Below are positions 1 through 64,000 of a stretch of DNA of 64,000 nucleotides, piece after piece. A model generated the notes under the pieces. It saw nothing but the letters and a program-made list of their open reading frames with translations, was not told where the DNA came from and searched no databases. Numbering within the stretch: the stretch's first letter is position 1; every line of letters begins with the position of its first letter. A program made the translations under genes and the position numbers. The stretch comes from an uncultured Planctomycetia bacterium. GTDB taxonomy: Bacteria; Omnitrophota; Gorgyraeia; CAYWPX01. The stretch spans positions 83,116 to 147,115 of the forward strand of contig CAYWPX010000004.1 of assembly GCA_964460615.1 (NCBI GenBank). The letters are read 5' to 3'.

Positions 1-496
1 TCCTGTGGCAAGATTCGTACAAAATTATTGTCCGCTCTTCTTTTAGAAATTCTTTTAGCTGGTTCTGCCTTGATATCTTTTTATTGGATAAAAATCCTTC
101 AAATACAAATTTATTGGTAGGCATACCTGAAAGCACCAAAGCCATTATCGCGGCACTTGGGCCGGGGATAAATTCTACGTGGATTTTATTTTCTATAGCA
201 AGCCTTATGATGCTAAATCCAGGATCCGAAATTCCGGGGGTTCCTGCATCAGAAATAAGCGCGATATTCTTGCCTTCATTTAATAGTTTAATTAAATAAT
301 CGCTTTTAACTATCTGGTTATGGGCAAAGAAACTTGTGGTAGGTTTTTTTATACCGTAATGATTCAAAAGAATCGACGAGTGCCTCGTATCTTCACAGGC
401 TATCATATCAACCTCTTTTAAAACCCTTACCGCCCTGAAGGTAATATCTTCAAGATTGCCGATCGGAGTTGCGACTATGTAAAGAGTCCCTGACAT
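1..496 (-). CDS. rsmI: 16S rRNA 2'-O-methyltransferase RsmI (tetrapyrrole-methylase family), N-terminal ~165 aa; gene runs off left edge
   Basis: Minus-strand translation from ATG (494..496) gives MSGTLYIVATPIGNLEDITFRAVRVLKEVDMIACEDTRHSSILLNHYGIKK...ISDAGTPGISDPGF, typical RsmI N-terminus; absent from ORF track because no in-window stop. Confidence 0.8.
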   Translation of the reverse strand, partial: MSGTLYIVATPIGNLEDITFRAVRVLKEVDMIACEDTRHSSILLNHYGIKKPTTSFFAHNQIVKSDYLIKLLNEGKNIALISDAGTPGISDPGFSIIRLAIENKIHVEFIPGPSAAIMALVLSGMPTNKFVFEGFLSNKKISRQNQLKEFLKEERTIILYESCHR

Positions 497-603
497 AAAT
501 TCCTTTAACGTACTACGTACGGAGTACGGAGTACTGCGTTAACGAACCTTAAAATTTATCTATCTTATTTTTTTACGCCGTACGCAATACGCTATACGCC
601 GTA

Positions 604-2532
604 CTACTCAACAGTAACCGACTTCGCCAGATTCCTCGGCTGGTCGATCTCTTCGCCGAATTCTCTCGCAACATAATACGCCCAAAGCTGCAAAGGAAGT
701 GCAACAAGAAGCGGAGAAAAAAGCTCATGAATATTCGGGATCTCGATTTTATAATTTATACCGTATTTATCTATTTCCAGATCGTTTTTCGTTACTATGG
801 CCACTACGATACCGGACCTTGCTTTTATCTCCTGGATATTTGAAATAATCTTATCGTACACGCTTGATTTTGTGGCTATGCAGACTACCCAGGGATTCTC
901 GTCTATCAAAGCGATCGGCCCGTGCTTCATTTCTCCGGCAGGATACCCTTCAGCGCTGATGTACGAAATTTCTTTTAATTTAAGAGCCCCCTCAAGGGCA
1001 TTCGGATAATTCACGTTTCTCCCTAAAAATAAAAAGAAACAGTTTGGTTCTCTTCGCGAATGAGATCTATCTTTAAGTTCTGAGCGCTGTAAAAGTTCGT
1101 GGTATTTTTTGTTGAACGAGGAGGCATATCTGGCTAATTCGTTATTATGTTTTCGGTGATCATTTAGAATTTCTTTCATAAGCTTTGGAACTTTTTTGAA
1201 TTCTTTTAAAAGAGATTCTGTTTTATTTTTATTTAAGGTTTTTCTTAAATTTGCCATATATATCGCAAACAAATAAAGTATGGCTAACTGCGCTGTGTAT
1301 GCCTTTGTCGATGCAACTGCTATCTCAGGCCCGGCGTGAGTGTATATGACTCCGTCGGATTCTCTGGCTATGGAACTTCCTAATACATTGCATATTGAAA
1401 GTACTGTTCCGCCTTTAGACTTTGCTTCACGAAGCGCAGCCAATGTATCCGCCGTCTCACCGGACTGGGATATGGGGATAACTAAAGAGTCTTTGGTTAT
1501 GATGGGGTCCCTGTACCTGAACTCACTTGAAGTGTCTACCCACACAGGAATTCTTGTAAGTTCTTCGATGATATATTTTCCTGTAAGGCCTGCATGATAC
1601 GCAGTGCCGCAGGCAACTATTATTATATTTTTGATCGACCTTAATTTATTATCGCTGAGTGAAAGGCCTTCAAAAGAAACTTTCCCACCTAAGACCCTTT
1701 CATTGTAAATGTTTGTGATAATCTCAGGCTGCTCAAAAATTTCCTTAAGCATAAAATGGTCATATCCGCCTTTTTCAGCCTGTGATATATCCCAATTTAT
1801 CATAACAGGTTTTTTTGAAATTAATTTGCCGTTAAAATCCGTGATTTTCACTCTCTCTTTTGTAAGATCTATGAGCTCATGATTATCCAGGTATATTATA
1901 TTTTTGGTGTGCGCGAGTATTGCGGGTATGTCGCTTGCCAAAAAATTTTCATTTTTTCCAAGCCCGATAATCAACGGGCTGTCGCACCTGGCCGCAACGA
2001 TCCTGCCCGGTTCATCCTTATGGATAACAGCTATAGCAAAAGAACCCTTTACCAACTTTATGGACTTCTTTACTGCCTCAAAAAGATCCCCGTCATAAAA
2101 TTTTTCCACAAGGTGCGAAACAACTTCCGTGTCTGTTTCGGATCTGAACCTATGCCCTTCTTTTTGCAATTGCTCTTTGAGCAATTTGTAATTTTCTATT
2201 ATGCCGTTATGCACTACGGCGATCTTTTCTTTGCAGTCAAAGTGCGGGTGAGCATTCACTTCATTGGGTACTCCGTGTGTTGCCCACCTGGTGTGCCCGA
2301 TCCCCGCTGAATAATCTCGGGTCCTGGACTCAGGCATCATTTCAGGATTATCTATTTTTAGGGCCTCCTCAAGCTTGGAAAGCTTGCCCTTCATCCTCTT
2401 AAGAAAAACTTTTTCTTTCGTTAAAACAGCTACTCCTGCCGAATCATATCCGCGGTATTCAAGCCTGTGAAGCCCGCTTATAAGTATCGGTATGGGATTC
2501 TTGTCCCCGACATAACCTACAATTCCGCACAT
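604..2532 (-). CDS. glmS: glutamine--fructose-6-phosphate aminotransferase (isomerising)
   Basis: MCGIVGYVG N-terminal Ntn-amidotransferase start, two SIS domains, C-terminal ...EFGEEIDQPRNLAKSVTVE; 642 aa. Confidence 0.95.
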   Translation of the reverse strand: MCGIVGYVGDKNPIPILISGLHRLEYRGYDSAGVAVLTKEKVFLKRMKGKLSKLEEALKIDNPEMMPESRTRDYSAGIGHTRWATHGVPNEVNAHPHFDCKEKIAVVHNGIIENYKLLKEQLQKEGHRFRSETDTEVVSHLVEKFYDGDLFEAVKKSIKLVKGSFAIAVIHKDEPGRIVAARCDSPLIIGLGKNENFLASDIPAILAHTKNIIYLDNHELIDLTKERVKITDFNGKLISKKPVMINWDISQAEKGGYDHFMLKEIFEQPEIITNIYNERVLGGKVSFEGLSLSDNKLRSIKNIIIVACGTAYHAGLTGKYIIEELTRIPVWVDTSSEFRYRDPIITKDSLVIPISQSGETADTLAALREAKSKGGTVLSICNVLGSSIARESDGVIYTHAGPEIAVASTKAYTAQLAILYLFAIYMANLRKTLNKNKTESLLKEFKKVPKLMKEILNDHRKHNNELARYASSFNKKYHELLQRSELKDRSHSRREPNCFFLFLGRNVNYPNALEGALKLKEISYISAEGYPAGEMKHGPIALIDENPWVVCIATKSSVYDKIISNIQEIKARSGIVVAIVTKNDLEIDKYGINYKIEIPNIHELFSPLLVALPLQLWAYYVAREFGEEIDQPRNLAKSVTVE

Positions 2533-2623
2533 AATTACCTCGTATTTCGTATATCGTACCTGCCTGCCGGCAGGCAGGCATAGTACATCGTATATCGTAA
2601 AAAATATTTTTTTATTTCCCTGT

Positions 2624-3757
2624 TTACGACGTACGATGTACGAAAGTCGATGTACTATTTTTATTATAAACTATCTTCCCCTCAACCATCGTCAAATTAA
2701 TATTAAAATTTTTGTCAAAAATCACAATATCAGCGTCTTTCCCCTCTTGAATACTTCCCTTTCTTTTATCGATCCCTAAAAGCCTTGCCGGATTTATAGT
2801 AACAAATTTTATTGCGTCGGCCAACCCTAAAGAAGTGAATTTTATGCAATTTCTTAATGCTATATTAAGCTTCAGGTCACTCCCAGCTATAGCTCCGTCT
2901 CTTGTCTTAAAAATTCTTCCGTGCCTGACAATACTATTTTTCTTTAAATCTGTATTACTTATTGAATCGCTTATTAAAATTATTTTTTCTAACTCCTTAA
3001 CTCTGAGAACTAATTTAAAGATTTCCGGGCTGATATGAATACCATCCAATATCACTTCGGTATAAATATTTCTATTCATAAGGCTTGCTAAAACACATCC
3101 AGGAACGCGCCCGCTTATACCTGACATTGCATTAAATAAATGTGTAGCCAGCCTGGCGCCGCAGCTAAAACCTTTTTGGGCAGCTTCAAAACTAGCATCC
3201 GTATGCCCCAAAGATGCGATTACCCCTTTTCTGGTCGCTTCTTTTATCAGCTTTTGATTACCGCCTAACTCAGGAGCAAATACCATTACCCTGATCAGGC
3301 TGCCATAACGTCTCAAGACCTTATCAAAAGTTTTCTTATCAGGCCTTTTAATGAATTTCGGGTCCTGAGAGCCTTTTTTAATTCTGCTTATAAATGGGCC
3401 TTCCAGATAATATCCTAAAAACTTTGAATCAAAACCCGAAAAAATTCCCGCTGTACCTATCTCATCAATTTTGCTTATTTCATCAGTAGATAGCGCCCTC
3501 AAAAATGACGTAACACCGGAACTGGGATTAGTTTTTGCTATTGAACTTGTTTCACCATGAATATGTATATCTATAAACCCGGCGGAAACATAGTTATCAT
3601 TAGCGTCAATAATTAAAGTATTTTCTGGAAAGGATCTTTTGCCGGACTTTGGAAAAACACCTATTATTGTTTTGCCTTTTACTAATATATTACTATTGGA
3701 CCCGCCCGACGGCAATATTACGCGGCCGTTGGTTATCAATATATATTTTTCGTCCAT
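2624..3757 (-). CDS. nagA: N-acetylglucosamine-6-phosphate deacetylase (amidohydrolase superfamily)
   Basis: IDIHIHGE metal-binding motif, ...EGKDADIVIFDKNF C-terminal signature; last ~12 codons read through the upstream hairpin cassette before first stop. Confidence 0.8.
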   Translation of the reverse strand: MDEKYILITNGRVILPSGGSNSNILVKGKTIIGVFPKSGKRSFPENTLIIDANDNYVSAGFIDIHIHGETSSIAKTNPSSGVTSFLRALSTDEISKIDEIGTAGIFSGFDSKFLGYYLEGPFISRIKKGSQDPKFIKRPDKKTFDKVLRRYGSLIRVMVFAPELGGNQKLIKEATRKGVIASLGHTDASFEAAQKGFSCGARLATHLFNAMSGISGRVPGCVLASLMNRNIYTEVILDGIHISPEIFKLVLRVKELEKIILISDSISNTDLKKNSIVRHGRIFKTRDGAIAGSDLKLNIALRNCIKFTSLGLADAIKFVTINPARLLGIDKRKGSIQEGKDADIVIFDKNFNINLTMVEGKIVYNKNSTSTFVHRTS

Positions 3758-4038
3758 TACTTAGATTTTTTTGATTTTTTACCGTTAGCCGCAAAATAAT
3801 TATACAATAGAGCTATAAGCCACCCTGTAGCAAACCCCTCGGCAAAACCATAACAAAGGCCTATTATGGCCCCATCAGAAGTTATCAGATATCCCGGCAT
3901 AAGCGAGCCGACTGTCGAGAGAAGAAAGCTTTTTGCGATAATCTTGTCGGACCATATAGAGATCATTGTCATCAGATAAATTGTGATGCCATTGAGTATC
4001 CCAAGCGCAAAACCAAATGCCCTTTTATTAAGTTCCAT
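3757..4038 (-). CDS. small integral membrane protein (2-3 TM helices), function unknown
   Basis: 93 aa hydrophobic ORF; stop overlaps nagA start (TAATG); AAGGAGG RBS upstream. Confidence 0.5.
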   Translation of the reverse strand: MELNKRAFGFALGILNGITIYLMTMISIWSDKIIAKSFLLSTVGSLMPGYLITSDGAIIGLCYGFAEGFATGWLIALLYNYFAANGKKSKKSK

Positions 4039-4117
4039 TATTCCTCCTTTTAAGTGTACAGCGATCAGTGTACAGTGATCAGTTAAGCTTAATAGCTAAA
4101 CTTTTTTCCAAACCACC

Positions 4118-5050
4118 CTACGTTTTTTTCAAAAAACATTCAAACTGAAGATTTGTATGGCCTATGCGGAACCTATCTCTTAAAATATGGTTTATCTTAT
4201 GCTGAACCTCATTGGCCTTGCTTACCTGACAGTCCTCGATGATTATATTGGCCGTCATTGCATAAAGATTACTTGAAATAGTCCAGGCATGGACATGATT
4301 TACATCATAAATTCCCGGGATCTCGTTTTTTATCGTTGCGACGACAACATCTATATCAAGATGCTTAGGTGTAGCCTCAAGAAGAATATTCACCGAATCG
4401 CTTACCAGCTTCCACGACCATATTACTATCAATATGCTTATCAAAAATGCAAGTATAGGGTCGAAAATGTAATTATTGGTATAGTAGATAACAAGTGCGG
4501 CTACAACAACCGCGATACTTGATATCATATCCCCGATCTCATGCAAAAATGCGCTTTTAATATTTATATCATGCGCGCTTACGCTTGCCAAAAGATATGT
4601 ACTCACGCCATTGATTACTAACCCAATACCAGCTACAAACAACATCTCTACTATCCTGATCGGCTGAGGGGAGATAAACCTTTGTATTGCTTCGTATACA
4701 ATGTACCCCGAAATAAATATCAGGACTATGCCGTTACAAAATGCCGCTATGACCTCCGCTCTGTAAAAACCATAGGTTTTTTTCTTGGTAGCGGGCCTAA
4801 GTGAAAGGAGTATCGCAAAGAAACTTGTTCCCAAAGCAAATAAATGCGTAAGCATATGCCAGGCGTCAGATACAAGCGCCAAGCTGTTCGATAAAATCCC
4901 CCCGACAAATTCGATCAACATTCCAAGTGCTGTAATTAATAAGGCTATCTTAAGGCGTGAAATCTTTTCGGAACTCTTATGTATCTGATGATGATGAAAA
5001 TGCCCGCTGTGTTCTGAGTGTTCACCATGATGGTGGTCTATTATGGACAT
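4118..5050 (-). CDS. cation diffusion facilitator family metal efflux transporter with His-rich N-terminus
   Basis: MSIIDHHHGEHSEHSGHFHHHQIH tail, six TM helices, HxxxD motifs, C-terminal cytoplasmic domain; CzcD/ZitB-like. Confidence 0.85.
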   Translation of the reverse strand: MSIIDHHHGEHSEHSGHFHHHQIHKSSEKISRLKIALLITALGMLIEFVGGILSNSLALVSDAWHMLTHLFALGTSFFAILLSLRPATKKKTYGFYRAEVIAAFCNGIVLIFISGYIVYEAIQRFISPQPIRIVEMLFVAGIGLVINGVSTYLLASVSAHDINIKSAFLHEIGDMISSIAVVVAALVIYYTNNYIFDPILAFLISILIVIWSWKLVSDSVNILLEATPKHLDIDVVVATIKNEIPGIYDVNHVHAWTISSNLYAMTANIIIEDCQVSKANEVQHKINHILRDRFRIGHTNLQFECFLKKT

Positions 5051-5321
5051 AATAACCCCTTCCCTGGAATGTAATTATATCTTAATATATATACATATTA
5101 TCAAAAAAGTCAGCTTTAGGAAAGGTTTTTTTGACTATACCCAAATTTTGTCTCGCATTGCCGCAGCGAGACAAAATTTGTTCCGAGGAGATAAGGGGAC
5201 GGTTCTCTCCAAAAACTCTCGTCGGATAATTTTAGAGAGAACCGTCCCCTGTTTAGATTAATGGGCAAGCCTTAATATTGATATAAGTTTGGTCTGAGAC
5301 ATCGCAGTAGGGAGCTTAAAT

Positions 5322-5831
5322 CTATTTTTTAAGAAACTTGATTACTTCTTTCATGAAAAGAGGAAGATCATCGGGCTTTCTTGAGGTAATGAGGTTTTTG
5401 TCTACCACTACTTCCTTATCTAGATATGCTGCGCCTGCGTTAGTTATATCGTCTTTAATGGCAAAAAAAGAAGTTGCGGTTTTATTTTTTAGAATATTTG
5501 CCGAAGCAAGAACCCATCCTCCGTGACAAATAGAGGCAACCAGTTTATTCTGAGTAAAAATCTCTTTTACAAAATCATTGATCTTCTGGTGGCGTCTTAG
5601 TATATCCGGCGCATACCCCCCCGGGACCACTACGCCCTCAAAATCATCTGCTTTTATCTTATTTATATCCAGGTCAACTTTTACCGGATATCCTTCTTTA
5701 CTGGAATAGGTGTCTTTGGTGCCGGTCCCGATCAATTTGGCGTCGAACCCCTCTTCTATAAGCCGGTAATACGGGTACCAGACCTCCAAAACCTGATACT
5801 GGTCCTCAACTAATATCGCGATTTTTTTCAT
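5322..5831 (-). CDS. DJ-1/PfpI family protein (class I glutamine amidotransferase-like)
   Basis: 169 aa, conserved nucleophile elbow SICHGGWVL. Confidence 0.85.
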   Translation of the reverse strand: MKKIAILVEDQYQVLEVWYPYYRLIEEGFDAKLIGTGTKDTYSSKEGYPVKVDLDINKIKADDFEGVVVPGGYAPDILRRHQKINDFVKEIFTQNKLVASICHGGWVLASANILKNKTATSFFAIKDDITNAGAAYLDKEVVVDKNLITSRKPDDLPLFMKEVIKFLKK

Positions 5832-5879
5832 ATTATACCCCTGATTTATTTATTTCATTTTCGTAGTAATGTTTTTCTT

Positions 5880-5915
5880 TTGCTATGAGCTATGAGCTAT
5901 GAGCTATGAGCTAAT
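5880..5915. repeat. TATGAGC heptamer tandem array (4.5 copies) in tpx-DJ-1 spacer
   Basis: ctatgagctatgagctatgagctatgagcta; same heptamer arrays (direct and inverted) at 19296-19390, 27820-27880, 30653-30700, 43577-43670, 51274-51399, 60705-60750, 62233-62302, often flanking a GC-rich hairpin. Confidence 0.75.
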
Positions 5916-6432
5916 CCTTCTTCAGGACCTCTTCCAGATTCTTTAATGCATCATTATAATCCGGCGCACTCGACAATTCGGGAACAATTTGGATATATCT
6001 AATGATATTATTCTTGTCTACTAAAAGAATCGATCTAGCCAAAAGCTGAAGCTCCTTAATAAGCAGGCCATAATTCATGCCGAATGAGTTATATTTATAA
6101 TCCGACAAAACCGCTATGTTTTTTATATCGTTCTCTTCACAGAACCTCTTTTGGGCGAACGGGAGGTCCTTGCTGATACCAACTACAACGACTTCATTAG
6201 ATAGGGATGTTGCCCTTTTATTAAATTCTTTTACCTGCAGGTCGCACACCGGGGTATCCAGCGACGGAAAACTCGTAAGGATCTTTATCCTGCCGGTAAA
6301 ATTTTTTAAAGTTACCTCTTTTAATTCCTGATCGCTTACCCTAAAATCACGCGCTCTTTTTCCGACCTTTATGCACTTACCTGATAAAGTAAGTGGATTC
6401 CCCTTAAAAGTAATATTTTTTTTCATAGCCAA
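5911..6432 (-). CDS. tpx: thiol peroxidase (atypical 2-Cys peroxiredoxin)
   Basis: FPSLDTPVCDLQ peroxidatic Cys motif plus resolving Cys; 173 aa. Confidence 0.85.
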   Translation of the reverse strand: MAMKKNITFKGNPLTLSGKCIKVGKRARDFRVSDQELKEVTLKNFTGRIKILTSFPSLDTPVCDLQVKEFNKRATSLSNEVVVVGISKDLPFAQKRFCEENDIKNIAVLSDYKYNSFGMNYGLLIKELQLLARSILLVDKNNIIRYIQIVPELSSAPDYNDALKNLEEVLKKD

Positions 6433-6448
6433 CCTTTTTTAACGGATC

Positions 6449-6624
6449 TATCTTCTGTCATTATCGACTTTTCTTCTGTCAGGTTTTGTATTTCTCCTGT
6501 CCATTAAAGATCCTCTTCTCTCAACAAAACCTTCTCCACCGGCTTCCAAATAATCCCTGCCTCCGAAATAAGTCTTGAAAAGTTTTTCCTTTATTTCATC
6601 AAAATTTGATCCATTATTTCTCAT
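6449..6624 (-). CDS. possible small Arg/Asp-rich protein (58 aa), hypothetical
   Basis: Untracked ORF MRNNGSNFDEIKEKLFKTYFGGRDYLEAGGEGFVERRGSLMDRRNTKPDRRKVDNDRR in the tpx-sor spacer, GGTGGA RBS-like 9 nt upstream; below track length cutoff. Confidence 0.3.
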
Positions 6625-6628
6625 CAGA

Positions 6629-7024
6629 TTATTCCACCTTTATATATTTTGAACTCTGCCATAATCCATGAATATTGCAATAGCTTGACGCCATTATTGT
6701 CCCGCTCTTTTCAGTCTTAAAACCCGTTGCTACTTCCGGGTTGGTGTAAATAGTGCTCGTGTTCGGCGCCTGTGCCGCCTCTCCGTGAGCAGTAAACTCT
6801 ATACGGGATATCTCGTAAGGAAATTTGTCTCCGTCTGCCATAAAAAACACTGCGATCCACCTTATGTGATGTTCTGTAGTATTGGGATGGGGAATTTCTT
6901 TCCCGACCGTTACATTTATTCTTAATATCTCGCCTTTTTTTATGCTGTCGGAAGATTCTATAACAGGAACATGTTTTTCCTTTTTCCAATCAGCAGTTTG
7001 AAACAAATCTTTTAATTCAGCCAT
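6629..7024 (-). CDS. superoxide reductase, 1Fe neelaredoxin type (no desulforedoxin domain)
   Basis: Fe ligand pattern KHVPV, EHHIRW, CNIHGLW; 131 aa; no N-terminal CxxC..CC. Confidence 0.8.
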   Translation of the reverse strand: MAELKDLFQTADWKKEKHVPVIESSDSIKKGEILRINVTVGKEIPHPNTTEHHIRWIAVFFMADGDKFPYEISRIEFTAHGEAAQAPNTSTIYTNPEVATGFKTEKSGTIMASSYCNIHGLWQSSKYIKVE

Positions 7025-7053
7025 ATGCCCTCCGATTTTTCTCAGGAAAAATC

Positions 7054-7086
7054 GTCCCGAGTCCGCCTATGGCGAGACGAGGGACT
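7054..7086. promoter_or_regulatory. conserved hairpin motif TCGCCATAGGCGGAYTCGGRACGA upstream of sor; second copy upstream of moxR (35859-35890)
   Basis: minus-strand GTCCCTCGTCTCGCCATAGGCGGACTCGGGACGA vs GTTCCATATTTCGCCATAGGCGGATTCGGAACGA. Confidence 0.5.
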
Positions 7087-7103
7087 ATTCCTTCTTCTTT
7101 TTG

Positions 7104-7187
7104 AAATTCGTGCCGTTCCCGTTATTAAAGGTTAGGTACGAATTTGGTTTTTGTAATTTGCACCGTTACCATTATTAAAGGTTAAAT
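7104..7187. promoter_or_regulatory. two 34-nt direct repeats 50 bp apart in sor promoter region
   Basis: aaattcgtgccgttcccgttattaaaggttaggta / taatttgcaccgttaccattattaaaggttaaata. Confidence 0.45.
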
Positions 7188-7425
7188 ATGATTAATAACA
7201 AATAACATGAATATTAGTTGACGACGAATTAATTCATTACTTTAAATATATTTAAACTAATTTTGTTAAATTTTTTATATATTTAATATAATTTATTATA
7301 ATTATATATAATTAAATATATTTATATAAATCTTACTATATTTAAATATATTCTAAGCATTCCCATATAATAGAGCCTTTTTAAATATAATTTAATTTAA
7401 TTTATTTACTTTAATTTACTTATAT

Positions 7426-7866
7426 TTACTCCTGAAGAAGGGTTAATTCTACCGCATGTTCCTCTTCGTCAAGAATAACATGCCTGATCTCATGCTCCAA
7501 TCTTTCAAAGCAATACTGAAGAGATTCTTTATTTTCAACAACTTTTTTGTAGATACCCTTGTAGAAATCAATGGCTTCTTTTTCAGCTTTTATGTTTATT
7601 TTTAATATATCAGGGATATTGTTAGCCTTATTTGTCTTAGCAAGATCCATCGAGCACTCACCATCTAAATAACTTGCAATAAGCTCTCTGAATTTCCCCT
7701 CATGCTTTTCCTCATCAGAAGCAATCTCTTTTAATCTGGCAATTATTGCCTCAGCATTAATGCCTTTTATTGTTTCGGCATGCGCAAGATACTGAATTCT
7801 TGCTGCATGTTCAAGCTCCAACGCCTTATTAAGCATTTCTACTAATTCTTTTTTTATATCAGCCAT
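7426..7866 (-). CDS. ferritin-like/rubrerythrin-family diiron protein (no rubredoxin domain)
   Basis: 146 aa four-helix bundle pattern with paired E..H motifs (ELEHAAR, EEKHEGK, EKEAIDFY, EHEIRH). Confidence 0.6.
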   Translation of the reverse strand: MADIKKELVEMLNKALELEHAARIQYLAHAETIKGINAEAIIARLKEIASDEEKHEGKFRELIASYLDGECSMDLAKTNKANNIPDILKINIKAEKEAIDFYKGIYKKVVENKESLQYCFERLEHEIRHVILDEEEHAVELTLLQE

Positions 7867-8003
7867 ATCTCCTCCGATTTTAAATTTGTTTCATGTCACA
7901 GGTCTCATGTCACAAGTTATATATTTTTCGTTTTAACCTGTGGCTTGCAGCCAAAGGAAGTCCCGAAGATTTATTGAGGGACGACTTGTGACTTGCAGCA
8001 TTT

Positions 8004-8195
8004 CTATTTTCTCTTCATCGTTTTGCCACAACAGATTATATCGCACGTGTCAACACATCCGCATATCTCATCGACTTTTACTACCATGCCGCATTTATAG
8101 CATTTAAGCTTGCTTCCCTTTTTAAGGGTTTTTTTGGATGTCTTCTTTATGGATTTTTTTACTGTCTTCTTTGCTCTTTTTTTTACTTTCTTCAT
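8004..8195 (-). CDS. small Lys-rich/Cys-rich metal-binding protein with YHS/TRASH-like CGM motif
   Basis: 63 aa: K-rich N-terminal 28 aa then CYKCGMVVKVDEICGCVDTCDIICCG; GGAGAAG RBS 8 nt upstream; directly downstream of the flavodiiron gene. Confidence 0.45.
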   Translation of the reverse strand: MKKVKKRAKKTVKKSIKKTSKKTLKKGSKLKCYKCGMVVKVDEICGCVDTCDIICCGKTMKRK

Positions 8196-8255
8196 TGTAA
8201 TCTTCTCCTGGTTTTAAAGCTTGAAGCCTGAAGCATGCGACCCCTGCGGGGCATT

Positions 8256-9458
8256 TTATTTCTTTACAAGTTTCGCAAAATCCTCGCCGAACTTGATACA
8301 CTTTTTTAATTCTTCTTCATCCGGAACATATTTAACCGAGATCGACGGTATCGATATATCCATTCCACCCCCTTTAAGGGCTTCTTCCATTTCTTTAACG
8401 GCTCCGCCAGCCCATCCATATGAGCCAAAAACCCCTGTTAACCTGTTTTTCACCCTCAAACCCTTCAAAAATTCTAAAAATCCCGCAATATTCGGAAGCA
8501 TGTCCACATCATGCGTCGAAGATCCTGCCAAAAAACCTTTTGCATCAAGCATCTCTGTAATTATCTCAGTCCTGTCGGACGTAGCTACATCATAGATCTT
8601 TACGCTAACTCCGGCATTTTCTATTCCTTCGCTGATGGCCCTTGCCATCTTTTCGGTAGATCCCCACATGGTTTCATAAAAAACGATCACTTTGGGTTTT
8701 GTAGAATTCTTTGTCCAGTATAAATATGAATTAATTATCTTCATCGGATCTTTTCGCCAGATTATCCCGTGACTTGGCGCTATCATTTTTATAGGTATAT
8801 TAAGCTTTATTATTTCTTCTATCTTTTTTTGGATGATCGAGCTTAATGGCCAAAGAATATTCGCATAATACTTGGCGGCTTCATCCATAAGCGCGCACTG
8901 GTCAACCTCGTCGTCAAACCGTTCGGAACTGGCCAGGTGCTGGCCGAATGCATCATTTGGCATTAATAGCTCTAATTCTTTTAAATAAGTGAACATACTG
9001 TCCGGCCAGTGGATCATGGGGGCTTCAATAAAATTGAGGGTATACTTCCCAAGTTTCAATTCATCATTTGTTTTTACAATATTAAAATCCCAACCGCCGC
9101 TTTTTTCGGGATAATAATGTTTCCATAGGCCTTCCTTACATTTACTAGTCCCGAAAAGTTTTGCCTTTGGGCATAATTTCATAACTTCAGGCAATGATCC
9201 TGAGTGGTCTGTCTCAACATGGTTTACCACAATGTAATCGATCTTTTCGGGGGGGATAACCTCTCTGATATTATTAATCAACTCGCCGGAGAATTTTCCA
9301 AGGACCGTATCTACAAGGGTTATTTTTTCATCTATTATCAGATATGCATTATAAGTTGTGCCTCTTTTTGTAGAATAGGTATGCCCATGGAAGTTCTTGA
9401 CCTCCCAATCAACCACCCCTACCGAATAAACATCTTTTAATATTTCCCTGTGTGGCAT
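8256..9458 (-). CDS. flavodiiron protein (metallo-beta-lactamase plus flavodoxin domains; O2/NO reductase)
   Basis: HVETDHSGS diiron motif, C-terminal flavodoxin fold; 400 aa. Confidence 0.9.
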   Translation of the reverse strand: MPHREILKDVYSVGVVDWEVKNFHGHTYSTKRGTTYNAYLIIDEKITLVDTVLGKFSGELINNIREVIPPEKIDYIVVNHVETDHSGSLPEVMKLCPKAKLFGTSKCKEGLWKHYYPEKSGGWDFNIVKTNDELKLGKYTLNFIEAPMIHWPDSMFTYLKELELLMPNDAFGQHLASSERFDDEVDQCALMDEAAKYYANILWPLSSIIQKKIEEIIKLNIPIKMIAPSHGIIWRKDPMKIINSYLYWTKNSTKPKVIVFYETMWGSTEKMARAISEGIENAGVSVKIYDVATSDRTEIITEMLDAKGFLAGSSTHDVDMLPNIAGFLEFLKGLRVKNRLTGVFGSYGWAGGAVKEMEEALKGGGMDISIPSISVKYVPDEEELKKCIKFGEDFAKLVKK

Positions 9459-9542
9459 TGAGTACCCCTTAAAATTTTTGCTTCAAGCCTCAGGCTACAT
9501 GCTTCTAGTTTTAAGCTTGCAGCAAACGGCCAGGAGCATTTT

Positions 9543-10439
9543 TTAATAAAACTCTTTCACCGTCTTACTTATATCAATGTTATCAATTATTTCGCCGGCC
9601 AAAACTTTGTCTTTAATCTCGCTTACCTCATCCTCATACGTCGGTCTTGATTCCCGGTAAAATATTCCTATCGGGATCCTGTCATGATTACTCAAAGCCT
9701 TCTCTATGGCCATCAATTTATTTTTAGGATCATATGATTTATCATCTTCGAGTTTATAGACTCTTTCTTTGAACCATTCATAGGTATTCTGATTATTAAA
9801 TGTTACACATGGCTGAAATATATCTACAAGGGCAAATCCCTTGTGCAACAAAGCTTCTTTCATTACATATTTAATATGGTCAAACTCCGCAACATATGTC
9901 CTTGCTACAAATGTCGCACCACCTGTAATAGCCATGGCTACGGGGTTAAATGGGCTCTCAATTGCCCCTTCGGGAGTTGATTTTGTGACAAAACCCTTTA
10001 AACTCGTCGGAGACGTCTGTCCGGTCGTAAGGCCGTATATCTCATTATTATGCACAAAATATGTTATTCCGATATTTCTTCTAGCGCTATGGACAAAATG
10101 GCACGCCCCTATTCCATAACCATCGCCATCGCCGCCACAGGCAATTACGTTGAGCTTATGGTTGGCAAGTTTTATCCCTGTTGCCAGAGGAAGCGTTCTT
10201 CCATGCAGGCCCTCAAACCCGTATGTCTTTACAAAATGGGGGTCTTTACCGGAGCAACCGATACCCGAAACAATAACCGTCATCTTTGGGTCGAGATTTG
10301 CTTCAGATATGGCAGCCTTCAGGCTGTTTAATAAGCCGTAGTCACCGCATCCGGGGCACCAGGTAGGGTTGTATTTGGTTTTTAGATCTAATGGAGTAGC
10401 CATAGTATTTAGTTTCCACGTCACAAGATCACAAGACAC
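9543..10439 (-). CDS. 2-oxoacid:ferredoxin oxidoreductase beta (TPP-binding) subunit
   Basis: CPGCGDYG and GGDGDG TPP-binding motifs; 298 aa. Confidence 0.9.
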   Translation of the reverse strand: MSCDLVTWKLNTMATPLDLKTKYNPTWCPGCGDYGLLNSLKAAISEANLDPKMTVIVSGIGCSGKDPHFVKTYGFEGLHGRTLPLATGIKLANHKLNVIACGGDGDGYGIGACHFVHSARRNIGITYFVHNNEIYGLTTGQTSPTSLKGFVTKSTPEGAIESPFNPVAMAITGGATFVARTYVAEFDHIKYVMKEALLHKGFALVDIFQPCVTFNNQNTYEWFKERVYKLEDDKSYDPKNKLMAIEKALSNHDRIPIGIFYRESRPTYEDEVSEIKDKVLAGEIIDNIDISKTVKEFY

Positions 10440-10487
10440 AGGTCAAACATATTTATTTACTTGTGTCCTGGTGCTCTGGTGAACTTG

Positions 10488-12224
10488 CTATCTTAATATC
10501 TCTTTCGCTTTATTATAAATATCAACCGGACAAAACGGTTGCCCGTCATATTTTAAGTACTGGTGGCTTAAATCAAAACCTGTATTTTCTTTTATAAGCC
10601 CCATCATCTGGCCTGTCTTATTTGCCTCAATACCAAGTGTCAATTTTGCTTCTTTGATCGTCTTTTCAACAACGCTTTTTGGAAATGGCCATATATAAAC
10701 GATGTGCAGAAAATTAATTATAATATTTTCTTTTTTCAACATCTCCATAGCTTCTAGTATTGAACCCTTAGTTGACCCCCACGCTATTATTGTAAGTTCA
10801 GCATCAACCGGCCCATACAGTTTTGGCTTGGGCAAAGCCTCTTCGATCAATTTTAATTTGGAAAATCTTTTATCCATCATTTTTACTGCGTTAAGAGTAT
10901 CGTCCCCGTAATAACCGTATTCATCATGCTCGTAGCTCGTCGCAAGATGGAGACAATTCGGCTGGCTTGGTATAGCTCGCGGCGAGATCCCGTCAGAGGC
11001 AAAAACATATCTTTTGTAATCAGAGATATTTTGGGCTTCGACTTCGCTCAGAAGCTTACCTCTTGTTATTTTAAGGTCCTTGTCGCTGAACTCGTCGTTA
11101 GTGATATAGCTTTCGACCAGATATTTGTCCGTTAAGATCAAGACCGGAAGCTGAAAAATTTCAGCCAAATTAAAAGCATTGAATGTATCAAAAAAACATT
11201 CATTAATATCTCCCGGCGCGATAACGATCCTCGGAAATTCACCTTGTGATGCGTGAATAAGAAATCTTAGATCCCCTTGAGAAGTGTGCGTCGGCTGTCC
11301 GGTCGAAGGCCCCGGCCTTTGGCCTACTACAACTACTACCGGCGTCTCTGACTGGCCCGCCATACCCAATGCCTCTGTCATAAGAGCAAATCCGCCTCCG
11401 GAGGTGCAGGTCATCCCTCTCGCTCCGGCATAATTGGCGCCTATCGCCATATTCATAGCAGCGATCTCATCTTCCGTATGCTTTACAACTATCCTATACT
11501 CTACGGCCTTTGCTGCCAGATAATGGAGTATGGCGGATGATGGCGTCATAGGGTACGCAGATAAAAATTTACACCCGGCTTTTATAGCTCCCAAAGAAAG
11601 CGCCTCATTACCGTTAATAAGCATCCTGGCTGACTTTTCGAATCTTGCGATCCTGCAAAGATCACAGGAGATAGAATTATTCTTGATAAAATTAAATCCC
11701 GTTTCAAATGCTTCGATATTTTGTCTGACAAGCTCCTCGCCTTTCCTTAGGAATTGGTCTTTTATAAGAGCTTCCATTATCGCCGGGTTATAATCTACCA
11801 AAGATAATATTGCCCCGACAACTATCGTATTTTTCAATAATTCAGGGAAATTCTTTTCTTTAATTAATTTTGATAGCGGTATTTCTAGATAGCTGATATC
11901 TTGTCTTCTGATATTCGGGTCAAATTTGACCGTCTCCGGATCAAAAATAACATAGCCATTCGGCGAAACTTCCGCATGATGGCGCTCAATGTCTCCCTTA
12001 AACAGGCATGCAAGCATATCTACTTTATGAGTGTGGCTGGTAAGGGGGCTTTCGCTGACCCTAAGAGTACAGGAAGCAGGTTCCAGTTTTATGGAATTTG
12101 GGTTATCAGTAAGTAAAAATACGTGGTAACCTTTTTTTGTAAAAGCCTTGGCAAGCGTAAGAGCTGATACATTGATGCCCTGCCCGGCTTCTCCGGCAAT
12201 TTTTATCGAGATTTCACTATTCAT
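10488..12224 (-). CDS. 2-oxoacid:ferredoxin oxidoreductase alpha subunit with fused N-terminal gamma domain
   Basis: N-terminal IAGEAGQG (gamma-domain hallmark) followed by alpha domains; 578 aa; paired with beta gene downstream. Confidence 0.9.
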   Translation of the reverse strand: MNSEISIKIAGEAGQGINVSALTLAKAFTKKGYHVFLLTDNPNSIKLEPASCTLRVSESPLTSHTHKVDMLACLFKGDIERHHAEVSPNGYVIFDPETVKFDPNIRRQDISYLEIPLSKLIKEKNFPELLKNTIVVGAILSLVDYNPAIMEALIKDQFLRKGEELVRQNIEAFETGFNFIKNNSISCDLCRIARFEKSARMLINGNEALSLGAIKAGCKFLSAYPMTPSSAILHYLAAKAVEYRIVVKHTEDEIAAMNMAIGANYAGARGMTCTSGGGFALMTEALGMAGQSETPVVVVVGQRPGPSTGQPTHTSQGDLRFLIHASQGEFPRIVIAPGDINECFFDTFNAFNLAEIFQLPVLILTDKYLVESYITNDEFSDKDLKITRGKLLSEVEAQNISDYKRYVFASDGISPRAIPSQPNCLHLATSYEHDEYGYYGDDTLNAVKMMDKRFSKLKLIEEALPKPKLYGPVDAELTIIAWGSTKGSILEAMEMLKKENIIINFLHIVYIWPFPKSVVEKTIKEAKLTLGIEANKTGQMMGLIKENTGFDLSHQYLKYDGQPFCPVDIYNKAKEILR

Positions 12225-12281
12225 AAGTTTGCACCGATTATGGACATTTTATTATTTAGAAAATCATCGACCGATATCTAT

Positions 12282-13238
12282 TTAAATGCCCGAAGCCTTT
12301 ATAACTTTTTTTATCGCTTCGGCTGAGAATATTAATTCATTTTCTTCTTTTTTGTTAAGTCCTATATTTAAAACTTCCCTTATCCCGTCTTTATTAACCA
12401 CCGCCGGAAGGCTGAGATAAACATCTTTTATCCCGAGATATCCGTTAACCAGGTTTGATACCGGAAGTATAGAATTCTGGTCTTTAAGTATCGCTTCTGT
12501 TATTTTTACAAGTGCAAGGCCAATACCATAAGAAGTCTCGTGCTTTCTCTCGATTATTTTATATGCTGAATCTCTGACTTCCTTGAAAATCCCGTTAAAA
12601 TATGCCTCCTTATCGCAGGTATCCTTGTCTTTGCAAAAAAGACAAAAATCATCTATGGGAACTCCGCCAATCATTGCCTTACTCCATACTGCAAACTCTG
12701 TATCACCATGCTCTCCGAGAATATAAGCATGCACATTCCTCGGATCTACGTGGCAATGATGGCTGATCATAAATCTAAATCTTGCCGAATCAAGGACAGT
12801 CCCCGACCCTATGACCTTATTAGAAGGCTTGCCCGAAAGTTTATAGGCAGCATATGAAAGAACATCGATAGGATTTGTAACAACGAGTATAATTGAATCG
12901 GGAGAATTTTTCATGATCTGGGGAATAATATCCCTGTAAAGCCCTACATTATCCTTTGCCAGGTCCATGCGCGTCTGGCCGTCTTTTTGTTTTTTCCCGG
13001 CTGTTATCACTACCAGATCAGAATCTACGATATCTTTATAGTCTCCTGCAATAATATGGCACGGGGAGATAAACGGCGCGCCATGCGATAGGTCCATAAC
13101 CTCGCCTTCTGCCCTTCGTTTATCAGCGTCTATCATTACAATCTCGCGGGCAATGCCCTTCATTAAAAGAGCATACGCATATCGCATCCCGACATTACCG
13201 GCACCTATAATTGAAACTTTTGGTTTTAATAATTTCAT
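12282..13238 (-). CDS. L-lactate/malate dehydrogenase (LDH-like family)
   Basis: VSIIGAGNVG Rossmann start, catalytic HG..., 318 aa. Confidence 0.85.
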   Translation of the reverse strand: MKLLKPKVSIIGAGNVGMRYAYALLMKGIAREIVMIDADKRRAEGEVMDLSHGAPFISPCHIIAGDYKDIVDSDLVVITAGKKQKDGQTRMDLAKDNVGLYRDIIPQIMKNSPDSIILVVTNPIDVLSYAAYKLSGKPSNKVIGSGTVLDSARFRFMISHHCHVDPRNVHAYILGEHGDTEFAVWSKAMIGGVPIDDFCLFCKDKDTCDKEAYFNGIFKEVRDSAYKIIERKHETSYGIGLALVKITEAILKDQNSILPVSNLVNGYLGIKDVYLSLPAVVNKDGIREVLNIGLNKKEENELIFSAEAIKKVIKASGI

Positions 13239-13552
13239 TTAAATTCCTGTTTTCGATTTTCGGTTTTCGGTTTGCGTTGAACGTAAACCGAAAACCGTTA
13301 ATCGTTTTTTATTAAAATCAAACTAACTTAGTAAATAATTTAATATCCTCTCCGCAAAAAAAATGGGTAGTTTAACGTCTTGCCCAACCCCGACGTTAAT
13401 TTATTATTAGGTCGGGGCTCCGACCTACCTAAGGCAACATCGGGTAGCATCGGAGGACTACTTCAACAGCCTTCTTTGCAATGAGCCATTTCTCGTACTA
13501 AATACGACACATTCTTTACGTTCTTTTTCATTTTTATCACCCCTTTACAATC

Positions 13553-13940
13553 CAACCGAATGCATGAAAATTATTTTGGATCTTTTCATCAAAAAAATTT
13601 TCATGTTTCTTATGAGGTTGGATAACTCCTCAATAACCCAACTGAATGTATTAAAATTATTTTGAATCTTTATATCAAAAAAATTTTAACACTTCTTACC
13701 CTCTGCAATTCGAAGAATTGCGAGGACTTAGTCCCGGAAATGCTACGCATTTCACGGGGTGAAACTGGGCATATCTTCGATCCAGCTGAATGTGCTAAAA
13801 TTATTTCGGAGGTTTTTATCGAAAGAATTTTAGTACTTATTATGAAGCTGGATAATTCCTTTAAAACCCAGCCGAATATACTAAAATTATTTTGGTTTTT
13901 TCATCAAAAGAATTTTAGTACATGTTATGAGGCTGGGTAT
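13553..13940. repeat. four tandem ~88-nt imperfect-palindromic repeats in an 800-nt non-coding gap
   Basis: units begin CCARCYGAATG... AAAATTATTTYGG ... AATTTTAGTAC ... TTATGAGGCTGG at ~13553, 13641, 13782, 13869; fifth copy at 15411-15481. Confidence 0.75.
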
Positions 13941-14050
13941 ATTTTCAATTCAACCGGACTTTATATCATTATACCTTTTTTACCCTTATGCAGCAATGCC
14001 TAAAGGTACCTAATAATTGACTTTTTTCGCCTTTTTTCTTACATTCAAAC

Positions 14051-15337
14051 CTATTTTAATATGCTCTTTAAATCTTCTTTGGCAGTTGTTATCAAATGAA
14101 GATCAAATTTTTCCTGCAATATCCCCATCACGTTTTTTGATATAAAAGCAGGAGCAGTCGGTCCTATGTATATGCCTTTTATGTTAAGATATAATAGACT
14201 CAATAATATTGCAACTGCTTTCTGTTCAAACCAAGAAAGTACCATAGTCAGCGGCAATTCGTTTACTCCAACATTAAATGCTTTTGAAAGCGCCAGAGCG
14301 ACCTGGATCCCAGAATACGCATTATTGCACTGGCCTATATCAAGAAGTCTTGGGATCCCATCGATGTTCCCGAAATCATATTTATTGAACCTGTACTTAC
14401 CGCAGGCTACCGTAAGTATAACGCAATCTTTGGGTACACTTAAAGCAAAATCTGTATAGTAATTTCTTCCCGGTTTTGCTCCATCGCATCCGCCGATCAA
14501 AAAGAAATGTTTTATCTTCCCGGATTTTACTGCATCAATTATTTTATCAGCGATCCCGAGTATTGCCGTATGGTGAAATCCCGTCATGATCTTTTTACCC
14601 GGCGCTTCCGGCAGCCCCGGCAAAGACTTGGCCAATCTTATTAGTTCTGTAAAATCCCTGTTTTTTATATGCTTAGCGCCCGGAATACCCGTAACATTTT
14701 TCGTAAATAACCTGTCCAGATATGAATTTTCCGGCGGTATCAGAACACAGTTAGTTGTAGCAAGTATTGCGCCGCTAAATTCATTAAACTCTTTTTTTTG
14801 TTCTTGCCACGCTCCGCCGTAATTCCCAACCAGATGTTTAAATTTTTTTAGTTCCGGATAGCCGTGCGCCGGAAGCATTTCACTATGTGTATAGATATTA
14901 ATTCCTTGCCCCTCGGTCTGCTTCAATAATTCATACAGGTCCAGAAGGTCATGCCCCGTTACTAAGATACCCGGGCCCTTTCTTGTCCCTGTCTCTACTT
15001 CCGTCGGGACCGGATTGCCGAACTCCTCTGTGTGAGCCTTATCCAATAGCTCCATGACCCTCAGATTCATCTGGCCGCATTTTAGGACCATCTCAAGGTG
15101 CTGATTAAGGTCAAAGCTCACGTTCGTAATTGTCTTAAAAAGCGCTTCGTGCATAAAAGCATCAACCTCTTCGTCTTTTGCGCCCAATTCTCTAGCATGA
15201 TATGCATAGGCGGCAATGCCTTTTAGCCCGTATAAAAGTATATCCTGCAAGCTCTGAATATCTTCATTCTTTCCGCAAACACCTACTTTTGTGCAGCCGC
15301 TTCCGCCTGCTGTCTGTTCACACTGATAGCAAAACAT
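14051..15337 (-). CDS. hcp: hybrid-cluster protein (hydroxylamine reductase), short class
   Basis: MFCYQCEQT...GVCGK N-terminal cubane Cys cluster; 428 aa; AAGGAGG RBS. Confidence 0.92.
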   Translation of the reverse strand: MFCYQCEQTAGGSGCTKVGVCGKNEDIQSLQDILLYGLKGIAAYAYHARELGAKDEEVDAFMHEALFKTITNVSFDLNQHLEMVLKCGQMNLRVMELLDKAHTEEFGNPVPTEVETGTRKGPGILVTGHDLLDLYELLKQTEGQGINIYTHSEMLPAHGYPELKKFKHLVGNYGGAWQEQKKEFNEFSGAILATTNCVLIPPENSYLDRLFTKNVTGIPGAKHIKNRDFTELIRLAKSLPGLPEAPGKKIMTGFHHTAILGIADKIIDAVKSGKIKHFFLIGGCDGAKPGRNYYTDFALSVPKDCVILTVACGKYRFNKYDFGNIDGIPRLLDIGQCNNAYSGIQVALALSKAFNVGVNELPLTMVLSWFEQKAVAILLSLLYLNIKGIYIGPTAPAFISKNVMGILQEKFDLHLITTAKEDLKSILK

Positions 15338-15354
15338 TTAAACCTCCTTAATGG

Positions 15355-15404
15355 CCCCTACCGTTTTGATTCGCTTTTGCGAATGCAAAACGAATCAGTA
15401 GGGG
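15355..15404. promoter_or_regulatory. 48-50-nt near-perfect palindrome in hcp leader; second copy at 54467-54514
   Basis: CCCCTACCGTTTTGATTCGCTTTTGCGAATGCAAAACGAATCAGTAGGGG, 5 nt before AAGGAGG RBS of hcp; near-identical copy upstream of gltB-like gene. Confidence 0.6.
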
Positions 15405-15410
15405 GAATTA

Positions 15411-15481
15411 CTTCGTCGAATGTGTCAAAATTATCAGATATTTTTATATCTGAAAATTTTGATACTTTTTATGAGACGAAG
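15411..15481. repeat. solitary copy of the 88-nt hairpin repeat in hcp upstream region
   Basis: cttcgtcgaatgtgtcaaaattatcag...ctgaaaattttgatactttttatgagacgaag, internally palindromic. Confidence 0.65.
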
Positions 15482-15511
15482 TTATCTTAATTGGTCCCTT
15501 TTTAGGGACGA

Positions 15512-16237
15512 CTACAAATAAATCTCTTCGGCAAGTTCCTTGCCTTTTTTTGTCAGCATTACTTTATCAATAAGATCTTTAAGCTTATCCTTATCTTTCA
15601 GGTCAAATTCATCTTTTATATTTACCAGCCAATCCGCATCGGTTAAAATCCTGAAATTCGTTGTATCTATAGCATTGAGAGTATGATGATGAGCAATGAT
15701 CTCGCAAACCTCTTTAATATCATTTTTCTTCAACCCGACTTCTAACATTATTTTCTCGGCAATTTTTGGACCTTCCATCTCCTGATACTTACCGGCATTG
15801 GATCCATATTTCTCTTCGGCAGCCTTTATGCCAACATCATGGAGAACGCTTGCCGGTATAACTATATTCCAGTCGCCTCCCTCAGCTCTAAGTATAATTT
15901 CAGCATACTCCAAAACTTTTTTTGCATGATTTATTCGTTTTAAATCGCTTCCAAAGTAAGTTTCAAGCTCTTTAATAAGTTTTTCTTTTAAAGTACATGA
16001 TTTTGTTTCCATAAACTCATTATATGTTTTTGCGCCGATGCATTCCTTGGCGTAATTGCACCAATTTATGCAGCTTTTGTCTCCCTCGGCTTTAAAAACA
16101 GTCTTTCCGCAGTTGGTGCAAAGTGTTTTTATCTCGTCAGACCATATCTCGACATTTTCACCGCAAAACTGGCACCTGATCTCTTCGGGCTTAGGTTCTC
16201 TAAAATCTTTCGCTCCCGGACAATGATTATTAAACAT
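15512..16237 (-). CDS. HD-domain phosphohydrolase with N-terminal Cys-rich zinc-ribbon region
   Basis: N-terminal CxxC..CxxC..C motifs; C-terminal VLHDVG ... IIAHHH HD motifs. Confidence 0.6.
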   Translation of the reverse strand: MFNNHCPGAKDFREPKPEEIRCQFCGENVEIWSDEIKTLCTNCGKTVFKAEGDKSCINWCNYAKECIGAKTYNEFMETKSCTLKEKLIKELETYFGSDLKRINHAKKVLEYAEIILRAEGGDWNIVIPASVLHDVGIKAAEEKYGSNAGKYQEMEGPKIAEKIMLEVGLKKNDIKEVCEIIAHHHTLNAIDTTNFRILTDADWLVNIKDEFDLKDKDKLKDLIDKVMLTKKGKELAEEIYL

Positions 16238-16297
16238 TGGTTTTTCTCTTTTTTAATTTTTCGATGTACTATGTACGAAGTACGATATACTGTTTTT

Positions 16298-17158
16298 CTA
16301 CACCCATTCTTCGCTTAATATTTCTCCTTCAATGCTCACAACGATAGCTTTAACCGGAATTTTCCTTTTTGCCCGGCTGGCCGCTGATTTCGCAAGATTC
16401 AACAAACCGCCACAACACGGAACCTCCATAATCATTACGGTAATGGTATTTATCTTCGCATCATCTATCAGCTGAATAATTTTTTCTTCATATATTTCAA
16501 GCCCTTCGTCAAGTTTCGGGCATGCTATTGCCAGAGATTTACCTTTTAAAAAACCGGTATGAAAATTTCCCAGGGCGTATGCCACGCAGTCTGCCGAAAG
16601 TACTACATCGGCATTCTTAAAATATGACGCTCCCGGATTAACTAAATGCAGTTGCACCGGCCATTGCCTGAGCTTTGATTTTACATCTATTTTTTCATCT
16701 ATGGGTGCCGATGAAACATCCTTTTTTCTAAAATCCATTGCCTTTGATCCCGGGCAAGGCGAAAAACCGTGTGCATGCATAGATCTTATCCCTTCATTTT
16801 CTTTTAACGGGTTTTCCAAATTATTTTCTTCCAGGTATTTAATAGCTTCTTTTAAATATTCTGACTCATTATGGTCTTTTAAATGCAAAAGGTGAGCAAT
16901 CATGACATTTTTACCCTGTTTTACGATATTAGCCATAACCTTAGATTCATCGTACTTTTCTGCAACTCTCTCCTCTATATATATAGCGCCCAGGGGGCAA
17001 TGCCCGATACAAGCACCCAATCCATCGCAAAATAAGTCGCTTATTAGCCTCGCCTTTCCATCAATTATCTGGAGCGCCCCTTCAGGACAATTGGGGATAC
17101 AACTGCCGCAACCGTTGCACTTTGTTTCATCAATGTTAATTATTTTTCTTTTTGACAT
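16298..17158 (-). CDS. 4Fe-4S dicluster ferredoxin-domain protein with C-terminal CCG-like Cys motif
   Basis: CNGCGSCIPNCP and CDGLGACIGHCP then C-x35-CCGG (half CCG-domain-like); start abuts stop of the Rrf2 gene. Confidence 0.55.
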   Translation of the reverse strand: MSKRKIINIDETKCNGCGSCIPNCPEGALQIIDGKARLISDLFCDGLGACIGHCPLGAIYIEERVAEKYDESKVMANIVKQGKNVMIAHLLHLKDHNESEYLKEAIKYLEENNLENPLKENEGIRSMHAHGFSPCPGSKAMDFRKKDVSSAPIDEKIDVKSKLRQWPVQLHLVNPGASYFKNADVVLSADCVAYALGNFHTGFLKGKSLAIACPKLDEGLEIYEEKIIQLIDDAKINTITVMIMEVPCCGGLLNLAKSAASRAKRKIPVKAIVVSIEGEILSEEWV

Positions 17159-17566
17159 CTAGCCCTCATTATTTATAAGAGACCCTATACTTACACCTTT
17201 TAACTCATCAAATACTTTCTTTTCTATAGAATCAATTTTCTTTTTCAAAGCACAGGTAGCTCTGTTAGGACAAAGCTTTTTTTTGAAAAAACACTCATTA
17301 AGCCTGAGTCTTCCCTGAAAGATTTGTATCAGGTCCGTGATCAGGATTTTTTTGGCCGGCCTTACCAGCTTAAATCCGCCGCCTATTCCCTTATAAGACG
17401 CGAGCAGACCCGCTTTATTCAGTTTCTGAAGTATCTTCCTTAAAAATGGCCTTGGTATCTTGAGCGTCTTAACCATCTCCGCAACGCTTACGAGCCTGTC
17501 CTCAGAACTTGCCATATACGAAACCGCTCTTACGGCATAATCTGTATCTCTTTTAATTAATTTCAT
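17159..17566 (-). CDS. Rrf2-family transcriptional regulator (IscR/NsrR-like, three-Cys Fe-S site)
   Basis: N-terminal wHTH (DYAVRAVSYMA...), C-terminal NECFFKKKLCPNRATC. Confidence 0.85.
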   Translation of the reverse strand: MKLIKRDTDYAVRAVSYMASSEDRLVSVAEMVKTLKIPRPFLRKILQKLNKAGLLASYKGIGGGFKLVRPAKKILITDLIQIFQGRLRLNECFFKKKLCPNRATCALKKKIDSIEKKVFDELKGVSIGSLINNEG

Positions 17567-17604
17567 TTATTCGCTTCCTTTAAACTGATTGCAAATTTAT
17601 TAAC

Positions 17605-17640
17605 TGACTAAATGATACCACATTAGTATCATTTAGTCAA
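17605..17640. promoter_or_regulatory. 14-bp perfect inverted repeat 40-75 nt upstream of Rrf2 regulator (candidate auto-operator)
   Basis: TGACTAAATGATAC-cacatta-GTATCATTTAGTCA. Confidence 0.55.
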
Positions 17641-17762
17641 GTAAAACTTCTCACAAGAGAGCCCCCTTACCCCTTCCTACCTGGTAAGGGGGCTCTCCTA
17701 CGAAGAGATGCCCCTTATCCCTTCCTACCTGGTAAGGGGGTAATTTCACATAAATAAGTTTC

Positions 17763-18101
17763 CTACTGGAGTTGTATTTCGACTGATTTTGCTACTTGCA
17801 TAAAAGAGGCAGGGTCAACAAAATATTCCACTATCACATGATCGTCAATATTAAGTTCGGCTATATCTATAAATTCGCCGCCTTTATAGATCTTGGTATC
17901 TTCGGTAATTTTGAAGGATTTCATCATATAGTCAAAATCATCATAGTCCATAAGCCATTTAATTTCAAATGTAGATGCAAGAGTATCCACATTCGTAACA
18001 TCTCCTTCAAGCGTCTTAACTTCCTGGGCAAATAAATTATTTGCATTAAAAAATATCAGGGCGGATATCATTATTATTAAAAAATATATTATTTTTTTCA
18101 T
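17763..18101 (-). CDS. small secreted protein, unknown function
   Basis: 112 aa with signal peptide MKKIIYFLIIMISALIFFNANNLFA. Confidence 0.45.
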   Translation of the reverse strand: MKKIIYFLIIMISALIFFNANNLFAQEVKTLEGDVTNVDTLASTFEIKWLMDYDDFDYMMKSFKITEDTKIYKGGEFIDIAELNIDDHVIVEYFVDPASFMQVAKSVEIQLQ

Positions 18102-18127
18102 AGCATTAAATCTCCTTTAATGAACGT

Positions 18128-19294
18128 TTAAAAATTAAAGCATCTATTTAATAAATACCCCATTATTATCACCTGTGGAATTGTTATTATCGGTAGCCAT
18201 ATAGCAACCCTCCTTCCGACGTTCGTCCAAAGAAGGCCTATCTCCGTATAATCCGTAACGACCCCTCCCATAAGAAACACAAAGCTATTCCCCAATGCGC
18301 CTGTCTGCCTGTATATTTCAAAAGCAAGCGGAGATGAACCTTCGGAACATACCTCAATTACTGTAGCCAACCCTAAGCAAACAAGTAACCCTATAATAGA
18401 CGGCCCCATAAATTGATGGAAAAAATGGACCGGGATATACGCCCCTGCCATACTTGCAATAAAGGCGCCTAATAAGATCCACCACAACACCATATCTCCT
18501 AAAGAAACTGCGCCTTTAAAAATGCCGTTTAAATCATATTTTATGGTACTGATATTTATTTTTCTATTTTTCAAACGATGCGCCAGGTCTTTTCTTATAG
18601 AAAAATCCTCATCCACAAATACCGTGTTTTTATTCTTCTCTATTAAATTCATCTTTTCAAGCCACATATAGACAAACCCTGTTATTATGGCAATGAGTAT
18701 TGCTGATAAGATAATGAGCAGGCCTTTTATCCCGAAAAACGCAAAAAGCATTACTGTTATGGCGATATTTGCCCAGGGGCTCGCCAATAAAAAACTTATG
18801 ACCGCCGGATTTGAAGCACCTTTTTTATGGATCTGTATGCTAAGCGCTAAGATGCCGTGACTGCAGCTAGACATCAGAAATCCCAGGATGACTGCATTAA
18901 AAATGGTTGATGGAGATCTCTTTGAAAGAACTTTTGAAAAATATTCCCTTGGAATGAAGTGGTCTATCACCCCTCCGAGCGCCAAACCTATTAATACAGC
19001 CCACCAGATCTTATTAAAATAAGTAATAAAGATATTCCTGAAAGGCTCTAAGATAGGCAGTGCAAATGAAGCCAATAGAATCAATAGAATAGAGACTATA
19101 ATAATGAAAAGTTTATTCTTGTAGATGGGCCTTTTCCCGGATTGGCAGGACGGACACGAATCCACAGGGCCTGATTCTTTGATGAATTTTTCGAGGCATC
19201 TGGGGTTACAGAAATAATATTCCAAGCCATCTTTGGTAGCTTTTATGGCATCATTTGGACTAACTTCCATTCCGCAAACAGGGTCTTGGACCAT
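18128..19294 (-). CDS. YHS/TRASH-domain-fused predicted permease (DUF318/ArsP-like)
   Basis: N-terminal DPVCGMEV...YYFCNPRC YHS domain then ~8 TM helices. Confidence 0.65.
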   Translation of the reverse strand: MVQDPVCGMEVSPNDAIKATKDGLEYYFCNPRCLEKFIKESGPVDSCPSCQSGKRPIYKNKLFIIIVSILLILLASFALPILEPFRNIFITYFNKIWWAVLIGLALGGVIDHFIPREYFSKVLSKRSPSTIFNAVILGFLMSSCSHGILALSIQIHKKGASNPAVISFLLASPWANIAITVMLFAFFGIKGLLIILSAILIAIITGFVYMWLEKMNLIEKNKNTVFVDEDFSIRKDLAHRLKNRKINISTIKYDLNGIFKGAVSLGDMVLWWILLGAFIASMAGAYIPVHFFHQFMGPSIIGLLVCLGLATVIEVCSEGSSPLAFEIYRQTGALGNSFVFLMGGVVTDYTEIGLLWTNVGRRVAIWLPIITIPQVIIMGYLLNRCFNF

Positions 19295-19390
19295 ATAATT
19301 CAGCTCTTGGCTCTTGGCTCATGGCTAGAGCTCATAACAAATAAGAAAACTAAAAACAATCCTATGAACTATGAGCTATGAACTAAATTG

Positions 19391-20356
19391 TTAATGACTT
19401 GAAAGTTTTTTAATTCTTTTAAGCATATTAGGATGTGTGCTGAATATCTCCATAAGCTTTTCGCCAAAATTCAGTTTCACTTCTTTTGAACGAATAGCAA
19501 TAAGCTCTGACTGGTCTATGGTGCCGCTTCCGTCTAAATCAAGTTCTCTTAGCTCTCTTAACTCCGTAAGACTGGTGGCAGGATCATTTACAAAAAACGC
19601 CCTGGCGCCTTCTACCTCTTTTATCGAGTCTCTGTCAGCTCTTGCCGAACCATAAACAAGTTTATACAATGCTGAGGCAAGTGTATGGGGAGAGTTGCCT
19701 AATTCCACAGAACCCTTATCTGCAAAATACTCCCTTATCCTTGAAGCATATAAAACAAGAAGATTTGTAATAAAATAAAACAAAAATGCCGCCAAACCTA
19801 CCAAAAAAAGGTTCCCGGAATCTTTCCTGTCACCACCACGGGAAAACATCATACCCCAGAAGATCCTGTAAAGTATCATAGGTATTACTGATAAAAGCGT
19901 AATGGTAAGGACATCTCTATTTTTCAAATGCGACATCTCATGGCCAAGTACCGCCCTGAGCTCGTCTTCCTTTAAAAGCCTCATAATACCTTCTGTAACG
20001 CATATCCTTCCGTCGCTTTTCCATCTTCCGAACGCAAATGCGTTCGGTATGGATATCTGCGCAATGCCGATTTTCGGCTTAGGCATTCCTGCCTGACGGG
20101 CAAGTTCATCTATCATATGGTGAAGTTTGGGATTTTCAGACTCGCTCAAATATTTTACATGCATAGTCCATTCTATAAGTTTCGGGCCTACCATATACTG
20201 GATAAATAGCATAACAAACGAAACAATAAGATAGAAATAAAAATTTGATATACCCATTGAATAGCATACGGCTGTCACAATTCCGTATACTATGGCAAAC
20301 ATTACGGACATCAGTATCCACATCTTTAATTTTAACATAAACATATAAACCCCCAA
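19391..20356 (-). CDS. M48 zinc metalloprotease (HtpX-like) with C-terminal EF-hand-like loop
   Basis: LGHEMSHLKNRD HExxH zincin motif, 4 TM; DLDGSGTIDQSE canonical EF-hand loop. Confidence 0.8.
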   Translation of the reverse strand: MGVYMFMLKLKMWILMSVMFAIVYGIVTAVCYSMGISNFYFYLIVSFVMLFIQYMVGPKLIEWTMHVKYLSESENPKLHHMIDELARQAGMPKPKIGIAQISIPNAFAFGRWKSDGRICVTEGIMRLLKEDELRAVLGHEMSHLKNRDVLTITLLSVIPMILYRIFWGMMFSRGGDRKDSGNLFLVGLAAFLFYFITNLLVLYASRIREYFADKGSVELGNSPHTLASALYKLVYGSARADRDSIKEVEGARAFFVNDPATSLTELRELRELDLDGSGTIDQSELIAIRSKEVKLNFGEKLMEIFSTHPNMLKRIKKLSSH

Positions 20357-20486
20357 TTTGGCTTAGCTTGCCCCAGGCAAGCAAGGCTCCAGGCTCCAGG
20401 GCAAAATCTTTTTAATAAATTAACCTTAATTTATACTTGGCTTACTTTGTTTATTTATTCTATCATAATTAAGAAACCCAGGCAAG

Positions 20487-20520
20487 CAAAAGCCCCATCT
20501 AAAAAGATAGGGGCTTTTGT
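20487..20520 (-). terminator. terminator after the 1021-aa secreted protein gene
   Basis: AGCCCC..GGGGCT stem then UUUUG. Confidence 0.5.
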
Positions 20521-20543
20521 TAAATTTATACTATTCGATTTTT

Positions 20544-23500
20544 TTAAAACGAATTAGGGCCGCCGTAAACGCCCATATCGTTTCTAGTGCTATCTATGTC
20601 ATTATATTCCGCTAAAGGATTCCCGGTATTTTTGCACGGTGATGTTGATTGAAGGTGATAGTTAGCGTCAGAAAATAAGGGATTTGTGCTCAATGAATTA
20701 GGCCCCGGATTGCAATCCCCGTATTCTGGCTGGCCTAATCCGGCAGTATTATTCCATATATTATTATAATCGACTTCATACCCTGCGCCGTTATTCCAAC
20801 CTTTTACACCTCCTCCATACTGACTCGCATAATTATTTACTATAATATTATTAAAAATCTTCGCACTTGAATTAACATAGTATATTCCACCGCCCTGAGA
20901 AATCCCGCTATTATTTTTTATCACATTATTAATTATCCTTGGGTTACCGCCATTTCCATTTATCCCTCCTACGTTCCCCTCAATAATATTATTAAGAATT
21001 AAAGGGCTAGAGCTATACATATATATCCCTATCCACCCATTATTCTTTATAATATTATTTTTTATTGTCGGAGTGCCGCTGGAAGAACCGGAAATACCGG
21101 TACCGCTTGTATTTGTAACTGTGAATCCTTCTATGATGTTATTATTTTGGCCATTAGCCAATATTATTCCACCGTTAATTGTAGTAAGGCTTGCTCCCCC
21201 AACGCTTTTCAGATTTACATTTAATTTAAGATCTATGGAACCGGTGTAAATTCCTGGTGAGACTAAAACAGTGTCCCCTCCTATAGCCGCATTAACCGCA
21301 GACTGAATGGTAGAATACTCGAGGGGAACTCTCAGATACCGTTTTGCAATATTAAAAGTTACTGTATCGTAATACCCGTTTGAGGTTGTAGCAGTTACAG
21401 TGGATTGGCCTTCTGAAATTCCCGTTACGCGCGTGTACCCGACATTGCCTCCAGCAATAGTCCCATTAGAGTTATCGATATCCCAAGTACATGGCGCATA
21501 ACCAATGATCTGTCCGGAACTGTTATATGCCCTGGCAAAGAGGTTCTTTGTGTGTTGTATATAAACAGTTGTCCCGTTTGGGATCTCAACATCATTGCCG
21601 TCGACAATTATTATATGGTGGATATCCGCCATGTTTATACCAAGATAAAAATTCTTCATCGAATTTTCAGCGTCTTTATTCTGCGGAGTATATTCCTTTC
21701 TATTAAGCCCTGTTGTTCCCGCAATCGGATCGCATAACCAGTCCCAGACGAATACGCCAAAAAACCACGGCTTATTCTGTAACGCCATAAACATAGCATC
21801 ATAGCATCTTTTTTGTAAGACCCAATTTTCTGCTAGCGGGACACCATTTAAATCCGAGGTGCCTTTCCATGGACAGTAAGAAGAGGTATTAACGCTGCAA
21901 TATCCCATTTCCGTAAAAATAATCTGCTTGTTGCCGTTTTTACTAGACCACTGAGCAAGCTTATCAACGATTTTACCGTCTACAGGAGAATTATACCAAC
22001 CGTCAACGAGAGTATCGAGGCCGGGATTTGCAATGTTAGTTGTAGTCGAAAGATACGGCCCTATGCCAAGATAATCGCATAAATTCCAGAATGTAATGTT
22101 GTCATACTCATTCGGAATATTTGAAGAAAAAGTGATTTTCCCTGTGTATCTGGATCTGATATTATTTATAACATCGATCCACTTTGCATTATAAGTTGTG
22201 CTTGTCATACTGGGCAGTTCCGTGCCGAAACATAAGATATCTACGCCATTCGCCTGGCATAGATCCGCATAGTGATTTACAAATTGAATATAATTATTAA
22301 ACCAGACATTCTTATCGCTAGGGTTAATATACCCCGCCCATTTATCAGACCATGGGCTTTCACTCACGATCGTCCTTATATGAAGCTTGAGCATGACTTT
22401 TCTTCCCAAGCTTTTAGCCGCAACTATGGCATGTATTAAATCAGCATCGCTTGGAGTCTTTGTAGCATGGCTATAAATAACATTGGATGTAGAATATTCT
22501 CCTCCATCCATATACCACGATCCAAGTAGGCCCACCCACTCTGCGCCTGTTTTCGCCAGATTTATCAAAGACTGGCCGCTTGATGCCCACTGATACTCCC
22601 CGTTCCACCAAGAAGCAAAAATTACGCCCTCAATAGGATAATTTTTTATCCCAAGAGGCGCGTCAATAGTAAGAGTCGCCATAAAAGGCATCATAGAATT
22701 ATTTCTCAATGTCGCAACTCCAGAATAACTCTTAAAATTTGCTTTTGAAGCTTTAATAATATATGTCCCGTCCAGCCAGGTATCAACAAGTACATCAAAA
22801 TGGCCGTTTGCGCCCGAGACTGCCGAGGCAAGAACCTGAGTTCTCTGCAAATTCCATATCTCGACACTGGCGCCCTGTGATTGGATAGTCTCATTAGTAA
22901 GGGTTTTTTCGTAGATAGTTCCGTATATAACGGTTTTCTGGACATTAGTAATGATATTCTCCGATTTGACATTAATGCCATCGGTTGCTTCAAAAGTCAT
23001 CGGATAACTGCCTGCCTGGCCGTGTTCCGGCTTCCAGTTAAAGGAACCTGTGCTAGAGTCAAAGCTGGCTCCGGAAGGAAGCTGAGATGCGCTAAGTTTA
23101 ACATTTGATCCTTTGGCTGCAACAGTAAAATTAAGAACCTGGTCTTCAAAAACCGATTTATTACCTATGGGAAGAAGCGAGAGTTCTTCGGAAACTTTAA
23201 TTGATACTAATTTTGATCTTTCGCCAAAAAGCCCTAGGCCGTCTTTTTTCATCTGCCACTCGAAATTATAATTACCAGGAATTTGGGGGGCTGTTATCTG
23301 AAAAACAAATTTTTTTGTTTGGCCTGGTAAAATAATATCCTTATTGGACATTGGGATCTTGCCGACATTCCATAAGTTATATATTGGGATAAGTTTAAAG
23401 GAACTTGCGGGTAACCAGGGAAGCTTTCCTGAATTTTTAAATGTAATAGAGACATCATAAACTTTTCCCGCTATCAGGGTATCCGGAATGTTTTGAGAGA

Positions 23501-23609
23501 TAAATTGGGAATTATTAAGCTGTATCGGGATGCCCATTGCAAAAGAAAGCGGCTGGACACTAAGTAAGCAAATGATAGAAATTACTAAAATTGGTATAAC
23601 GGATTTCAT
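20544..23609 (-). CDS. large secreted multidomain protein: Ig/CARDB-like N-terminus, glycoside-hydrolase-like TIM-barrel region, C-terminal parallel beta-helix repeats
   Basis: 1021 aa; signal peptide; central region with conserved acidic/aromatic glycosidase-like motifs (FGTELP); C-terminal NNIIxxN.. repeats typical of right-handed beta-helix. Confidence 0.55.
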   Translation of the reverse strand: MKSVIPILVISIICLLSVQPLSFAMGIPIQLNNSQFISQNIPDTLIAGKVYDVSITFKNSGKLPWLPASSFKLIPIYNLWNVGKIPMSNKDIILPGQTKKFVFQITAPQIPGNYNFEWQMKKDGLGLFGERSKLVSIKVSEELSLLPIGNKSVFEDQVLNFTVAAKGSNVKLSASQLPSGASFDSSTGSFNWKPEHGQAGSYPMTFEATDGINVKSENIITNVQKTVIYGTIYEKTLTNETIQSQGASVEIWNLQRTQVLASAVSGANGHFDVLVDTWLDGTYIIKASKANFKSYSGVATLRNNSMMPFMATLTIDAPLGIKNYPIEGVIFASWWNGEYQWASSGQSLINLAKTGAEWVGLLGSWYMDGGEYSTSNVIYSHATKTPSDADLIHAIVAAKSLGRKVMLKLHIRTIVSESPWSDKWAGYINPSDKNVWFNNYIQFVNHYADLCQANGVDILCFGTELPSMTSTTYNAKWIDVINNIRSRYTGKITFSSNIPNEYDNITFWNLCDYLGIGPYLSTTTNIANPGLDTLVDGWYNSPVDGKIVDKLAQWSSKNGNKQIIFTEMGYCSVNTSSYCPWKGTSDLNGVPLAENWVLQKRCYDAMFMALQNKPWFFGVFVWDWLCDPIAGTTGLNRKEYTPQNKDAENSMKNFYLGINMADIHHIIIVDGNDVEIPNGTTVYIQHTKNLFARAYNSSGQIIGYAPCTWDIDNSNGTIAGGNVGYTRVTGISEGQSTVTATTSNGYYDTVTFNIAKRYLRVPLEYSTIQSAVNAAIGGDTVLVSPGIYTGSIDLKLNVNLKSVGGASLTTINGGIILANGQNNNIIEGFTVTNTSGTGISGSSSGTPTIKNNIIKNNGWIGIYMYSSSPLILNNIIEGNVGGINGNGGNPRIINNVIKNNSGISQGGGIYYVNSSAKIFNNIIVNNYASQYGGGVKGWNNGAGYEVDYNNIWNNTAGLGQPEYGDCNPGPNSLSTNPLFSDANYHLQSTSPCKNTGNPLAEYNDIDSTRNDMGVYGGPNSF

Positions 23610-23635
23610 GGCTTCTCCTTTTTTATGCTTCTATT

Positions 23636-23679
23636 ACAAATAAAAAATCCAATTATCATTCTAAGTCGATAATTGGATT
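23636..23679 (-). terminator. terminator/attenuator hairpin 27 nt upstream of the 1021-aa gene start
   Basis: 12-bp perfect stem AATCCAATTATC..GATAATTGGATT followed by UUUUUAUUU on minus strand. Confidence 0.45.
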
Positions 23680-23824
23680 GGTTTATAGTATATTACTTTA
23701 GCTCTATATATCATGTTCTACCGTTTATTCGGTTTTATTAATCTGTTTCTAAGTAGATATTATGATACTATAGGCCATATATTATATCAAATGAATTATC
23801 TAGATTTTTTGTATCCTAACAAAC

Positions 23825-24058
23825 CTAATCAACTTGTTTTTTTCTAAAAAAAGTAGCTTTTACCCAGCTCCAGTTCAAATATAAGTGTATCAATATCAAT
23901 AAGGATAGCAAAAAACCGTTATATTCATGCACTTCTCCGATAAATCCCATTATTTTTTTGAATAAATGGAACGCCAGTATGATGCCTGTTGAGATCTGTA
24001 TAATTGCTGATACAAAAAGAATAGGATTTACTATCTTAAGCGCCTTTTGCTTATCCAT
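23825..24058 (-). CDS. small membrane protein, hypothetical
   Basis: 77 aa, two hydrophobic helices. Confidence 0.4.
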   Translation of the reverse strand: MDKQKALKIVNPILFVSAIIQISTGIILAFHLFKKIMGFIGEVHEYNGFLLSLLILIHLYLNWSWVKATFFRKKQVD

Positions 24059-24114
24059 ATTTACCTCTCGTCTGGTTTTTTGTCTGAATTCTATTCTCTT
24101 TTATCTGTCTTCTG

Positions 24115-25236
24115 TTAGCTCTTCTCAAACGGCCTTGCAAATAGATACCCCTGGCCGTATTCGATACCTAATTTTAAAAGCGTTTCATGCTCCTGCGGTG
24201 TTTCTATACCTTCGGCGATAATATGGCTATTTAATTTGATGGCTATATCCCTGATAACGCTAACAAGGCTCTGTTTAATATCATCTGTGTCAATGTTTCT
24301 TACTAAAGATATATCGATTTTCAGGAATTTCGGCTTTAATTCTGCTATTGCCTTGAGGCTGGAATACCCCTCTCCGACATCGTCTATGGCAATCTGGATG
24401 CCCTGTGATTTAAAATATTCAAGACCCGTCTTAAGGCTTGAAAAATTTTTTATGCAGGTTCGTTCTGTGATCTCAAAACAAAGTTGCCGAGGTGTTACCA
24501 ATGAATCTTTTAGGAATTCCAATTTTTCAAATCCCTCGGTATCTATTACCAGAGGATCTGTATTCATAAATAACAACTGGTCTTTCGTCAAAAAATCGGC
24601 TTTTTTTGCACCAAGCGACCTGCAGAGAGAATCCAGTGCAAAAAACATATTGCTGTCGCTGGCTACATTAAATAGATCGATGGGGCTTTCGAGGATATTT
24701 CCTTTCGGGCCTCGGCTTAGGGACTCAAAACCTATAGGCTCTTTGGTCTTTAAATCAACTATCGGCTGATAAAATGGTCTGATTAATTTTTCATCAATAA
24801 TTTTTCTTAGCTCCATTATTCTTTTGTTTCTCTCTTCACTTGCCTGAGAGCTTGTCTCCGGTGAAGCCTGCCTTATGATCGCCTTGATCCTGGCAAGTAT
24901 CTCTTCCAAGGGGAAATGCTTTCCTATATAATCTACGACACCTATCTCAAGCGCTTCTACCTTATCCAATGTTGCATCCTGGGAAGTAAGCATGACTACC
25001 GGTATCGCCTTTGTCTCTTCTTTTTCCTTAAGGTGTTTACAGGTCTCATGACCGTTCATTAACGGCATATTAAGGTCTAAAAGTATAAGATCCGGTTTTA
25101 AAAGTGCTTTTTCCAAACCCTCCACTCCTCGTGATGCTGTTATGACCCTGAAATTTGACGCTTCCAGAAAAAGCTTCATTATCTCGGTGAAATCCGGGCT
25201 GTCATCTATGAGAAGTATAAGTTTTTTATTTTCCAT
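24115..25236 (-). CDS. response-regulator receiver plus EAL domain (c-di-GMP phosphodiesterase)
   Basis: LLIDDS...DLNMP receiver; FEITE EAL active-site block. Confidence 0.85.
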   Translation of the reverse strand: MENKKLILLIDDSPDFTEIMKLFLEASNFRVITASRGVEGLEKALLKPDLILLDLNMPLMNGHETCKHLKEKEETKAIPVVMLTSQDATLDKVEALEIGVVDYIGKHFPLEEILARIKAIIRQASPETSSQASEERNKRIMELRKIIDEKLIRPFYQPIVDLKTKEPIGFESLSRGPKGNILESPIDLFNVASDSNMFFALDSLCRSLGAKKADFLTKDQLLFMNTDPLVIDTEGFEKLEFLKDSLVTPRQLCFEITERTCIKNFSSLKTGLEYFKSQGIQIAIDDVGEGYSSLKAIAELKPKFLKIDISLVRNIDTDDIKQSLVSVIRDIAIKLNSHIIAEGIETPQEHETLLKLGIEYGQGYLFARPFEKS

Positions 25237-25503
25237 CTATCGCTTTCCACTAAATTTAAGTTCAACAAGTTTGGCGCTTACGCCGCTTATTGAATTTAGT
25301 TTTTTTTCTATTTCTTTTCTTTTGGACTTTGTACCCACAAGCTCAAGGATTATGAGCCCGGTATCGGAGCATCTATCAAGCACCCCGTCATGTATCCCAA
25401 GCCTTGTCTTAATATAACAGCCTTCTTTGGTAAATATCTTCTGCACTTTTGAAATAACCGAACGCCTCTGGGTTATGCTGATCACCAATACACCTTTATC
25501 CAT
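25237..25503 (-). CDS. small ACT-like domain protein (possibly TM1266-type iron-only hydrogenase system regulator family)
   Basis: 88 aa beta-alpha-beta-beta-alpha-beta pattern; abuts REC-EAL gene; family assignment tentative. Confidence 0.35.
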   Translation of the reverse strand: MDKGVLVISITQRRSVISKVQKIFTKEGCYIKTRLGIHDGVLDRCSDTGLIILELVGTKSKRKEIEKKLNSISGVSAKLVELKFSGKR

Positions 25504-25535
25504 TCGGCACCTCCTATGATATGAAGCTTTTTTTG

Positions 25536-26021
25536 TTACACAAGTTTTTCCATAGTCACAATTTCAAGCATCGTCCCCTCGGTAGAAATTTGCCTTGAAG
25601 CAATCTTTTTGAACCGGCATTTATTGTAAAAACCGATCGCTTTTATGTTCAGGTTATCGACATCTACCCGTATAGAAGAACTTAACCTGCCGGCATCTTT
25701 CAAAAGACCATTTATGAGCGCTTTCGCTATGCCTCGATTCTGATGGCTTTCTCTAACAAACAAATTATTTATAAAAAGAACTTTTTCTTTTTTAAGAGTG
25801 GCCCTGATAAAACCTATAATATCGGCGTTATCCTTGGTGATATTGATAAATTTGTCCCGGTTTCCCAATTCTTTTTCTATAAAATCACTGCTAAAACCGG
25901 TATAATATATTTTATCTATGGCGGAGGATTTCTGGGCATCAAAAATAGCCAAAGATAACAACTCTTTGAGTTTATATACCTCTTCTATCTTCAATCTTTC
26001 TATGGTAACCATACGGGTCAT
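25536..26021 (-). CDS. GNAT family N-acetyltransferase
   Basis: HQNRGIAKALINGL acetyl-CoA binding motif. Confidence 0.7.
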   Translation of the reverse strand: MTRMVTIERLKIEEVYKLKELLSLAIFDAQKSSAIDKIYYTGFSSDFIEKELGNRDKFINITKDNADIIGFIRATLKKEKVLFINNLFVRESHQNRGIAKALINGLLKDAGRLSSSIRVDVDNLNIKAIGFYNKCRFKKIASRQISTEGTMLEIVTMEKLV

Positions 26022-27013
26022 TAGTTGTGGCTGGGTTTGGTGATATTGTACTCCTCATCCTTAAGCTTTTCAATAAGTTTAATAAGCTCTCTCTCTTTTT
26101 TCGCATAACAAACTTTTTCCCTGAGATGGCGGACATTGCTGAAACCTGCCGTATACCAGGTAAAGAATTTCCTAAAAACCAAAACTCCGTTCCTTTCCCC
26201 GTAAAATTTAATAGCCAAGCCGAGGTGCTCGAGCATTATCTTAATGACCTCAGCTCTGGGAGGCTTAGGCAAAATAACATTATTTTTTAAATAATGATCT
26301 ATCTCCTTGAATATCCAGGGATTCCCCAATGCGCCTCTGGCTACCACTACTCCGTCACATCCTGTCTCATCAAGCATCTTTTTGGCTAATGGCGCCGAGA
26401 ATACATTGCCGCTTCCAAATACCGGAATCCCAACGGCATCTTTGACCATCTTTATGGTTTTATAGTCAACATCTCCGGCATAATCCTGCACTCTTGTGCG
26501 GCCATGGATAAAAAGCGCTTTAACGCCGGCATCCTCAGCTATTAGAGCGATATCTTTGGCATTTACAGAGTTTATATCCCAGCCTGTCCTTATCTTTATG
26601 GTAACGGGAATTTTAGAATTACTGACTACAATATTTAAAAGCTTAGATAGCTTTTTGGGGTCTTTTAAAAGCGCAGCGCCTTCTTTGCGGCTGACAACCT
26701 TCTTTTTCGGGCATGCGGCATTAAAATCGAGTATATCAAAATTGTATTTAGCCATAATATCTACGGCCTTTTTCACATATTCTTCTTCACACCCCAACAA
26801 TTGCGCCCCCAGAGGAGAATCATTTTCCCCCGGGGTAAGCAACTCCATGGTCTTTTTGCTTTTATAGCAGACTGAGCGGGCATTGAGCATCTCTACAAAA
26901 GCCAGTTCACATCCTAATTTTCTGGAGATAGTCCTGAACGGAAGGTCGCCGACGCTAGCCATCGGAGCCAACACATACGGGCGGGATAATTTTACTTGGC
27001 CTATTTTTATCAT
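26021..27013 (-). CDS. dusB: tRNA-dihydrouridine synthase
   Basis: LAPMASVGDLPFR FMN TIM-barrel start, catalytic Cys (NAACP), C-terminal helical domain; 330 aa. Confidence 0.85.
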   Translation of the reverse strand: MIKIGQVKLSRPYVLAPMASVGDLPFRTISRKLGCELAFVEMLNARSVCYKSKKTMELLTPGENDSPLGAQLLGCEEEYVKKAVDIMAKYNFDILDFNAACPKKKVVSRKEGAALLKDPKKLSKLLNIVVSNSKIPVTIKIRTGWDINSVNAKDIALIAEDAGVKALFIHGRTRVQDYAGDVDYKTIKMVKDAVGIPVFGSGNVFSAPLAKKMLDETGCDGVVVARGALGNPWIFKEIDHYLKNNVILPKPPRAEVIKIMLEHLGLAIKFYGERNGVLVFRKFFTWYTAGFSNVRHLREKVCYAKKERELIKLIEKLKDEEYNITKPSHN

Positions 27014-27022
27014 CTTAGCCTA

Positions 27023-27790
27023 TTAATTTGAAATTAACTCTAAGGATGATTTTTTAACCCATCCTGTTTTACCGTCATATCGAATTACTTTAGACCAAGA
27101 ATTTGAGTTTTCAATAACCTCCACTACGCTCCCCTGCGGGATCGCAAAAAAATTCGTAGCGCCGTCAATAGGTTCAAATTTGGCGGACACATTATCTAAG
27201 AGTACTACAGCGTCATTCTTTAAATGAACGGCCTTTTCATAAAAAACATACACTCCTAAAGACAAAAATAACAGCAAGATGACCGTTACTAAGCGCGACA
27301 CCTTGGCAAATCTGATAAAATATACCCCTAAAATAAAAACAAACACAGTAAGGATATAGAGAATAAAAAGAAAAATTGTTAAACCATCGATAGAAAAAAT
27401 CCCTGAGATCCTGGATAGTATTTTTTCGTACCAAATCATCGTATTATATTCATCGTGAAGGCCTAAGACCCCTTTTAAATATTCATAATTAGAATTTAGT
27501 TCGGGGTCGTTCGGCATAAGGCGTTTTGCTCGGATATAATATAATGCGGCTTTACCGAAATCACTTTTTTTAAAATACGCATTGCCGATATTATAATAAA
27601 GATTGCCTGATTCAAAGCCGTTTGATAGGATTTTTTCGTATTCTTTTATAGCATCAGCGTATTTCCCCTCCTGATACAAAAGGTTTCCCCTGAAAAATAG
27701 CGATGTCGGGGTATCTTCATTTTCATCAGCAAAACTGACAGAAATAAAAACTAACAGGAAGAATATCACAAATATTATTTTTTTACCCAT
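27023..27790 (-). CDS. batE: BatE-like protein (TPR repeats plus C-terminal SH3b domain)
   Basis: signal peptide, TPR region, TM segments, C-terminal SH3-like; last gene of Bat operon. Confidence 0.55.
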   Translation of the reverse strand: MGKKIIFVIFFLLVFISVSFADENEDTPTSLFFRGNLLYQEGKYADAIKEYEKILSNGFESGNLYYNIGNAYFKKSDFGKAALYYIRAKRLMPNDPELNSNYEYLKGVLGLHDEYNTMIWYEKILSRISGIFSIDGLTIFLFILYILTVFVFILGVYFIRFAKVSRLVTVILLLFLSLGVYVFYEKAVHLKNDAVVLLDNVSAKFEPIDGATNFFAIPQGSVVEVIENSNSWSKVIRYDGKTGWVKKSSLELISN

Positions 27791-27880
27791 TACTTTTTCC
27801 TTAATTTTATCGTAGTAAAGCTTGTTTCTTTGCTATGAGCCCTGCCTGCCGGCAGGCAGGTATGAGCTAAACCGCAGCGG

Positions 27881-29707
27881 CTAAACTTTTGATCTCTGTA
27901 AATTATCAATAACCTCTTCCAGCGTCCTTAGCGATAAAGACATATCTTCTTTTGTAATACCTGCCGAAGCATATCTTGCAAGATCACAATTCTTGAACAA
28001 TTCTCTTATCTTGTTTAAAATATCGGTATCTATTTTAGCTTTAGTTAAAATATCGTCAACCACATTTGCTGTTATACCTTTGGACGCGAGATGAAACCTG
28101 TCCCCAAGATAACCTTGAAGCGCTTCAAATAAGACATCGTAAAACTTAGAAGATGCTCCTTCCCGCATCAGGGACCTTAGTTTCTTTATCTGGACTTTTG
28201 CAATTCTGGGGGCGACAAGTTTTCTGGCATACCTCACATCCAATCTCAATTTTTCGTTTCTTTTATTCAAAAGATAAAAAATTAGTGCTAACAGGGCCGG
28301 TAGTACCAGGATTATTAAAAATAGGGTCTTTTTGTAGATCTCATTATTCCGTCTTTTAAAATCCCCGGGGTATTCTTTAATATACAAAATATCCTTCCCG
28401 AATACCTCATCCTTTTCCGAAATAACTGAGGGTGCCTTGTTTTCAACGATCTTGATACTTTCTTCCTTGTCAGATTTTGTAACCTTGATCAGGAATGGGC
28501 CGCGTGTGATAGTCTGGTATATACCTTTTTTCGGATTAAAAAAACTGAAGCTTATCTGCGGAATGTTGCCCACCACGGGGCTTTTGGGAAGCAAGATCTG
28601 CTCAAATTCTTTCATATTGGGCGAGCTTTTGGAAGAAGGCTCATAGGCCTTAAACCCATCCTCTATTGAAAGTTTGGGAGCAGTAACGGTACTAAAATTT
28701 CCTTCTCCTTTAATAGACATTTTTAAAGTAATGGGATCTCCGACCTTAACCTCTTTTGGGCCATAAGTCACATCGAAGTCAAAATCACCGATTGCTCCGT
28801 TAAAAGAAGACGGCTTGCCGGTCTCAGGTAATTGTTCGATATTAATATTTAATTCCTTAGAGTTAAGGTCCAATGGCTCAATGTCATAATTACCGAAAAA
28901 TCCTCCCATGAAATCATCATCAAAGAAATCGTCAAAACCGGACGGGTATCTACGCTGAGATTTTTTTCTTTTCAAAAGATTGCACTTAATATTTGCCGGC
29001 CCGATACTAAGTTGGCCTGTGCGTGTCGCGAATATATTGGTTTTGAACTCTATAACGTCATAAACATCACTGCCTATGGATTCCTTATATTGCATAGGCC
29101 TATCAAATTCACCCGTTGAAAAGCCTTCGTGATGAAATTCGGGATATTGGATATCTTTTAGGGCAAGATTGTTCACGTACAATTTGATCGATAGAGGTAT
29201 GGATTCATTCAGATATGCCCGGGATTTGCCTGTCTCCATTATAACAAATATCCTGTCGTCAACGCCCTCGGTTATGGCGGCCGACGACTGTGATGATTGT
29301 TTCTTTGGCGGGTCCGAAACAGGTCCGCTAACAACCTCAAGCGTAACCTCGTTGGATGTATAATTATTGCCATCTGAAGAAAATGTGATCGGGCCGATAT
29401 TAAAAACTCCGACTTTTAGAGGTGTTAGTTGGTAGGAATAAGTCACAGAGCTTGAGACCTGGCCGTTTATAACGGACATCCTTGTAGCCGAACCGGCATA
29501 ACTTACTCTCAAGCCTTCTCTATCAGGAAGATCGGGGGCCTTGGCATCTTTGTCAGGAAAATTAAGGTTTAACTCAACACTTTTGCCAAGCGAAACCTTA
29601 TTTTTACTTAATGCCGCCTCAAAATTAATATCCTTAGCATAGGCTAAGCCTGGACCCACTAAAAACACTGCTATTAATAATATATATATTTTTAAGTATC
29701 TAATCAT
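27881..29707 (-). CDS. batD: BatD-like oxygen-tolerance protein
   Basis: 608 aa, signal peptide, repeated beta-rich ectodomains, single TM near C-terminus; position after batC. Confidence 0.65.
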   Translation of the reverse strand: MIRYLKIYILLIAVFLVGPGLAYAKDINFEAALSKNKVSLGKSVELNLNFPDKDAKAPDLPDREGLRVSYAGSATRMSVINGQVSSSVTYSYQLTPLKVGVFNIGPITFSSDGNNYTSNEVTLEVVSGPVSDPPKKQSSQSSAAITEGVDDRIFVIMETGKSRAYLNESIPLSIKLYVNNLALKDIQYPEFHHEGFSTGEFDRPMQYKESIGSDVYDVIEFKTNIFATRTGQLSIGPANIKCNLLKRKKSQRRYPSGFDDFFDDDFMGGFFGNYDIEPLDLNSKELNINIEQLPETGKPSSFNGAIGDFDFDVTYGPKEVKVGDPITLKMSIKGEGNFSTVTAPKLSIEDGFKAYEPSSKSSPNMKEFEQILLPKSPVVGNIPQISFSFFNPKKGIYQTITRGPFLIKVTKSDKEESIKIVENKAPSVISEKDEVFGKDILYIKEYPGDFKRRNNEIYKKTLFLIILVLPALLALIFYLLNKRNEKLRLDVRYARKLVAPRIAKVQIKKLRSLMREGASSKFYDVLFEALQGYLGDRFHLASKGITANVVDDILTKAKIDTDILNKIRELFKNCDLARYASAGITKEDMSLSLRTLEEVIDNLQRSKV

Positions 29708-29749
29708 TTTGTCTAATTCCCTAACCCCTTAACCCTACACCCTCTTATC

Positions 29750-30652
29750 TTACCAATTCTTTATTACTTCAGGATAATACTTCCTCTCGCCTTCATCCTC
29801 AAGCTTGCCTCTAACTTCATCGCTTTCAGGAAGCCCCTTAAGGATCATTTCGGCTTCCTTTTTGGACATCTCTTTAGGCTCGCCTTCTTCGTAGCGCTCT
29901 GTTTCTTCTTGTCCTTTTTGGCCCTCTGTATTTTTTTGCGTCTGGGGTTCTTTATTCTCTTCAGATTCTTTTTTCTCATCCTTATTCTTTTCTTCAGAAT
30001 TCTTTTGCTCTTTCCCGGATGAACCCTTGTCCTCTTTATCCTCACTTTGCTGAGGTTTTTGTACTGAAGAACCTCCTTGCTGGCCATCCTGATTTTGTTC
30101 TTTTTTCTGCTCCTTGTCTTTTTCCTTATTCTGCTGGCTCTTCTTCTCGGACTCTTCTTTTTTTAATTTTTCTTCCAAAAGAGCGATCTTTTTTTGGGTA
30201 AATTCATAATTAAATTTTGCATCTTTATCCCGGTCGTCCAGGTCTATAGATCTTTTGTAATACCCAAGGGCATCTTTCAAGATATTGATCGATCCCTTTA
30301 GGTCTGTTTTTTCTTTGCCTTCAGCTTCCCTGAATTTGCTGTTGGCCAGGTTATAATTGGCCTGTGATTCAAATTGTTTATCTTTACTTAATAAGCCTTT
30401 TTCAAACAAACCGGATGCTTTGTCGAATTGATCTTTTTTGTATGTAGCGGCACCTTTGCCGAAATTTATTTCCGGGGAATCGGGTTTTTTCTCTAAGGCC
30501 TTATCATAAAGCTCGATCGCTTTATCATATTCGCCCTTATTATAAAGCGAATTTGCTTTATTGGCAATGTTTGTATCATCCTGGGCAAACAATGGATAAG
30601 CCGCCACTAAGCTTAAGGTTGTGAATATAATAACTATTTCAATTTTTTTCAT
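29750..30652 (-). CDS. batC: BatC-like TPR protein with long K/E/Q-rich low-complexity tail
   Basis: signal peptide, TPR repeats, ~130-aa KE-rich tail. Confidence 0.6.
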   Translation of the reverse strand: MKKIEIVIIFTTLSLVAAYPLFAQDDTNIANKANSLYNKGEYDKAIELYDKALEKKPDSPEINFGKGAATYKKDQFDKASGLFEKGLLSKDKQFESQANYNLANSKFREAEGKEKTDLKGSINILKDALGYYKRSIDLDDRDKDAKFNYEFTQKKIALLEEKLKKEESEKKSQQNKEKDKEQKKEQNQDGQQGGSSVQKPQQSEDKEDKGSSGKEQKNSEEKNKDEKKESEENKEPQTQKNTEGQKGQEETERYEEGEPKEMSKKEAEMILKGLPESDEVRGKLEDEGERKYYPEVIKNW

Positions 30653-30694
30653 TTTTTATAGCTTTTCTTTTGACTATGAACCATGAGCTATGAG

Positions 30695-31744
30695 CTACGA
30701 ACTAAACTTTTTCCTATCCCCCACCAATAGCTCGATTAATAAAATCACTAACCCTATCCAAAGAGGTATCTGGAATTTTTCGTTATAACGCTTAAGCATT
30801 TTTGATTCAAGTTCTCTTTTTTCCATTTTAGAGAGCCTGTCTCTATATATCAGATCCAAACCAAATTCCGTTGGACTTGACCTGACATATGTACCGCCGG
30901 TAGCCAGAGCGATTTTCTGCAAGGTTTCTTCGCCAAGCCTTGATTTTACAACATTACCGGATCTATCCTTCAAAAAACCCATTGACCCATCAGACTGGAT
31001 AACAGGGATGAGATCCCCCTCTTTTGTGCCTATCCCGATAGTATAAATTGTAATACCGTCAGCTTTTGCAATTTCAGCTTCCTTGATAGAATCCCCTTCC
31101 ATGTCCTCACCGTCAGTGATTATAACTAAAACTCTGAATTTCTTTTCTGTATTAACAAAGCTCTTTATGGCGTTTTTGATAGCGCTTGTGATATTTGTTC
31201 CTTCCCTCGGGATAGTATTTGTGTCAATACTATCTAGTGTAAGCAAGAACCCGCCATAGTCTACGGTTAAGGGGCATTCAAGAAATGACGAACCGGCAAA
31301 CGCTACTAGCCCGACACGATCCCCTTTTAGATTGCTCACAAGATCTCTTATGGCTAATTTTGATCTTTCAAGGCGGTTTGGTTTTACATCTTCAGCAAGC
31401 ATGGACTTTGAAGTATCAAGCGCGATAAGAATATCCAAACCCTTCCTTTTTACTTCTTCATATTTGAAACCCCATTGCGGCCTTAGTACCGCTATCAATA
31501 AAAAAGAAATACCGATAATCGTAAGAATAATTTTTATCTTCTGTCTTGATCTATCTAAAGACGCTGTAAGTTCTTTAAGAACGTCTTTATCGGCAAAATT
31601 CTCCAGCGCCTTAATTCTTTTTTTCCAGGCCCACACGAAAAATAGAACTAATAAAATTAGCGCTGATATTGCATATATTATTAGATTTTGTTCTTGAAAA
31701 CGCATATATATCCAATGTTTTTTGCCACATGCCTCAAGCTCCAA
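30695..31744 (-). CDS. batB: BatB-like von Willebrand factor A protein
   Basis: MIDAS motif DTSKSM, two N-terminal TM, C-terminal TM. Confidence 0.8.
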   Translation of the reverse strand: MELEACGKKHWIYMRFQEQNLIIYAISALILLVLFFVWAWKKRIKALENFADKDVLKELTASLDRSRQKIKIILTIIGISFLLIAVLRPQWGFKYEEVKRKGLDILIALDTSKSMLAEDVKPNRLERSKLAIRDLVSNLKGDRVGLVAFAGSSFLECPLTVDYGGFLLTLDSIDTNTIPREGTNITSAIKNAIKSFVNTEKKFRVLVIITDGEDMEGDSIKEAEIAKADGITIYTIGIGTKEGDLIPVIQSDGSMGFLKDRSGNVVKSRLGEETLQKIALATGGTYVRSSPTEFGLDLIYRDRLSKMEKRELESKMLKRYNEKFQIPLWIGLVILLIELLVGDRKKFSS

Positions 31745-31787
31745 GCTAAATATTTAGCTTGAGACCTGAAGCCTGTAGCAGCTATTG

Positions 31788-32786
31788 TTATGGTATTTTC
31801 CTAAACACCGTATTTGATAACAGTATCTCAATAAATAATAAAATTACCCCCGGCAAAAGAAATAAAATAAATAGCTCCCTATACTCCATATATCCTTTTT
31901 CTTCAATAGGTGTCCTCTCCAACCGGTCAATATCCTGATAAATTTTTTTAAGACTTTCCGTATCCGTAGCACGGTAATATTTACCGCCTGTTATATCCGC
32001 TATTTTCTGTAAAGACTCCTCATCAAGGTCCACTTTTAACATCTGGTAGGATTTGCTCCCAAAAATATCCTGTACCGGATATGGCACCAGCCCCTTGGAG
32101 CCGGCGCCAATAGTGTAAACCTTGATATTCAGGGCCTTTGCCGCCTCTGCTGCGGTAAGAGGCGATATATTCCCTGTATTATTCCTGCCGTCGGTAAGAA
32201 GTATGACGATTTTGCTTTTGGCTTTTGTATCTTTAAGTCTTTTAAGGGCCGTGGCTAACCCTGTCCCGATTGCAGTGCCATCTTCGATCATACCGGCATG
32301 AATTCTTTCCAGGTTCTGACTAACCCAGCCATAATCAAGAGTGAGGGGTGAAACGGTATAGGCCCTTGCGGCGAATGTAACAACGCCGATCCTGTCATCA
32401 TGCCTTCCCTCGATAAATTTTTTGACAACGTCTTTTATTACTTCGATCCTTGCAAGGCGCTGGCCCTTTATCGTGAAATCCTCCGCCAGCATACTGGTAG
32501 ACGAATCCAGCAAAAGCGCGATATCGACCCCTTCCCTTTCTATTTTTGACTCCGCTATAGGAAATTGCGGCCTTGCCAAAGCAAATATGATCAGGATAAA
32601 AGCCACTAATTTTAAATAAACGAGTTTGGTGCCAAGCCGGATCTTTAAAGAAGGCTTGAGATTATCCAGGAGTTCCCCTTCGGAAAATTTCAAACCTACA
32701 CCTTGGCTTTTTTTCCTGTTTAAAAGGAATATGAGTATGATAAAAGGTATCAAGAATAATATCTGAGGATCTCTGAAAAAAATCAT
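31788..32786 (-). CDS. batA: BatA-like von Willebrand factor A protein
   Basis: MIDAS motif DSSTSM, N-terminal TMs. Confidence 0.8.
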   Translation of the reverse strand: MIFFRDPQILFLIPFIILIFLLNRKKSQGVGLKFSEGELLDNLKPSLKIRLGTKLVYLKLVAFILIIFALARPQFPIAESKIEREGVDIALLLDSSTSMLAEDFTIKGQRLARIEVIKDVVKKFIEGRHDDRIGVVTFAARAYTVSPLTLDYGWVSQNLERIHAGMIEDGTAIGTGLATALKRLKDTKAKSKIVILLTDGRNNTGNISPLTAAEAAKALNIKVYTIGAGSKGLVPYPVQDIFGSKSYQMLKVDLDEESLQKIADITGGKYYRATDTESLKKIYQDIDRLERTPIEEKGYMEYRELFILFLLPGVILLFIEILLSNTVFRKIP

Positions 32787-33712
32787 TTTTGTTTTCCTTC
32801 TACACTCACAATTTTGGTTTCATCGATAAACCCCTTAGCCGAATTAAACGTTGCAACACTTTCGGGTTCTCCCGGGATATATTTGGCAAATTTAACCATA
32901 TCGCAGCAGTTCAAAAATTGCTGTAAAAGCTCTTTATGCCCAGCCGTAAGAGAGTCCAGTGATTTCGCCTTAGCCATAAATTCTTCCGTTGTCATATCCG
33001 GCGCCCTTAGGCTGAACCTTGCTTCTATATATTGCCTTATGATATCTGAGATCTCAACAAAGAACTCCTTAACAAATCCTTTAGCAATATAATCTTTTTT
33101 TCTTAACGCTTCGAGTCTTTCATAGGCTATCTCGTGAGGAAGTTTTACTTTTATTATGGCCTTAAATATTTTTTTTCTTTTAATATAGATAAAGATCAGG
33201 GCTATTAAAAGCGCCGTTACCAGAACAATGATCAGCACCAATTTATTGAGTTTACCTTTTAGGCTCACCGGGCCTTTTATGTCACGGATATCCTTGGAAT
33301 CCTTAAACTCATCTAAAACACTTTTTACCTCGACACTTTGGCTACTGATCTTGTACGCTTTCCAATCGGATCCACCGGGATTTTTGTATTTAATCTCCAG
33401 TTCGGGGATTGTATAATTCCCCGGTTTAAAAGAATCCAAAAGATACCATTTTTTTATGTATTTTTTTCCTAGAAATAAATTCTCTTTTATTCCCGAATCC
33501 ACTATGCTTAGATCCCCCAATGTTTCATAGATTTCGGGAAAATCGATCTCCAGTGATTTATCGGCTTTGATATCTATGTTGAATTTGATCTTTTCGCCTA
33601 TTAAAACAGATTTTTTGTCAATATGTGCCGATGCGCTGATCATTGGATCAGCAGAAGCTAAATTTCCAAAGAATAACACGAATAAAATAATTAAAAATAT
33701 CTTTATTCTCAT
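32783..33712 (-). CDS. membrane protein of Bat operon (DUF4381-like position)
   Basis: 309 aa, signal peptide plus one TM; between DUF58 and batA. Confidence 0.45.
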   Translation of the reverse strand: MRIKIFLIILFVLFFGNLASADPMISASAHIDKKSVLIGEKIKFNIDIKADKSLEIDFPEIYETLGDLSIVDSGIKENLFLGKKYIKKWYLLDSFKPGNYTIPELEIKYKNPGGSDWKAYKISSQSVEVKSVLDEFKDSKDIRDIKGPVSLKGKLNKLVLIIVLVTALLIALIFIYIKRKKIFKAIIKVKLPHEIAYERLEALRKKDYIAKGFVKEFFVEISDIIRQYIEARFSLRAPDMTTEEFMAKAKSLDSLTAGHKELLQQFLNCCDMVKFAKYIPGEPESVATFNSAKGFIDETKIVSVEGKQK

Positions 33713-33716
33713 ATGA

Positions 33717-34628
33717 TTAACGTAATTTTTTCTCTCTTTCTCTGAAAAACCTGTAGAGGCTTTTTGAATAAGGTATATCCGTCCTTATGTCGATATTATC
33801 CACATTGAGAGAATTAAATATTTTTTTTCTTTCTTCAAACTTTTTGTGAGAGCTGGCTTTATAACCGGCCCTGACCGATCTATTGGAAGTATCTACTAAA
33901 TAACTTCTCCCTGTTTCTGCGTCATTTAATCTTATCATTCCCACATCAGGCAATTCAAGCTCTCTCGGATCTCGTATAGTAACGGCAATACAATCATGGC
34001 GTTTGTTGGCAATGGAGAGCATTTTTTTGTAGTTGGTCTTGGAATAAAAATCTGAAATAATAAAACTAACTGCGCTGTGATTGGTAACGCTGTTAAAATA
34101 ATCCAAGGCGCCCGCAATATCTGTGCCTTTACCCTGGGGCTTATAATACAGGGCCTCTCTGATTATCCTAAGAACATGGCTTGGGCCTTTTCTTGGCGGA
34201 ATGAATTTCTCAATTTTATCGGTAAAGATCAACAATCCGACCTTGTCGTTATTTCTTATCGCTGAAAAAGCAAGGACTGAACAAAGCTCTGCCGCCAATT
34301 CGCTTTTGAGCTGGTGAATGCTTCCAAACCCGGTTGAAGCAGAGACATCGAGTAAGAGCATTACCGTAAGTTCCCTCTCTTCAACAAATTTCTTTACGTG
34401 CGGGTGCCCGGTCCTTGCAGTAACGTTCCAGTCTATGGAACGGATCTCGTCCCCAGGCAGATACTCCCTCACCTCATGAAACTCCATGCCGCGGCCTTTA
34501 AAAACACTCTGGTACTGCCCGGCGAAGACATTGGTAACCATTCGGGAGGTCGTGATCTCTATTAATCGGATTTTTTTTAGGATCTCTTTTGGGATCATTT
34601 TAAAGCCCGTATTTCGCACTTCGCACAT
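33717..34628 (-). CDS. DUF58 (VWA-like) protein, MoxR partner
   Basis: LLLDVSASTGFG VWA-like block; follows moxR. Confidence 0.8.
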   Translation of the reverse strand: MCEVRNTGFKMIPKEILKKIRLIEITTSRMVTNVFAGQYQSVFKGRGMEFHEVREYLPGDEIRSIDWNVTARTGHPHVKKFVEERELTVMLLLDVSASTGFGSIHQLKSELAAELCSVLAFSAIRNNDKVGLLIFTDKIEKFIPPRKGPSHVLRIIREALYYKPQGKGTDIAGALDYFNSVTNHSAVSFIISDFYSKTNYKKMLSIANKRHDCIAVTIRDPRELELPDVGMIRLNDAETGRSYLVDTSNRSVRAGYKASSHKKFEERKKIFNSLNVDNIDIRTDIPYSKSLYRFFREREKKLR

Positions 34629-34708
34629 CGTACATCGTTAAAATTAGTCTTTTTGCAAAATACGATATACGATGTACTATGTACCTGCCTCGCCCATGGG
34701 CGAGGCGT

Positions 34709-35716
34709 TTAAGGTACTTCCACTTCATCAAATATTCTTTTAATTATATCGTCCGAAGTTTTCTCTTCGGCTTCAGCTTCATAACTTGCTATAACCCTGT
34801 GCCTAAGGACATCGGGACCTATGGATTTGACATCTTGAGGAGTGACATAGCCTCTTCCTTGAATAAATGCATATGCCTTTGAGGCCAACGTCAGATATAT
34901 ACTCGCCCTTGGAGAAGCGCCATATTGGATCAGCCCTTCAAGATCGTTTAACTTGTATTTTTTCGGGTCTCTTGTGGCAAAAACTATATCAAGGATATAC
35001 TTTTCTATTTTTTCGTCAGTATATATCTCGTCTATAACTTGCCTGGCCTTTATAATTTGGTCCGGCGTAACTACGGGGTTAACCCCTATTTTTTTATCGG
35101 TATAGCCCATTCTCTTTAAAATTCTATGTTCTTCATCAAGACTGGGATAAGTGATATTGACTTTTAGCATAAACCTATCAACTTGGGCCTCCGGAAGAGG
35201 ATAAGTTCCCTCCTGTTCTATCGGATTTTCGGTTGCCATAACGAGAAACGGATCATCAAGTTTATAAGTATGTTCGCCTATGGTTACCTGCCTTTCCTGC
35301 ATCGCCTCCAATAATGCGCTCTGGACTTTTGCAGGAGCCCTGTTTATCTCATCAGCCAGGATGATATTAGAAAATATCGGGCCTTTTTTAGTAGTAAAAT
35401 TCCCGTCTTTCGGATTAAAGATAAGAGTTCCTATTAGATCGGCCGGAAGCAAATCCGGAGTGAACTGTATCCTCTGGAATTTAGTTTTTATTGCCTGGGA
35501 AAGAGTTTTTATCGAAAGTGTTTTGGCAAGGCCGGGGACACCTTCAACAAGTATGTGGCCATTTGCCAATAACCCCACCAAAAGTCTTTCAATAAGATAC
35601 CTTTGGCCTACTATTACCTTTTCAATTTCGCTTATGAGCGTATAGACAAATACGCTTTCTTTTTTTATCTTCTCATTTATCGCTGTTATGCCTTCTCCTA
35701 TCATAATATACCTCAC
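34709..35716 (-). CDS. moxR: MoxR-family AAA+ ATPase
   Basis: Walker A GVPGLAKT, Walker B/sensor, 335 aa. Confidence 0.9.
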   Translation of the reverse strand: MRYIMIGEGITAINEKIKKESVFVYTLISEIEKVIVGQRYLIERLLVGLLANGHILVEGVPGLAKTLSIKTLSQAIKTKFQRIQFTPDLLPADLIGTLIFNPKDGNFTTKKGPIFSNIILADEINRAPAKVQSALLEAMQERQVTIGEHTYKLDDPFLVMATENPIEQEGTYPLPEAQVDRFMLKVNITYPSLDEEHRILKRMGYTDKKIGVNPVVTPDQIIKARQVIDEIYTDEKIEKYILDIVFATRDPKKYKLNDLEGLIQYGASPRASIYLTLASKAYAFIQGRGYVTPQDVKSIGPDVLRHRVIASYEAEAEEKTSDDIIKRIFDEVEVP

Positions 35717-35736
35717 TTTTTTAAAAATTTACCAAC

Positions 35737-35863
35737 GGGGTTAGTCCTTCCTATCATTTAAGGAAGTGACTTATCCCACAAGGGTAGTCCTTCCTATCAT
35801 TTAAGGAAGTGGCTTATCCCACAAGGGTAGTCCTTCCTATCATTTAAGGAAGTGACTCGTTCC
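35737..35863. repeat. three tandem 42-43-nt direct repeats immediately upstream of moxR (Bat operon)
   Basis: GGGTAGTCCTTCCTATCATTTAAGGAAGTGACTTATCCCACAA x3, each containing CTTCCT..AGGAAG inverted core. Confidence 0.8.
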
Positions 35864-36015
35864 GAATCCGCCTATGGCGAAATATGGAACTACTATTATT
35901 TATCATAATATTATATTAATTTCACAAAAATTGGCAAGAGCTCAAATTGTCTAAATATTTTTTCGGATGGGCCTCCTTATCAATAAAAAAAGAAGGTTAT
36001 TTCTAAATTTATATA

Positions 36016-36771
36016 TTAATTAAAAACTGTTCTTTTGACGATCTCTTTAACGGTATTAAAAACATCTGAATTCCCCGGAAGTTCGAGAATTGACTTAGCT
36101 TCCAGGCTAAATTTTTCTATATCTTTACTAAAAAGAATATCTCCGCCAAAAGGTATGCCGGAAGATTTTATCTCACCGTCTAATTCTTTAATATCACCCT
36201 TTACCTTATTTATTATTAGATACACCTTATCCAGCTTAATACCAATTTCCCTGGCAAGATCGTAAATTCTTTTTGCTGACCTGATACCTATAACACTAAA
36301 ATCACTTACAATAAAAAGAATATCTATCTTACGGGCGGTTTTTCTGGAAATGTGCTCCATCCCGGCTTCATTATCCATAACGCTAAATTTATAATCATCC
36401 GTAAGATCTTTTACTATATCCCTTAAAAGGCTATTGGCATAGCAGTAGCAACCGGGGCCCTCGGGCCTTCCCATAGTTAGTAACGAGAGATTACCCTTTT
36501 CCATAATTGACTCTTCTATTTTATAACGAAGATATTCGTTTTTTGTCATTCCGGCAGGGATCTCGTCCTTTTTATCTATCATCTCTTCACAAACACTTGA
36601 GAGGGTGTCTTCCACCTTAAGCCCGAGCATCTCAGGAAGCGTAGAATTAGGATCGGCATCGACAGCCAATACGGAGTTCTCTTTGTCGGCTATCAGAGAC
36701 TTTATCACAAGACTTGAGAAAGTAGATTTCCCCGTCCCGCCTTTTCCTGTTATTGCTATTATTTTTGACAT
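36016..36771 (-). CDS. cooC: CooC/AcsF-type Ni-insertion accessory ATPase (MinD/ParA fold)
   Basis: AITGKGGTGKST deviant Walker A, CxC metal site (GPGCYCYAN); directly downstream of acsB. Confidence 0.85.
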   Translation of the reverse strand: MSKIIAITGKGGTGKSTFSSLVIKSLIADKENSVLAVDADPNSTLPEMLGLKVEDTLSSVCEEMIDKKDEIPAGMTKNEYLRYKIEESIMEKGNLSLLTMGRPEGPGCYCYANSLLRDIVKDLTDDYKFSVMDNEAGMEHISRKTARKIDILFIVSDFSVIGIRSAKRIYDLAREIGIKLDKVYLIINKVKGDIKELDGEIKSSGIPFGGDILFSKDIEKFSLEAKSILELPGNSDVFNTVKEIVKRTVFN

Positions 36772-36860
36772 TTTTTTCTCGTACGGCGTCTTTAGTACGG
36801 CGTACTGCGTTAAAATTTTTCTTTTTCGCTGTACACAATACTCCGTACGCCGTACTTCTT
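36772..36860. repeat. GTACG-family hairpin cassette (arm1 - A-rich loop GAAAAAGAAAAATTTTAACG - arm2) between acsB and cooC
   Basis: arm1 GTACGGCGTACGGAG pairs with arm2 CAGTACGCCGTAC; homologous cassettes at 497-603, 2533-2623, 4039-4117, 16238-16297, 34629-34708, 39057-39162, 40393-40462, 51676-51734. Confidence 0.7.
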
Positions 36861-39056
36861 TTACATTATTGATTCCATCGTAAGCGCCGGATGATTTACC
36901 TTTTCGAGATACGGCAAAAGCTCATCAACAGTGGTAGCTACCGTTTCATCGGCGATTTTATTAATAAAATCCGGGTCCCCTATTTCCTCGCATCGCTTTT
37001 TGAGTTTACCGGCTAAAGATTCTTTTAATTCTTTGGGCATCCAGACGATCCTTTTAAGCCCGCCTTCGGCAGAGATAAATTTCTTGCTTGTTATATAAAG
37101 CCTGCCTACCCCTAAAAATCCCGGTACCTGCTCACCCCCGCCGACAGATCCGGCAAGGGTGGTAAATTTCATACCGCATGGCGTCATACCGTTAAAATTC
37201 CTGTCTACTATCATTACACCATTTGCTTCAGGGATCAATGCAACTATACATTCAAAACATCCGCAGCTTGTTGTAGGAGCGTCCATAATAGAGTAAAGGC
37301 TCATGCGCGAAGTTGTCTTATTGGATTTATTATACATATATTCATTTATCGTTTCCCACTCGCCTTTTTTCTCGTCTATGGTCTTTCCTTTTTTGACCGG
37401 CTCATTGCCGCCTGTGGGGTTTATCTCTGAGGCCGCTTTTCCATCCAGCCAGTTATATGCTCCGCAAAGCCCAAGCCTTTCGGGGCTTATAATACAGATA
37501 TGATTGGGGGCGAATGACTGACAAAGTTTGCATGAATAATAGACATCAACACTTTCGTCTGTCATATGGGCGATCCTTGCGTCGCGCTCATCAAAAGCCT
37601 TCAATGCCTCGGGAAGGCGCTTCAAGATATCCTCTTCTTTTGTATAAATAGTGACCTGCACCTTATCAACAATCGAAGGAAAATCCTTTAGCAGTATCGA
37701 ATGCATGATCACACCTAGGTGTCTTAATTTAAAACCTGCCTTCACAGCGTCTTTACTTATTCTTATCCAGTTCATATCGCGCTGGCCGATATGCATTACA
37801 CCCATCGCTTCGCTTAAAGATGTATGAATGCGCCTTTCCAGGACGGGTTCAAAATCACTCTGCATCTTTCTTCCGGCTACATCGATAACCAAAGCAAACG
37901 GCAAAGCTTTTTTATTTGCACAATCAGCTTCGCTTATCTCAGGGCCTATAACTTCGATCTTGCCGTTTTCAACTTCCTCAAGCTTTCTCATCCTCACATA
38001 TTCAAACGCTTTTGAGGCTTTTCCCCCCATCTCGATGCAAGTCTCTTCTTTTCTTACTCTCTCCCCTTCGAACGCCGGGCCATAAGGAACAGGCACGTCG
38101 GGCTTATCGATAGTAACTTTTATGCCTCTTACTTCAATTCCTTTTTCTACTATTTTATCAACACTTACAGGCGATACAACATGCTCATATTTACACACGC
38201 CTGTTACAAGTATCTGGTCTATATCTGTATCCGCAATTACCGGAAATCCGAAATTTATCGCCCCGGCTGCAACACTAGCCTTAAGGTCGTCTACCGGTCC
38301 AAGCGCGAGGACAAATGCATTGACCCTGTTTTTATTATAAAGAAGTATATCATGAGCCTCTTTTGGCCCTTTTGGCGTTATCCCGCCGAATGTCATAGCG
38401 GCTCTTACGGCAAAATTAATAGCATAAATAGTAGAAGTAAGATCTTTCCCGTATGGTATCAAAAAAGAATCGAGGCCCATTTTTATATTTTCAGCTTCAA
38501 GTTGTTCGGCAATGTTCACGCCGTTAGATTCTCCTGACATAAAAACAAGTATTCTTCTTTCCTGAAGTTTCCTGATAATTTTTACGGCGTCTTTTGATGT
38601 AGGAGCGGCCCCCACTATTGCGGCAAACCCGGACATCCTTCCGTCAACCAGCCTTATGCCCTGTTCCCTTAAGACCCCATCCGGAGTAAACCCGGACCAT
38701 AGACCTGTAGCCGGATTATTGCCTCTAGCGTATTTTAAAGCTTCTATTATTTCAGCGGCAAAAAGCGTAGCCATCCCCGAATCAAGCGCAGGACCTAAAT
38801 AAGGCGTATAGCAACTATCCGTCGGATCATCATGTAAAAGTGTTTTGGCAAAATTTATTATTTGAACAAGATCTGATGCTTTCTGGGCCTTAAGAGCAAG
38901 CATTGCATAGGCAAAAGGAAGATAATAATTTGTATCCGGGAAAGCAACGAGCGCATCGAGCCCTTTTTCTTTGATAAATAGGTTAAGGTCACTCTCTGCG
39001 AGGTTAACCACTTTACGCGCACCGCTAATCGCAAATCCTGCTATTACTTTGGACAT
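36861..39056 (-). CDS. acsB: acetyl-CoA synthase catalytic subunit (CODH/ACS alpha, A-cluster)
   Basis: 731 aa; A-cluster block TSCGCFECIVALIPEANG, FAPNHICIISPERLGLCGA, C-terminal ADETVATTVDELLPYLEKVNHPALTM; full N-terminal CODH-interaction domain. Confidence 0.92.
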   Translation of the reverse strand: MSKVIAGFAISGARKVVNLAESDLNLFIKEKGLDALVAFPDTNYYLPFAYAMLALKAQKASDLVQIINFAKTLLHDDPTDSCYTPYLGPALDSGMATLFAAEIIEALKYARGNNPATGLWSGFTPDGVLREQGIRLVDGRMSGFAAIVGAAPTSKDAVKIIRKLQERRILVFMSGESNGVNIAEQLEAENIKMGLDSFLIPYGKDLTSTIYAINFAVRAAMTFGGITPKGPKEAHDILLYNKNRVNAFVLALGPVDDLKASVAAGAINFGFPVIADTDIDQILVTGVCKYEHVVSPVSVDKIVEKGIEVRGIKVTIDKPDVPVPYGPAFEGERVRKEETCIEMGGKASKAFEYVRMRKLEEVENGKIEVIGPEISEADCANKKALPFALVIDVAGRKMQSDFEPVLERRIHTSLSEAMGVMHIGQRDMNWIRISKDAVKAGFKLRHLGVIMHSILLKDFPSIVDKVQVTIYTKEEDILKRLPEALKAFDERDARIAHMTDESVDVYYSCKLCQSFAPNHICIISPERLGLCGAYNWLDGKAASEINPTGGNEPVKKGKTIDEKKGEWETINEYMYNKSNKTTSRMSLYSIMDAPTTSCGCFECIVALIPEANGVMIVDRNFNGMTPCGMKFTTLAGSVGGGEQVPGFLGVGRLYITSKKFISAEGGLKRIVWMPKELKESLAGKLKKRCEEIGDPDFINKIADETVATTVDELLPYLEKVNHPALTMESIM

Positions 39057-39162
39057 TTATTTTACCTCCAAATTATTTTTAGTACTTCGTCGTTCGTACT
39101 TCGTACATCGTTTTTTATTTTTCTTTTTCGATATACGCTATGCGATGTACGATGTACGGTTT
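39057..39162. repeat. GTACG-family hairpin cassette between cooS-like gene and acsB
   Basis: arm1 GTACATCGTACATCG, loop GAAAAAGAAAAATAAAAAACG, arm2 CGATGTACGAAGTAC; same architecture, different arm sequence with preserved pairing. Confidence 0.7.
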
Positions 39163-40392
39163 TTAATACATCATCGGCGCCAGCTTTAAAGCGCTTCGTT
39201 TTTTATCAATATGATCTATCATTATACGAGCTGCTTTTACCGGATCAGGTTCAAAGGCCCATTTACCGCCTAAGAGCCCTTCAATATCTTTTGTTATAAG
39301 ATTGACTACGTCCTTGCTTTCAATAATAGTCGACGGCGCGCCAAATACAACTAAAGCCCCGCTTGAAACAAAATACCATCCTATTGAAAGCATCTCGGCC
39401 GGCACAAGGTCAAAACTTGCTCCTGCTATCGGCAGATCATCTATACCGGCAAGCCCGGCCTCTTTTGCTATAGCGGCACATGCCAGAAGGATCCTCGAAT
39501 TATCACTCATTAAGCCCATATCAATGACGGGAGGGATCCCGACTGCTTTGCAGACTTCTTTAAGGCCCTTACCGGCTAAATCTTTGGCCTCGGGTTTAAA
39601 AAGCCCTGCTTTTACCGATTCGATTGAACATTTCCCGGTCTGGATAACCAGGCAATCATTTTTGATAAGTTCTTTTATCAATTTTACGCTGTCGGTACCG
39701 GCATTGGACGACGGGCTATCGCTTCCGGCAATCGCAGCAACACCTCTAATGCGCCCGTTAACTATATTATCAAGTAAAGGGACCAAAGAAGCCCTGAATT
39801 TCCCGCCCAGGTGGTATGGGATATTGTTCTCAGAGAATCCCGTTATATAATCATTACCTCCTACGGATTTCTTTGTAACTACCGGCATGCCGAAAATGAT
39901 ATCGCTTAATTCATTCTCTATCATGGCGCTTCCCCACCCCTCGGCAAGCGATGTCCTTATAATATTAGACGCTAGAGAGGCATCGTTTGGGTTTGATACT
40001 TTTGAAACGGCTAAGGCCGTTTCATCAATCTCTCTATTTATACCCCGCGGTATTGCATTAAGCTTTTTCCAGTAATCAGTTTGTTTTTTCAGAGCGCGCT
40101 TTGAAAAAATAAGGGCCGAGTCATCTTTTTTTTCAAATTCATTTAGCAATTTTGCCCCGAGCTCCATTGCGATTTCCGGATCTCTTTTATTCTCAGTAGA
40201 AATTAAAAATTCTATTGCTAGGCTTTTTAATTTCTCGGGACTTTTTATCGAAAGAGTTTTATCCAAGCCTTTTGCGATTGAAATAAGTTTATTTATAAGT
40301 TCTAAGGCTTTTTTAGAATGATTAGAAACCCCGCTTGCTGTAATACTTGCAACATCTTTTACGCTTACGCCTTTTGATTCCGTCTGTACCAT
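39163..40392 (-). CDS. degenerate CooS-like protein: homologue of C-terminal half of Ni-CODH lacking all C-cluster Cys/His ligands
   Basis: Aligns from memory with CooS C-terminal blocks: ASLAEGWGSAMIENELSDIIFG ~ ADGWGGSMIATEISDILFG; VIDMGLMSDNSR ~ VLHMGSCVDNSR; PIAGASFDLVPAEMLSIGW ~ PLVASAPECMSEKALAIGSW; cluster-ligand Cys replaced (CNN->SDSP, C->L, C->F); no N-terminal B/D-cluster domain. Confidence 0.65.
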   Translation of the reverse strand: MVQTESKGVSVKDVASITASGVSNHSKKALELINKLISIAKGLDKTLSIKSPEKLKSLAIEFLISTENKRDPEIAMELGAKLLNEFEKKDDSALIFSKRALKKQTDYWKKLNAIPRGINREIDETALAVSKVSNPNDASLASNIIRTSLAEGWGSAMIENELSDIIFGMPVVTKKSVGGNDYITGFSENNIPYHLGGKFRASLVPLLDNIVNGRIRGVAAIAGSDSPSSNAGTDSVKLIKELIKNDCLVIQTGKCSIESVKAGLFKPEAKDLAGKGLKEVCKAVGIPPVIDMGLMSDNSRILLACAAIAKEAGLAGIDDLPIAGASFDLVPAEMLSIGWYFVSSGALVVFGAPSTIIESKDVVNLITKDIEGLLGGKWAFEPDPVKAARIMIDHIDKKRSALKLAPMMY

Positions 40393-40462
40393 ATCTTTTC
40401 CTTTTTATTTAATATTTTTTGGTTTTTTCGAAATACGATGTACTATGTACGAAATACTGCTT

Positions 40463-41641
40463 TTATAGCCCCAAATCTGTCGGGGCCCTCCCGATAGACT
40501 CCAATAGCTTAGTAACTTCTTCGATCCTTTCTTCTATGCTTGATTCGGTGCCTTTTTTTTCCGGGTATATGGAATAGAGTTTCTGGTATTTTACAGGTGT
40601 CATATCAATCATCAGAGAGTTTCCGCCGGCCAATAACCCTTTTTTAGCTCCTTCAAATTTATCAAGAGTCTCCAGGGCTGTCGTAACAAGGATCCTTGCA
40701 TCAGGATATAGCATTCTGGCACGGGCAATAGACGTAAGCGCCATATCAAGACTTGGAAGAGAAGCGTCTTTTAAGGGAGTATCTTTGTGCGAAATAAAAG
40801 GGCCGAATGAGAACATCTCTGAATGAAGTTTATTCGTAAGATGGATATCTCTTAATATATCCTCCTCGGTCTGGCCGGGTAAACCCACTAAAAAACCGGT
40901 CATTATAAGATATCCCATCCTGTGTAGCTCTTCGATGAGTTCGATCCGTTTTTTTAGATTTGACCCGGGCTTTAAAGAAGAATAGAGATCTTCTTTTGAG
41001 GTCTCGAACCTTAGAAGGATCCCCCTTGCACCTCGTTCGTAGAGTAATTTATAAGTAGATAAATCTCTTTCACCTATACTCATTATTAAAAGAACATTGC
41101 ATCGCGACCTCACCTTATCAATAATATCCATTAATATTTCATCATTATACCACATGTCCTCGCCAGATTGTAGGACTAATGCCTTAAAATTATACTTATT
41201 AACAGCCATATCAGAAGCCTCGACTATCTCATCCACCGACATGCGGTACCTAATTAAATTATCATTACTGTTTCTTATGCCGCAATAGAGGCAGTCCTTA
41301 ACGCAATAGTTTGAAAAATTTATAATACCGTGTACACAGCATGAGTTGCCGGTATGTTCGTGTCTAGTCTTGTTGGCCAGCTGGTAAAGGGTCTTTGCTT
41401 CGCTGGTAAGCCTCATGTCTGTTTCCTGCAACTCGTTAAATAATTCCTTCCAGTCACTAAGGACGGCTTTGGCTTTTGTTTCTTCTACCCTTTCGATGAT
41501 AAACCCGCCCTGGGCAAGGACATAATCGCCTATTGCAAGTTTACAAAAGTCATTCCTGGCTAACTTTCTTTCGCCAAAATAGTCTATCGTAACCAGCTTA
41601 TCTCTTATCTCTACAACAACCCCTGGTATTGCGTAGCACAT
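40463..41641 (-). CDS. HypC/HupF-like domain fused to HydE-type radical-SAM maturase
   Basis: N-terminal ~75 aa MCYAIPGVVVEI...GDYVLAQGGFII matches HypC; remainder ...VHGIINFSNYCVKDCLYCGIRNSNDNLIRYRMSVDEIVE...LVLQSGED...GLPGQTEEDI...TPVKYQKLYSIYPEKK tracks HydE block by block incl. CxxxCxxC. Confidence 0.8.
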   Translation of the reverse strand: MCYAIPGVVVEIRDKLVTIDYFGERKLARNDFCKLAIGDYVLAQGGFIIERVEETKAKAVLSDWKELFNELQETDMRLTSEAKTLYQLANKTRHEHTGNSCCVHGIINFSNYCVKDCLYCGIRNSNDNLIRYRMSVDEIVEASDMAVNKYNFKALVLQSGEDMWYNDEILMDIIDKVRSRCNVLLIMSIGERDLSTYKLLYERGARGILLRFETSKEDLYSSLKPGSNLKKRIELIEELHRMGYLIMTGFLVGLPGQTEEDILRDIHLTNKLHSEMFSFGPFISHKDTPLKDASLPSLDMALTSIARARMLYPDARILVTTALETLDKFEGAKKGLLAGGNSLMIDMTPVKYQKLYSIYPEKKGTESSIEERIEEVTKLLESIGRAPTDLGL

Positions 41642-41642
41642 A

Positions 41643-42998
41643 CTAGTTTTTTAAGTCACCAACCTTTTTAATATATTTATCTATATCAAATTTTCTTCTT
41701 AACCCAGCCTCGTTCATGAATCTAATTTTGCCGAAAATCTTTCTCTCGCCCCAAGCCCTGTCATGTTTTCCAAAACACCACGCTACTCCCGTAAAACCAT
41801 TCGGGTCCCGTCCGTCAAGTTCGTACTTATTATTAAGATAAAGAGCTCTTTTAAATGCATCTTCAGGGGTTTGGGACCACTCAAGTATTTTTTTCCCCCA
41901 ATACATCCTCATATATCCGTGCATCTTACCGGTAATAACCATCTCTCTTTGAGCTGCATTCCAGGCTACGTCATGTGTTTTGGCGTTTTCAAGATCCGGC
42001 AGGCTGTAGGCATAATTCCTCTTATCGCCCTTATGTTCATATAAAGTTTTTTTGGCCCAATTAGGCAATCCTTCAAACGAATCGTAATTTTTATTATAAT
42101 AAATATAATTAAGGCTCAGTTCCCGCCTTATTATAAGTTCTTCGAGGTATGCTGATCTTGCCTTTGACCTTGACCGCATTACTTTTAGCGCAATATATAA
42201 AGGCGAGATCTGGCCAAAATGCAGATAAGGGCTCATATTTGACAGATAATCAACCGATGGATCATTCCTCAGGTCATTAAAATGATTTATTTTTCTTTTA
42301 AGAAAATTATTCAGATGCCTTTTTGCCTCATTCGTCCCCCCGTGAAAATACCCGGAACTCGGGACCTTTTTATCAATATCTAAGGATCGAACCAATCTAT
42401 CAATATTTTTCAAAGATAGCGAACCAATTTTAATATCAAGCGATTTTCTAGCTGGGCGATTTGTTTTTAAGCCTGTGACATATTTCTCTAAGCATCTATT
42501 TATTTTAGGCCTTATAGTGGCAGCGCTGAATTCCTCTTTTGTTGAGGCAACTTCAACAGGCACTACACAATCGCTTTCAACTTCTACCAGCTGGCAGTCA
42601 ATTTTTTTTGCGGCTTCATCTCTCCATGATCGCTGTATCTTCAGATACCCTCTGTCAGCTACTACAAGGCACGCTCTTTTTGATAATTTTATCGCACCGG
42701 CCTCGGGATCATTTTTGATAATTACAAACTTGCCCCCTAATTTTCTTAGCCCCGATTCCACCTCTTTTAAACCCTCGAGCATAAAATAATAATGCCTTAA
42801 ATTCGCTTCCGGGAAATTATCTGTAAGCCCAAAATAGACAACGAGCGGTTTTTTTAAACTATTCGCTTTTAATATGGCATATTGAAGTGCATGGTTATAC
42901 TCAACCCTTTGGGAGGCCTGCATCCAGTAAATTACATAATCCCTGTTGAGCACCGGATTATCATTTAAAAATTTTAACCGCTCTTTTTGAATCATCAA
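41643..42998 (-). CDS. class II CPD photolyase (FAD-dependent DNA photolyase)
   Basis: VIYWMQASQRVEYNHALQYA, RNDPSVDYLSNMSPYLHFGQIS, YELDGRDPNGFTGVAWCFGKHDRAWGER match class II photolyase blocks. Confidence 0.8.
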   Translation of the reverse strand: MMIQKERLKFLNDNPVLNRDYVIYWMQASQRVEYNHALQYAILKANSLKKPLVVYFGLTDNFPEANLRHYYFMLEGLKEVESGLRKLGGKFVIIKNDPEAGAIKLSKRACLVVADRGYLKIQRSWRDEAAKKIDCQLVEVESDCVVPVEVASTKEEFSAATIRPKINRCLEKYVTGLKTNRPARKSLDIKIGSLSLKNIDRLVRSLDIDKKVPSSGYFHGGTNEAKRHLNNFLKRKINHFNDLRNDPSVDYLSNMSPYLHFGQISPLYIALKVMRSRSKARSAYLEELIIRRELSLNYIYYNKNYDSFEGLPNWAKKTLYEHKGDKRNYAYSLPDLENAKTHDVAWNAAQREMVITGKMHGYMRMYWGKKILEWSQTPEDAFKRALYLNNKYELDGRDPNGFTGVAWCFGKHDRAWGERKIFGKIRFMNEAGLRRKFDIDKYIKKVGDLKN

Positions 42999-43021
42999 AA
43001 GCTCGTATTTTCAGAACAAAC

Positions 43022-43576
43022 TTATTCACCGAGATTATATCTGACCGTCTCTTTAAATGATTTTCTTATTTTTGGCCTGGGTGATTCAATATCCGAGGGA
43101 CCGGGATATCCAAGGCTTATCAAGATATCGATCTTTTTACTTCTGGGAATATTCAGGATTCTCTTGGCCTCTTTTTCATTGAACCAGCCTAATATACAGC
43201 TACCGACTCCAAGGGCCTGAGCCTGGAGAATAAAATTTGCAACCGCGATCCCAATATCCATAAGGCTGAACTTGACCCCTCTAAAAAAACCGCCAAGTTT
43301 GGATGTATAAGACTCTTTTTCCCTTATGACCGCTATTATAACCGGAGCAGACTTCGCAAATGTATTCATGGAATGAGTACCGGAAAAAACTTTATTAACA
43401 AATTCTTCCTTAAGCTTCGGATCATCTACGACAACAAATGACCATGGCTGCGAGTTACAGGCAGACGGGGCTAAACGCGCCGCCTCTAGACACCTATCAA
43501 TCACATCGCGCGGAATAGTGTCTGTCCGGTACCTTCTTGTGCTTTCTCTCGATTTTACGAGTTCCAGGAAATCCAT
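43022..43576 (-). CDS. nitroreductase family protein
   Basis: RESTRRY...APSACNSQPWSFVVV FMN nitroreductase signature. Confidence 0.8.
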   Translation of the reverse strand: MDFLELVKSRESTRRYRTDTIPRDVIDRCLEAARLAPSACNSQPWSFVVVDDPKLKEEFVNKVFSGTHSMNTFAKSAPVIIAVIREKESYTSKLGGFFRGVKFSLMDIGIAVANFILQAQALGVGSCILGWFNEKEAKRILNIPRSKKIDILISLGYPGPSDIESPRPKIRKSFKETVRYNLGE

Positions 43577-43670
43577 GTCTATGCCTTTAATTAAAAACGA
43601 TTTTTTTCTATGAGCTCTGCCTGCCTACGGCTTTGCCGTGAAGCAGGCGAAACTATGAGCCATGAGCTAA

Positions 43671-44135
43671 TTATCTATTCAAAACCACTATCCAATAATT
43701 AAGTACCGTTGCAAAACTTACCCAAAATACATAAGGTACAAGTAAAATTCCGGCTAATTTGGATATATTAAAAAAACTTACTATCGTCAACACAATTGCA
43801 ATCCACAATAAAGCTATAATAACTAATCCGCCCATTGGCGACCTAAGACCAAAAAAAACCGGAGACCAGACAGCGTTTAGAATTATCTGGATTGCAAAAA
43901 ATAGTAATGCCAATTTAACGGAGCTTTTAGTCGTTTTCTTATTCCAAACCAAAAAAAGCGAAATCGCCATAAGAAAATATAACACTGACCACACGGGGCC
44001 GAATACCCAGTTCGGAGGACTGAAAAAAGGTTTATTAAGTTTATCATACCAATCCGGAATGGAGCCGGCGGTAAAGATAGAGCCTAAAGCCCCTGCCCCG
44101 AAACATATTATAAGGCTTACAAAAAATTTAAACAT
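43671..44135 (-). CDS. tspO: TspO/MBR tryptophan-rich sensory protein
   Basis: 154 aa, five TM, PxWxFGPVWSVLY motif. Confidence 0.8.
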   Translation of the reverse strand: MFKFFVSLIICFGAGALGSIFTAGSIPDWYDKLNKPFFSPPNWVFGPVWSVLYFLMAISLFLVWNKKTTKSSVKLALLFFAIQIILNAVWSPVFFGLRSPMGGLVIIALLWIAIVLTIVSFFNISKLAGILLVPYVFWVSFATVLNYWIVVLNR

Positions 44136-44149
44136 AGATTATTTACTGC

Positions 44150-44914
44150 TTAATTTTTTGTTTCCATAGGAAGTTTTTTGAAACACATAAACCAGTCAAG
44201 GCAATAATAATCAGTACCGGCTTTCTCCACTCTTTCTTTCGCTGTGCCGCATGAACCGGGAGGAGGTATTATTACATCATCCCCGGGCTGCCAGTCAGCG
44301 GGTGTCGCGACGTTATTGGCATCTGATGTCTGCATCGCTATTAATAACCGCTTTATCTCGGAGAAATTCCTGCCGTTCGAAAGAGGGTAATATATCATGG
44401 CCCGGATCTTTGCGCTGGGATCGATAAAAAACACGGCTCTTACGGCTTTGGTATCGCTTGCCGAGGGCTGGACCATCCCGTATTTTTTTGCTACTTCCAT
44501 TTTTATGTCAGCTATTACAGGAAAAGTTATCTCAACATTCTCCATATCTTTATATTTAATTTTATCCTGGATAGTCTTCAACCAGGCTATGTGGCTGTAG
44601 GTACTGTCTATTGAAAGGCCTATAAGCTTGCAATTTAAGGCTTCAAATTCCGGCAACATTTTGGCAAATGTCATAAATTCAGTCGTACATACCGGGGTAA
44701 AATCAGCAGGGTGGCTGAAAAGTATTACCCATTTGCCTTTATAATCCTCAGGAAAACTTATATCACCTTGCGTTGTCTCAGCCTTAAAAGAAGGCGCCAT
44801 TTGGCCGATAAGCGGCATCTGATTAATGGGACATGTCTCGGGTTCAGCGGCAGATAAAGAAGATGCTGTACCCAGAACCACCAATACAAACAAATAAAAA
44901 AATACTTTTTTCAT
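44150..44914 (-). CDS. secreted 1-Cys/Prx6-like peroxiredoxin with Cys-containing C-terminal extension
   Basis: signal peptide; HPADFTPVCTTE peroxidatic motif; extra CGTAKER...YYCLDWFMC tail. Confidence 0.8.
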   Translation of the reverse strand: MKKVFFYLFVLVVLGTASSLSAAEPETCPINQMPLIGQMAPSFKAETTQGDISFPEDYKGKWVILFSHPADFTPVCTTEFMTFAKMLPEFEALNCKLIGLSIDSTYSHIAWLKTIQDKIKYKDMENVEITFPVIADIKMEVAKKYGMVQPSASDTKAVRAVFFIDPSAKIRAMIYYPLSNGRNFSEIKRLLIAMQTSDANNVATPADWQPGDDVIIPPPGSCGTAKERVEKAGTDYYCLDWFMCFKKLPMETKN

Positions 44915-44929
44915 AATGCCCTCCTTGTG

Positions 44930-45475
44930 TTAGAATATTTCACCTTGATTATCCTGCTTAAAGATCTCGCTCATATTTGCTAAATAGGCCGAATATGTTA
45001 TATCATCAAAAGATACGATAACTACTTTTTTTGGATTAGTTGGATTCGTATTAAAAAAATCCCTGATCTCCCTAAGCGCTATTCTTGACGCCCTATCTAC
45101 GGGAAAACGATATGCGCCTGTACTGATCGAAGGAAAAGCGATTGACCTTATCCCGTACTCTTTGGCGAGTTTAAGTGAGTTTTTGTAGCAATTTGCCAAA
45201 AGCTCATCTTCATTATCCTTACCGTCATTCCAGACCGGTCCAACAGTATGAATGACCCATTTAGCCGGAAGGTTATAACCCTTTGTTATTTTCGCTTCGC
45301 CTCGCCTGCATCCATTAAGAGCTTTGCATTCTTCCAAAAGCTTTTCTCCGGCAGCTTTATGGATTGCGCCGTCAACCCCGCCGCCTCCAAGCAAACCAGT
45401 ATTGGCGGCGTTTACTATCGCATCCACGTCCTGTAGAGTTATGTCGCCTTTTACTATCACAATATTCTGGAACAA
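44930..45475 (-). CDS. macro-domain protein (ADP-ribose binding / O-acetyl-ADP-ribose deacetylase-like)
   Basis: [33 protein letters not shown] signature. Confidence 0.85.
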
Positions 45476-45490
45476 AATTTAGGCCTCTGG

Positions 45491-47089
45491 CTACTGTTTT
45501 TTATCGCTTAAAACCACCGATCTTCCAAAACTGCCCGAAAGAATGGTGTTGACCCTTGACCCGCTAAAAACCTCTTCCAACCTCTTAAGCTCTTTGGTCC
45601 TTATAACACAGATAACCCTGTCTTTATCATTAAAAAAATTTGTTACGGAACTGTCTTCGTTGATATTGACCACATCCACCGGATGCGCGGACCAGAAAGG
45701 ACTGCCGTTTTTACCTAGTACTGTCACAGGATTGCCGGTATTAAAGGAAGAGCCTCTTGCGAACAACTTACTGGCCAGAATCGGCCCTTTATAATTATAA
45801 TCTTTAACGATCCTAATAAGATCATTGTCACAAAAAGCCGGTTCGATCGCCTTAAACGGAAAAGTGGCCGGCAATATTATCGCTACGCATACTAACCCTA
45901 TAACGTTATAAAAAATCGCTTTTTTGAAATTCTTTTTGATTAACATTATTCCGGATATGGCTAAAGATACCGAAAGAAATATGACCCCCAATAAAACCGA
46001 AATAAAAAAATCCGGGTACTCTTTTTTTACATACCAAAGCGGCGCAAATAAAACCAGCGCTAATACCAAATCCAGAACGCCGACTGCCTTTACTCTCTTG
46101 GGTTTATTTTTTAAACCGGTCAGCCCTATTCCGATCATTACGCAAATTGCCGCATATAACGGCACAATATAGCTGATAAGTTTTGAATGGGCCGCTGTAA
46201 ATACCACAAATACAGAAGCGATCCATGAAAAAAGAAACAGATATTCTTTTTTATACTCTTTAAACTTTTCTCCTATAAACAGATAATAAAATGTCCAAGG
46301 GAACGCCCCTCCCAGTAAAACCGCCGGGTAGAACCACCACCTGTCAAAATTTTTGTGCTCTGCCTCAAGGATCCTTCTTATATTGTCGTTGATAATAAAT
46401 TCGTCATAAAAAATCTTGCCGAATTTTATGCTAACATACAGATACCAAGGAAGAGCAATGATCAAAAATAGAAACCACCAATTATTAAAGATAAACTGCT
46501 TTACTAGCGCCTTATCCTTAATAAGGATAGAGAATAACACGACCGCAAGCCCCATCATCACTAAACTAACGGGCCCTTTGGTTAGTACCGCAAGCGCCAA
46601 AAATACCGCGAATGGCAACAAGCTCTTTCTTTCCTTATACCAAATATAAAAACTGAAAAAACTAAAAAACATAAAAACTGAAAAAACTATATCGGTAATG
46701 ACTGCTTTGGATAGCCCCATATAGATAAGGCTGGTCGCAAGGACCAAAGAAGAGTAGAAAGAGATCTCTTTATTAAAGATCCTGCTTAGATAAACATATG
46801 CCCCTATAACACCTATTATCCCGAATATTGCCGGAATGAACCTTGCCGCAAAAGGAATGATCCCGAAAACTTTAAAAGAAAGCATCAATAACCAGTAAAA
46901 AAACGGAGGCTTTTCAAATTGCGGCTGGTCGAATATATAAGGGATCATAAAGCTGCCCTTATTCATCATCTCTTTGGCTGTTAAGGAATAGAATGTCTCA
47001 TCGGGATCCGTTAAAGCAATGGAGTTGTTGCCTATCAGAAATAAAAAAGCCGCTAATATTATAAGAATAACCGGATAAAATTTATTCAT
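45491..47089 (-). CDS. GT39/ArnT-like integral-membrane glycosyltransferase (PMT family)
   Basis: 532 aa, ~12 TM, N-terminal DPDETFY loop motif. Confidence 0.7.
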   Translation of the reverse strand: MNKFYPVILIILAAFLFLIGNNSIALTDPDETFYSLTAKEMMNKGSFMIPYIFDQPQFEKPPFFYWLLMLSFKVFGIIPFAARFIPAIFGIIGVIGAYVYLSRIFNKEISFYSSLVLATSLIYMGLSKAVITDIVFSVFMFFSFFSFYIWYKERKSLLPFAVFLALAVLTKGPVSLVMMGLAVVLFSILIKDKALVKQFIFNNWWFLFLIIALPWYLYVSIKFGKIFYDEFIINDNIRRILEAEHKNFDRWWFYPAVLLGGAFPWTFYYLFIGEKFKEYKKEYLFLFSWIASVFVVFTAAHSKLISYIVPLYAAICVMIGIGLTGLKNKPKRVKAVGVLDLVLALVLFAPLWYVKKEYPDFFISVLLGVIFLSVSLAISGIMLIKKNFKKAIFYNVIGLVCVAIILPATFPFKAIEPAFCDNDLIRIVKDYNYKGPILASKLFARGSSFNTGNPVTVLGKNGSPFWSAHPVDVVNINEDSSVTNFFNDKDRVICVIRTKELKRLEEVFSGSRVNTILSGSFGRSVVLSDKKQ

Positions 47090-47105
47090 TGTTCTCCTTT
47101 TTGAC

Positions 47106-47561
47106 TTATTGTTTTTCCACAGGATTACCTTTTCTTTTCCATTCGCCCAAGCCGCCTTTATATATGATAACTTTGTATCCGAGGCTTAATAAGATCCTTG
47201 CAGCTCTTTGAGCTTTGTGGCAGGTATTCCCGCTACAGTAGATAAGTAACCTTGAACCCTCCGGAAGGATCCTTCTGGCTGAATCCGGATTTATCGCATT
47301 ATAAGGAAGCGATAAGGCGCCCGGTATGTGCCCTTTTATATATGTTTCGTACAACAAAACATCTACAAGCACGAAATTTTTTTCAGAATTCAGCAATTTT
47401 GAGAATGTGTCATAATCAATAAACCGGATGCCGTTTTCTTCGGGTATCATCAAATAAAGCGTGTCATAATCATTATCGGGATCACTATAACCAAATGCAG
47501 AAGATCCCAAAAAAATTAAAAACATTACCAATATAACAAATAAAATAGCTGTTTTTTTCAT
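47106..47561 (-). CDS. secreted rhodanese-domain protein
   Basis: signal peptide; active-site loop YCSGNTCHKAQRAA. Confidence 0.75.
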   Translation of the reverse strand: MKKTAILFVILVMFLIFLGSSAFGYSDPDNDYDTLYLMIPEENGIRFIDYDTFSKLLNSEKNFVLVDVLLYETYIKGHIPGALSLPYNAINPDSARRILPEGSRLLIYCSGNTCHKAQRAARILLSLGYKVIIYKGGLGEWKRKGNPVEKQ

Positions 47562-47610
47562 AAAATACTCCTCCCTGGTTGATACCAGCTACAATTTATT
47601 TTCTTATTTA

Positions 47611-48117
47611 TCAATAAACCACCCTGTTGCCGGATTCTTCCCATCTATCCAATAATTCCATGCATTCATCGGTCATAAAACGAGAAATTATCACAAGCGG
47701 GCTCCTGCCGAGTTTTTTCATAGTTTTGCCGGATATCGTAAGCTCGTTAAATCCGAGCCTTTTGACATCTTTTATTGAAGTGCCATAATAGAGCCTCCTG
47801 ATCCTCGCCCAATGTATCGCGCTAAAACACATGGGACAAGGCTCCGTGGTAGAATAGATATCGCAACCCGAAAGGTCGAAAGATCCGAGTTTTTTTGCGG
47901 CAATTTTTATGGCGTTTATTTCGGCATGAGCTGTCGGATCATTATTTAAGAGCACCTTGTTTCTTGATAGCGCAATTAATTTTCCGTTTTTTACTATAGC
48001 GGCTCCGAAAGGCCCCCCATGAATGGCCCTGATGTTAACACCTGCCTCTTTGATGGCCATTTTCATAAATTTATTATCAGGTCTAAGACTAGCCATGGGT
48101 TTTACCTCCCCAATCAA
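47611..48117 (-). CDS. CMP/dCMP-type zinc deaminase (TadA/guanine deaminase-like)
   Basis: HAEINAI ... PCPMCFSAI zinc motifs; true start may be internal Met (MKMAIKEA). Confidence 0.75.
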   Translation of the reverse strand: MIGEVKPMASLRPDNKFMKMAIKEAGVNIRAIHGGPFGAAIVKNGKLIALSRNKVLLNNDPTAHAEINAIKIAAKKLGSFDLSGCDIYSTTEPCPMCFSAIHWARIRRLYYGTSIKDVKRLGFNELTISGKTMKKLGRSPLVIISRFMTDECMELLDRWEESGNRVVY

Positions 48118-48317
48118 TGCTTTGTTTCAAGCTCTTTGGGTTTTCTCGGGATCAAGAGCCACATAACTAGATACACGACTATCCCAAACCCCCAAAGAAG
48201 AGTAATTAAGATAAAAAGGATCCTAAAAAACACGGGATCCTTGTCAAAGTACTCTCCCAGGCCTCCGCAAACACCCGCAATTTTCCGGTCAGTGTTAGAA
48301 AGATATAATCTTTTCAT
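48114..48317 (-). CDS. PspC-domain membrane protein
   Basis: LYLSNTDRKIAGVCGGLGEYF PspC motif plus one TM; 67 aa; start overlaps deaminase end. Confidence 0.6.
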   Translation of the reverse strand: MKRLYLSNTDRKIAGVCGGLGEYFDKDPVFFRILFILITLLWGFGIVVYLVMWLLIPRKPKELETKH

Positions 48318-48330
48318 GGGAATATTAAAT

Positions 48331-49365
48331 CTATTTATTAAAACGTTCTCTTATAATATTTTTGATCTCAAGCGCTTCTTCCCCAATCCCCTGTTTTTGG
48401 CAGGTAGTGACATATGAATCCCAGCAACCGGAGGTCAGCGTATACATTTTTGAAACCTCTTCAGGGGGCAATACAAAAAAATCCATTCCTCTGGCTTTAG
48501 CTTCGGCTATTATAGGTTCATCCTGCTTTTCGGTGTAGACCTTGACCCATTTTGCCCAGAGCTCTTTTGAATGGATAACATCGATAATAATCGATCTTGC
48601 TTCATCATCCATCTTATTCCATTTATTAGCGCTCATCCAGAAAAAACCCGCTACATAGCCTATAAAAGGAGGTTCAACGACCTCATCGCATACTTCCCAG
48701 AGGTTGTATTGCTTTATAGTATATGAGGTCATAAGGCCTCCGTCTATGGAGCCTTTTTCCAGGGCTTTATAGTAATCTCCTATGGTATCAACCGGCTGCG
48801 CGCCAAGGGCCTTTATCCCTGAAGAAGATTCAACGCTTGTGCCTCTGATCTTAAGGCCCTTAAAGTCCTCCAGAGTACGGACCTTTTTTGCCTTTTTTGT
48901 GATCTGAAAATTGTACGGGCCTATCGGGAATGCCCCCAGATATTTCACATTAGCATGTTTCATATATACCTGGTCCACGATCTCGCCAACCTTCCCGTTA
49001 ACCAATAGATCCCAGCAATCTTCCCACCCCTTGAAATTCCCGGGCAGTTGCTGAAAACTCCCTATGGCAATTTTATCCGTATAATAGGTTGGATATGCGA
49101 CTAAAATATCTATATTCCCGGCAACCAGAGCATCAATACCCTTATCTTTTCGGGCAGGTTTGCCATAATTCCTGAAAAACTTTATTTTCCCGTTTGATCT
49201 GGTTTCGATCTGGTCAAGGCAATCTTCAACGAATTTAAGCCTCATATGGCCCTTTGGATATACAGACTCAAATGTCAATAAATATGTCTGTTTAGGGCCA
49301 TCGCTAAATGCATTGGTTTCGGTGAAGGCTATAATCGCTAAAAGCAGTATTAGGCGTTTTATCAT
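48331..49365 (-). CDS. TRAP-transporter solute-binding protein (DctP family), orphan
   Basis: signal peptide; LEDFKGLKIRGTS, ALGAQPV, YKALEKGSIDGG DctP blocks; no dctQM adjacent. Confidence 0.65.
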   Translation of the reverse strand: MIKRLILLLAIIAFTETNAFSDGPKQTYLLTFESVYPKGHMRLKFVEDCLDQIETRSNGKIKFFRNYGKPARKDKGIDALVAGNIDILVAYPTYYTDKIAIGSFQQLPGNFKGWEDCWDLLVNGKVGEIVDQVYMKHANVKYLGAFPIGPYNFQITKKAKKVRTLEDFKGLKIRGTSVESSSGIKALGAQPVDTIGDYYKALEKGSIDGGLMTSYTIKQYNLWEVCDEVVEPPFIGYVAGFFWMSANKWNKMDDEARSIIIDVIHSKELWAKWVKVYTEKQDEPIIAEAKARGMDFFVLPPEEVSKMYTLTSGCWDSYVTTCQKQGIGEEALEIKNIIRERFNK

Positions 49366-49526
49366 TATTCCTTTATTAATTTATATTGTAGCAATATTAG
49401 CATAATAAGGCTGGATAGGCAATATTTTTTGTTCAAAGATAGCCGCCAGGATTGAGCAAAAAAGTACGTGCAGAATAAAAAAGCGGCCAATTTATTCAAT
49501 TGGCCGCCAAGTAGATCAGGTACTAA

Positions 49527-49985
49527 TTATTCTTTATTCTTTATGGAAATCAGGCTAAGTTCATCACCGTTTTTGGTCACTTCAACAGCAACTGCGGTTT
49601 TGCTGTCTGCTCCATTAAGGAATTCGACAATTTTTGCATTGCTGGCGCCGTCAAACTTCATAAGCATTCCATCGCTTGTATAGATAGAATAGCCATTATC
49701 AGCGCATTTAAGAGCACATTCTTTAGAATGAGTCTGTACAAATTCGCCTAGCTTCTCCTTATTTGCCTCTGCGCACATATTGTCTATGATATCGCCTGTA
49801 ACCATCATTGTTACAGCTACAGGAGCAACTTCTGCCGGAGATACCGCTTGCGGTGCTTCAGCACCCTGAACTTCTGGCATAGCGGCTTCTGGCGGAGCCG
49901 GTGGCATAGCTGGTGCCGTTTCCTGGGCAATAGCCATTGACACTGAGAACAGCACTGCTAATACTACTAAAATTACTTTCTTCAT
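49527..49985 (-). CDS. secreted Ala/Pro-rich protein with Cys-containing C-terminal domain, hypothetical
   Basis: signal peptide, PAMPPAPPEAAMPEV low-complexity linker. Confidence 0.4.
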   Translation of the reverse strand: MKKVILVVLAVLFSVSMAIAQETAPAMPPAPPEAAMPEVQGAEAPQAVSPAEVAPVAVTMMVTGDIIDNMCAEANKEKLGEFVQTHSKECALKCADNGYSIYTSDGMLMKFDGASNAKIVEFLNGADSKTAVAVEVTKNGDELSLISIKNKE

Positions 49986-50093
49986 CTAACCTACCCCCAT
50001 TTTTTATTACTTATATTTTTAAGCGAAGAGACTCTTTCGCTATAGACCCTTAACCAAATATAGCAATAATAATACCACAAGTTATGGTAAAAA

Positions 50094-50831
50094 TCAAGTT
50101 TTTTTTGAAAGTACCCTGAGCCTATTTATTACGGGTTTACTTTTTAACTCTCTTAACGCATCTTTGGCTATCCATCTGGCTGATTTTGAGTCTTCACTAA
50201 GAATTTCCTCTGAAACCCTAATGGCTGCCTTATTTAAATACATATTCCGCTTGCCTATCTGTCGTAATGCCCAATTAACAGATTTTTTTACAAAGTTCCT
50301 CCCGTCCAAGGCCCCTTTTTTTATCAGTGGGAAAAATTTTGCGAGCTTTTCATTGCCAGCCTCTTTATCTCCGGAGGCTATTGTTGCTATTAAAGAATAG
50401 GCCGCTCTTTTAATGAACTCCTTATCGGATTTAGCCCATTGAAAAACTTTTTTGTAGGCAAATTTAGTATGCCTAAAGAGATTCATGCATGTTTGATCAC
50501 AGATATCCCATGAATTAAAGTCTTTGGCCCACCTGTCCATCTGGGGTTCACTAACAAGCATCGGATCGTCTATGATCGATGCTATGATCCTTGCTTCGTG
50601 TATACCGGAATCCCAAAGCTTTAAGGCCAAACTATGGTCAGTGCCTATCGATTTCCCAAGTCTTCTTATAAAAGGCATCGGTACCCCATAGGCATTGGAT
50701 ACTTGGATCCCGAATCTGGCCATACCTTGGATATTTTTAGGGTTGTACTCGGATCTGATTAAGGTTATTATCTCTTTATACTGCATAGTATTTGGCCAGC
50801 TCTTCAATAAAACTCCTGATCTTGGCCGCAT
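50094..50831 (-). CDS. DNA alkylation repair protein (AlkD/AlkC-like HEAT-repeat glycosylase family)
   Basis: 245 aa helical repeat protein with conserved W/R/D pattern of AlkD family. Confidence 0.6.
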   Translation of the reverse strand: MRPRSGVLLKSWPNTMQYKEIITLIRSEYNPKNIQGMARFGIQVSNAYGVPMPFIRRLGKSIGTDHSLALKLWDSGIHEARIIASIIDDPMLVSEPQMDRWAKDFNSWDICDQTCMNLFRHTKFAYKKVFQWAKSDKEFIKRAAYSLIATIASGDKEAGNEKLAKFFPLIKKGALDGRNFVKKSVNWALRQIGKRNMYLNKAAIRVSEEILSEDSKSARWIAKDALRELKSKPVINRLRVLSKKT

Positions 50832-51258
50832 AATCGCCCTTCGTCATATCTTTTGTTAAAAGCTCTAGCGTTGATACCGGTTTTTTGTTAATAAGATCCT
50901 CCATCTCCCTTAAAGTCTTTTTTCCTCCAAGTCCGCCAACCGTACAGAATAAAGCGACATTTTTCAGCATATCTTTATTATTTGTAATATAAGTCCTGAT
51001 AGCGGGGGTCATAGTAAAAGCCCATACCGGCGTTCCTATAATAACAAGATCGTAGCTCTTCGGATCAACTTTTATATTTTTTATGATAGCTAATTTTTTT
51101 AGTGTTGCGTCATTACCGCCGCTCATGAATCCCTTAACACCGCTCCTATCTTTGGTGTCAACGATCTCTTCAAAATCACAATTCAGTTCTTTTACTATCA
51201 ATTCTGCAACTTTTCTTGTTACGCCGGTCCTTGAATAATAAACTACAAGTGTTTTCAT
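50776..51258 (-). CDS. flavodoxin-like fold protein
   Basis: MKTLVVYYSRTGVTR flavodoxin start; start set at second Met (51258); 3' end overlaps next gene by ~55 nt. Confidence 0.65.
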   Translation of the reverse strand: MKTLVVYYSRTGVTRKVAELIVKELNCDFEEIVDTKDRSGVKGFMSGGNDATLKKLAIIKNIKVDPKSYDLVIIGTPVWAFTMTPAIRTYITNNKDMLKNVALFCTVGGLGGKKTLREMEDLINKKPVSTLELLTKDMTKGDYAAKIRSFIEELAKYYAV

Positions 51259-51399
51259 GTAAATGCCTTTCATTTAGCTCTTAGCTCATGGTTCATGGCT
51301 CATAGTAAAACCAAGAATTATATAATATGGGTTTTTAGTTTTTGCTATGAGCTCTGGCTGCCTCGCCGTAGGCGAGCAGGCGAAGCTATGAGCAATGAG

Positions 51400-51666
51400 C
51401 TACTTTACATACCCGCACCCCGGGTATGGTTTTGCTTTTCTTAAGACATCTTTTATCTCTACACAATTAAAAACTTTTCCGGATATGGTCTTTTGCGGCC
51501 CCAGCCTGGAATCATAAGCTACGCAAAAATAATGGCCGAACGCATCTTTTGAGAGGTTTTGGCATGGATCGGTAGATGCACCGCAACACTCACCGCATCG
51601 AATGCACTTCGCTTCTTCCGCTAGGTGTTTTTCTTCTAGTTTTTTATTATAAAGTTTATCATCCAT
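51400..51666 (-). CDS. YkgJ-family Cys-rich Fe-S/zinc protein (CxxCxxCC)
   Basis: CIRCGECCG motif plus downstream Cys; tracked ORF begins at GTG, ATG at 51666 preferred. Confidence 0.55.
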   Translation of the reverse strand: MDDKLYNKKLEEKHLAEEAKCIRCGECCGASTDPCQNLSKDAFGHYFCVAYDSRLGPQKTISGKVFNCVEIKDVLRKAKPYPGCGYVK

Positions 51667-51734
51667 AATTAGCACATCGACCTTCGTACATCGTACTTCG
51701 TATTTAGTTTTTGCTATGTACTAAGTACGATATA

Positions 51735-52487
51735 CTATGTACTGCCTTTAATCATCATCACCGACATCATCCTGCCGCAATCTCGGCCTTCTTTTCTATA
51801 AGAAAAGAATTCATCGCTCTGACAATAAGTACAAATTTTGGGATCAAAGATATTATCATCCGATACTCCCATATCTTTAAGCTGGGCTATATTGACGCCT
51901 GCCAGATCAAGATATAACTTGTTATTTTTTTCAAGGATAAAACCTGGAAAAATATCCCTCATTTCATTCCCCACCTCATAAGAACAGCTTCTTATGGAAG
52001 GGCCGAGCCATGTAAAAATATTACTTGGAACTGTACCGAACCTCTTTTTCATTGATTCAATTGTTTTAACTGCAATATTATCTTTTGTGCTGCGCCAGCC
52101 GGCATGCACTACAGCAATAGCCTTGGTTTTCTTATCCAGCAGGAATAGAGATAAACAATCAGCGGTAAAAACGGCTATAGGAACATCAGCCCTGTCGGTC
52201 ATTATAGCATCAAACCCAATTAACCTGTTATTATTTGAGATCGCTCCTTTTCCCCGGTCAGATTCATCCGCATAATATATATCCGATTTATGGACCTGCT
52301 CCGACGAAACCAGATCCTCATGATTTATACCAAGTATCCTAAGGAATTTTTTTCTGTCCGGTAGCGTATTGGAGGTATCGCCATGCGAAAATGACATATT
52401 CCCATCTAGCTTTAAACTAAAGGAAACGATAATATCGTTAAAGACTGACTCTATATTTTGACCTATTTGGGTATTATTATTAAGCAT
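51735..52487 (-). CDS. pgeF: YfiH/PgeF family purine nucleoside phosphorylase / peptidoglycan editing factor (Cu-oxidase_4)
   Basis: VVHAGWRS, FTADCL conserved His/Cys blocks; 250 aa. Confidence 0.8.
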   Translation of the reverse strand: MLNNNTQIGQNIESVFNDIIVSFSLKLDGNMSFSHGDTSNTLPDRKKFLRILGINHEDLVSSEQVHKSDIYYADESDRGKGAISNNNRLIGFDAIMTDRADVPIAVFTADCLSLFLLDKKTKAIAVVHAGWRSTKDNIAVKTIESMKKRFGTVPSNIFTWLGPSIRSCSYEVGNEMRDIFPGFILEKNNKLYLDLAGVNIAQLKDMGVSDDNIFDPKICTYCQSDEFFSYRKEGRDCGRMMSVMMIKGST

Positions 52488-52546
52488 AATTAACTCAATT
52501 TTTTATATATTTTATCATAAACCCAAATTTTACAGTAGTGAAATTT

Positions 52547-52685
52547 GCCCCCTACAATCCGAAGGATTGAGGGGAGCCCCGAAGGGGTTGCGCAACAAAA
52601 TCCTCGTAGGATTTTGTTGGCTTCGCAAGGTAATCCCGGGTTTTGTATACGCTATTTTGTTCAACCGCAAAATCCGGGACAAAAA
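52547..52685 (-). ncRNA. candidate structured small RNA (4 consecutive hairpins, two UUCG tetraloops on minus strand)
   Basis: minus strand: GTCCCGGATTTTG..CAAAACCCGGGAT; CAACAAAATCCTACGAGGATTTTGTTG; CCCCUUCGGGG; CCCCTCAATCCUUCGGATTGTAGGGGG; lies between gltB-like terminator and pgeF start. Confidence 0.4.
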
Positions 52686-52695
52686 CTTATTTATA

Positions 52696-52733
52696 ACAAA
52701 AAAAAGCACCCTTAGATCCTAAGGGTGCTTTTT
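52696..52733 (-). terminator. rho-independent terminator of the gltB-like gene
   Basis: 14-bp perfect stem AAAAAGCACCCTTA/TAAGGGTGCTTTTT followed by U8 on minus strand. Confidence 0.75.
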
Positions 52734-52748
52734 AATAAAAATAAATTC

Positions 52749-54341
52749 TTATTTACCCATTAAAACCTTTTCGGCCTCTTTTCTATATGCATCCATTACA
52801 TAAGGAATGCCGGTTACATCTTCGCATTCTTTAGTAAGGCTCATAAGGTCTCTTCTGGATATGGTAGGCAAGCTAAAATTCCTCGAACCGGCCATCAATT
52901 GCTGCAGGCCAACCTTTATTCTCTGGGAGAATGTGTATATGCCGACCGCCCCCAAAGGAATGTCTTTCATATCGCTTCCGTATTTTTCTTCCAGTTCTTC
53001 GTAAGAAACAAATATCTCTTCCGGCTTCATGCCAAATTCAGAGATAGTAACAGGCAGATTGCCTGATTTTATCCATTCTCCGATATTTCGCCCGACAAAC
53101 CCAGGTATCATAAGGGCTCTACCCATGCAGACAGCTTTTACATATGGGGCTCCTAGGGCAAGTACCTTGAATACATGATCCTCAAGAGAAAATCCGCCGG
53201 CTATCGCTAGATCCGGGATCCTCTTCCCTTTTTTAGCCAGCTTTTCGGCAAATTCAATCGCAAGGGACTGCAGATAAATGGTAGGTATGCCCCACTCCTG
53301 CATCATTCGCCATGGGCTCATACCCGTTCCTCCGGGCGCGCCGTCAATTGTCAACAGATCTATCTTTGCCTCAGATGAAAATCTCATTGCCTGGGCAACC
53401 TCTACCATTGAATAGGCACCCGTCTTAAGAGTGATCCTTTTGAACCCGAGATCCCTTAAACGTTTAATTTCCTTCATAAAACCATCTTCAGATACAAACC
53501 CAAGCCTTGAGTGCCTTTCAAATTCTTTTATGGCGCCCGCTTTAAAAGCTTCTTGATTAGCCTTTAAGGATGGGTCCGGAGTTACTATATAACCGCGTTT
53601 TTTTAGTTCAAGGGCTCTTTCAAGGCTTTTTACTTTTATTTCCCCGCCTATACATTTAGCCCCTTGTCCCCACTTCAGTTCTATTGTATCTAGTTTATGT
53701 TTTTTTCTTACATATTCAGCAACCCCAAGACGGGTATCCTCGACGTTCATCTGGACCAGTATTTCACCGTAACCGTCATGGAATCTTTTGTATAGCTCGA
53801 TCCTTCTATCCATATCAGGAGCCGATGTGATCTTACCCTTACTATCCAGTTCCAGCTTGGGATCTATACCGCAGACATTTTCGCCGCATACTATAGTAAC
53901 GCCCGATATCGCAGCGCCTATGGCAAAGTGTTCCCAGTTTTTCCTGGCTATTTCAGTTGAGCCAAGCGCCCCGGTAAATATAGGCACTTTCATCTTTACC
54001 TTTTTCTCCCAGCCGTATTCAGTTTCGGTGTTTACTGCAGGGAAGATCGCTGTATCGGGGTTACCTTCTGTGCCTTTAGGAAGCCCTTTCGCACCCTGGG
54101 CATACCCCTGGATATTTAAATGAGAATAATCAACCGGATAATCTTTATCTCCTCCGGCAGTCATCTCTCCAAACGGCCCTGGATATATGACCTCTCTTCC
54201 TCTGAATGAGGATTTGAATACTTCGCAGTTACCTTTACAATTTTCAAGGCATCTTGAGCAAAGGCCTGAAGAAGGTACTACATTTTTTGAACGGTTAAAC
54301 GTACGCGAGGCGTCATTGCCTCCGGGACTTCTTAAGTTCAT
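52749..54341 (-). CDS. standalone glutamate-synthase FMN-domain (GltB domain 2) family protein with N-terminal Cys cluster
   Basis: CSRCLENCKGNCEV N-terminus; GAPGGTGMSPW and FMN/TIM-barrel blocks of GltB central domain; 530 aa. Confidence 0.75.
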   Translation of the reverse strand: MNLRSPGGNDASRTFNRSKNVVPSSGLCSRCLENCKGNCEVFKSSFRGREVIYPGPFGEMTAGGDKDYPVDYSHLNIQGYAQGAKGLPKGTEGNPDTAIFPAVNTETEYGWEKKVKMKVPIFTGALGSTEIARKNWEHFAIGAAISGVTIVCGENVCGIDPKLELDSKGKITSAPDMDRRIELYKRFHDGYGEILVQMNVEDTRLGVAEYVRKKHKLDTIELKWGQGAKCIGGEIKVKSLERALELKKRGYIVTPDPSLKANQEAFKAGAIKEFERHSRLGFVSEDGFMKEIKRLRDLGFKRITLKTGAYSMVEVAQAMRFSSEAKIDLLTIDGAPGGTGMSPWRMMQEWGIPTIYLQSLAIEFAEKLAKKGKRIPDLAIAGGFSLEDHVFKVLALGAPYVKAVCMGRALMIPGFVGRNIGEWIKSGNLPVTISEFGMKPEEIFVSYEELEEKYGSDMKDIPLGAVGIYTFSQRIKVGLQQLMAGSRNFSLPTISRRDLMSLTKECEDVTGIPYVMDAYRKEAEKVLMGK

Positions 54342-54466
54342 AAAACCCCCTCCATTTTTTGCCTAATAAGTAGGCTATTATTGCCTAAATTTTGGGCAGT
54401 GTTGACCGAAAAAAAATACCTAAATTATAGGTACCTTAATAAAACTGTAGTAGTAATTTTAGCCGT

Positions 54467-54514
54467 CCCCTACTGATTCGTTTTGCTCTGCAAAAGCGAA
54501 TCAAACCATAGGGG
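54467..54514. promoter_or_regulatory. second copy of 48-nt palindrome, ~130 nt upstream of gltB-like gene start
   Basis: cccctactgattcgttttgctctgcaaaagcgaatcaaaccatagggg. Confidence 0.6.
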
Positions 54515-54568
54515 TTAATTCGCACTAATAATTTATGTTGGTTACGCCTGCCATAAATTATGTGCTCA

Positions 54569-54602
54569 TTAAAAAAGGCATCCCCAAAGAATCAGGGACG
54601 CC
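54569..54602 (-). terminator. terminator after treT
   Basis: GGCGUCCC/GGGGAUGCC stem followed by U6 on minus strand. Confidence 0.55.
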
Positions 54603-54699
54603 TTTGTCTAATTCATAATGCCTTTGCTTCCTTGCAAAGGCCGATTACTTATATCTATTATAATAATTCACTTAAAATAGACTGTCAAGAAAAAGTTAA

Positions 54700-55911
54700 T
54701 TACAAATACACAATATCCTCATTATGAAAAAGGCTCAAAAATAACAGCATATAGTCCCTCAAATGCCTTGTTATAAGGAAATTATTTTTTATATGCTCTT
54801 TACCGTTCTGGCCGAGTTTAACCGCATATTCAGGATTATTCAGAAGCTGTTTTATATTAAATGCCGCTCCGTCTATTGAATGGCACAATAGGCCTGAATA
54901 TTTATGCTTTACTTGAAGTGGTATGCCCCCGACATTTGAGGCAACAACCGGTTTCCCTTTCCAAAGGGCCTCCGAAACAGTCAGCCCGAAACCTTCTTTA
55001 AGAGATTTTTGTATTATCACTGTGGATGCCCTTTGAAGCGCATTGATCTCTATATCATTCTGAGGAAGAAGAAGTATATGGATATCCTCATCGTCTTTTG
55101 CCTTTTGACGTACTTCATCAAGCACCTTTATACCTTCCGGGTCATCTGTTGCGCCTCCGCCCGCCAGGATCAACTGGCAGTCTGTGTATTTTTTTACCGC
55201 TTTATATGCTTCTATTACGCCAACAGGGTCTTTCAGGGCATCGAACCTTGATATCTGGGTAAGGATGGGTTTATTCCTCTCGATACCATACTTTTCTAGG
55301 ACCGAATCGATCTCTTCCGGGCTTAATTCTTTATTTTTGTCGCTCAAAGGATCTATCGAAGGAGAAATTAGAAACTGCCTTATAGGAAGCTTCTGGGAAA
55401 AAGCCGGAGCTGAAAAAACGATAGAGTCATATTTTTTTATAAAACCATAAAGAAATTTCCAGACTTTTTCTTCGGGATTTGACACATCTATATGACATCT
55501 CCAGATCCACTTATTTTCTGCTTTTTTTTCTATGAGAGCTATGGGCTGGGGATCATGAATAAAAACTATGTCCCCGTATATATTCACCTCTTCTATATTG
55601 GCCCTGCTCGTTTCCATGAAAATCTCAAAATCTTTTTCTGTAACCTCCTCTTTTTTGCCATGGAGGACATTATGAAATTTTTTTGTTACGCCGAAAAACT
55701 GTTCTCCTCCCTTTATAAGGTCCCATCTGGCGTCTATCCCAAGATCCTTCAAAAGCGGCACCATCCTGTTAAGGATCTCGGCCACGCCGCCTCCGACAGA
55801 AGTAGAGTTGATATTCTGGACTATTTTGCCGTTAAGCTTCTTGGCAAGCAGTTTAAGGTCATATATTACGGATTCGCCTACTATGGGTATATAGTCATCA
55901 ATTTTTGCCAT
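54700..55911 (-). CDS. treT: trehalose glycosyltransferring synthase (NDP-glucose:glucose, GT4)
   Basis: Blocks INSTSVGGGVAEIL, HDPQPIALIE, WRCHID, PSIDPLSDKN, REGFGLTVSEALWKGKPVV, FLITRHL match archaeal/Thermotoga TreT. Confidence 0.8.
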   Translation of the reverse strand: MAKIDDYIPIVGESVIYDLKLLAKKLNGKIVQNINSTSVGGGVAEILNRMVPLLKDLGIDARWDLIKGGEQFFGVTKKFHNVLHGKKEEVTEKDFEIFMETSRANIEEVNIYGDIVFIHDPQPIALIEKKAENKWIWRCHIDVSNPEEKVWKFLYGFIKKYDSIVFSAPAFSQKLPIRQFLISPSIDPLSDKNKELSPEEIDSVLEKYGIERNKPILTQISRFDALKDPVGVIEAYKAVKKYTDCQLILAGGGATDDPEGIKVLDEVRQKAKDDEDIHILLLPQNDIEINALQRASTVIIQKSLKEGFGLTVSEALWKGKPVVASNVGGIPLQVKHKYSGLLCHSIDGAAFNIKQLLNNPEYAVKLGQNGKEHIKNNFLITRHLRDYMLLFLSLFHNEDIVYL

Positions 55912-55912
55912 A

Positions 55913-56596
55913 TTAACCCTTGATCTCTTTTTCGATGATCCTGGTTATTTTTTTTCTTAGCTCTTCCAGCGTATATGTATAGGGATCGAGTTTTGTTATC
56001 TGAACGGCGATCTTCTTATTGTCGGCAGAATTTTCAAACCAGTTGGAAAAATCGTTTGAGCTTTTTTCAAGCCTCAGTCTTGATTCGAAGATATGATAAT
56101 AAATCGAATCTATTGCGATTTTGTTAAGTATCTCAAGAAATTCCGAAAGATTGCCTGCCACAAATCCTGTTTCAAAAATAAAGCTGACGGATTTGATAAA
56201 ATGGAACTCTTCATTTTCACCGGCAAATTTAAGCTTGGACTTAGGATAGGTATCCATATAGGATTCTATTGTTAAGATAAGCTTCTCCCGGAGGGCCCTT
56301 ATTGAGCCATATTGGACGGTATCTATACTTGCCAATAACTCGCCAAGTTTTTTTTCGCCCAAAATCTGTGTCACCCAGTATGCAAAATCATTTGGCGGTT
56401 CCGGAGACAGATACTGGTGCTGCTGCAAAAACCTGTGAGTATGATGATAGATACTGGAGCCCGGGACTTCCTTAAGGAGGGTTAATAGCTCTTCAAGATT
56501 GCATGCTTTAAGGCCGGTAAGCTCCGTTAGATGGAGTCTCGTAAAAAACTTGAAAGGCTCTTTTGCGTCTTTTATCTCTTTCATCTGAGGCCTCAT
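55913..56596 (-). CDS. hypothetical protein embedded in trehalose locus
   Basis: 227 aa soluble protein, no recognisable motif; stop/start overlaps with treT and otsB. Confidence 0.4.
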   Translation of the reverse strand: MRPQMKEIKDAKEPFKFFTRLHLTELTGLKACNLEELLTLLKEVPGSSIYHHTHRFLQQHQYLSPEPPNDFAYWVTQILGEKKLGELLASIDTVQYGSIRALREKLILTIESYMDTYPKSKLKFAGENEEFHFIKSVSFIFETGFVAGNLSEFLEILNKIAIDSIYYHIFESRLRLEKSSNDFSNWFENSADNKKIAVQITKLDPYTYTLEELRKKITRIIEKEIKG

Positions 56597-57378
56597 ATCC
56601 CGGTAAGGATTTTTAAAAACTTTGTAACTTCTTTTGTATTTTTCAAATAATATTGGGCGCCCAGCATCCCTTTCTCCCGGCCTACAAAAATCGTCAGGCC
56701 TTCACCACGGATAGCCCTGAAAGCATCTCTGTCTGTTATATCATCGCCTATATATAGCGGGATCAAATTTGAATTCTTAGAAATCCTTTTTTCTTCCCTC
56801 ATAAGGCTTAAGACCGCCTTCCCTTTGTTCCAATCTACCGGAGGTTTGACTTCAAATACCTTTTTTCCTTTAATAAGTTTTACTGATCCGCTTTTAATAA
56901 AAGGTCTGATAATATCATCAAATCCTTTTTTGATCGCAAAAATATCTTTTTTATCGACCATTCGGTAGTGGATAGATAAAGTAATTTCCTTATCTTCTAT
57001 CAATACGCCCTTTATCCTTCCAAATCTCTGAGCCGATTCTTTCTTTATTTTTCTTAATATCTTTCTGTATCCTTTTGGGATGCGGCAGCTATAACTATGC
57101 CCCGCTGAAAACTGCAGGCCGTGGTTGCCGGAATAATATATGCCTTTTATGCCTATAACCTTTTTCAGATTTTTTAAAGACCTTCCGCTGATAATAGCAA
57201 CCCTGAAATTCTTTTTTCTTTTCAATGATTCCAAGGATTCTCTGTTTGCCTCAGGAAAGACTGCTAAACTCGGCTTCCTGGCAATCTCAGAAAGGGTCCC
57301 GTCAAAATCCAAAAAAAGATATATGAATTTATCCTTTAGATTTTTTTTTATCTTTTCTATGTTCGAAAATAAATACAT
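56593..57378 (-). CDS. otsB: trehalose-6-phosphate phosphatase (HAD-IIB)
   Basis: LFLDFDGTLSEIA motif I, GDDITDRDAF motif IV. Confidence 0.8.
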   Translation of the reverse strand: MYLFSNIEKIKKNLKDKFIYLFLDFDGTLSEIARKPSLAVFPEANRESLESLKRKKNFRVAIISGRSLKNLKKVIGIKGIYYSGNHGLQFSAGHSYSCRIPKGYRKILRKIKKESAQRFGRIKGVLIEDKEITLSIHYRMVDKKDIFAIKKGFDDIIRPFIKSGSVKLIKGKKVFEVKPPVDWNKGKAVLSLMREEKRISKNSNLIPLYIGDDITDRDAFRAIRGEGLTIFVGREKGMLGAQYYLKNTKEVTKFLKILTGI

Positions 57379-57382
57379 TTGC

Positions 57383-59614
57383 CTAAGACTTATTTAATAT
57401 TGATATCTCGTTTATTATATTGCCTGCCCATTTATATATATTATTTTCCGCAATTACCTCTTTCATATTTTTCATCCTTTTTTCTTTCTCACCAACGGGC
57501 ATCTCAACGGCAAACTTGATCGCATCCGCAAATTCTTCTATTGCATAGGGATTTACTATAATAGCATCATTCAGTTCGCGCGATGCTCCGGTGAACTTAC
57601 TAAGGACAAGTGCTCCTTTGGAATTTTCTTTTGCGGCAATATATTCTTTTGCGACAAGGTTCATTCCGTCATGGAGAGAACTCACTATACAAAAATCAGC
57701 CATTGCATAAAATGGCTTTATTTCTTCCGGCGAAAAATGCCTTTTTAGATAAATTATCGGTTTCCATTCTCCATCTGAATGTTTCCAGTTTATTTCTTCA
57801 ACCAATTCATCTATCTCTCCCATAAGGTCATGGTATCTTTTTATATGCGTCCGGCTCGGGGCTCCGATCTGGATAAAAACAAGCTTTCCCCTGTAAACCG
57901 GGTTCTTGTCAAGGAACCTGTCAATAGCCTTAATTCGCTCCTCTATACCCTTGGTATAATCGATCCTGTCAACCCCCACGCCAATGATCTTATTTTCCAG
58001 GTCATACTCAAGGCGGATTTTTTCCATTATGCTTTTATCCGAATCCGATACATTGCCGCTTATATTTGGATCTATGCTTATAGGAAAAGGCTTTATGAAA
58101 CTTTCTTTGCCGCTTCTTATGACACTCGATTTTTCTGTGTCAACACGGCATTCTAAAAGACGATTTGCTGTATCAAGAAAATTATTGCAATGAAATTGGG
58201 TATGAAACCCTATGAGGTCGCAGGCTAAAAGCCCGTCAAGTATCTCTTTCTGATAAGGACATATTGAAAAAACCTCCGGGTTAGGCCAAGGAATATGCCA
58301 AAAAAGCGCTACAACCGCATCGGGCTTTTTTTCTTTTATCAATTTTGCCAAAAGCGTAAAATGGTAATCCTGAATAAAAACAAGAGATCTTTTATCCGGG
58401 AGTTCCTCAATTATGCTATCGGCAAATTTTTGATTTACTTTTTTATACATCCTGAAGTCCGCTTCCTTAAAAATCGGCCGCGTATGTGTTATATGGCAAA
58501 GAGGCCAGAGGCCTTCGTTTGAAAAACCATAGTAGTATCCTTCTTCCTCCTCTTTTGTGATCCAAACCCTTTTTAAAATATACCTATTATCATCCGGAGG
58601 AACCCCAAGTTTATTTTTAGAATTTACAAACTTTTTGTCAGCATTTCCGCTGCCATGGGCGATCCATGTCCCGCCGCAGGCTCTTAATAACGGATCTATG
58701 GCTGTTACTACGCCGCTTGCGGGCCTGAAACACCTTGGGGTATTTTTGCCTTCATCGAGAATGTGCATATAAGGTTCTCTATTGGAAACTACAATAAGGG
58801 CATTTTCACCTATTTTTGCCTTAACGAGATCTCTTAGTTTGGATTCAGTCCATCTTTCTTCTTTTTGGACCCTCTCCTGAGCTTCTTCTGAGATCACCTT
58901 TCTTGCTACTCTGAGGCTTAGGGCTACCTGTTCAACTTCACTGGCAAGCTTTCCAAGTTCATCTTTTTGAATAGGATGAAATGAATCTATTTCGCCTTTT
59001 TGAAAACCATGAAACCATTCTGTAAGCTGTTTTACCGGCATAACAAATATCTGGCGCTGCATCAAAAGAGTAATAAAAAATATCAATATGACCAGTACCC
59101 CGAGCGGCATAACCATCTTCTTCCATAGTTCGCTCATCTCCGTAAAAACATACGATGTATCATAGACTACTTCCGACAATCCTATGACATTATTTTCGTC
59201 GTCCAAAACGGGGATTATATAGCTGTAAAATGAATATTCTTTGAATTTTTCCAGGTTTCCGCGGGGTGTTTTGTTCTGAAGGATTTCCTTGATGTAGGGG
59301 CGGTCTTTATCTCTCCAATCGGCAATCCTCTCCGTTATAGCAATAATATTGCCTTCTTTGTCATATAATACGCAGCCTTGCATCCGCTCCCTTTTTTGAA
59401 AGCCTTCCACAAGACGATTAGCGGCTTTAATGTCATTATTTAAGAAAATATACTTTGCGGAAATTTCTATGCTTTCATCAACGCTACGGGCCTTCCTTTT
59501 AAGATCGTCTAATAAATTATTTTCCTGGAGTTTCGCCTGGAAAAACCCAAATGCGGCGAACCCGGCGGATACAATCAGGAGGATTGGGAGGATAAAAAGT
59601 AAAATTTTTTTCAT
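57383..59614 (-). CDS. otsA: trehalose-6-phosphate synthase (GT20) with N-terminal periplasmic sensor domain, second TM and HAMP-like linker
   Basis: TM1, ~150 aa extracytoplasmic, TM2, PVKQLTEWFHGFQKGEID...DELGKLASEVEQVA HAMP-like, then LIVVSNREPYMH GT20 start. Confidence 0.8.
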   Translation of the reverse strand: MKKILLFILPILLIVSAGFAAFGFFQAKLQENNLLDDLKRKARSVDESIEISAKYIFLNNDIKAANRLVEGFQKRERMQGCVLYDKEGNIIAITERIADWRDKDRPYIKEILQNKTPRGNLEKFKEYSFYSYIIPVLDDENNVIGLSEVVYDTSYVFTEMSELWKKMVMPLGVLVILIFFITLLMQRQIFVMPVKQLTEWFHGFQKGEIDSFHPIQKDELGKLASEVEQVALSLRVARKVISEEAQERVQKEERWTESKLRDLVKAKIGENALIVVSNREPYMHILDEGKNTPRCFRPASGVVTAIDPLLRACGGTWIAHGSGNADKKFVNSKNKLGVPPDDNRYILKRVWITKEEEEGYYYGFSNEGLWPLCHITHTRPIFKEADFRMYKKVNQKFADSIIEELPDKRSLVFIQDYHFTLLAKLIKEKKPDAVVALFWHIPWPNPEVFSICPYQKEILDGLLACDLIGFHTQFHCNNFLDTANRLLECRVDTEKSSVIRSGKESFIKPFPISIDPNISGNVSDSDKSIMEKIRLEYDLENKIIGVGVDRIDYTKGIEERIKAIDRFLDKNPVYRGKLVFIQIGAPSRTHIKRYHDLMGEIDELVEEINWKHSDGEWKPIIYLKRHFSPEEIKPFYAMADFCIVSSLHDGMNLVAKEYIAAKENSKGALVLSKFTGASRELNDAIIVNPYAIEEFADAIKFAVEMPVGEKEKRMKNMKEVIAENNIYKWAGNIINEISILNKS

Positions 59615-59825
59615 ATGATACCCTCAAAGAAGATAAATATGGCGGCCCGACCACATGAAAAACCTCTGGAAGTCTTTGGTAACTTCCAGACCCTTTAACG
59701 ATAAATATATATTCCAATTTTACATAATTACTAAAATAAAATCAAGCGAATATAATAAATCTTTCTTAGCTCATACTTGCCCTACGGCTTTGCAATAAGG
59801 CAGTGCAGCAGACTAGAAAAAGTTT

Positions 59826-60605
59826 TTATTTACTGACAACAATCTCTTTCCATTGGCCGGGCCTCAGATCCCTAAGTTCATACGGGCCGTATTTTATCCT
59901 TTTTAAGTGTAAAACAGATTTTCCGAACTTTTCAAAAAGTCTTCTGGGTTCACGGTTCTTGCCTTCAGCCAGGGTTATTTCAAAAAAAGTGAGGTCATCC
60001 GGATTTAACGCTTTAAAAGTGGTCGGTTTTGATATTTCGCTTCTGCCTATATCCACGCCTTGTCTTATAAGAGATATCTCTTCCTGATCCAGTGGCTTAT
60101 CGATCTTTACTTCATAGACTCTTGGAATATTACTTTTAGGATTAGTCAATCTTTCGCCAAATTGTGTGTCATTGGTAAATATCAGAAGCCCTTCGCTATC
60201 CATATCTAATCTCCCTACCGGAAAAACCCAGTCTTTTACATTCCCAAGCAATTCGTAGACGGTCTTCCTGCCCAATTCATCATGCCTCGTAGTTATATAT
60301 CCGGCAGGCTTATTAAGCATAAGATACCTGAGTTTTTTCTTTAAAGGAGGTTTGCCTTCAACTAAGATCTTATCAAAATTTTTTATTTTAAGGCCCGGGT
60401 CTCTAACAATTTTGCTATTCACGCTAACGAGGCCCCCTTGAACCAATTTTAGAGCCTCTTTTCTTGAGCAGTATCCTAATTTTGATAGAGTACGTATAAT
60501 ATTGTATGTGCCTTGAGTGCTATCCGGATCACTCCTAAGATGATAACGTTTAGAATTGGGATTGATCTTATTCTTATCTTTATGGGTAAATTTTTTGCGG
60601 GGCAT
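59826..60605 (-). CDS. pseudouridine synthase RsuA/RluB family with K-rich N-terminal extension
   Basis: S4 domain then RLDMDSEGLLIFTND catalytic Asp block. Confidence 0.8.
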   Translation of the reverse strand: MPRKKFTHKDKNKINPNSKRYHLRSDPDSTQGTYNIIRTLSKLGYCSRKEALKLVQGGLVSVNSKIVRDPGLKIKNFDKILVEGKPPLKKKLRYLMLNKPAGYITTRHDELGRKTVYELLGNVKDWVFPVGRLDMDSEGLLIFTNDTQFGERLTNPKSNIPRVYEVKIDKPLDQEEISLIRQGVDIGRSEISKPTTFKALNPDDLTFFEITLAEGKNREPRRLFEKFGKSVLHLKRIKYGPYELRDLRPGQWKEIVVSK

Positions 60606-60659
60606 ATCGACAGCTTTCTATTTATGGTACTCGTTATTATATCAATTAAACAAATTTTA

Positions 60660-60704
60660 TCAATATAAAACACTAAATGCCTGATCAATTTCGATCAGGC
60701 ATTT
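60660..60704 (-). terminator. terminator after gltD
   Basis: AAATGCCTGATC..GATCAGGCATTT 11-bp stem then U-rich tract on minus strand. Confidence 0.6.
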
Positions 60705-60750
60705 ATTTAATTCTTACCATGAGCTAAGAGCAATGAACTATGAGCTAATT

Positions 60751-62193
60751 TTACATGACCGGCAGATTACTCTTCCCCATAAGATATTTATCTATCGCAT
60801 GAGCAGCTTTGCGCCCTTCGGATATAGCCCAGACTATTAACGACTGCCCCCGCCTGGCGTCTCCGGCGGCAAAGACACCTTTATAAGAGGTCATAAAATT
60901 TTGGTCTGTTTTAATATTTTTTCTTTCATCAAGTTCAAGTTTAAGCTCTGTAACGAGCCCCTTGTGCTCCGGATGCAAAAACCCTAAAGCTAAAACCACT
61001 AAATCCGCTTCAATATCAAAATTTGAATCAGGTATCTCTCTCATTATCGGGCAACCTTTATCGTCTTTTTGGAAAGTAAGCCTGACACAAGAAAGCTTTT
61101 TTACATCACCATTATTTCCGATAAACTTTTTTGTCAGTACCGCCCATTCTCTTTTACCGCCCTCTTCGTGGCTGGTGGAAACCTTTAATATCATCGGATA
61201 TTTCGGCCAAGGATATTCACCGGTCCTGCACTGTGGTGGCTGGTCCAGAAGTTCTATCTGGGTAATAGACTTGGCGCCCTGCCTGTGGGCAGTACCTACG
61301 CAATCTGCTCCGGTATCGCCTCCGCCTATTACAACTACATTTTTACCATTAGCATCAAGAAACTTATCGGCCGGTATCTCCTCACCGGCAACTCTTTTGT
61401 TAGACTGAATAAGATAATCCATCGCAAAATGCACTCCGCCTAGTTCCCTGCCCTCTATCTTAAGATCCCTCGGAACACGCGAACCGGCTGTAATAGCTAT
61501 GGCGTCAAATTGATCAAGAAGCGCCGATGAAAGAAGGTCGACTCCAGCGTTCATCTTGGTCACAAACTGAATCCCTTCTTTTTTTAATATATCAACCCTT
61601 CTATCTATGACAGATTTATCGAGTTTAAAATCAGGGATACCATACCTAAGCACTCCGCCGACTTTATCATCTTTCTCAAATACTACTACATTGTGTCCAG
61701 CCTTATTCAATTGATCAGCCAGGGCTAATCCGGCTGGGCCGGAACCTATAACACTAACCATCTTATCTGTGCGTTTTTTGGGAGGCTTGGGTTTAATATA
61801 CCCGGATTTGAATGCATGTTCAATGATAGATAATTCGTTTTCCCTTATAGTCACAGGATCGTCATTTATCCCCAAAACACAAGCAAACTCGCAAATCGCC
61901 GGACAAACTCGCCCTGTAATTTCGGGAAGGTTATTTGTAGCATTCAACATATCAAATGCTTTCTGCCACTTGCCGTTAAACATAAGATCGTTCCAGTCAG
62001 GTATATGGTTGCCGATAGGGCAACCCCAGTGGCAAAATGGAGTCCCGCAATCCATGCATCTTGAGGCCTGCTCTTTGGAGACTTCACTAGATCTCAGAGT
62101 GATTACTTCGCGATAATCCTTGACCCTTTCAGAAATAGGCCTATACTCTGATTTTTTTCTTTTTACTTTTAAAAATCCTTTTACGTCACCCAT
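60751..62193 (-). CDS. gltD: glutamate synthase small (NADPH) subunit
   Basis: CMDCGTPFCHWGCP Fe-S motif, VIGSGPAGLA FAD/NAD folds; start placed at Met14 (MGDVKGFL, GAGGA RBS), since tracked Met1 sits 3 nt after terminator U-run. Confidence 0.85.
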   Translation of the reverse strand: MGDVKGFLKVKRKKSEYRPISERVKDYREVITLRSSEVSKEQASRCMDCGTPFCHWGCPIGNHIPDWNDLMFNGKWQKAFDMLNATNNLPEITGRVCPAICEFACVLGINDDPVTIRENELSIIEHAFKSGYIKPKPPKKRTDKMVSVIGSGPAGLALADQLNKAGHNVVVFEKDDKVGGVLRYGIPDFKLDKSVIDRRVDILKKEGIQFVTKMNAGVDLLSSALLDQFDAIAITAGSRVPRDLKIEGRELGGVHFAMDYLIQSNKRVAGEEIPADKFLDANGKNVVVIGGGDTGADCVGTAHRQGAKSITQIELLDQPPQCRTGEYPWPKYPMILKVSTSHEEGGKREWAVLTKKFIGNNGDVKKLSCVRLTFQKDDKGCPIMREIPDSNFDIEADLVVLALGFLHPEHKGLVTELKLELDERKNIKTDQNFMTSYKGVFAAGDARRGQSLIVWAISEGRKAAHAIDKYLMGKSNLPVM

Positions 62194-62235
62194 TTTATCC
62201 TCGTGCAATTTATTTAGAAGCTCTTGGCTCATAGT

Positions 62236-62291
62236 AAAAAAACCATGAGCTCTGCCTGCCTCGCTGTAGGCGAGCAGGCGAAACTATGAGC
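62236..62291 (-). terminator. terminator after gltB (GC hairpin of TATGAGC family plus U7)
   Basis: stem GCCTGCCTCGC..GCGAGCAGGC flanked by inverted CTCATAG units then TTTTTTT on minus strand. Confidence 0.6.
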
Positions 62292-62302
62292 TATGAGCTA
62301 AA

Positions 62303-64000
62303 TTATCCATCCGCAACTTCCGAAAGATCCAGTTTCTTTTCAAGCCTTTTTGTTTCCAGGATCCTCTTATATTCTAATGGCATTACTTTAACAAATCTCT
62401 TTATCTCTGAATGGAATTTATCCAGAATACTCTTGGCATTTGGGCTTGCGGTATACTTATAATGGTTATGTAAAAGGTTATATACCGTTTCAGAGTCTTC
62501 TTTTGTAAGCGTATCGAGCTCCACCATCTCGAGATTGCACTTACTTTTAAATTTTTCTTCTTTATCATATATATAGGCTATACCGCCTGACATGCCGGCG
62601 CCAAAATTCCTTCCCGTTTTACCTATTACCACAACTATGCCGCCTGTCATATATTCGCATCCGTGGTCTCCTACTCCTTCTACCACCCCTAACAACCCGG
62701 AATTTCTAATACAGAATCTTTCTCCCGCAACACCTCTGATATATGCCTCTCCTTTAATAGCGCCGTAGAACGTCGTATTGCCTATAAGGATGTTCTCATC
62801 GGATTTATAATCAGCATTCTTGTCGGGATAAATTATTATCTTGCCTCCTGAAATACCTTTGCCGACATAATCATTCGCCATCCCCTCTAATTCAAATGTA
62901 ACCCCCTTCGCCAAAAACGCCCCGAAAGATTGCCCTGCTACTCCGTTAAATTTACAATAAATAGTATCTTCACTCAGGCCTTCTTCGCCGAAATTCTTGC
63001 ATACCTCACCGCTTAGCATAGCCCCTGTTGTACGGTTAACATTTTTTATCGGAAGCGTTATTTTAACCGGTTCTTTTCTCTCAATAGCTTTATCGGCTAA
63101 TCTGATCAATTGTTTATCAAGAACATCGTCAATATTATGGTTTTGTTTGGTAGTAAAATGGGTCTCGACTGATTTTGGGACTTCCGGCTTATAAAGGATC
63201 CTTGAAAAATCGATCTCTTTTGCTTTCCACGGAAGAATGTCTTTATTTACTTCCAGGAAGTTTGTCTGGCCGACTAAGCCTTCTATATTTTTTACTCCGA
63301 GGCCGGCCATGATCTCACGAAGCTCTTCTGCAACAAAAGTAAAGTAATTTACTAAATATTCCGGCTTGCCGCTAAATCGCTTTTCAAGTATCTCATCCTG
63401 TGTGGCTACGCCTACTGAGCAGTTATTTAAATGGCAGTGCCTTAACATAACGCAGCCCGAGATAATAAGCGCCGCTGTGCAAAAACCAAATTCTTCCGCT
63501 CCTAATATTGCCGCTATAGCAACATCACGGCCTGTACGCATCTGGCCGTCTGTCTGAAGACGCACTCTGGATCGAAGATCATTTAAGACAAGTGTCTGGT
63601 GAGTCTCAGAAATACCAAGCTCCCACGGCAGCCCTGCGTGCTTAATAGAACTTATAGGAGATGCGCCTGTACCGCCGTCGCCCCCTGAAATAAGTATCAT
63701 ATCAGCGTGCCCTTTAGCGACACCTGCCGCAATAGTTCCAACGCCTATCTCCGAAACAAGCTTTACGCTTATGCGGGCGCCCGGATTTGCATTTTTTAGA
63801 TCAAATATCAGCTGCGCTAGATCTTCTATGGAATAAATGTCATGATGCGGCGGAGGAGATATCAAAGTTACGCCGGGGGTTGTATAACGTGTTTTAGCTA
63901 TAGTAACGCTTACCTTATGGCCCGGTAACTGCCCTCCTTCTCCCGGCTTTGCGCCCTGAGCGATCTTGATCTGTAATTCATCGGCATTAACCAGATAATT
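62303..64000 (-). CDS. gltB: glutamate synthase large subunit, C-terminal part (FMN and GXGXG domains); N-terminus beyond right edge
   Basis: [26 protein letters not shown] block continues in frame past tracked Met to window end; C-terminal GXGXG beta-helix. Confidence 0.9.

Follow-up and report, generated by a model that had tools for sequence, protein, structure and literature searches.

Intergenic heptamer repeats have been recorded for decades in cyanobacteria, Xanthomonas, Beggiatoaceae and Bacteroidetes without a demonstrated function. The STRR1-3 units of heterocystous cyanobacteria are CCCCAGT, TTGGTCA and CAACAGT. Heptanucleotide SSRs and the cyanobacterial STRRs (Mazel et al. 1990; Mrazek et al. 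2007) are characterised, in the passages of PMC4692102 that deal with them, as non-coding, over-represented, dispersed and functionally unexplained, and polymerase slippage, favoured for 7-nt units, is given there as their proposed origin (Mrazek 2007). The GGGAATC/GGGGAYT repeats of Xanthomonas and Nostoc (Rehm et al. 2015, PMC4692102) are intergenic, comprise 2–26 units, recur between corresponding genes of related species while differing in length and sequence, and in some cases are inverted and capable of forming a stem-loop. The TAACTGA direct repeats of marine Beggiatoaceae, Cyanobacteria and Bacteroidetes (MacGregor 2015, PMC4679880) are polar relative to the genes, with forward units supplying stops in three frames; 13 sets lie over the upstream stop codon and the repeats end near the next start codon, inverted pairs are found once in 170, a downstream Shine-Dalgarno sequence is mostly absent, and a post-transcriptional role with a Csp-type binder has been proposed. 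The REP, BIME and REPIN elements of Proteobacteria (Bertels and Rainey 2011, PMC3116915) are short, dispersed, extragenic inverted doublets forming hairpins in ssDNA or mRNA, with compensatory changes that keep the stem and with genome-specific families; REP arms are imperfect palindromes of fixed length, linked to a RAYT transposase and distributed at random over extragenic DNA.

The window analysed here, a 64-kb stretch of DNA with ~39% G+C, carries about 58 genes, all on the minus strand, which is the coding strand throughout and the one on which unit sequences are read below. A first-pass annotation had listed nine spacers with a common architecture, arm1-loop-arm2-RBS-ATG, and their coordinates prove to be the exact gaps between consecutive minus-strand ORFs. 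The repeat in these spacers is non-random: a pattern search found GTAYNNNGTAYNNNGTAY 19 times in the window versus 0.00 expected. The annotation overlooked the tandem heptamer (period-7) nature of the arms. Each arm is a head-to-tail array of 2–5 degenerate heptamers, GTAYNNC, of variable number, arm1 being built of units such as GTACGGC, GTATAGC, GTACATC and GTATATC, and arm2 of their complements, e.g. GCCGTAC and GATGTAC. Along the coding strand the full cassette consists of the upstream stop, 3–5 heptamers, an A-rich linker, an inverted array of the same type and the RBS/ATG. Tandem Repeats Finder reported period-7 arrays at most sites, and sliding autocorrelation identified 13 period-7 regions in the window, 12 of them intergenic, with only 0–2 regions for each of the other periods from 4 to 13 (period 14 is a harmonic of 7). 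By a relaxed criterion, array density is 27 per kb in intergenic versus 0.14 per kb in coding DNA, a difference of ~190-fold. The family extends beyond the nine listed gaps and beyond GTAC arms: arrays of at least three units occupy 21 of the 40 gaps that measure 25 nt or more (23 of 40 if two gaps with arrays split by GC hairpins are counted; relaxed scan), at no fewer than 21 dispersed loci in the 64 kb, and belong to at least five unit types: GTAYNNC, GCTCATA, CGAAAAC, CTNCAGG and CTGWWCR. About four fifths (~80%) of the gaps up to 150 nt bear arrays, and the window is thus an extreme case, in which most short intercistronic spacers are array-built. With high confidence, the elements are STRR-like intergenic heptanucleotide arrays, anchored at stop codons and internal to operons, about half of them with an inverted partner of the same type. 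At the gathering threshold Rfam identified no family at the cassettes, its lone match in the window being nhaA-I at 59637–59693, and the window contains no tRNA. A CRISPR reading was dropped, the repeats being contiguous and without unique spacers, as was HutP-like recognition of (UAG-N4)n, UAG being absent from many units.

The claimed architecture holds for six of the nine listed spacers, which contain inverted pairs around an A-rich linker; the remaining three, at 4039, 16238 and 40393, contain single arrays. All features described below lie on the minus strand, and z-scores refer to folding energies relative to dinucleotide shuffles. In the cassette at 497, arm1 (574–607), a GTACGGC/GTATAGC/GTATTGC array, lies over the stop codon of a glmS-like gene (604–2532), an A/T-rich linker forms the loop (540–573), and arm2 (509–539), of inverted NCCGTAC units, ends 14 nt 5' of the ATG of an rsmI-like gene; this cassette folds weakly (z -2.2). 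The spacer at 2533 looked like two direct arrays around a GC hairpin, with the true arm1 (GTACATC/GTACGTC, 2624–2645) hidden inside the upstream ORF (2624–3757), in its last codons and stop; arm2 (2538–2599) is made of TACGATA units interrupted by a 20-nt GC palindrome, CCTGCCTGCCGGCAGGCAGG, at 2559–2578, and the z-score reaches -6.65 once arm1 is added from the ORF end. The cassette at 34629 (z -6.3) has a GC hairpin (34687–34706) preceding arm1 (34655–34685; GTACATA/GTACATC/GTATATC), and an arm2 of CGATGTA units (34607–34638) lying over the annotated start of a DUF58 gene (ATG at 34628). At 36772 (z -7.5), the stop of the ACS gene is found 5 nt upstream of a GTACGGC-type arm1 (36827–36855), and the GCCGTAC-type arm2 (36780–36809) lies 5' of a cooC-like gene. 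At 39057 (z -4.4), the stop of a CODH-like gene lies 4 nt upstream of a GTACATC-type arm1 (39129–39158), followed by GAAGTAC/GATGTAC units in arm2 (39082–39110), 5' of the RBS of the ACS gene. The cassette at 51676 (z -4.3) has its arm1 (51713–51742) over the TAG stop of the gene 51735–52487 and an arm2 again of GAAGTAC/GATGTAC units (51675–51703). The single arrays are 4054–4082 (CTGATCA, CTGTACA, CTGATCG, CTGTACA; of period 7, with alternating units that yield a 14-nt match in Tandem Repeats Finder), 16262–16291 (GTATATC, GTACTTC, GTACATA, GTACATC; stop 6 nt upstream) and 40429–40458 (GTATTTC, GTACATA, GTACATC, GTATTTC; stop 4 nt upstream). No partner array was found for any of the three, even with the flanking coding sequence included, and their spacers are no more stably folded than shuffles (z -0.7, -1.1 and -0.2, respectively).

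Outside the earlier list, arrays with GCTCATA/CTCATAG units occur at eight places. A perfect single array, (GCTCATA)x4.6, at 5882–5914 has the upstream TAG stop in phase; cassettes are found at 19302–19384 (designated 19295; arm1 19361–19384, arm2 19302–19336, z -2.9) and at 51275–51402 (designated 51274; arm1 with a GC hairpin 51344–51402, arm2 51275–51305, z -5.75); and single arrays lie at 30674–30698, in the Bat operon and with the stop codon in phase, and at 60717–60748, directly 3' of a stop. The units at 27832–27871 surround a 20-nt GC palindrome (27841–27860) identical to that at 2559–2578, and those at 43608–43670 and 62243–62302, the latter directly 3' of a stop, surround a nested GC hairpin. 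Among the other unit types, an inverted (CGGTTTT)/(CGAAAAC) array pair at 13249–13297 (designated 13239) also folds well (z -5.65), CTNCAGG units form a single array at 31756–31782, again in the Bat operon, and the GCTGCAAGC ... AGCCTGAGGCTTGAAGC arrays, of the CTTCAGG/CCTGAAG type, at 9480–9523, and the array at 4054–4082 already described is of the CTGWWCR type. In all, nine cassettes have z-scores from -2.2 to -7.5.

The first-pass annotation had called the family genome-specific and suggested a check in related genomes, which we ran on 161 sequences (2.15 Mb), comprising the window and ACS-containing loci from genomes and metagenomes, all picked via this one gene and hence representing one genomic neighborhood per genome. 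The layout was found and the units differ: the same architecture with other units is present in many Omnitrophota and Elusimicrobia MAGs, dozens of genomes altogether, so the family is not genome-specific. The window comes from an uncultured, Omnitrophota-like organism; by its ACS protein it is nearest to Candidatus Omnitrophota MAGs in the genome collection (at most 68% identity), and the best match in the JGI metagenome collection is at most 62% identical; because the nearest relatives are this distant, orthologous spacers cannot be aligned. In the 2.15-Mb set, period 7 yielded 107 regions versus 2–50 for other periods, where the larger counts, at periods 6, 9 and 12, belong to coding-type periods. 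The units vary by genome (AGCGTAT, GTATTGA, TATGAAT, TAGTAAC, TCGGTAA, GGACTGA, CCCTAAT and others), and the arrangement of array, short A-rich linker and inverted array recurs at 12208 in L005, 5306 and 12272 in L016, 18541 in L042, 2087 and 13223 in L045, and in L094, L095, L110 and L114. Per 100 kb, the density is 20 in the window, 7.6 in loci labelled as Omnitrophota, 6.7 in those labelled as Elusimicrobia, 0.7 in Actinomycetota and 0–5 elsewhere. A full-text literature search retrieved no report of such repeats in Omnitrophota. The population is represented in samples SRR12487046, ERZ4216102 and ERZ27286469. Contigs identical to the window were found in public metagenome assemblies, most of them from the same strain, with a single informative variant, contig L163 (98.5% identical), in which the copy number is unchanged.

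The placement of the arrays follows rules that hold across many uncultured Omnitrophota genomes despite their differing units. In the 2.15-Mb set, 75 arrays lie in tandem, 2 in convergent and 1 in divergent gaps, with a background of 737, 65 and 75 gaps, respectively, and the co-directional bias is significant (P-value 1.5e-5 by bases, 8e-4 by count); here the ORFs of related loci were called by a crude longest-ORF rule, and the two arms of one cassette are non-independent counts, a problem avoided in the stop-distance and stop-triplet analyses, which were done per gap. In the window all genes share one strand, so that the directions of transcription and replication are confounded. In the window, cassettes are located in two classic clusters of co-transcribed genes, the Bat operon (MoxR, DUF58, three VWA proteins, TPR, BatD, TPR/SH3) and the CODH/ACS cluster (radical-SAM/HypC, CODH-like, ACS, CooC). 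Clear intrinsic terminators (52733–52701 and 49508–49482) and the best promoter match (35937–35910) are found in long array-free gaps; the terminator and promoter scan of the window revealed neither signal at any cassette. An intrinsic (Rho-independent) terminator or promoter reading was rejected, since neither signal coincides with the cassettes and no U tract follows the stem, the A-rich tract being located in the loop and not 3' of the stem.

As had been proposed, the cassette lies between the upstream stop and the next RBS/ATG. In 29 of 65 gaps the first array begins within 8 nt past the upstream stop, and in gaps of at least 100 nt it does so in 13 of 37 versus 4.9 expected under uniform placement. 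In ~20 gaps the stop codon of the upstream gene itself falls in phase within the array and is the same triplet that the unit supplies: TAG with CTCATAG, CGTATAG and TAACTAG, TAA with TCGGTAA and GCTTTAA, and TGA with GGACTGA and GTATTGA. Stop-adjacent arrays contain a stop triplet in 30 of 41 cases in sense versus 14 of 41 in antisense (discordant 18 versus 2, P-value 4e-4), and arrays farther from the stop exhibit no asymmetry (8 versus 11 of 24). The idea that arrays generally act as a three-frame stop trap was accordingly rejected, stop triplets being enriched only in arrays that touch an ORF end; their presence there indicates that arrays and ORF ends physically overlap, the only units found at these sites being ones that supply stops in all three frames. 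The stop-proximal arm has a constant orientation throughout the window, and in several genomes it is the AGCGTAT unit that lies nearer the stop. The end of arm2 usually lies from a few to ~25 nt 5' of the start codon, usually with a Shine-Dalgarno sequence in between. Arrays also occur in frame in prmC, within tolerant linker segments.

The restriction of the stop-triplet excess to ORF-end arrays is what survivorship would give, and it suits an explanation in which the cassettes are neutral or selfish DNA: a by-product of slippage, with inverted partners generated by template switching or fold-back duplication, tolerated in short spacers and without any role, abutting ORFs where coding constraint halts the expansion of the array. 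Arrays in the tolerant segments of prmC, the complete turnover of units between genomes and the hypothesis of heptamer-biased slippage, as credited to Mrazek 2007 in the part of PMC4692102 that covers it, point in the same direction. The rules of placement are harder to reconcile with it: convergent and divergent gaps are strongly avoided, the anchoring at stops persists even in long gaps, ~80% of short gaps are occupied, and one layout recurs in dozens of genomes. The sequence is also identical in independent samples, and the copy number is the same in the 98.5% identical strain.

In the related loci and the window together, an inverted partner of the same unit lies within 90 nt of 30 of 75 arrays, versus 6% with foreign units, and at a relaxed threshold inverted cassettes account for 34 of the 65 gaps with arrays. 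The arms of each cassette can align in 3–6 alternative registers, exactly 7 nt apart and each at least 70% paired; both arms being periodic, several registers are possible, and the stem therefore tolerates gain or loss of repeat units. Stems are able to form on either strand. Folding favours the sense strand in 4 window cassettes and favours the antisense strand, or neither, in 4; over 34 cassettes it favours sense 20 times and antisense 11 times, a bias equally found in 323 array-free gaps (184 versus 113). The absence of a sense-strand folding advantage peculiar to the cassettes, together with the half of the arrays that have no partner, agrees with the neutral explanation. Anecdotally, a U.G wobble conserved in the GTAC stems fits sense-strand RNA pairing, as does, in one strain, the sole substitution of L163, which replaces a U.G pair of the sense stem by C-G.

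That stems form on both strands would also be expected of an element acting at the DNA level, i.e. a mobile hairpin similar to REPINs or MITEs, or a cruciform or ssDNA structure, recognised by a transposase or by a replication or recombination factor and spreading as a whole. Similarity between cassettes indeed extends past the arrays, as those at 497 and 36772 are 95% alike over 20 nt covering linker and arm2, and those at 36772 and 39057 have CGAAAAAGAAAAAT in common; small GC palindromes are inserted inside arrays, with one 20-mer common to five genomes, and REPINs are likewise inverted doublets with compensatory changes (PMC3116915). However, the arms are tandem arrays of variable copy number and not fixed imperfect palindromes, the stop-anchored, non-random placement differs from the random distribution of REPINs (PMC3116915), and no transposase was found among the 20 window ORFs scanned against Pfam or on contig L001; we regard a DNA-level element as very unlikely. 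The first-pass comparison with intercistronic elements or REP-like modules was a reasonable analogy; REP elements differ from the cassettes on the same two points of arm structure and placement.

The partnerless arrays suggest yet another possibility, namely that arrays serve as landing pads on the intercistronic mRNA for an abundant nucleic-acid-binding protein that covers ~7 nt (of the cold-shock-domain/OB-fold, S1-like or another kind), each unit taking up one monomer; inverted partners would compete with this binding or modulate it. Single arrays are unstructured (z about 0) and have A-rich tracts after them, arrays are polar relative to gene direction, and period 7 equals the reported one CspB per heptamer, for which TAACTGA repeats offer a proposed precedent (PMC4679880). 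On the other hand, unrelated units coexist in one genome and number dozens across the lineage, which argues against sequence-specific recognition, and half of the arrays are predicted to be tied up in a duplex; we regard protein-binding arrays as quite unlikely.

The first-pass annotation had stressed that arm2 is the approximate reverse complement of arm1 although the arms differ between loci. In the two-armed cassettes this is correct, but the variation is between heptamer types, with no locus-specific match. Duplex energies of all arm1 and arm2 combinations form blocks: a GGC type (497 and 36772), an ATC type (34629, 39057 and 51676), a GCTCATA type (19295 and 51274) and CGAAAAC. With all unit types pooled, the observed pairing of arms beats random re-pairing (P-value ~8e-4); within the GTAC family, a search for locus-specific compensation was negative, the own pairing being equalled or bettered in 10 of 120 permutations. 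Within one type, arm2 matches its own arm1 no better, and in some cases less well, than it matches those of other cassettes, and the palindromic GTAC core by itself yields some apparent complementarity. Arm variation is thus compensatory at the level of the heptamer type and not base pair by base pair at single loci.

Covariation had been taken as an argument for a conserved structure. A fixed-column covariance model suits the cassettes poorly, because the copy number of the arms is variable and the register ambiguous, and stem covariation was scored by alignment-based pair counts. Across the six GTAC-type cassettes, 92% of the cells of a 17-pair consensus fold are paired versus 83% in column shuffles (0/500), and double-sided changes number 10 versus 4.3 (0/500); the pairs that co-vary lie at the variable positions of the heptamers. 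The numerical signal is thus present, but the double-sided changes amount to the GG/CC versus AT/AT difference between two heptamer sub-types, which leaves a very small number of independent events behind it. That both arms consist of one unit explains the signal equally well, and covariation alone therefore does not demonstrate that a conserved RNA structure is under selection. Missing locus-specific compensation is what a simple common origin of the two arms predicts, and it is in line with neutral DNA, against which stands the finding that in every two-armed gap of the window both arms are of one unit type and in opposite orientation. Neutral slippage debris is the main rival to an mRNA stem; it explains the placement rules less well, and we consider it rather unlikely.

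The best explanation overall, to which we give about an even chance, is that slippage-generated STRR-like arrays form intercistronic mRNA hairpins. The arrays would arise and change in length by replication slippage, for which 7-nt units are favoured according to the relevant passages of PMC4692102, and copies of a unit type would spread or be homogenised within the genome, which fits the linker and arm segments common to different cassettes. In the polycistronic mRNA, inverted arrays may zip into an imperfect stem of 15–30 bp, reaching from the stop codon to just 5' of the next RBS, and pairing in several registers 7 nt apart would let it outlast gain or loss of units. Such a stem might act as operon punctuation that shields the upstream segment from 3' exonucleases, or as a site for a double-strand-specific RNase, or a terminating ribosome might unwind a helix that starts 0–8 nt past the stop and thereby tune upstream termination and downstream initiation. 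Stop-bearing units at ORF ends would additionally close all three frames within 21 nt. What favours an intercistronic mRNA stem is that arrays keep to co-directional gaps, avoid those with terminators or promoters, are anchored at stops and, where paired, universally have an inverted partner of the same type, but about half of the arrays are partnerless and unstructured, so the hairpin is not the whole story. That the cassettes actually function as RNA hairpins is therefore a tentative proposal, to which we give somewhat less than even odds.

A more far-reaching version would have the cassettes as a lineage-wide, sequence-independent form of operon punctuation in Omnitrophota and neighboring phyla: a register-degenerate RNA zipper, built of any heptamer and joining the stop to the next RBS, which would be read by the terminating ribosome and/or by a period-7 single-strand (Csp-like) binder and would set the expression of neighboring genes. 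We consider it unlikely. If it were true, slippage would provide a built-in retuning of stem length, heptamer repeats, unexplained since 1990, would gain a defined function, and the in-frame arrays in prmC, the gene of the release-factor methyltransferase, might be linked to it. Through the rules of placement and pairing, a vague "repeat" becomes a testable architecture, in which a functional RNA element can be set against slippage debris. In practical terms, the arrays break short-read assemblies at the cassettes, shift apparent gene starts and stops, and may mislead gene callers in lineages known only from MAGs.

The excess of intergenic heptamer SSRs, STRRs, GGGAATC arrays (some of them inverted) and TAACTGA repeats are already published. 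The novelty appears to lie in a set of features occurring together: many unit types in one genome, inverted pairing as the norm, the in-phase stop, register-degenerate stems, the near saturation of short operon spacers, and the conservation across a phylum of a layout, not of a sequence. Like STRRs and other intergenic heptamer SSRs, the window arrays are non-coding, dispersed tandem arrays of 7-nt units with at least three repeats and a period-specific excess. They differ in occurring in Omnitrophota and their allies, in their other units, with several types per genome, in that about half form inverted same-type hairpin pairs, and in their anchoring at the upstream stop and restriction to co-directional gaps. 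To our knowledge, inverted pairing, stop anchoring, co-directional restriction and coexisting unit types are absent from the description of STRRs. None of the STRR1-3 units and no TAACTGA unit is present among the window arrays (GTAYNNC, GCTCATA, CGAAAAC, CTNCAGG and CTGWWCR). The GGGAATC/GGGGAYT repeats are G-rich and have been interpreted as G-quadruplex formers (PMC4692102), whereas the window units are A/T-rich and devoid of G-tracts, and inverted pairs, the exception in those repeats, are the rule in the lineage of the window. With the TAACTGA repeats the window arrays share their gene-polar orientation, the three-frame stops and the overlap of the upstream stop, but that system relies on one conserved unit, while the window has many units, frequent inverted pairs and, usually, a Shine-Dalgarno sequence after arm2. 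Finally, the window cassettes resemble REPINs as inverted doublets predicted to form hairpins, and differ from REP and REPIN elements in their arms, which are heptamer arrays of variable copy number, in the inability of single arrays to fold alone, and in a stop-anchored, operon-internal placement that favors co-directional gaps by 75:3.

The prmC/hemK gene (release-factor glutamine methyltransferase) exhibits in-frame heptamer arrays at two fixed positions in related loci from the genome and metagenome collections (L020 12540-13343, L029 20184-20972, L034 20810-21598, L036 20376-21182, L037 20654-21442 and L038 19240-20034), and L017 17961-18725 is probably a further member of this group. The first array lies immediately before the motif LDIGTG (about +251 nt) and the second immediately before LIVSNPPY (about +457 nt). 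The units vary from genome to genome and are read as 7-aa repeats in the protein, e.g. NTYNLIP-NTYNLIV; in L037 the two arrays, 200 nt apart, are near reverse complements of each other. Of the 'in-ORF' arrays, over half belong to prmC. The window itself lacks prmC.

Within the window, the second arm (34607-34638) of cassette 34629, i.e. the inverted array that follows its A-rich linker, runs across the annotated ATG (34628) of a DUF58 gene. With this start the array would encode the first ~7 codons of the protein, and no Shine-Dalgarno sequence was found ahead of the ATG. The true start may be located further downstream. Inspection by eye also identified plausible short ORFs in the 'gaps' 7867-8255 (~60 aa, rich in Lys and Cys), 23610-24114 and 48118-48330, all of which fell below the 80-aa ORF cut-off; these regions are therefore not genuinely intergenic.

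Gaps of the window contain several other types of repeats. A 43-bp tandem repeat (35742-35857, 2.7 copies, 97% matches), with the hairpin CTTCCTTAAATGATAGGAAG in every copy, lies between the cooC-like gene and moxR, in a 299-nt gap that is also the site of the best match to a sigma-70-like promoter (35937-35910). In the 812-nt gap 13239-14050, a long-hairpin element of 75-100 nt (…GTACTAAAATTCTTTTGATGAAAAA…AATAATTTTAGTA…), whose GC-rich feet vary, was recognized by eye in five or more copies, and a similar hairpin was seen in the gap 15338-15511. The latter shares with the gap 54342-54699 a 40-nt palindromic element (CCCCTACTGATTCGTTTTGCATTCGCAAAAGCGAATCAAA; 92.5% identity, opposite orientations), which is REP-like and bears no relation to the heptamer arrays. 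Another element of 24 nt, TCGCCATAGGCGGAYTCGGRACGA, is found in the same orientation (92% identity) in the long gaps 7025-7425 and 35717-36015, near the starts of the downstream genes. The gene of an Rrf2-family regulator (17159-17566) is preceded by a region (17567-17762) in which a GC-rich hairpin (CCCCCTTACCAGGTAGGAAGGGRTAAGGGG) is present twice; next comes a long AT-rich palindrome (TGACTAAATGATAC…GTATCATTTAGTCA), which could serve as the operator of this gene.

The Rfam search identified a full-length nhaA-I riboswitch motif on the minus strand (59637-59693; 53 bits vs the gathering score of 37), just upstream of the gene 57383-59614, which codes for a 743-aa glycosyltransferase family 20 protein (trehalose-6-phosphate synthase-like) rather than a cation transporter. 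The sequence GCAAAGCCGTAGG is common to the nhaA-I segment and the GC hairpin of the array-bearing spacer 43577-43670.

Logan contigs that represent the window's genome and were assembled from short reads end within or beside repeat-bearing gaps: L165 begins within spacer 43577-43670, the end of L162 is near 35.8 kb, and that of L001 is at window position 5223. These breakpoints suggest that assemblies of this lineage are fragmented by the heptamer arrays and the dispersed hairpins.

A 20-nt GC palindrome, CCTGCCTGCCGGCAGGCAGG, is present in identical copies inside two heptamer arrays of different unit types in the window (2559-2578 and 27841-27860). Exact copies were found in four distantly related Omnitrophota genomes (L022 8012, L047 15733, L086 4152 and L095 11519), that in L086 being tandem. 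Related nested GC hairpins (GCCTGCTCGCCTACRGCGAGGCAGGC) occur at 62254-62279, 43619-43648 and 51344-51402, each flanked on both sides by direct GCTCATA units and located directly 3' of a stop codon. Over a stretch of 56 nt, the array-bearing spacers 51274 and 62233 show 93% identity, hence entire modules have been dispersed. The CCTGCCTGCCGGCAGGCAGG palindrome may represent a mobile mini-element, or else a hairpin signal that is conserved; its insertion in arrays resembles the small dispersed repeats contained in the heptamer arrays of Nostoc.

Follow-up and report, generated by a model that had tools for sequence, protein, structure and literature searches.

Tandem hairpin repeats between hcp and ldh: probable members of a dispersed palindromic repeat of Omnitrophota

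What occupies the 812-nt gap between hcp and ldh in this Omnitrophota genome? Over the 64,000-nt stretch analysed (the 64-kb window), ORFs of at least 100 aa give a coding density of 87%, lower than the ~95% of the preliminary description, but the gap singled out there is indeed the largest in the window. Every gene of at least 100 aa that is not overlapped by a longer ORF lies on the minus strand, and the flanking genes are those named before, encoding Ldh, Hcp (Prismane) and, beyond hcp, an HD protein. An sRNA array, a MITE-like element and a regulatory platform for hcp and ldh had been put forward as possible explanations of the gap. Omnitrophota are, to our knowledge, uncultivated, and we know of almost nothing on their transcription organization or mobile DNA. 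The features of the locus are given below, where plus denotes the strand that reads the family model 5′ to 3′; the local genes are on the minus strand.

12282..13238, minus strand: ldh, lactate/malate dehydrogenase
13254..13304, no strand assigned: 25-bp hairpin of heptamer repeats (−26 kcal/mol, z −6.6)
13349..13470, minus strand: nested stem-loops, GC-rich and with U8 at the end (z about −2.1 to −2.6)
13463..13531, minus strand: candidate 22-codon small ORF (MKKNVKNVSYLVREMAHCKEGC), read from sequence
13550..13624, plus strand: c1, intact hairpin unit (−24.5 kcal/mol, z −5.3; 96.5 bits)
13636..13699, plus strand: c2, truncated hairpin unit (74.7 bits; 38.8 bits with the family model)
13662..14003, plus strand: 113-aa ORF across the repeats, without a Pfam family
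13700..13779, no strand assigned: non-repeat segment between c2 and c3 (−31.3 kcal/mol, z −4.5)
13780..13854, plus strand: c3, intact hairpin unit (97.2 bits)
13866..13940, plus strand: c4, intact hairpin unit (−29.4 kcal/mol, z −8.0; 90.4 bits)
14051..15337, minus strand: hcp, hybrid-cluster protein / hydroxylamine reductase (Prismane)
15355..15405, no strand assigned: accessory small hairpin, then GAATTA, directly model-5′ of c5
15409..15483, plus strand: c5, hairpin unit (−31.2 kcal/mol, z −8.2; 87.5 bits)
15494..15509, no strand assigned: mini-hairpin GTCCC-N6-GGGAC, just past the HD-gene stop
15512..16237, minus strand: HD-domain protein gene

Repeat finding reveals five copies of a ~75-nt hairpin in the window, c1 to c5, all in the same orientation. 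The start-to-start spacings from c1 to c5 are 86, 144, 86 and 1544 nt, with all five copies in register. The tandem period is 86 nt, made up of the ~75-nt hairpin and an 11-nt spacer, in place of the ~88-nt unit first described. The units are 75 nt long and 72–88% identical to each other. Folded singly, the intact units reach −24 to −31 kcal/mol, with z = −5 to −8 against shuffled sequences. A covariance model built from the five copies scores them at 75–97 bits (E 1e-12 to 1e-17), and with filters off it finds no sixth copy in the 64-kb window. Repeat finding, covariance model and folding z-scores thus confirm that the tandem hairpin repeats are real and far beyond chance.

Four copies had been counted in the gap. 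Three of these (c1, c3 and c4) are intact, but c2 lacks its 3′ outer arm and AUGA core, which are replaced from 13700 onward. The insert reported between copies 2 and 3 does form hairpins, though as two small GC-rich ones, CUCUGCAAUUC-GAA-GAAUUGCGAGG and CCCGGAAAUGC-UAC-GCAUUUCACGGGG, rather than one palindrome. The 137 nt at 13550–13686 match 13780–13916 at 73%, pairing c1 with c3 in a dimer-of-dimers duplication. The array ends 110 nt from the hcp stop codon (measured from c4), and the fifth copy, c5, lies as described between the HD gene, whose stop is 27 nt away, and the start of hcp. The copies c5, c4 and c3 recur in SRR12487046, an independent Logan assembly whose contig ends inside the array; tandem amplification of this kind breaks short-read assemblies.

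Further hairpins accompany the units. The accessory hairpin beside c5 has an inverted second copy near 54472–54520, without an adjoining big hairpin, and the GTCCC-N6-GGGAC mini-hairpin is a third recurrent type (5 matches against 0.41 expected). Next to ldh, the hairpin at 13254..13304 consists of GTTTTCG repeated 3.6 times plus its complement, and lies just upstream of the ldh ribosome-binding site. The GC-rich stem-loops noted earlier at 13395–13470 fold, but only marginally beyond shuffles; the larger region ending in U8 may terminate the hcp transcript before it reaches ldh. The candidate 22-codon ORF follows directly after c1 on the gene strand and has GGGGTG upstream.

Could the gap instead be a degraded pseudogene or coding region, of which the 113-aa ORF or other remnants survive? 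The ORF exists, but it has been regarded as an artefact from the outset and we agree, since it has no Pfam match and is built of repeat units on a strand otherwise devoid of non-overlapping genes of at least 100 aa. All other genes are on the opposite strand, and the units exhibit base-pair covariation and not codon-like conservation. The probability of a coding origin is negligible.

A gene-specific role, as a cis-regulatory platform for hcp and ldh or a plus-strand small-RNA array, has some points in its favour. There are copies on both sides of hcp, an Rrf2 regulator gene lies upstream, and the plus-strand folds are very stable. However, the window contains no plus-strand gene of at least 100 aa other than ORFs that overlap minus-strand genes. 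Promoter-like sites number 9, against 7.8 expected from shuffles; neither these nor terminator signals exceed chance in our scan, and no terminator-like site occurs at the units. By eye, TTGCTG-N17-TATAAT on the minus strand between hcp and c4 resembles a promoter, but it falls below the scan criteria. Canonical terminators are present elsewhere in the genome, in the gaps 52488–52748 and 49366–49526. A scan of the window with Rfam 15 gives a single match that reaches its gathering threshold, nhaA-I at 59.6 kb, and none to the units; permissive scans, run on the gap as well as on GC-rich members of the family, return only sub-threshold miRNA-like hairpin noise and tRNAs. In relatives with an 84–85% identical Hcp, the gene lies in Rrf2-(Fer4)-hcp-dfx/ahpC operons with gaps of 2–15 nt, and the element is absent from the ~63 kb examined there. 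The family also adjoins unrelated genes elsewhere (see below), and a regulator peculiar to hcp or ldh is not supported. The platform and the small-RNA array are both largely refuted, and we regard a gene-specific role as highly improbable.

How far does the repeat extend beyond this locus? The family has members on 21 contigs from metagenomes and in two MAGs of Omnitrophota. The alignment comprises 29 members, and four weaker matches bring the total to about 33 elements, spread over 24 loci outside the window. The pattern search of MAG contigs was loose, with at least 120 matches that are mostly chance in AT-rich genomes, and among the MAG matches listed only L014 and L074 are real after filtering for stem complementarity. 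Three metagenome pattern matches (L136, L138 and L139) were rejected as chance or very remote, scoring 18–26 bits without an outer stem. The viral contigs searched gave no family match.

The element is an imperfect hairpin of ~75–85 nt. At its foot is an 8-bp outer stem that is free in sequence and covaries. This is followed by a tandem GA/GA core, then A-U and U-A pairs, and above these there is a 5-nt bulge on the 3′ strand; the apparent invariance of the core is largely imposed by the search patterns. The stem above the bulge is AAAAUU-R-U ... A-R-AAUUUU, capped by a variable apical stem-loop. In most loci outside the window a small hairpin of ~30 nt, GA(A)TTT...AAA(T)TC, follows the element. 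In the 29-sequence alignment 93.5% of cells pair, with compensatory changes at 18 of the 26 pairs, and 9 of the 10 pairs of the outer helix are changed on both sides. None of 500 shuffles reaches the observed values, and slid controls pair at 33–50%. One subclade has C-A mismatches, for which a bulged A is an equally good reading.

Two structural interpretations were rejected. The GA/GA core is not that of a kink-turn, in which tandem sheared G-A pairs adjoin a three-nucleotide bulge directly and a canonical stem lies on its other side; here two Watson–Crick pairs, of which A13-U88 is backed by a compensatory G-C in L014:131-206, separate the bulge from the G-A pairs, and the position that would need to pair in a kink-turn varies without covariation. 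Nor is the element a palindrome bound by protein as double-stranded DNA, the spacing between AAAATT and AATTTT varying from 15 to about 31 nt. The G-U pairs, ~2% of the total, number 18 and 20 on the two strands. They are uninformative for assigning a strand, but being rare and strand-equal they indicate palindromy at the DNA level. The strand with the tandem G-A core, mostly antisense to transcription, is the more stable in 27 of the 29 members.

Members of the family are intergenic and adjoin functionally unrelated genes, one lying between gcvT and gcvH. The neighbours assigned by Pfam include GcvT/GcvH, TadA, AMP-binding, GGDEF, TPR, glutamine synthetase, histidine kinase, pilin-like, acyl-CoA dehydrogenase and YkuD proteins. 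Usually the hairpin begins 0–40 nt past the stop of a gene encoded on the other strand. The stop of an opposite-strand gene precedes the element at 17 loci outside the window and at both sites within it, and at eight of these the gap to the stop is 0–12 nt or the two overlap. A tRNA gene end lies within ~30 nt of the hairpin in 10 of the 24 loci, the gap being filled by the small linker hairpin. Element and linker hairpin abut the ends of tRNA genes whichever way the tRNA points, with 0–3 nt at the linker where this could be read, and this abutment suggests a specific mechanism. An orientation-ruled adjacency of ~30 nt to both ends of tRNA genes is unusual. A conserved GAAATT by tRNA 5′ ends was discarded as a −10 box, being too close to the tRNA. 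An apparent synteny of L014 with the hcp locus, through a 428-aa neighbour gene, proved to be coincidence, as neither neighbour has homology by BLASTP.

There are signs that the family spreads and turns over. Copies ~95% identical stand in differing contexts (L124, L128, L144 and L127), and tandem arrays with decaying copies are also found in L125 and L137. L142 and L145 are syntenic (GGDEF-tRNAArg-TadA-tRNASer), yet the presence of the element differs between them at three sites, one of which, TadA-tRNASer, has a canonical terminator where the element otherwise stands.

Is the element then a module selected by the host for RNA processing or stability? The big hairpin, GAAUU linker and small hairpin would together punctuate polycistronic transcripts, read by a nuclease of the RNase III or RNase E type or by a dedicated RNA-binding protein, so as to bracket tRNAs and separate cistrons, here hcp from its neighbours. 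The placement of the element 0–12 nt past stop codons at many loci is consistent with this, as are the copy inside the gcvT–gcvH pair and, in L145 and L135, the copies to either side of tRNA-Arg, where the small hairpin directly abuts the tRNA end. Between orthologous copies (L122 and L135; L133 and L145) all changes are compensatory or at unpaired positions, a pattern that resembles purifying selection for the structure and thus speaks for a function in the host. RNase E prefers RN|WUU, which the palindromic GAAUUC junction would fit in either orientation. However, the two orientations expose GA/GA and UC/UC as unpaired bases, so that a single sequence-specific reader of RNA cannot serve both. 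Moreover, at orthologous sites the element's place is freely taken by a terminator, an unrelated hairpin or heptamer repeats, copies are tolerated in a partial or decayed state, there is none in 63 kb of related genomes, and the scarcity of wobble pairs is atypical of a constraint on RNA only. We consider such a module possible but unlikely.

The asymmetry of the hairpin might instead mark a single-stranded DNA site for a recombinase or an HUH/Y1 transposase, following the logic of attC or of REP-RAYT and IS200-IS605 PATE, in which the strand with the tandem G-A core and bulge would be recognized as folded DNA, the RNA hairpin being a by-product. As with attC bottom strands, the strand that bears the conserved, asymmetric non-canonical features is antisense to most neighbours, and it is the strand of greater stability noted above. 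There are two different hairpins, with no terminal inverted repeat and no visible target-site duplication, presence is polymorphic, and the orientation rule and fixed ~30-nt distance to tRNA ends hold whichever strand is concerned. Against this, a GTTRRRY/RYYYAAC box, a GTAG or CGTC tag and a cassette structure are all lacking, only 11 nt separate tandem copies, and the small sample of neighbour genes scanned includes no integrase or transposase. Judging from GC skew, where genes run with replication the structured strand would be the leading-strand template, which is not usually exposed as single-stranded DNA. This makes a single-stranded DNA site rather improbable. We would also call it unlikely, if a little less so, that a dedicated protein recognizes the folded hairpin and its companion through the G-A core and 5-nt bulge, whether that protein would place the element precisely at tRNA gene ends and just past stop codons, as a non-autonomous bacterial mobile element that targets tRNA ends by way of hairpins in RNA or ssDNA, or would use it as punctuation specific to the phylum, marking where polycistronic RNA is cut around tRNAs and cistrons.

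Comparison with known systems shows that the element fails the defining features of REPs, MITEs, attC sites and intrinsic terminators. As defined in PMC3733652, a REP is a short (20–40 bp) imperfect palindrome with a GTAG or CGTC tag at one end. The literature on REPs, PMC3733652 included, describes stabilizing and terminating roles for them as hairpins at mRNA 3′ ends. Like REPs, the elements are extragenic imperfect palindromes found mostly just past stop codons at unrelated loci, sometimes clustered, and putatively transcribed into mRNA 3′ hairpins. Unlike REPs they are 75–85 nt long, their clusters are direct tandem copies rather than copies of alternating orientation, they have a conserved internal non-canonical core, and they associate strongly with tRNA gene ends. 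The ends of the outer stem vary (among them ATCCAACC, ACTTCGTC and ATCCCGCC), and neither GTAG nor CGTC is a constant part of them. REP, BIME and REPIN elements are known from Enterobacteria and Pseudomonas, where they are mobilized by RAYT transposases; tens to hundreds of REPs are present per genome, in extragenic positions, and the cognate RAYT, a Y1 transposase, is typically flanked by REPs. The copies described here are likewise all extragenic, but at one locus per 64 kb here and none per ~63 kb in relatives their density is low for a REP-like repeat. No RAYT or Y1_Tnp was found among the Pfam-scanned neighbours, a small sample from partial contigs.

MITEs have sequence-conserved terminal inverted repeats, matching the transposase of a parent IS, together with target-site duplications. 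As in the Correia/NEMIS elements of Neisseria and other MITEs, our element is about 100 nt, non-coding and intergenic, and would form a long hairpin if co-transcribed. Its terminal stem, in contrast, covaries freely (CCAACC/GGTTGG, TTCGTC/GACGAA, CCCGCC/GGCGGG) and the conserved sequence is internal. In the 40-nt flanks of 29 copies no shared direct repeat is visible, and the sites without an element that were compared lack clean boundaries. Among the three options in the preliminary description a MITE-like element is the closest to the evidence. It is partly supported, in that the family is dispersed by unrelated genes and tRNAs, though lacking the terminal inverted repeats that define MITEs. 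attC sites share a hairpin at or just past the stop codon that is conserved in structure and variable in sequence, a variable apex, and conserved unpaired bases on the gene-antisense strand. Yet the R″/R′ boxes (RYYYAAC / GTTRRRY) are missing, and at the foot a variable stem leads into GAAU ... UUAUGA. In attC arrays the sites alternate with cassettes of promoterless genes beside intI; here housekeeping genes and tRNAs adjoin the element, and the tandem copies have nothing between them but 11 nt.

The remaining systems are more distant. The MIRUs of Mycobacterium are tandem repeats with a period of 40–100 nt and variable copy number, lying in fixed orientation between co-directional operon genes. 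Our array is also tandem, intercistronic and fixed in orientation to transcription, but its units are self-complementary with pair covariation, whereas MIRUs form no hairpins and overlap start and stop codons for translational coupling. RNase III hairpins of the phage T7 type, once cleaved, provide the upstream mRNA with a protective 3′ stem. These share a conserved asymmetric internal loop and a position between cistrons, but are single-copy and orientation-locked in one phage operon, unlike our dispersed elements that lie in both orientations by tRNAs. The gene-strand hairpin is followed by NNAAUU(Y), with none of the U-run of a Rho-independent terminator. In the ToxI-like RNAs of type III toxin–antitoxin systems, a terminator and a toxin ORF follow the tandem direct repeats on one strand; the array has no non-overlapping plus-strand gene of at least 100 aa, the next gene on the minus strand being ldh. 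CRISPR repeats are near-identical, 24–48 nt long and separated by unique spacers of similar length, unlike 75-nt units that are 72–88% identical with 11-nt spacers.

We therefore favour, with only slightly more confidence than doubt, the interpretation that c1 to c5 belong to a structured palindromic repeat of Omnitrophota, non-coding and dispersed, that resembles REP/BIME, Correia and MITE elements in its working but stands outside those families. On the best reading the array was amplified here and would be passively transcribed into stable hairpins between cistrons. The family would spread or turn over at the level of DNA. One copy may have landed upstream of hcp in this genome, and a copy downstream would have multiplied when a dimer was duplicated (c1-c2 to c3-c4). 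Because the neighbouring genes are all on the minus strand, the array would be transcribed passively as the hcp 3′ UTR or the hcp–ldh spacer, each unit probably folding into a ~30-bp hairpin. The hairpins of Correia elements are substrates for RNase III that alter mRNA stability, and it is by analogy with these that a generic action is proposed, as a barrier to 3′ exonucleases or an RNase processing site between cistrons, rather than sensing or regulation dedicated to either gene.

Several observations sit uneasily with this repeat-based interpretation, the low density noted above among them. A mobile repeat is not readily reconciled with the lack of any target-site duplication, conserved terminal inverted repeat or associated transposase among the copies and neighbours inspected, nor with the apparent purifying selection on the structure of orthologous copies. 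A passive role in sense RNA leaves unexplained why the tandem G-A core is kept on the mostly antisense strand, and the abutment to tRNA ends in both orientations, with the specific mechanism that it suggests, is a further point against the interpretation.

A full-text search of the literature returned no earlier description in Omnitrophota, and the family appears to be previously undescribed. The 812-nt gap is repeat DNA, neither a missing gene nor an hcp riboswitch. A covarying motif (18 pairs) that is absent from Rfam is now available for Omnitrophota, and in annotation such hairpin repeats should be masked before these genomes are searched for regulatory RNA. If a dedicated protein does read the hairpins, in either of the forms considered above, this would be a new system and not another REP family.

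The 812-nt gap between ldh (12282-13238, minus strand) and hcp (14051-15337, minus strand) is the largest of the window, and a self-complementary unit is repeated in it four times head to tail, with a fifth copy located between hcp and the gene for an HD-domain protein. A repeat search of the window places all five in register, their starts lying 86, 144, 86 and 1544 nt apart in turn; the measured period is 86 nt, and not 88 nt as first stated. On the plus strand the copies and the segment between them are:

13550-13624, c1, intact hairpin unit
13636-13699, c2, truncated, its 3′ arm lost
13700-13779, 80-nt segment of two small hairpins unrelated to the unit
13780-13854, c3, intact hairpin unit
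13866-13940, c4, intact hairpin unit
15409-15483, c5, intact hairpin unit between the HD gene and hcp

A single long hairpin is predicted for each intact unit, at -24 to -31 kcal/mol (z of -5 to -8 against dinucleotide shuffles), and double compensatory changes are found in 13 of the 26 predicted pairs among the five window copies alone. With copies in register, stable folds and compensatory changes, the tandem hairpins of the preliminary description and its fifth copy are both borne out. That they are instead a pseudogene or a real ORF is scarcely credible. Since c1 resembles c3 and c2 resembles c4, with a 137-nt stretch repeated at 73% identity and a spacing of 230 nt, the array looks from its sequence like a duplicated dimer. 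A covariance model of the five copies, run with filters off, finds no sixth in the 64-kb window. An independent Logan assembly contains c5, c4 and c3, and then ends inside the array.

Coding density had been put at about 95%. ORFs of at least 100 aa give 87%, itself an underestimate because several gaps between them hold small genes, and the hcp-ldh gap therefore stands out even more. Plausible small minus-strand genes with ribosome-binding sites are found in the gaps at 3758-4117, 7867-8255, 23610-24114, 25237-25535, 48118-48330 and 51274-51734, an example being ...aaaaggaggaataATG at about 4040. The GC-rich region described at 13395-13470 is present, but is only marginally more stable than shuffles. 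Directly after c1 on the gene strand there is a possible 22-codon ORF, MKKNVKNVSYLVREMAHCKEGC (13463-13531, minus strand), with a purine-rich stretch upstream; GC-rich stem-loops and a U8 run come after it.

Read on the window plus strand, from the foot upward, the unit consists of:

outer stem: 8 bp, sequence free (CCAACC/GGTTGG, CCAGCU/AGCUGG, CCAGCC/GGCUGG, UUCGUC/GACGAA)
internal loop: symmetric GA/GA in a 5′-Y-GA-R-3′ context, candidate tandem sheared G-A
two pairs: A-U and U-A
bulge: 5 nt on the 3′ strand, NNNUU
variable stem: 4-5 bp
conserved helix: AAAAUU/AAUUUU, broken by an A-R mismatch
apical stem-loop: variable

A kink-turn reading was rejected; the A13-U88 pair becomes G-C in one divergent member, and the position needing to be paired in a k-turn varies without covariation. 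On its 5′ side in this orientation the unit is usually accompanied by AATT and a small hairpin of about 30 nt, GA(A)TTT...AAA(T)TC. The small hairpin is conserved across otherwise unrelated loci, such as metagenome contigs L141 and L144, or L074 (from an Omnitrophota MAG) and L128 (metagenome), and thus the repeat unit outside the window is a two-hairpin composite of about 115-125 nt.

The unit is not confined to the window: it is found in Omnitrophota MAGs and metagenome contigs. Among the matches listed from a loose pattern scan of GTDB genomes, sorted by a stem-complementarity filter, two are genuine and the rest mostly noise; both lie in MAGs labelled Candidatus Omnitrophota. A stricter pattern gave 24 metagenome contigs, 21 of them confirmed by covariance model. 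The window is itself placed in the Omnitrophota on the basis of its Hcp, which matches an NCBI/Logan protein with 100% identity and has its next matches at 81-86%, many of these named Candidatus Omnitrophota. Across the 29-sequence model alignment 93.5% of pairing cells are paired, where shuffles reach 82% and slid partners 33-50%, and both sides change in 18 of 26 pairs; none of 500 shuffles reached the observed covariation. The invariance of GAATR, AAAATTRT, ARAATTTT and TTATGAR is partly by construction, these letters having been fixed in the search patterns, and copies found by the model alone vary there (L014:131-206, L125:4790-4930, L135:1212-1275, L145:790-869), one retaining the core through a compensatory change.

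The neighbouring genes are heterogeneous. Among those upstream are GcvT, a TadA-like deaminase, AMP-binding and chorismate-binding enzymes, GGDEF and TPR proteins, DUF212, a beta-CASP nuclease, a glycosidase, an SBF symporter, pilin-like proteins, glutamine synthetase and a histidine kinase; among those downstream are GcvH, a PNP-type phosphorylase, DUF748/AsmA, acyl-CoA dehydrogenase, an HMGL-like enzyme, YkuD, a Fis-type HTH protein and a SLOG protein. One element lies between gcvT and gcvH. At 17 loci outside the window, as at the two sites inside it, the element comes after the stop codon of a gene that runs opposite to the model orientation, the hairpin foot being 0-12 nt past that codon or overlapping it in eight of those loci. 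Ten of the 24 loci have a tRNA gene whose end is about 28-32 nt from the big hairpin; the small hairpin occupies the interval and, where the junction was read, ends within 0-3 nt of the tRNA. A tRNA on the opposite strand is abutted at its 5′ end (L014a, L122, L142, L145a, and a tRNA 5′ fragment in L133), and one on the same strand at its 3′ end (L014b, L125, L126, L137, L135b, L145b); in L145 and L135 inverted copies stand on either side of a tRNA-Arg. That the family is a host-selected RNA punctuation module for tRNAs and cistrons is possible but doubtful. In L135:1385-1465 and L133:170-290 (both minus strand) the first 8-21 nt of the tRNA gene are duplicated, and an 85-100-nt insertion, in L135 a long palindrome (GCGCCTGTCCCAGTATCTA...TAGATACTGGGACACGGCGC), separates the fragment from the intact tRNA; it has the look of another type of insertion element, one that acts at the 5′ ends of tRNAs. 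There are no tRNA genes in the 64-kb window.

The family also shows signs of turnover. Copies about 95% identical sit in unlike contexts, after genes for beta-CASP (L124), pilin-like (L128), glutamine synthetase (L144) and TPR (L127) proteins. The gene order GGDEF-tRNAArg(acg)-TadA-tRNASer(gct) is common to L142 and L145, and the two differ at three intergenic sites: opposite the element in one, the other carries an unrelated hairpin, heptamer repeats or a canonical terminator of hairpin plus U-tract. L125 and L137 have, beside tRNA-Leu, tandem arrays of progressively degenerate or halved copies, and amplification is therefore a recurrent property of the family.

At hcp the element is not conserved. 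Three lineages with Hcp 84-85% identical have compact Rrf2-(Fer4-x)-hcp-dfx/ahpC operons with 2-15 nt around hcp, and about 63 kb of their non-redundant sequence contains no family member. This, together with the unrelated neighbours elsewhere, argues against the regulatory platform first suggested, and makes an hcp/ldh regulator or plus-strand sRNA array very improbable. A 428-aa neighbour in L014 is not Hcp, its length being a coincidence. The window cluster at 14051-17566 runs Rrf2, 4Fe-4S protein, HD protein, hcp. In relatives (contigs L146-L151) Rrf2-(Fer4-small ORF)-hcp is followed by desulfoferrodoxin, rubredoxin, flavodiiron and thioredoxin-reductase-like genes, a nitrosative/oxidative-stress island whose place is taken here by ldh.

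All ORFs of at least 100 aa that are not overlapped by a longer one lie on the minus strand, and transcription of the array therefore almost certainly yields the reverse complement of the model orientation. Sites resembling promoters or terminators are no more frequent in the gap than expected from shuffles, and U-tracts are absent after the hairpins on the gene strand; canonical terminators are used elsewhere in the window genome. G-U pairs are about 2% of the total (18 and 20 on the two strands), a scarcity and equality expected from a DNA-level palindrome, unlike most RNA-only structures. In 27 of 29 members the model strand has the more stable fold, with a mean difference of 3.9 kcal/mol, because of purine-rich non-canonical features: the GA/GA core, a second CGAAG/CUGAG tandem in many apical stems, and the A-R mismatch. 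As this strand is mostly the antisense one, a single-stranded DNA hairpin site for a recombinase or transposase stays alive as a reading, if an unlikely one.

Other repeats accompany the hairpins. In about 20 intergenic gaps short tandem heptamers (GCTCATA three to four times, GTACATC, GTACGGC, GCTTCAG) start on the gene strand a few nucleotides from the stop codon, and often either precede an A-rich stretch and the reverse-complement heptamers or flank a GC-rich hairpin. Examples are 5832-5910, 16238-16297, 19295-19390, 30653-30694, 34629-34708, 36772-36860, 39057-39162, 40393-40462, 43577-43670, 51274-51734, 60606-60750 and 62233-62302, and outside the window L142:8710-8755. CTCATAGNTCAT is present 15 times where 1.1 would be expected, nearly always on the gene strand, and the gene-strand 5′ side of the big hairpin, CCUCAUAA, is similar to the commonest heptamer. 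These heptamers may be more unusual than the hairpin repeat itself. Another small hairpin, its stem GTCCC...GGGAC and frequently of the form TCGTCCC-loop-GGGAC, has five copies in the window against 0.41 expected, three of them intergenic and just past stop codons (7054-7085, 7960-7982, 15494-15509; also 14985-15010 and 42334-42365); several metagenome loci (L143, L134, L124) have the same stem after the big hairpin. A hairpin of about 50 nt, CCCCTAYNGTTTGATTCGCTTTTGC...GCAAAACGAATCAGTAGGGG, has two copies on opposite strands, each adjoining GAATTA: one (15355-15405) adjoins c5, and the other (about 54472-54520) is solitary and lies upstream of the gene at 52749-54341. A 43-nt tandem repeat, TAGTCCTTCCTATCATTTAAGGAAGTGACTTATCCCACAAGGG (35742-35857; 2.7 copies, 97% identical), each unit with its own inverted repeat, is found in the 299-nt gap upstream of the gene at 34709-35716. 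Of the Rfam families the window has only an nhaA-I (Na+) riboswitch (59637-59693, minus strand; 53 bits, gathering score 37), upstream of the gene at 57383-59614.

The element is structured, dispersed, patchy in occurrence and not conserved at hcp. We somewhat favor a dispersed palindromic repeat of the Omnitrophota, REP-, Correia- or MITE-like, of which one copy sits upstream of hcp in this genome, and a downstream copy would have been amplified as a dimer of dimers; the mode of spread across sites is one that we infer. Its role as RNA may be generic, the passively transcribed hairpins serving between cistrons as barriers to exonucleases or as sites of processing. REP/BIME and Correia elements are the closest in way of working, but the hairpin departs from them in features that define those families, and likewise from MITEs, attC sites, intrinsic terminators, k-turns, ToxI-type repeats and CRISPR. 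No Rfam 15 family corresponds either to the AT-rich window copies or to their GC-rich relatives, and a full-text literature search found no published description of the repeat in Omnitrophota. It is probably not a new regulatory principle, nor is it what makes hcp or ldh special. The family is, solidly, a previously uncatalogued structured repeat in a poorly known phylum, notable for its curious association with the ends of tRNA genes.

Follow-up and report, generated by a model that had tools for sequence, protein, structure and literature searches.

Can an acetyl-CoA synthase (ACS) operate beside a carbon monoxide dehydrogenase (CODH) gene that has lost its catalytic parts, and is such a gene a dying leftover or a protein still in use? 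The question is raised by four ORFs on the minus strand at positions 36016-41641 of a 64-kb stretch of DNA from an uncultured Omnitrophota bacterium (hereafter the window). They encode a HypC-HydE-like fusion (392 aa; 40463..41641), a Prismane/CODH homologue that we call the CODH remnant (409 aa; 39163..40392), acetyl-CoA synthase AcsB (731 aa; 36861..39056), and a CooC-type P-loop ATPase (36016..36771). One flank is a MoxR-DUF58-BatA/VWA-TPR-BatD operon and the other a class II photolyase (TIGR00591, 560 bits). The ORFs and profile matches confirm the initial annotation in its gene coordinates, in the presence of AcsB and CooC, and in its placement of the module between Bat and photolyase genes.

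AcsB is intact. It scores 1018 bits against NF040764 (cut-off 800), and its three-domain architecture (PF18537, PF03598, and PF19436) is complete, as are its A-cluster motifs: CxxC-x8-C-x9-C (CKLCQSFAPNHICIISPERLGLC from residue 509) and CGC (from residue 598). AcsB domain A1 docks CODH; here, domain A1 (residues 1-320) has a conservation of 0.80, versus 0.82-0.85 in CODH-bearing lineages. Branch lengths of AcsB are normal and show no acceleration, and it is 83% identical to the orthologue at a sister-lineage locus (L001), with a dN/dS of 0.04. The ATPase has a GKGGTGKS P-loop and a CYC motif and matched no dedicated NCBIfam model. It is 54-59% identical to the acsB-linked CooC copies of three related loci (L004, L006, and L010), versus 34-39% to cooS-linked copies, and 71% identical to its L001 orthologue (dN/dS 0.09). 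By these identities, the retained CooC is the acsB-linked (AcsF-like) paralogue, an ATPase with a predicted role in Ni insertion.

Within the window, AcsB stands without a catalytic CODH. Pfam scans of the larger ORFs found no Wood-Ljungdahl pathway (WLP) genes in the rest of the window, and six-frame tblastn of the window with Omnitrophota queries gave no match at E≤1e-3 for Fhs, FchA, FolD, MetF, CooT, FNOR, AcsC, AcsD, AcsE, RACo, or HydG; the CooF query gave only a weak ferredoxin-type match (16949-17140). These searches bear out the earlier statement that the 64 kb hold no corrinoid protein (CFeSP), methyltransferase, intact CODH, fhs, or fol genes, and support its picture of AcsB and a Ni-insertion ATPase with no functional CODH, CFeSP, or methyltransferase nearby. 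Apart from the remnant, the window encodes a single Prismane protein (14051-15337), which at 728 bits is Hcp, a hydroxylamine reductase.

The remnant is homologous to the Prismane/CODH family (PF03063, 197 bits; PDB CODH matches down to 4e-68) but scores below the curated whole-protein CODH cut-off (TIGR01702, 237.7 bits versus 478). Alignments show that it retains two domains of Omnitrophota CooS, the helical one and the Rossmann-like one at the C terminus, and has two clean in-frame deletions, one of the B/D-cluster Cys motif region and the other of the whole middle domain. By tblastn, only CooS residues 75-236 and 403-639 are still encoded in the DNA, with no leftover coding fragments of the deleted parts in any frame. 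The sister-lineage orthologue (P0001) has both deletions, in frame and with the same boundaries, and both proteins are without the D- and B-cluster Cys motifs at the N terminus. In CODH-II numbering, the C-cluster ligands His261, Cys295, and Cys333 lie within the deleted middle domain, and the positions of Cys446, Cys476, Cys526, and the catalytic Lys563 read GSDS, TGK, GLMSDN, and PAEM in the remnant: All six C-cluster ligands are lost, and Lys563 is also replaced. No conserved Cys or His able to bind a cofactor is left in the remnant. We infer that it is free of metal clusters and unable to convert CO to CO2 or the reverse.

Short CODH homologues have been described before. In one of them, the clade G mini-CooS from Thermosinus carboxydivorans, all 11 Cys and the His ligands are present, and the protein is presumed active (PMC3328121). 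At ~430-480 aa, mini-CooS is likewise short, but it keeps the cluster ligands, whereas the remnant has none of six C-cluster ligands and no B/D-cluster Cys motifs. The phylogeny, moreover, nests the remnant inside the Omnitrophota full-length CooS clade, and on both counts we rejected an assignment to mini-CooS.

Four Omnitrophota loci (L004, L006, L007, and L010) show the ancestral layout, cooT-cooC-cooS-cooF-FNOR-acsB-cooC. Compared with this cluster, the locus has lost cooT, the cooS-linked cooC (cooC1), cooF, and FNOR, and on gene content and homology, we take it to be a reduced descendant of it. Whether the ACS module is an "orphan," as it had been called, is unproven and not claimable from 64 kb, because close relatives too keep acsCDE away from cooS-acsB: In L004 and L007, which carry full-length cooS, no acsCDE genes occur in ~5-6 kb downstream of cooS-acsB (the L010 contig stops soon after cooC).

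Losses on this scale could mean that the locus is decaying, with the cooS fragment an outgoing pseudogene and the module either a relic without function or a degraded copy of a complete acs cluster at another site. Every catalytic and electron-transfer site of CooS is gone along with the ancestral neighbor genes, our view is limited to a 64-kb window of the genome, and the remnant shows a burst of evolution on its stem branch (0.364, versus 0.079 for AcsB), its tip branches running at about twice the AcsB rate. Against this, the 409-codon ORF is unbroken in both species despite saturated synonymous sites. The two remnants are 70% identical, whereas neighboring housekeeping genes are 59%-69% identical between the same two species, and their dN/dS, a test made on one species pair and approximate only since dS is saturated, is ~0.17. 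Both deletions are in frame with shared boundaries, and neither AcsB nor CooC shows relaxation in its dN/dS. The trio of remnant, acsB, and cooC also shares its syntenic position between the two species (DctP-PMT-Macro-nitroreductase-remnant-acsB-cooC). Finally, the AF2 model of the remnant is a confident, compact two-domain fold (pLDDT 87.2, pTM 0.87) with query-normalised Foldseek TM scores of 0.88-0.90 against solved CODHs, and the remnant is thus predicted to fold as the native pair of helical and C-terminal domains. Decay of the locus is therefore very unlikely, and the label "pseudo-cooS," in the sense of a disrupted gene, does not hold: On the evidence of the sequences compared, the remnant is a conserved, selected protein rather than a degenerating gene. 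The clade is a rare one: Among 5.8 billion proteins it is represented by no more than three clusters of AcsB and two of the remnant, and it has no members among 185,579 species genomes.

Since the remnant has lost every metal site yet stays conserved, it probably survives as a non-catalytic partner and not as a dead gene. It may be kept because it supports AcsB structurally, whether by serving as a scaffold for docking or dimerisation, by capping the CO channel, or in some similar way. With the remnant cluster-free and unable to interconvert CO and CO2, the ACS would work without an internal CO source, in one of two ways: It could condense environmental CO with a methyl group from a corrinoid protein, or it could split acetyl-CoA into CoA, a methyl group, and free CO, as Dehalococcoides does. 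For either direction, a CFeSP (AcsCD) would have to be encoded outside the window. We consider it rather likely that the locus encodes a CODH-less ACS trading CO with its surroundings, with the remnant as its putative structural partner. In Carboxydothermus, monomeric ACS functions without CODH, in which case a scaffold would not be obligatory.

Alternatively, the remnant could have a function independent of AcsB catalysis, such as an A-cluster assembly chaperone acting with CooC or a regulator or sensor, its linkage to acsB reflecting co-regulation only. Purifying selection combined with an altered rate regime would suit such a role, as would the retention of the remnant together with the maturation ATPase and the occurrence of similar truncated proteins in several phyla. 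However, the native domain arrangement is preserved, and alignments of the remnant and of the truncated homologues show neither a new conserved motif nor a new set of ligands. In L001, the genes of the trio overlap, and the translational overlap of remnant and acsB there suggests stoichiometric co-production. We regard an independent function as unlikely.

The truncated proteins of other phyla comprise ~10 further clusters of CODH homologues without the middle domain. They resemble full-length CODHs of their own type more than they do one another, and such proteins have at least two independent origins. Some carry extra N-terminal domains (for example P0368, 531 aa). Their current labels are hypothetical protein, hydroxylamine reductase, or CODH, and truncated proteins that are mislabelled can yield false calls of CO oxidation capacity.

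The preferred reading, a CODH-less ACS with a structural partner, can be set beside known systems. In bifunctional CODH/ACS (Moorella thermoacetica AcsA/AcsB, PDB 1MJG; Clostridium autoethanogenum, 6YTT), the CODH subunit is homologous to the remnant, which superposes on it with TM 0.87-0.88; AcsB here is a full member of the family, and the cooS-acsB-cooC order derives from such a cluster. However, the remnant has neither the middle domain nor clusters B, C, and D, and its locus is without CooF and FNOR as electron partners. CO could then not be supplied from within, which would leave any CO tunnel without a source. Dehalococcoides mccartyi has an incomplete WLP with AcsB, AcsCD, and CooC but no CODH, in which acetyl-CoA cleavage releases CO (PMC7005905). 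It is a plausible functional analogue, both systems having an ACS and CooC without a working CODH (PMC7005905). D. mccartyi is, however, described as wholly without CODH, whereas a conserved CODH-derived protein is retained here, and it has AcsCD, of which none was seen in the 64-kb window. Twenty-four Omnitrophota species have a partial WLP without AcsA and CooS/F, with CO proposed as the carbonyl source (PMC10066038). This type, exemplified by Velamenicoccus archaeovorus, has the same pathway gap and belongs to the same phylum as the locus. The Dehalococcoides-like role, CO-releasing or CO-consuming, proposed in the initial annotation is a reasonable reading that fits the Omnitrophota pattern (PMC10066038).

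In the literature searched, we found no description of a cluster-free CODH remnant under selection beside AcsB. CODH surveys purposely drop any sequence in which cluster ligands are deleted or mutated (PMC6344411, PMC8776680), and pathway surveys score AcsA by presence or absence only; the Omnitrophota survey treats CODH in this way and does not describe a conserved cluster-free remnant (PMC10066038). A selected remnant of this kind would therefore have been overlooked. If ACS needs it structurally, the CODH subunit gives ACS more than CO and electrons, and "CODH-less" ACS in Omnitrophota, and perhaps in Dehalococcoidales and other lineages with similar truncated proteins, would merit re-examination. 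The remnant is also a minimal form of CODH, provided by nature, with which to find out what the synthase requires of that enzyme.

The HypC-HydE fusion had also been counted as part of the module, with the suggestion that AcsB or the degenerate CooS could receive from it a non-canonical organometallic cofactor, which would be of the Fe-CO/CN type. The fusion (PF01455 and PF04055) scores just under the HydE cut-off (TIGR03956, 252.4 bits versus 254.6) and has the radical SAM CX3CX2C motif of the HydE/HydG H-cluster maturases; in most relatives, a true HydG adjoins it. Canonical HydE, in contrast, has no HypC domain. The HypC domain of the fusion scores 52.4 bits against PF01455 (cut-off 28.5) and 45.8 against TIGR00074, just below 48; its N-terminus, MCYAIPG, including Cys2, is invariant across the family and shares the MC-x-x-x-PG start of the HypC chaperone. 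The fusion family is widespread and conserved, and many members are named HydE at NCBI. Its dominant neighborhood comprises [NiFe]-hydrogenase subunits, HycI, and HypA (L095, L101, L102, L105, L174, L175, and L176), not the [FeFe] hydrogenase genes served by HydE/HydG, and another neighborhood has a TtrA-like molybdoenzyme. The fusion flanks examined showed no HydF or HydA and no HypD/E/F.

Besides adjoining the trio in the window, the fusion recurs near acs genes in two other contigs, so that a link has a small probability. In L010, HypC-HydE and HydG lie directly upstream of intact cooS, where relatives carry cooT-cooC; in L106, HydG and HypC-HydE follow acsB-acsC-RACo-cooC-acsD-acsE; acs genes thus occur within 10 kb at three of ~16 informative fusion loci. 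Conversely, the fusion is absent from sister locus L001, which carries the same trio, and lies near only one of 80 CooS loci from species genomes. By tblastn, its usual HydG partner is missing from the window; a single nucleotide separates its gene from that of the photolyase; and the remnant offers no conserved Cys or His for a cofactor. Cofactor supply to the remnant or AcsB is accordingly most improbable. A broader proposal, that HypC-HydE and HydG form a radical-SAM route making and delivering an Fe-CO/CN unit to Ni-Fe enzymes, chiefly [NiFe] hydrogenases and in some Omnitrophota also CODH/ACS, so that the window copy would be functionally tied to the ACS module, seems highly doubtful to us. 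The adjacency is best read as incidental: HypC-HydE probably does not belong to the module functionally and would instead be a hydrogenase-cofactor maturase.

The spacers between the four genes, all read on the minus strand, had been described as ~70-110-nt hairpin cassettes. Their lengths agree with this (70, 106, and 89 nt), but only two of the three form a strong hairpin. The acsB-cooC spacer (36772..36860; arms 36781-36814 and 36822-36855) and the cooS-acsB spacer (39057..39162) are GTAY-heptad inverted repeats with RNA folds of -34.5 kcal/mol (z -7.6) and -23.4 kcal/mol (z -5.2), respectively, whereas the hydE-cooS spacer (40393..40462) has one arm, a half copy of the element, and no stable hairpin (-3.4 kcal/mol, z -0.27). 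Nor are the cassettes a feature of the module. The GTAC-heptad motif has 38 matches (2.4 expected) spread through intergenic spacers across the window, and we read similar GTAY-heptad elements in nine of these spacers; the element is a window-wide repeat with nothing specific to the ACS genes. It may have been inserted into an operon whose counterpart in the sister lineage remains tightly packed.

The module occupies 36016-41641 on the minus strand and begins with a 392-aa fusion of a HypC domain and a HydE-like radical SAM enzyme (40463-41641; PF01455, 52 bits; TIGR03956, 252.4 against a cut-off of 254.6). It continues with a 409-aa Prismane/CODH homologue, here called the remnant (39163-40392; TIGR01702, 237.7 against a cut-off of 478), a 731-aa AcsB (36861-39056; NF040764, 1018 against a cut-off of 800), and a 251-aa CooC-type ATPase assigned by comparison of paralogue identities (36016-36771). 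The nearest relatives of the remnant are full-length (~640 aa) Omnitrophota CODHs, with ~60% identity across the C-terminal 56% of the remnant, and alignments show that it differs from full-length CODHs by two clean in-frame deletions. The first (about residues 17-88 of the full-length protein) covers the Cys motifs of the D and B clusters, and the second (about residues 250-415) takes the whole middle Rossmann-like domain, including His261, Cys295, and Cys333 (CODH-II numbering). The remaining C-cluster positions are changed as well (GCDN to GSDS, TGC to TGK, and CVDN to MSDN), as is the Lys563 motif (EKA to AEM). Since the B- and D-cluster motifs and the middle domain are deleted and the remaining C-cluster positions are replaced, the remnant is predicted to be unable to bind B, C, or D clusters. 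It is not a mini-CooS, because mini-CooS proteins retain all ligands, whereas C-cluster positions are lost here.

Among 5.8 billion proteins, a single other one, P0001 (429 aa), carries the same two deletions; a scan of species-representative genomes found no truncated CooS form. The contig of P0001 (L001/L002, assembled from the two sequencing runs ERR7850084 and ERR7850085) is syntenic with the window across the genes for DctP, PMT, Macro, nitroreductase, the remnant, AcsB, and CooC; on that contig the remnant gene and acsB have an 8-nt overlap, and 17 nt separate acsB from cooC. Between the window and this sister species the remnant has 70% amino-acid identity and a dN/dS of 0.17, with dS saturated. 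The corresponding values are 83% and 0.04 for AcsB and 71% and 0.09 for CooC, and flanking housekeeping genes have 59%-69% amino-acid identity. In neighbor-joining trees the stem of the truncated clade is 0.364 for the remnant versus 0.079 for AcsB, the tips are 0.22 and 0.15 for the remnant and 0.12 and 0.08 for AcsB, and the branches of full-length lineages are about 0.1 for both CooS and AcsB. The remnant thus passed through a burst of change when the deletions occurred and then came under constraint again, and AcsB never accelerated. In P0001, two of the former ligand positions lost from the window remnant still hold Cys; the catalytic residues have therefore gone on eroding, with the remainder of the protein under constraint.

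An AlphaFold2 model of the remnant, built from a 33-sequence alignment, has a pLDDT of 87.2 and a pTM of 0.87, and superposes on solved CODHs with TM scores of 0.88-0.90 (query-normalized) and 0.57-0.59 (target-normalized), so that the helical and C-terminal domains are predicted to hold their native arrangement. The initial annotation had called the gene a pseudo-cooS, but the intact ORF, its level of constraint, and the confident model speak against a decaying gene. A frameshifted pseudogene can also be rejected: the ORF is conserved, and tblastn recovered no leftover fragment of the deleted CooS segments, and no coding trace of them, in any frame of the window.

We also searched 1.84 billion representatives with a 76-aa query centered on the deletion junction and found 11 proteins (362-531 aa) that match uninterrupted across it. 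None of the 11 has the N-terminal Cys motifs or any part of the middle domain, and by our reading of the alignment every one of them has lost one or more of the three C-terminal ligands. They come from a Dehalococcoidales MAG, Ca. Alcyoniella australis, and several metagenome clusters, under the labels hypothetical or "hydroxylamine reductase"; examples of such truncated proteins are MDD4876287.1 (Dehalococcoidales), MDP8256007.1 (Ca. Alcyoniella), and a 24-member JGI cluster. Beyond the window remnant, CODH homologues without the Fe-S N terminus and the middle domain make up 10 clusters at 50% identity (P0366, P0367, P0368, P0382, P0383, P0385, P0387, P0389, P0391, and P0396), and P0368 has an extra N-terminal domain of ~100 aa. 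Similar CODH remnants have thus arisen elsewhere, and no other truncated CODH family was present among the 177 loci examined. Most of the truncated proteins resemble full-length CODHs more than they resemble one another: P0367 has 65% identity to Dehalococcoidales CODHs versus at most 50% to any truncated protein, and the window remnant has 53% to Omnitrophota CODHs versus at most 43% to other truncated proteins. Because of this pattern, the same domain loss must have occurred at least twice, the long-branch placements in the neighbor-joining tree being unreliable beyond that. We found nothing on truncated AcsA remnants in the literature.

Of the partners of the remnant, AcsB has a complete A-cluster motif, and its domain A1 (residues 1-320), which we take to be the part that docks CODH, has 80% identity between the two truncated-clade species, compared with 82%-85% in CODH-bearing lineages of comparable divergence. 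Our literature search returned nothing usable on CODH-ACS interface residues. The window CooC is the acsB-linked paralogue (54%-59% identity to acsB-linked copies versus 34%-39% to cooS-linked copies), with P-loop and CxC motif intact. The 1185-aa AcsB homologue P0282 has intein and LAGLIDADG domains (PF14890 and PF14528) and is thus an acetyl-CoA synthase with an intein.

In Omnitrophota relatives with full-length cooS, the ancestral layout is cooT-cooC-cooS-cooF-FNOR-acsB, with fhs-fchA-folD upstream of the cluster in L006 and L007. After acsB come cooC alone (L004 and L010) or acsC-RACo-cooC-acsD-acsE (L006); L007 has no acs maturation gene after acsB within the flank examined. Compared with this layout, all that is peculiar to CODH catalysis and maturation is thus gone from the window lineage; the CODH shell remains, along with all that is peculiar to ACS. 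The absence of acsC/acsD, acsE, and fhs/fol genes within 64 kb, reported earlier, was borne out: Pfam scans of the window's larger ORFs found no Wood-Ljungdahl pathway (WLP) genes, and Omnitrophota queries for Fhs, FchA, FolD, MetF, CooT, FNOR, AcsC, AcsD, AcsE, RACo, and HydG gave no six-frame tblastn match in the window at E ≤ 1e-3. The CooF query gave a single weak ferredoxin-type match (16949-17140). Nor is there acsCDE in the ~5-6 kb downstream of cooS-acsB in L004 and L007 (the L010 contig stops shortly past cooC), so unlinked CFeSP genes are normal in this group. Because AcsB is so strongly constrained, a methyl partner is likely to exist somewhere, and AcsCD is very probably encoded elsewhere, outside the window.

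A partial WLP without AcsA and CooS/F has been described in 24 Omnitrophota species, with CO proposed as its carbonyl substrate (Seymour et al., PMC10066038). The window locus is an ACS unit without CODH, a type inferred before for Omnitrophota and established in Dehalococcoides. What appears to be new is a CODH subunit that persists as a conserved, metal-free, two-domain protein, for which conservation, synteny, and fold lead us to propose a scaffold role. The initial annotation was largely right in what it observed and partly right in how it read the locus; its more speculative suggestion, that HypC-HydE supplies a cofactor to the module, is unlikely. The fusion is absent from the sister locus L001, lies nearby in only one of 80 CooS loci from species genomes, and has no HydG in the window by six-frame tblastn.

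HypC-HydE fusions form a large, well-conserved family (~392 aa; invariant MCYAIPG start, NSCCVHG motif, and CX3CX2C motif) found in Omnitrophota, Elusimicrobiota, Planctomycetota, and others. In most informative loci a bona fide HydG adjoins the fusion (TIGR03955, 517-542 bits versus 312). The neighborhoods include an Mvh-type [NiFe] hydrogenase with HdrA, HycI, HypA, and ThiF (L095 and L174), a Group-4 membrane [NiFe] hydrogenase (L102 and L105; with HycI in L175), a [NiFe] large subunit (L101), HypA (L176), a TtrA-like molybdoenzyme (L089-L093), a complete acs operon (L106), and an intact cooS directly downstream (L010). As a rule, then, HypC-HydE and its HydG partner adjoin [NiFe]-hydrogenase structural genes, the HycI protease gene, and HypA; [FeFe] hydrogenase and HydF are not neighbors of the pair, and HypD/E/F do not occur in the flanks examined. 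We conclude that the fusion is probably a hydrogenase-cofactor maturase placed beside the acs genes by rearrangement; a functional link to acs, for which its repeated proximity in three contigs speaks, is improbable. These neighborhoods hint that HypC-HydE and HydG make the Fe(CN)2CO unit of [NiFe] hydrogenases by a radical-SAM route; we found no literature on such a route or on HypC-HydE fusions. In L010 (6801-11704), HypC-HydE and HydG precede the full-length cooS at the position of cooT-cooC in relatives, and the 10 kb upstream of cooS contain no cooS-linked cooC.

A hairpin cassette had been reported between all module genes. This holds for the 89-nt (36772-36860) and 106-nt (39057-39162) spacers, which fold strongly (z = -7.6 and -5.2), but not for the 70-nt spacer (40393-40462), which has one arm only and no fold. 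None of the three has a sigma-70-like promoter or an intrinsic terminator, and an Rfam search of the module returned nothing relevant. Each arm strings together 7-nt CGTAYNN units, and the center between the arms is A-rich. Across the window's intergenic spacers the GTAC-heptad motif has 38 matches versus 2.4 expected, GTAC density is about four times higher in intergenic than in coding sequence, and similar GTAY-heptad elements were read by eye in nine spacers. Besides the module spacers, elements lie at 497-603, 2533-2653, 16238-16297, 34629-34708, and 51676-51734. Of the other loci checked, L001 and nearly all the rest lack a stricter three-heptad pattern; L106 has one isolated match. In L177, a third clade member whose AcsB is 81% identical, AGCTTAN heptads precede acsB (1-55), and the 178-nt acsB-cooC spacer has a different long hairpin. 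The elements, whose units have a palindromic tetranucleotide core in both contigs, are imperfect inverted repeats immediately 3′ of stop codons, without an Rfam match. They are lineage-specific intergenic repeats that probably inserted into a formerly compact operon.

A second CODH in the window can be dismissed, the other Prismane protein (14051-15337) being the hydroxylamine reductase Hcp. It has 428 aa, aligns to positions 135-544 of the 546-position model, without the N-terminal part, and adjoins an HD-domain protein and a 286-aa ferredoxin-like protein (14051-17158). The cooS-acsB clusters of L004 and L010 have similar HD and Fer4 genes beside them, and rearrangement may therefore have broken up the ancestral cluster.

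Upstream of the module lies a class II photolyase (TIGR00591, 560 bits); a single nucleotide separates its stop codon from the start of HypC-HydE. In this presumed anaerobe, further oxygen and stress defense genes surround the module (8256-9458 and 41643-45475), namely those for a flavodiiron protein, nitroreductase, TspO, a 1-Cys peroxiredoxin with a signal-like N terminus, and a Macro domain protein, together with the Bat operon; photolyase, TspO, peroxiredoxin, and Bat are missing from the syntenic L001 contig. Downstream is the Bat operon (MoxR, DUF58, an unknown gene, BatA, VWA, TPR, and BatD), with a sigma-70-like promoter (11/12) at 35937-35910. Between this strong promoter-like site and the moxR start is a 43-nt tandem repeat (35742-35857; 2.7 copies, 97% matches) with a CTTCCT...AGGAAG hairpin in every copy, which may be a regulatory leader. 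The minus strand carries 58 of the 59 window ORFs of at least 90 aa, GC skew is negative throughout, and the sequence at ~7240-7430 is AT-rich (GC 0.31) and contains low-complexity tandem repeats.
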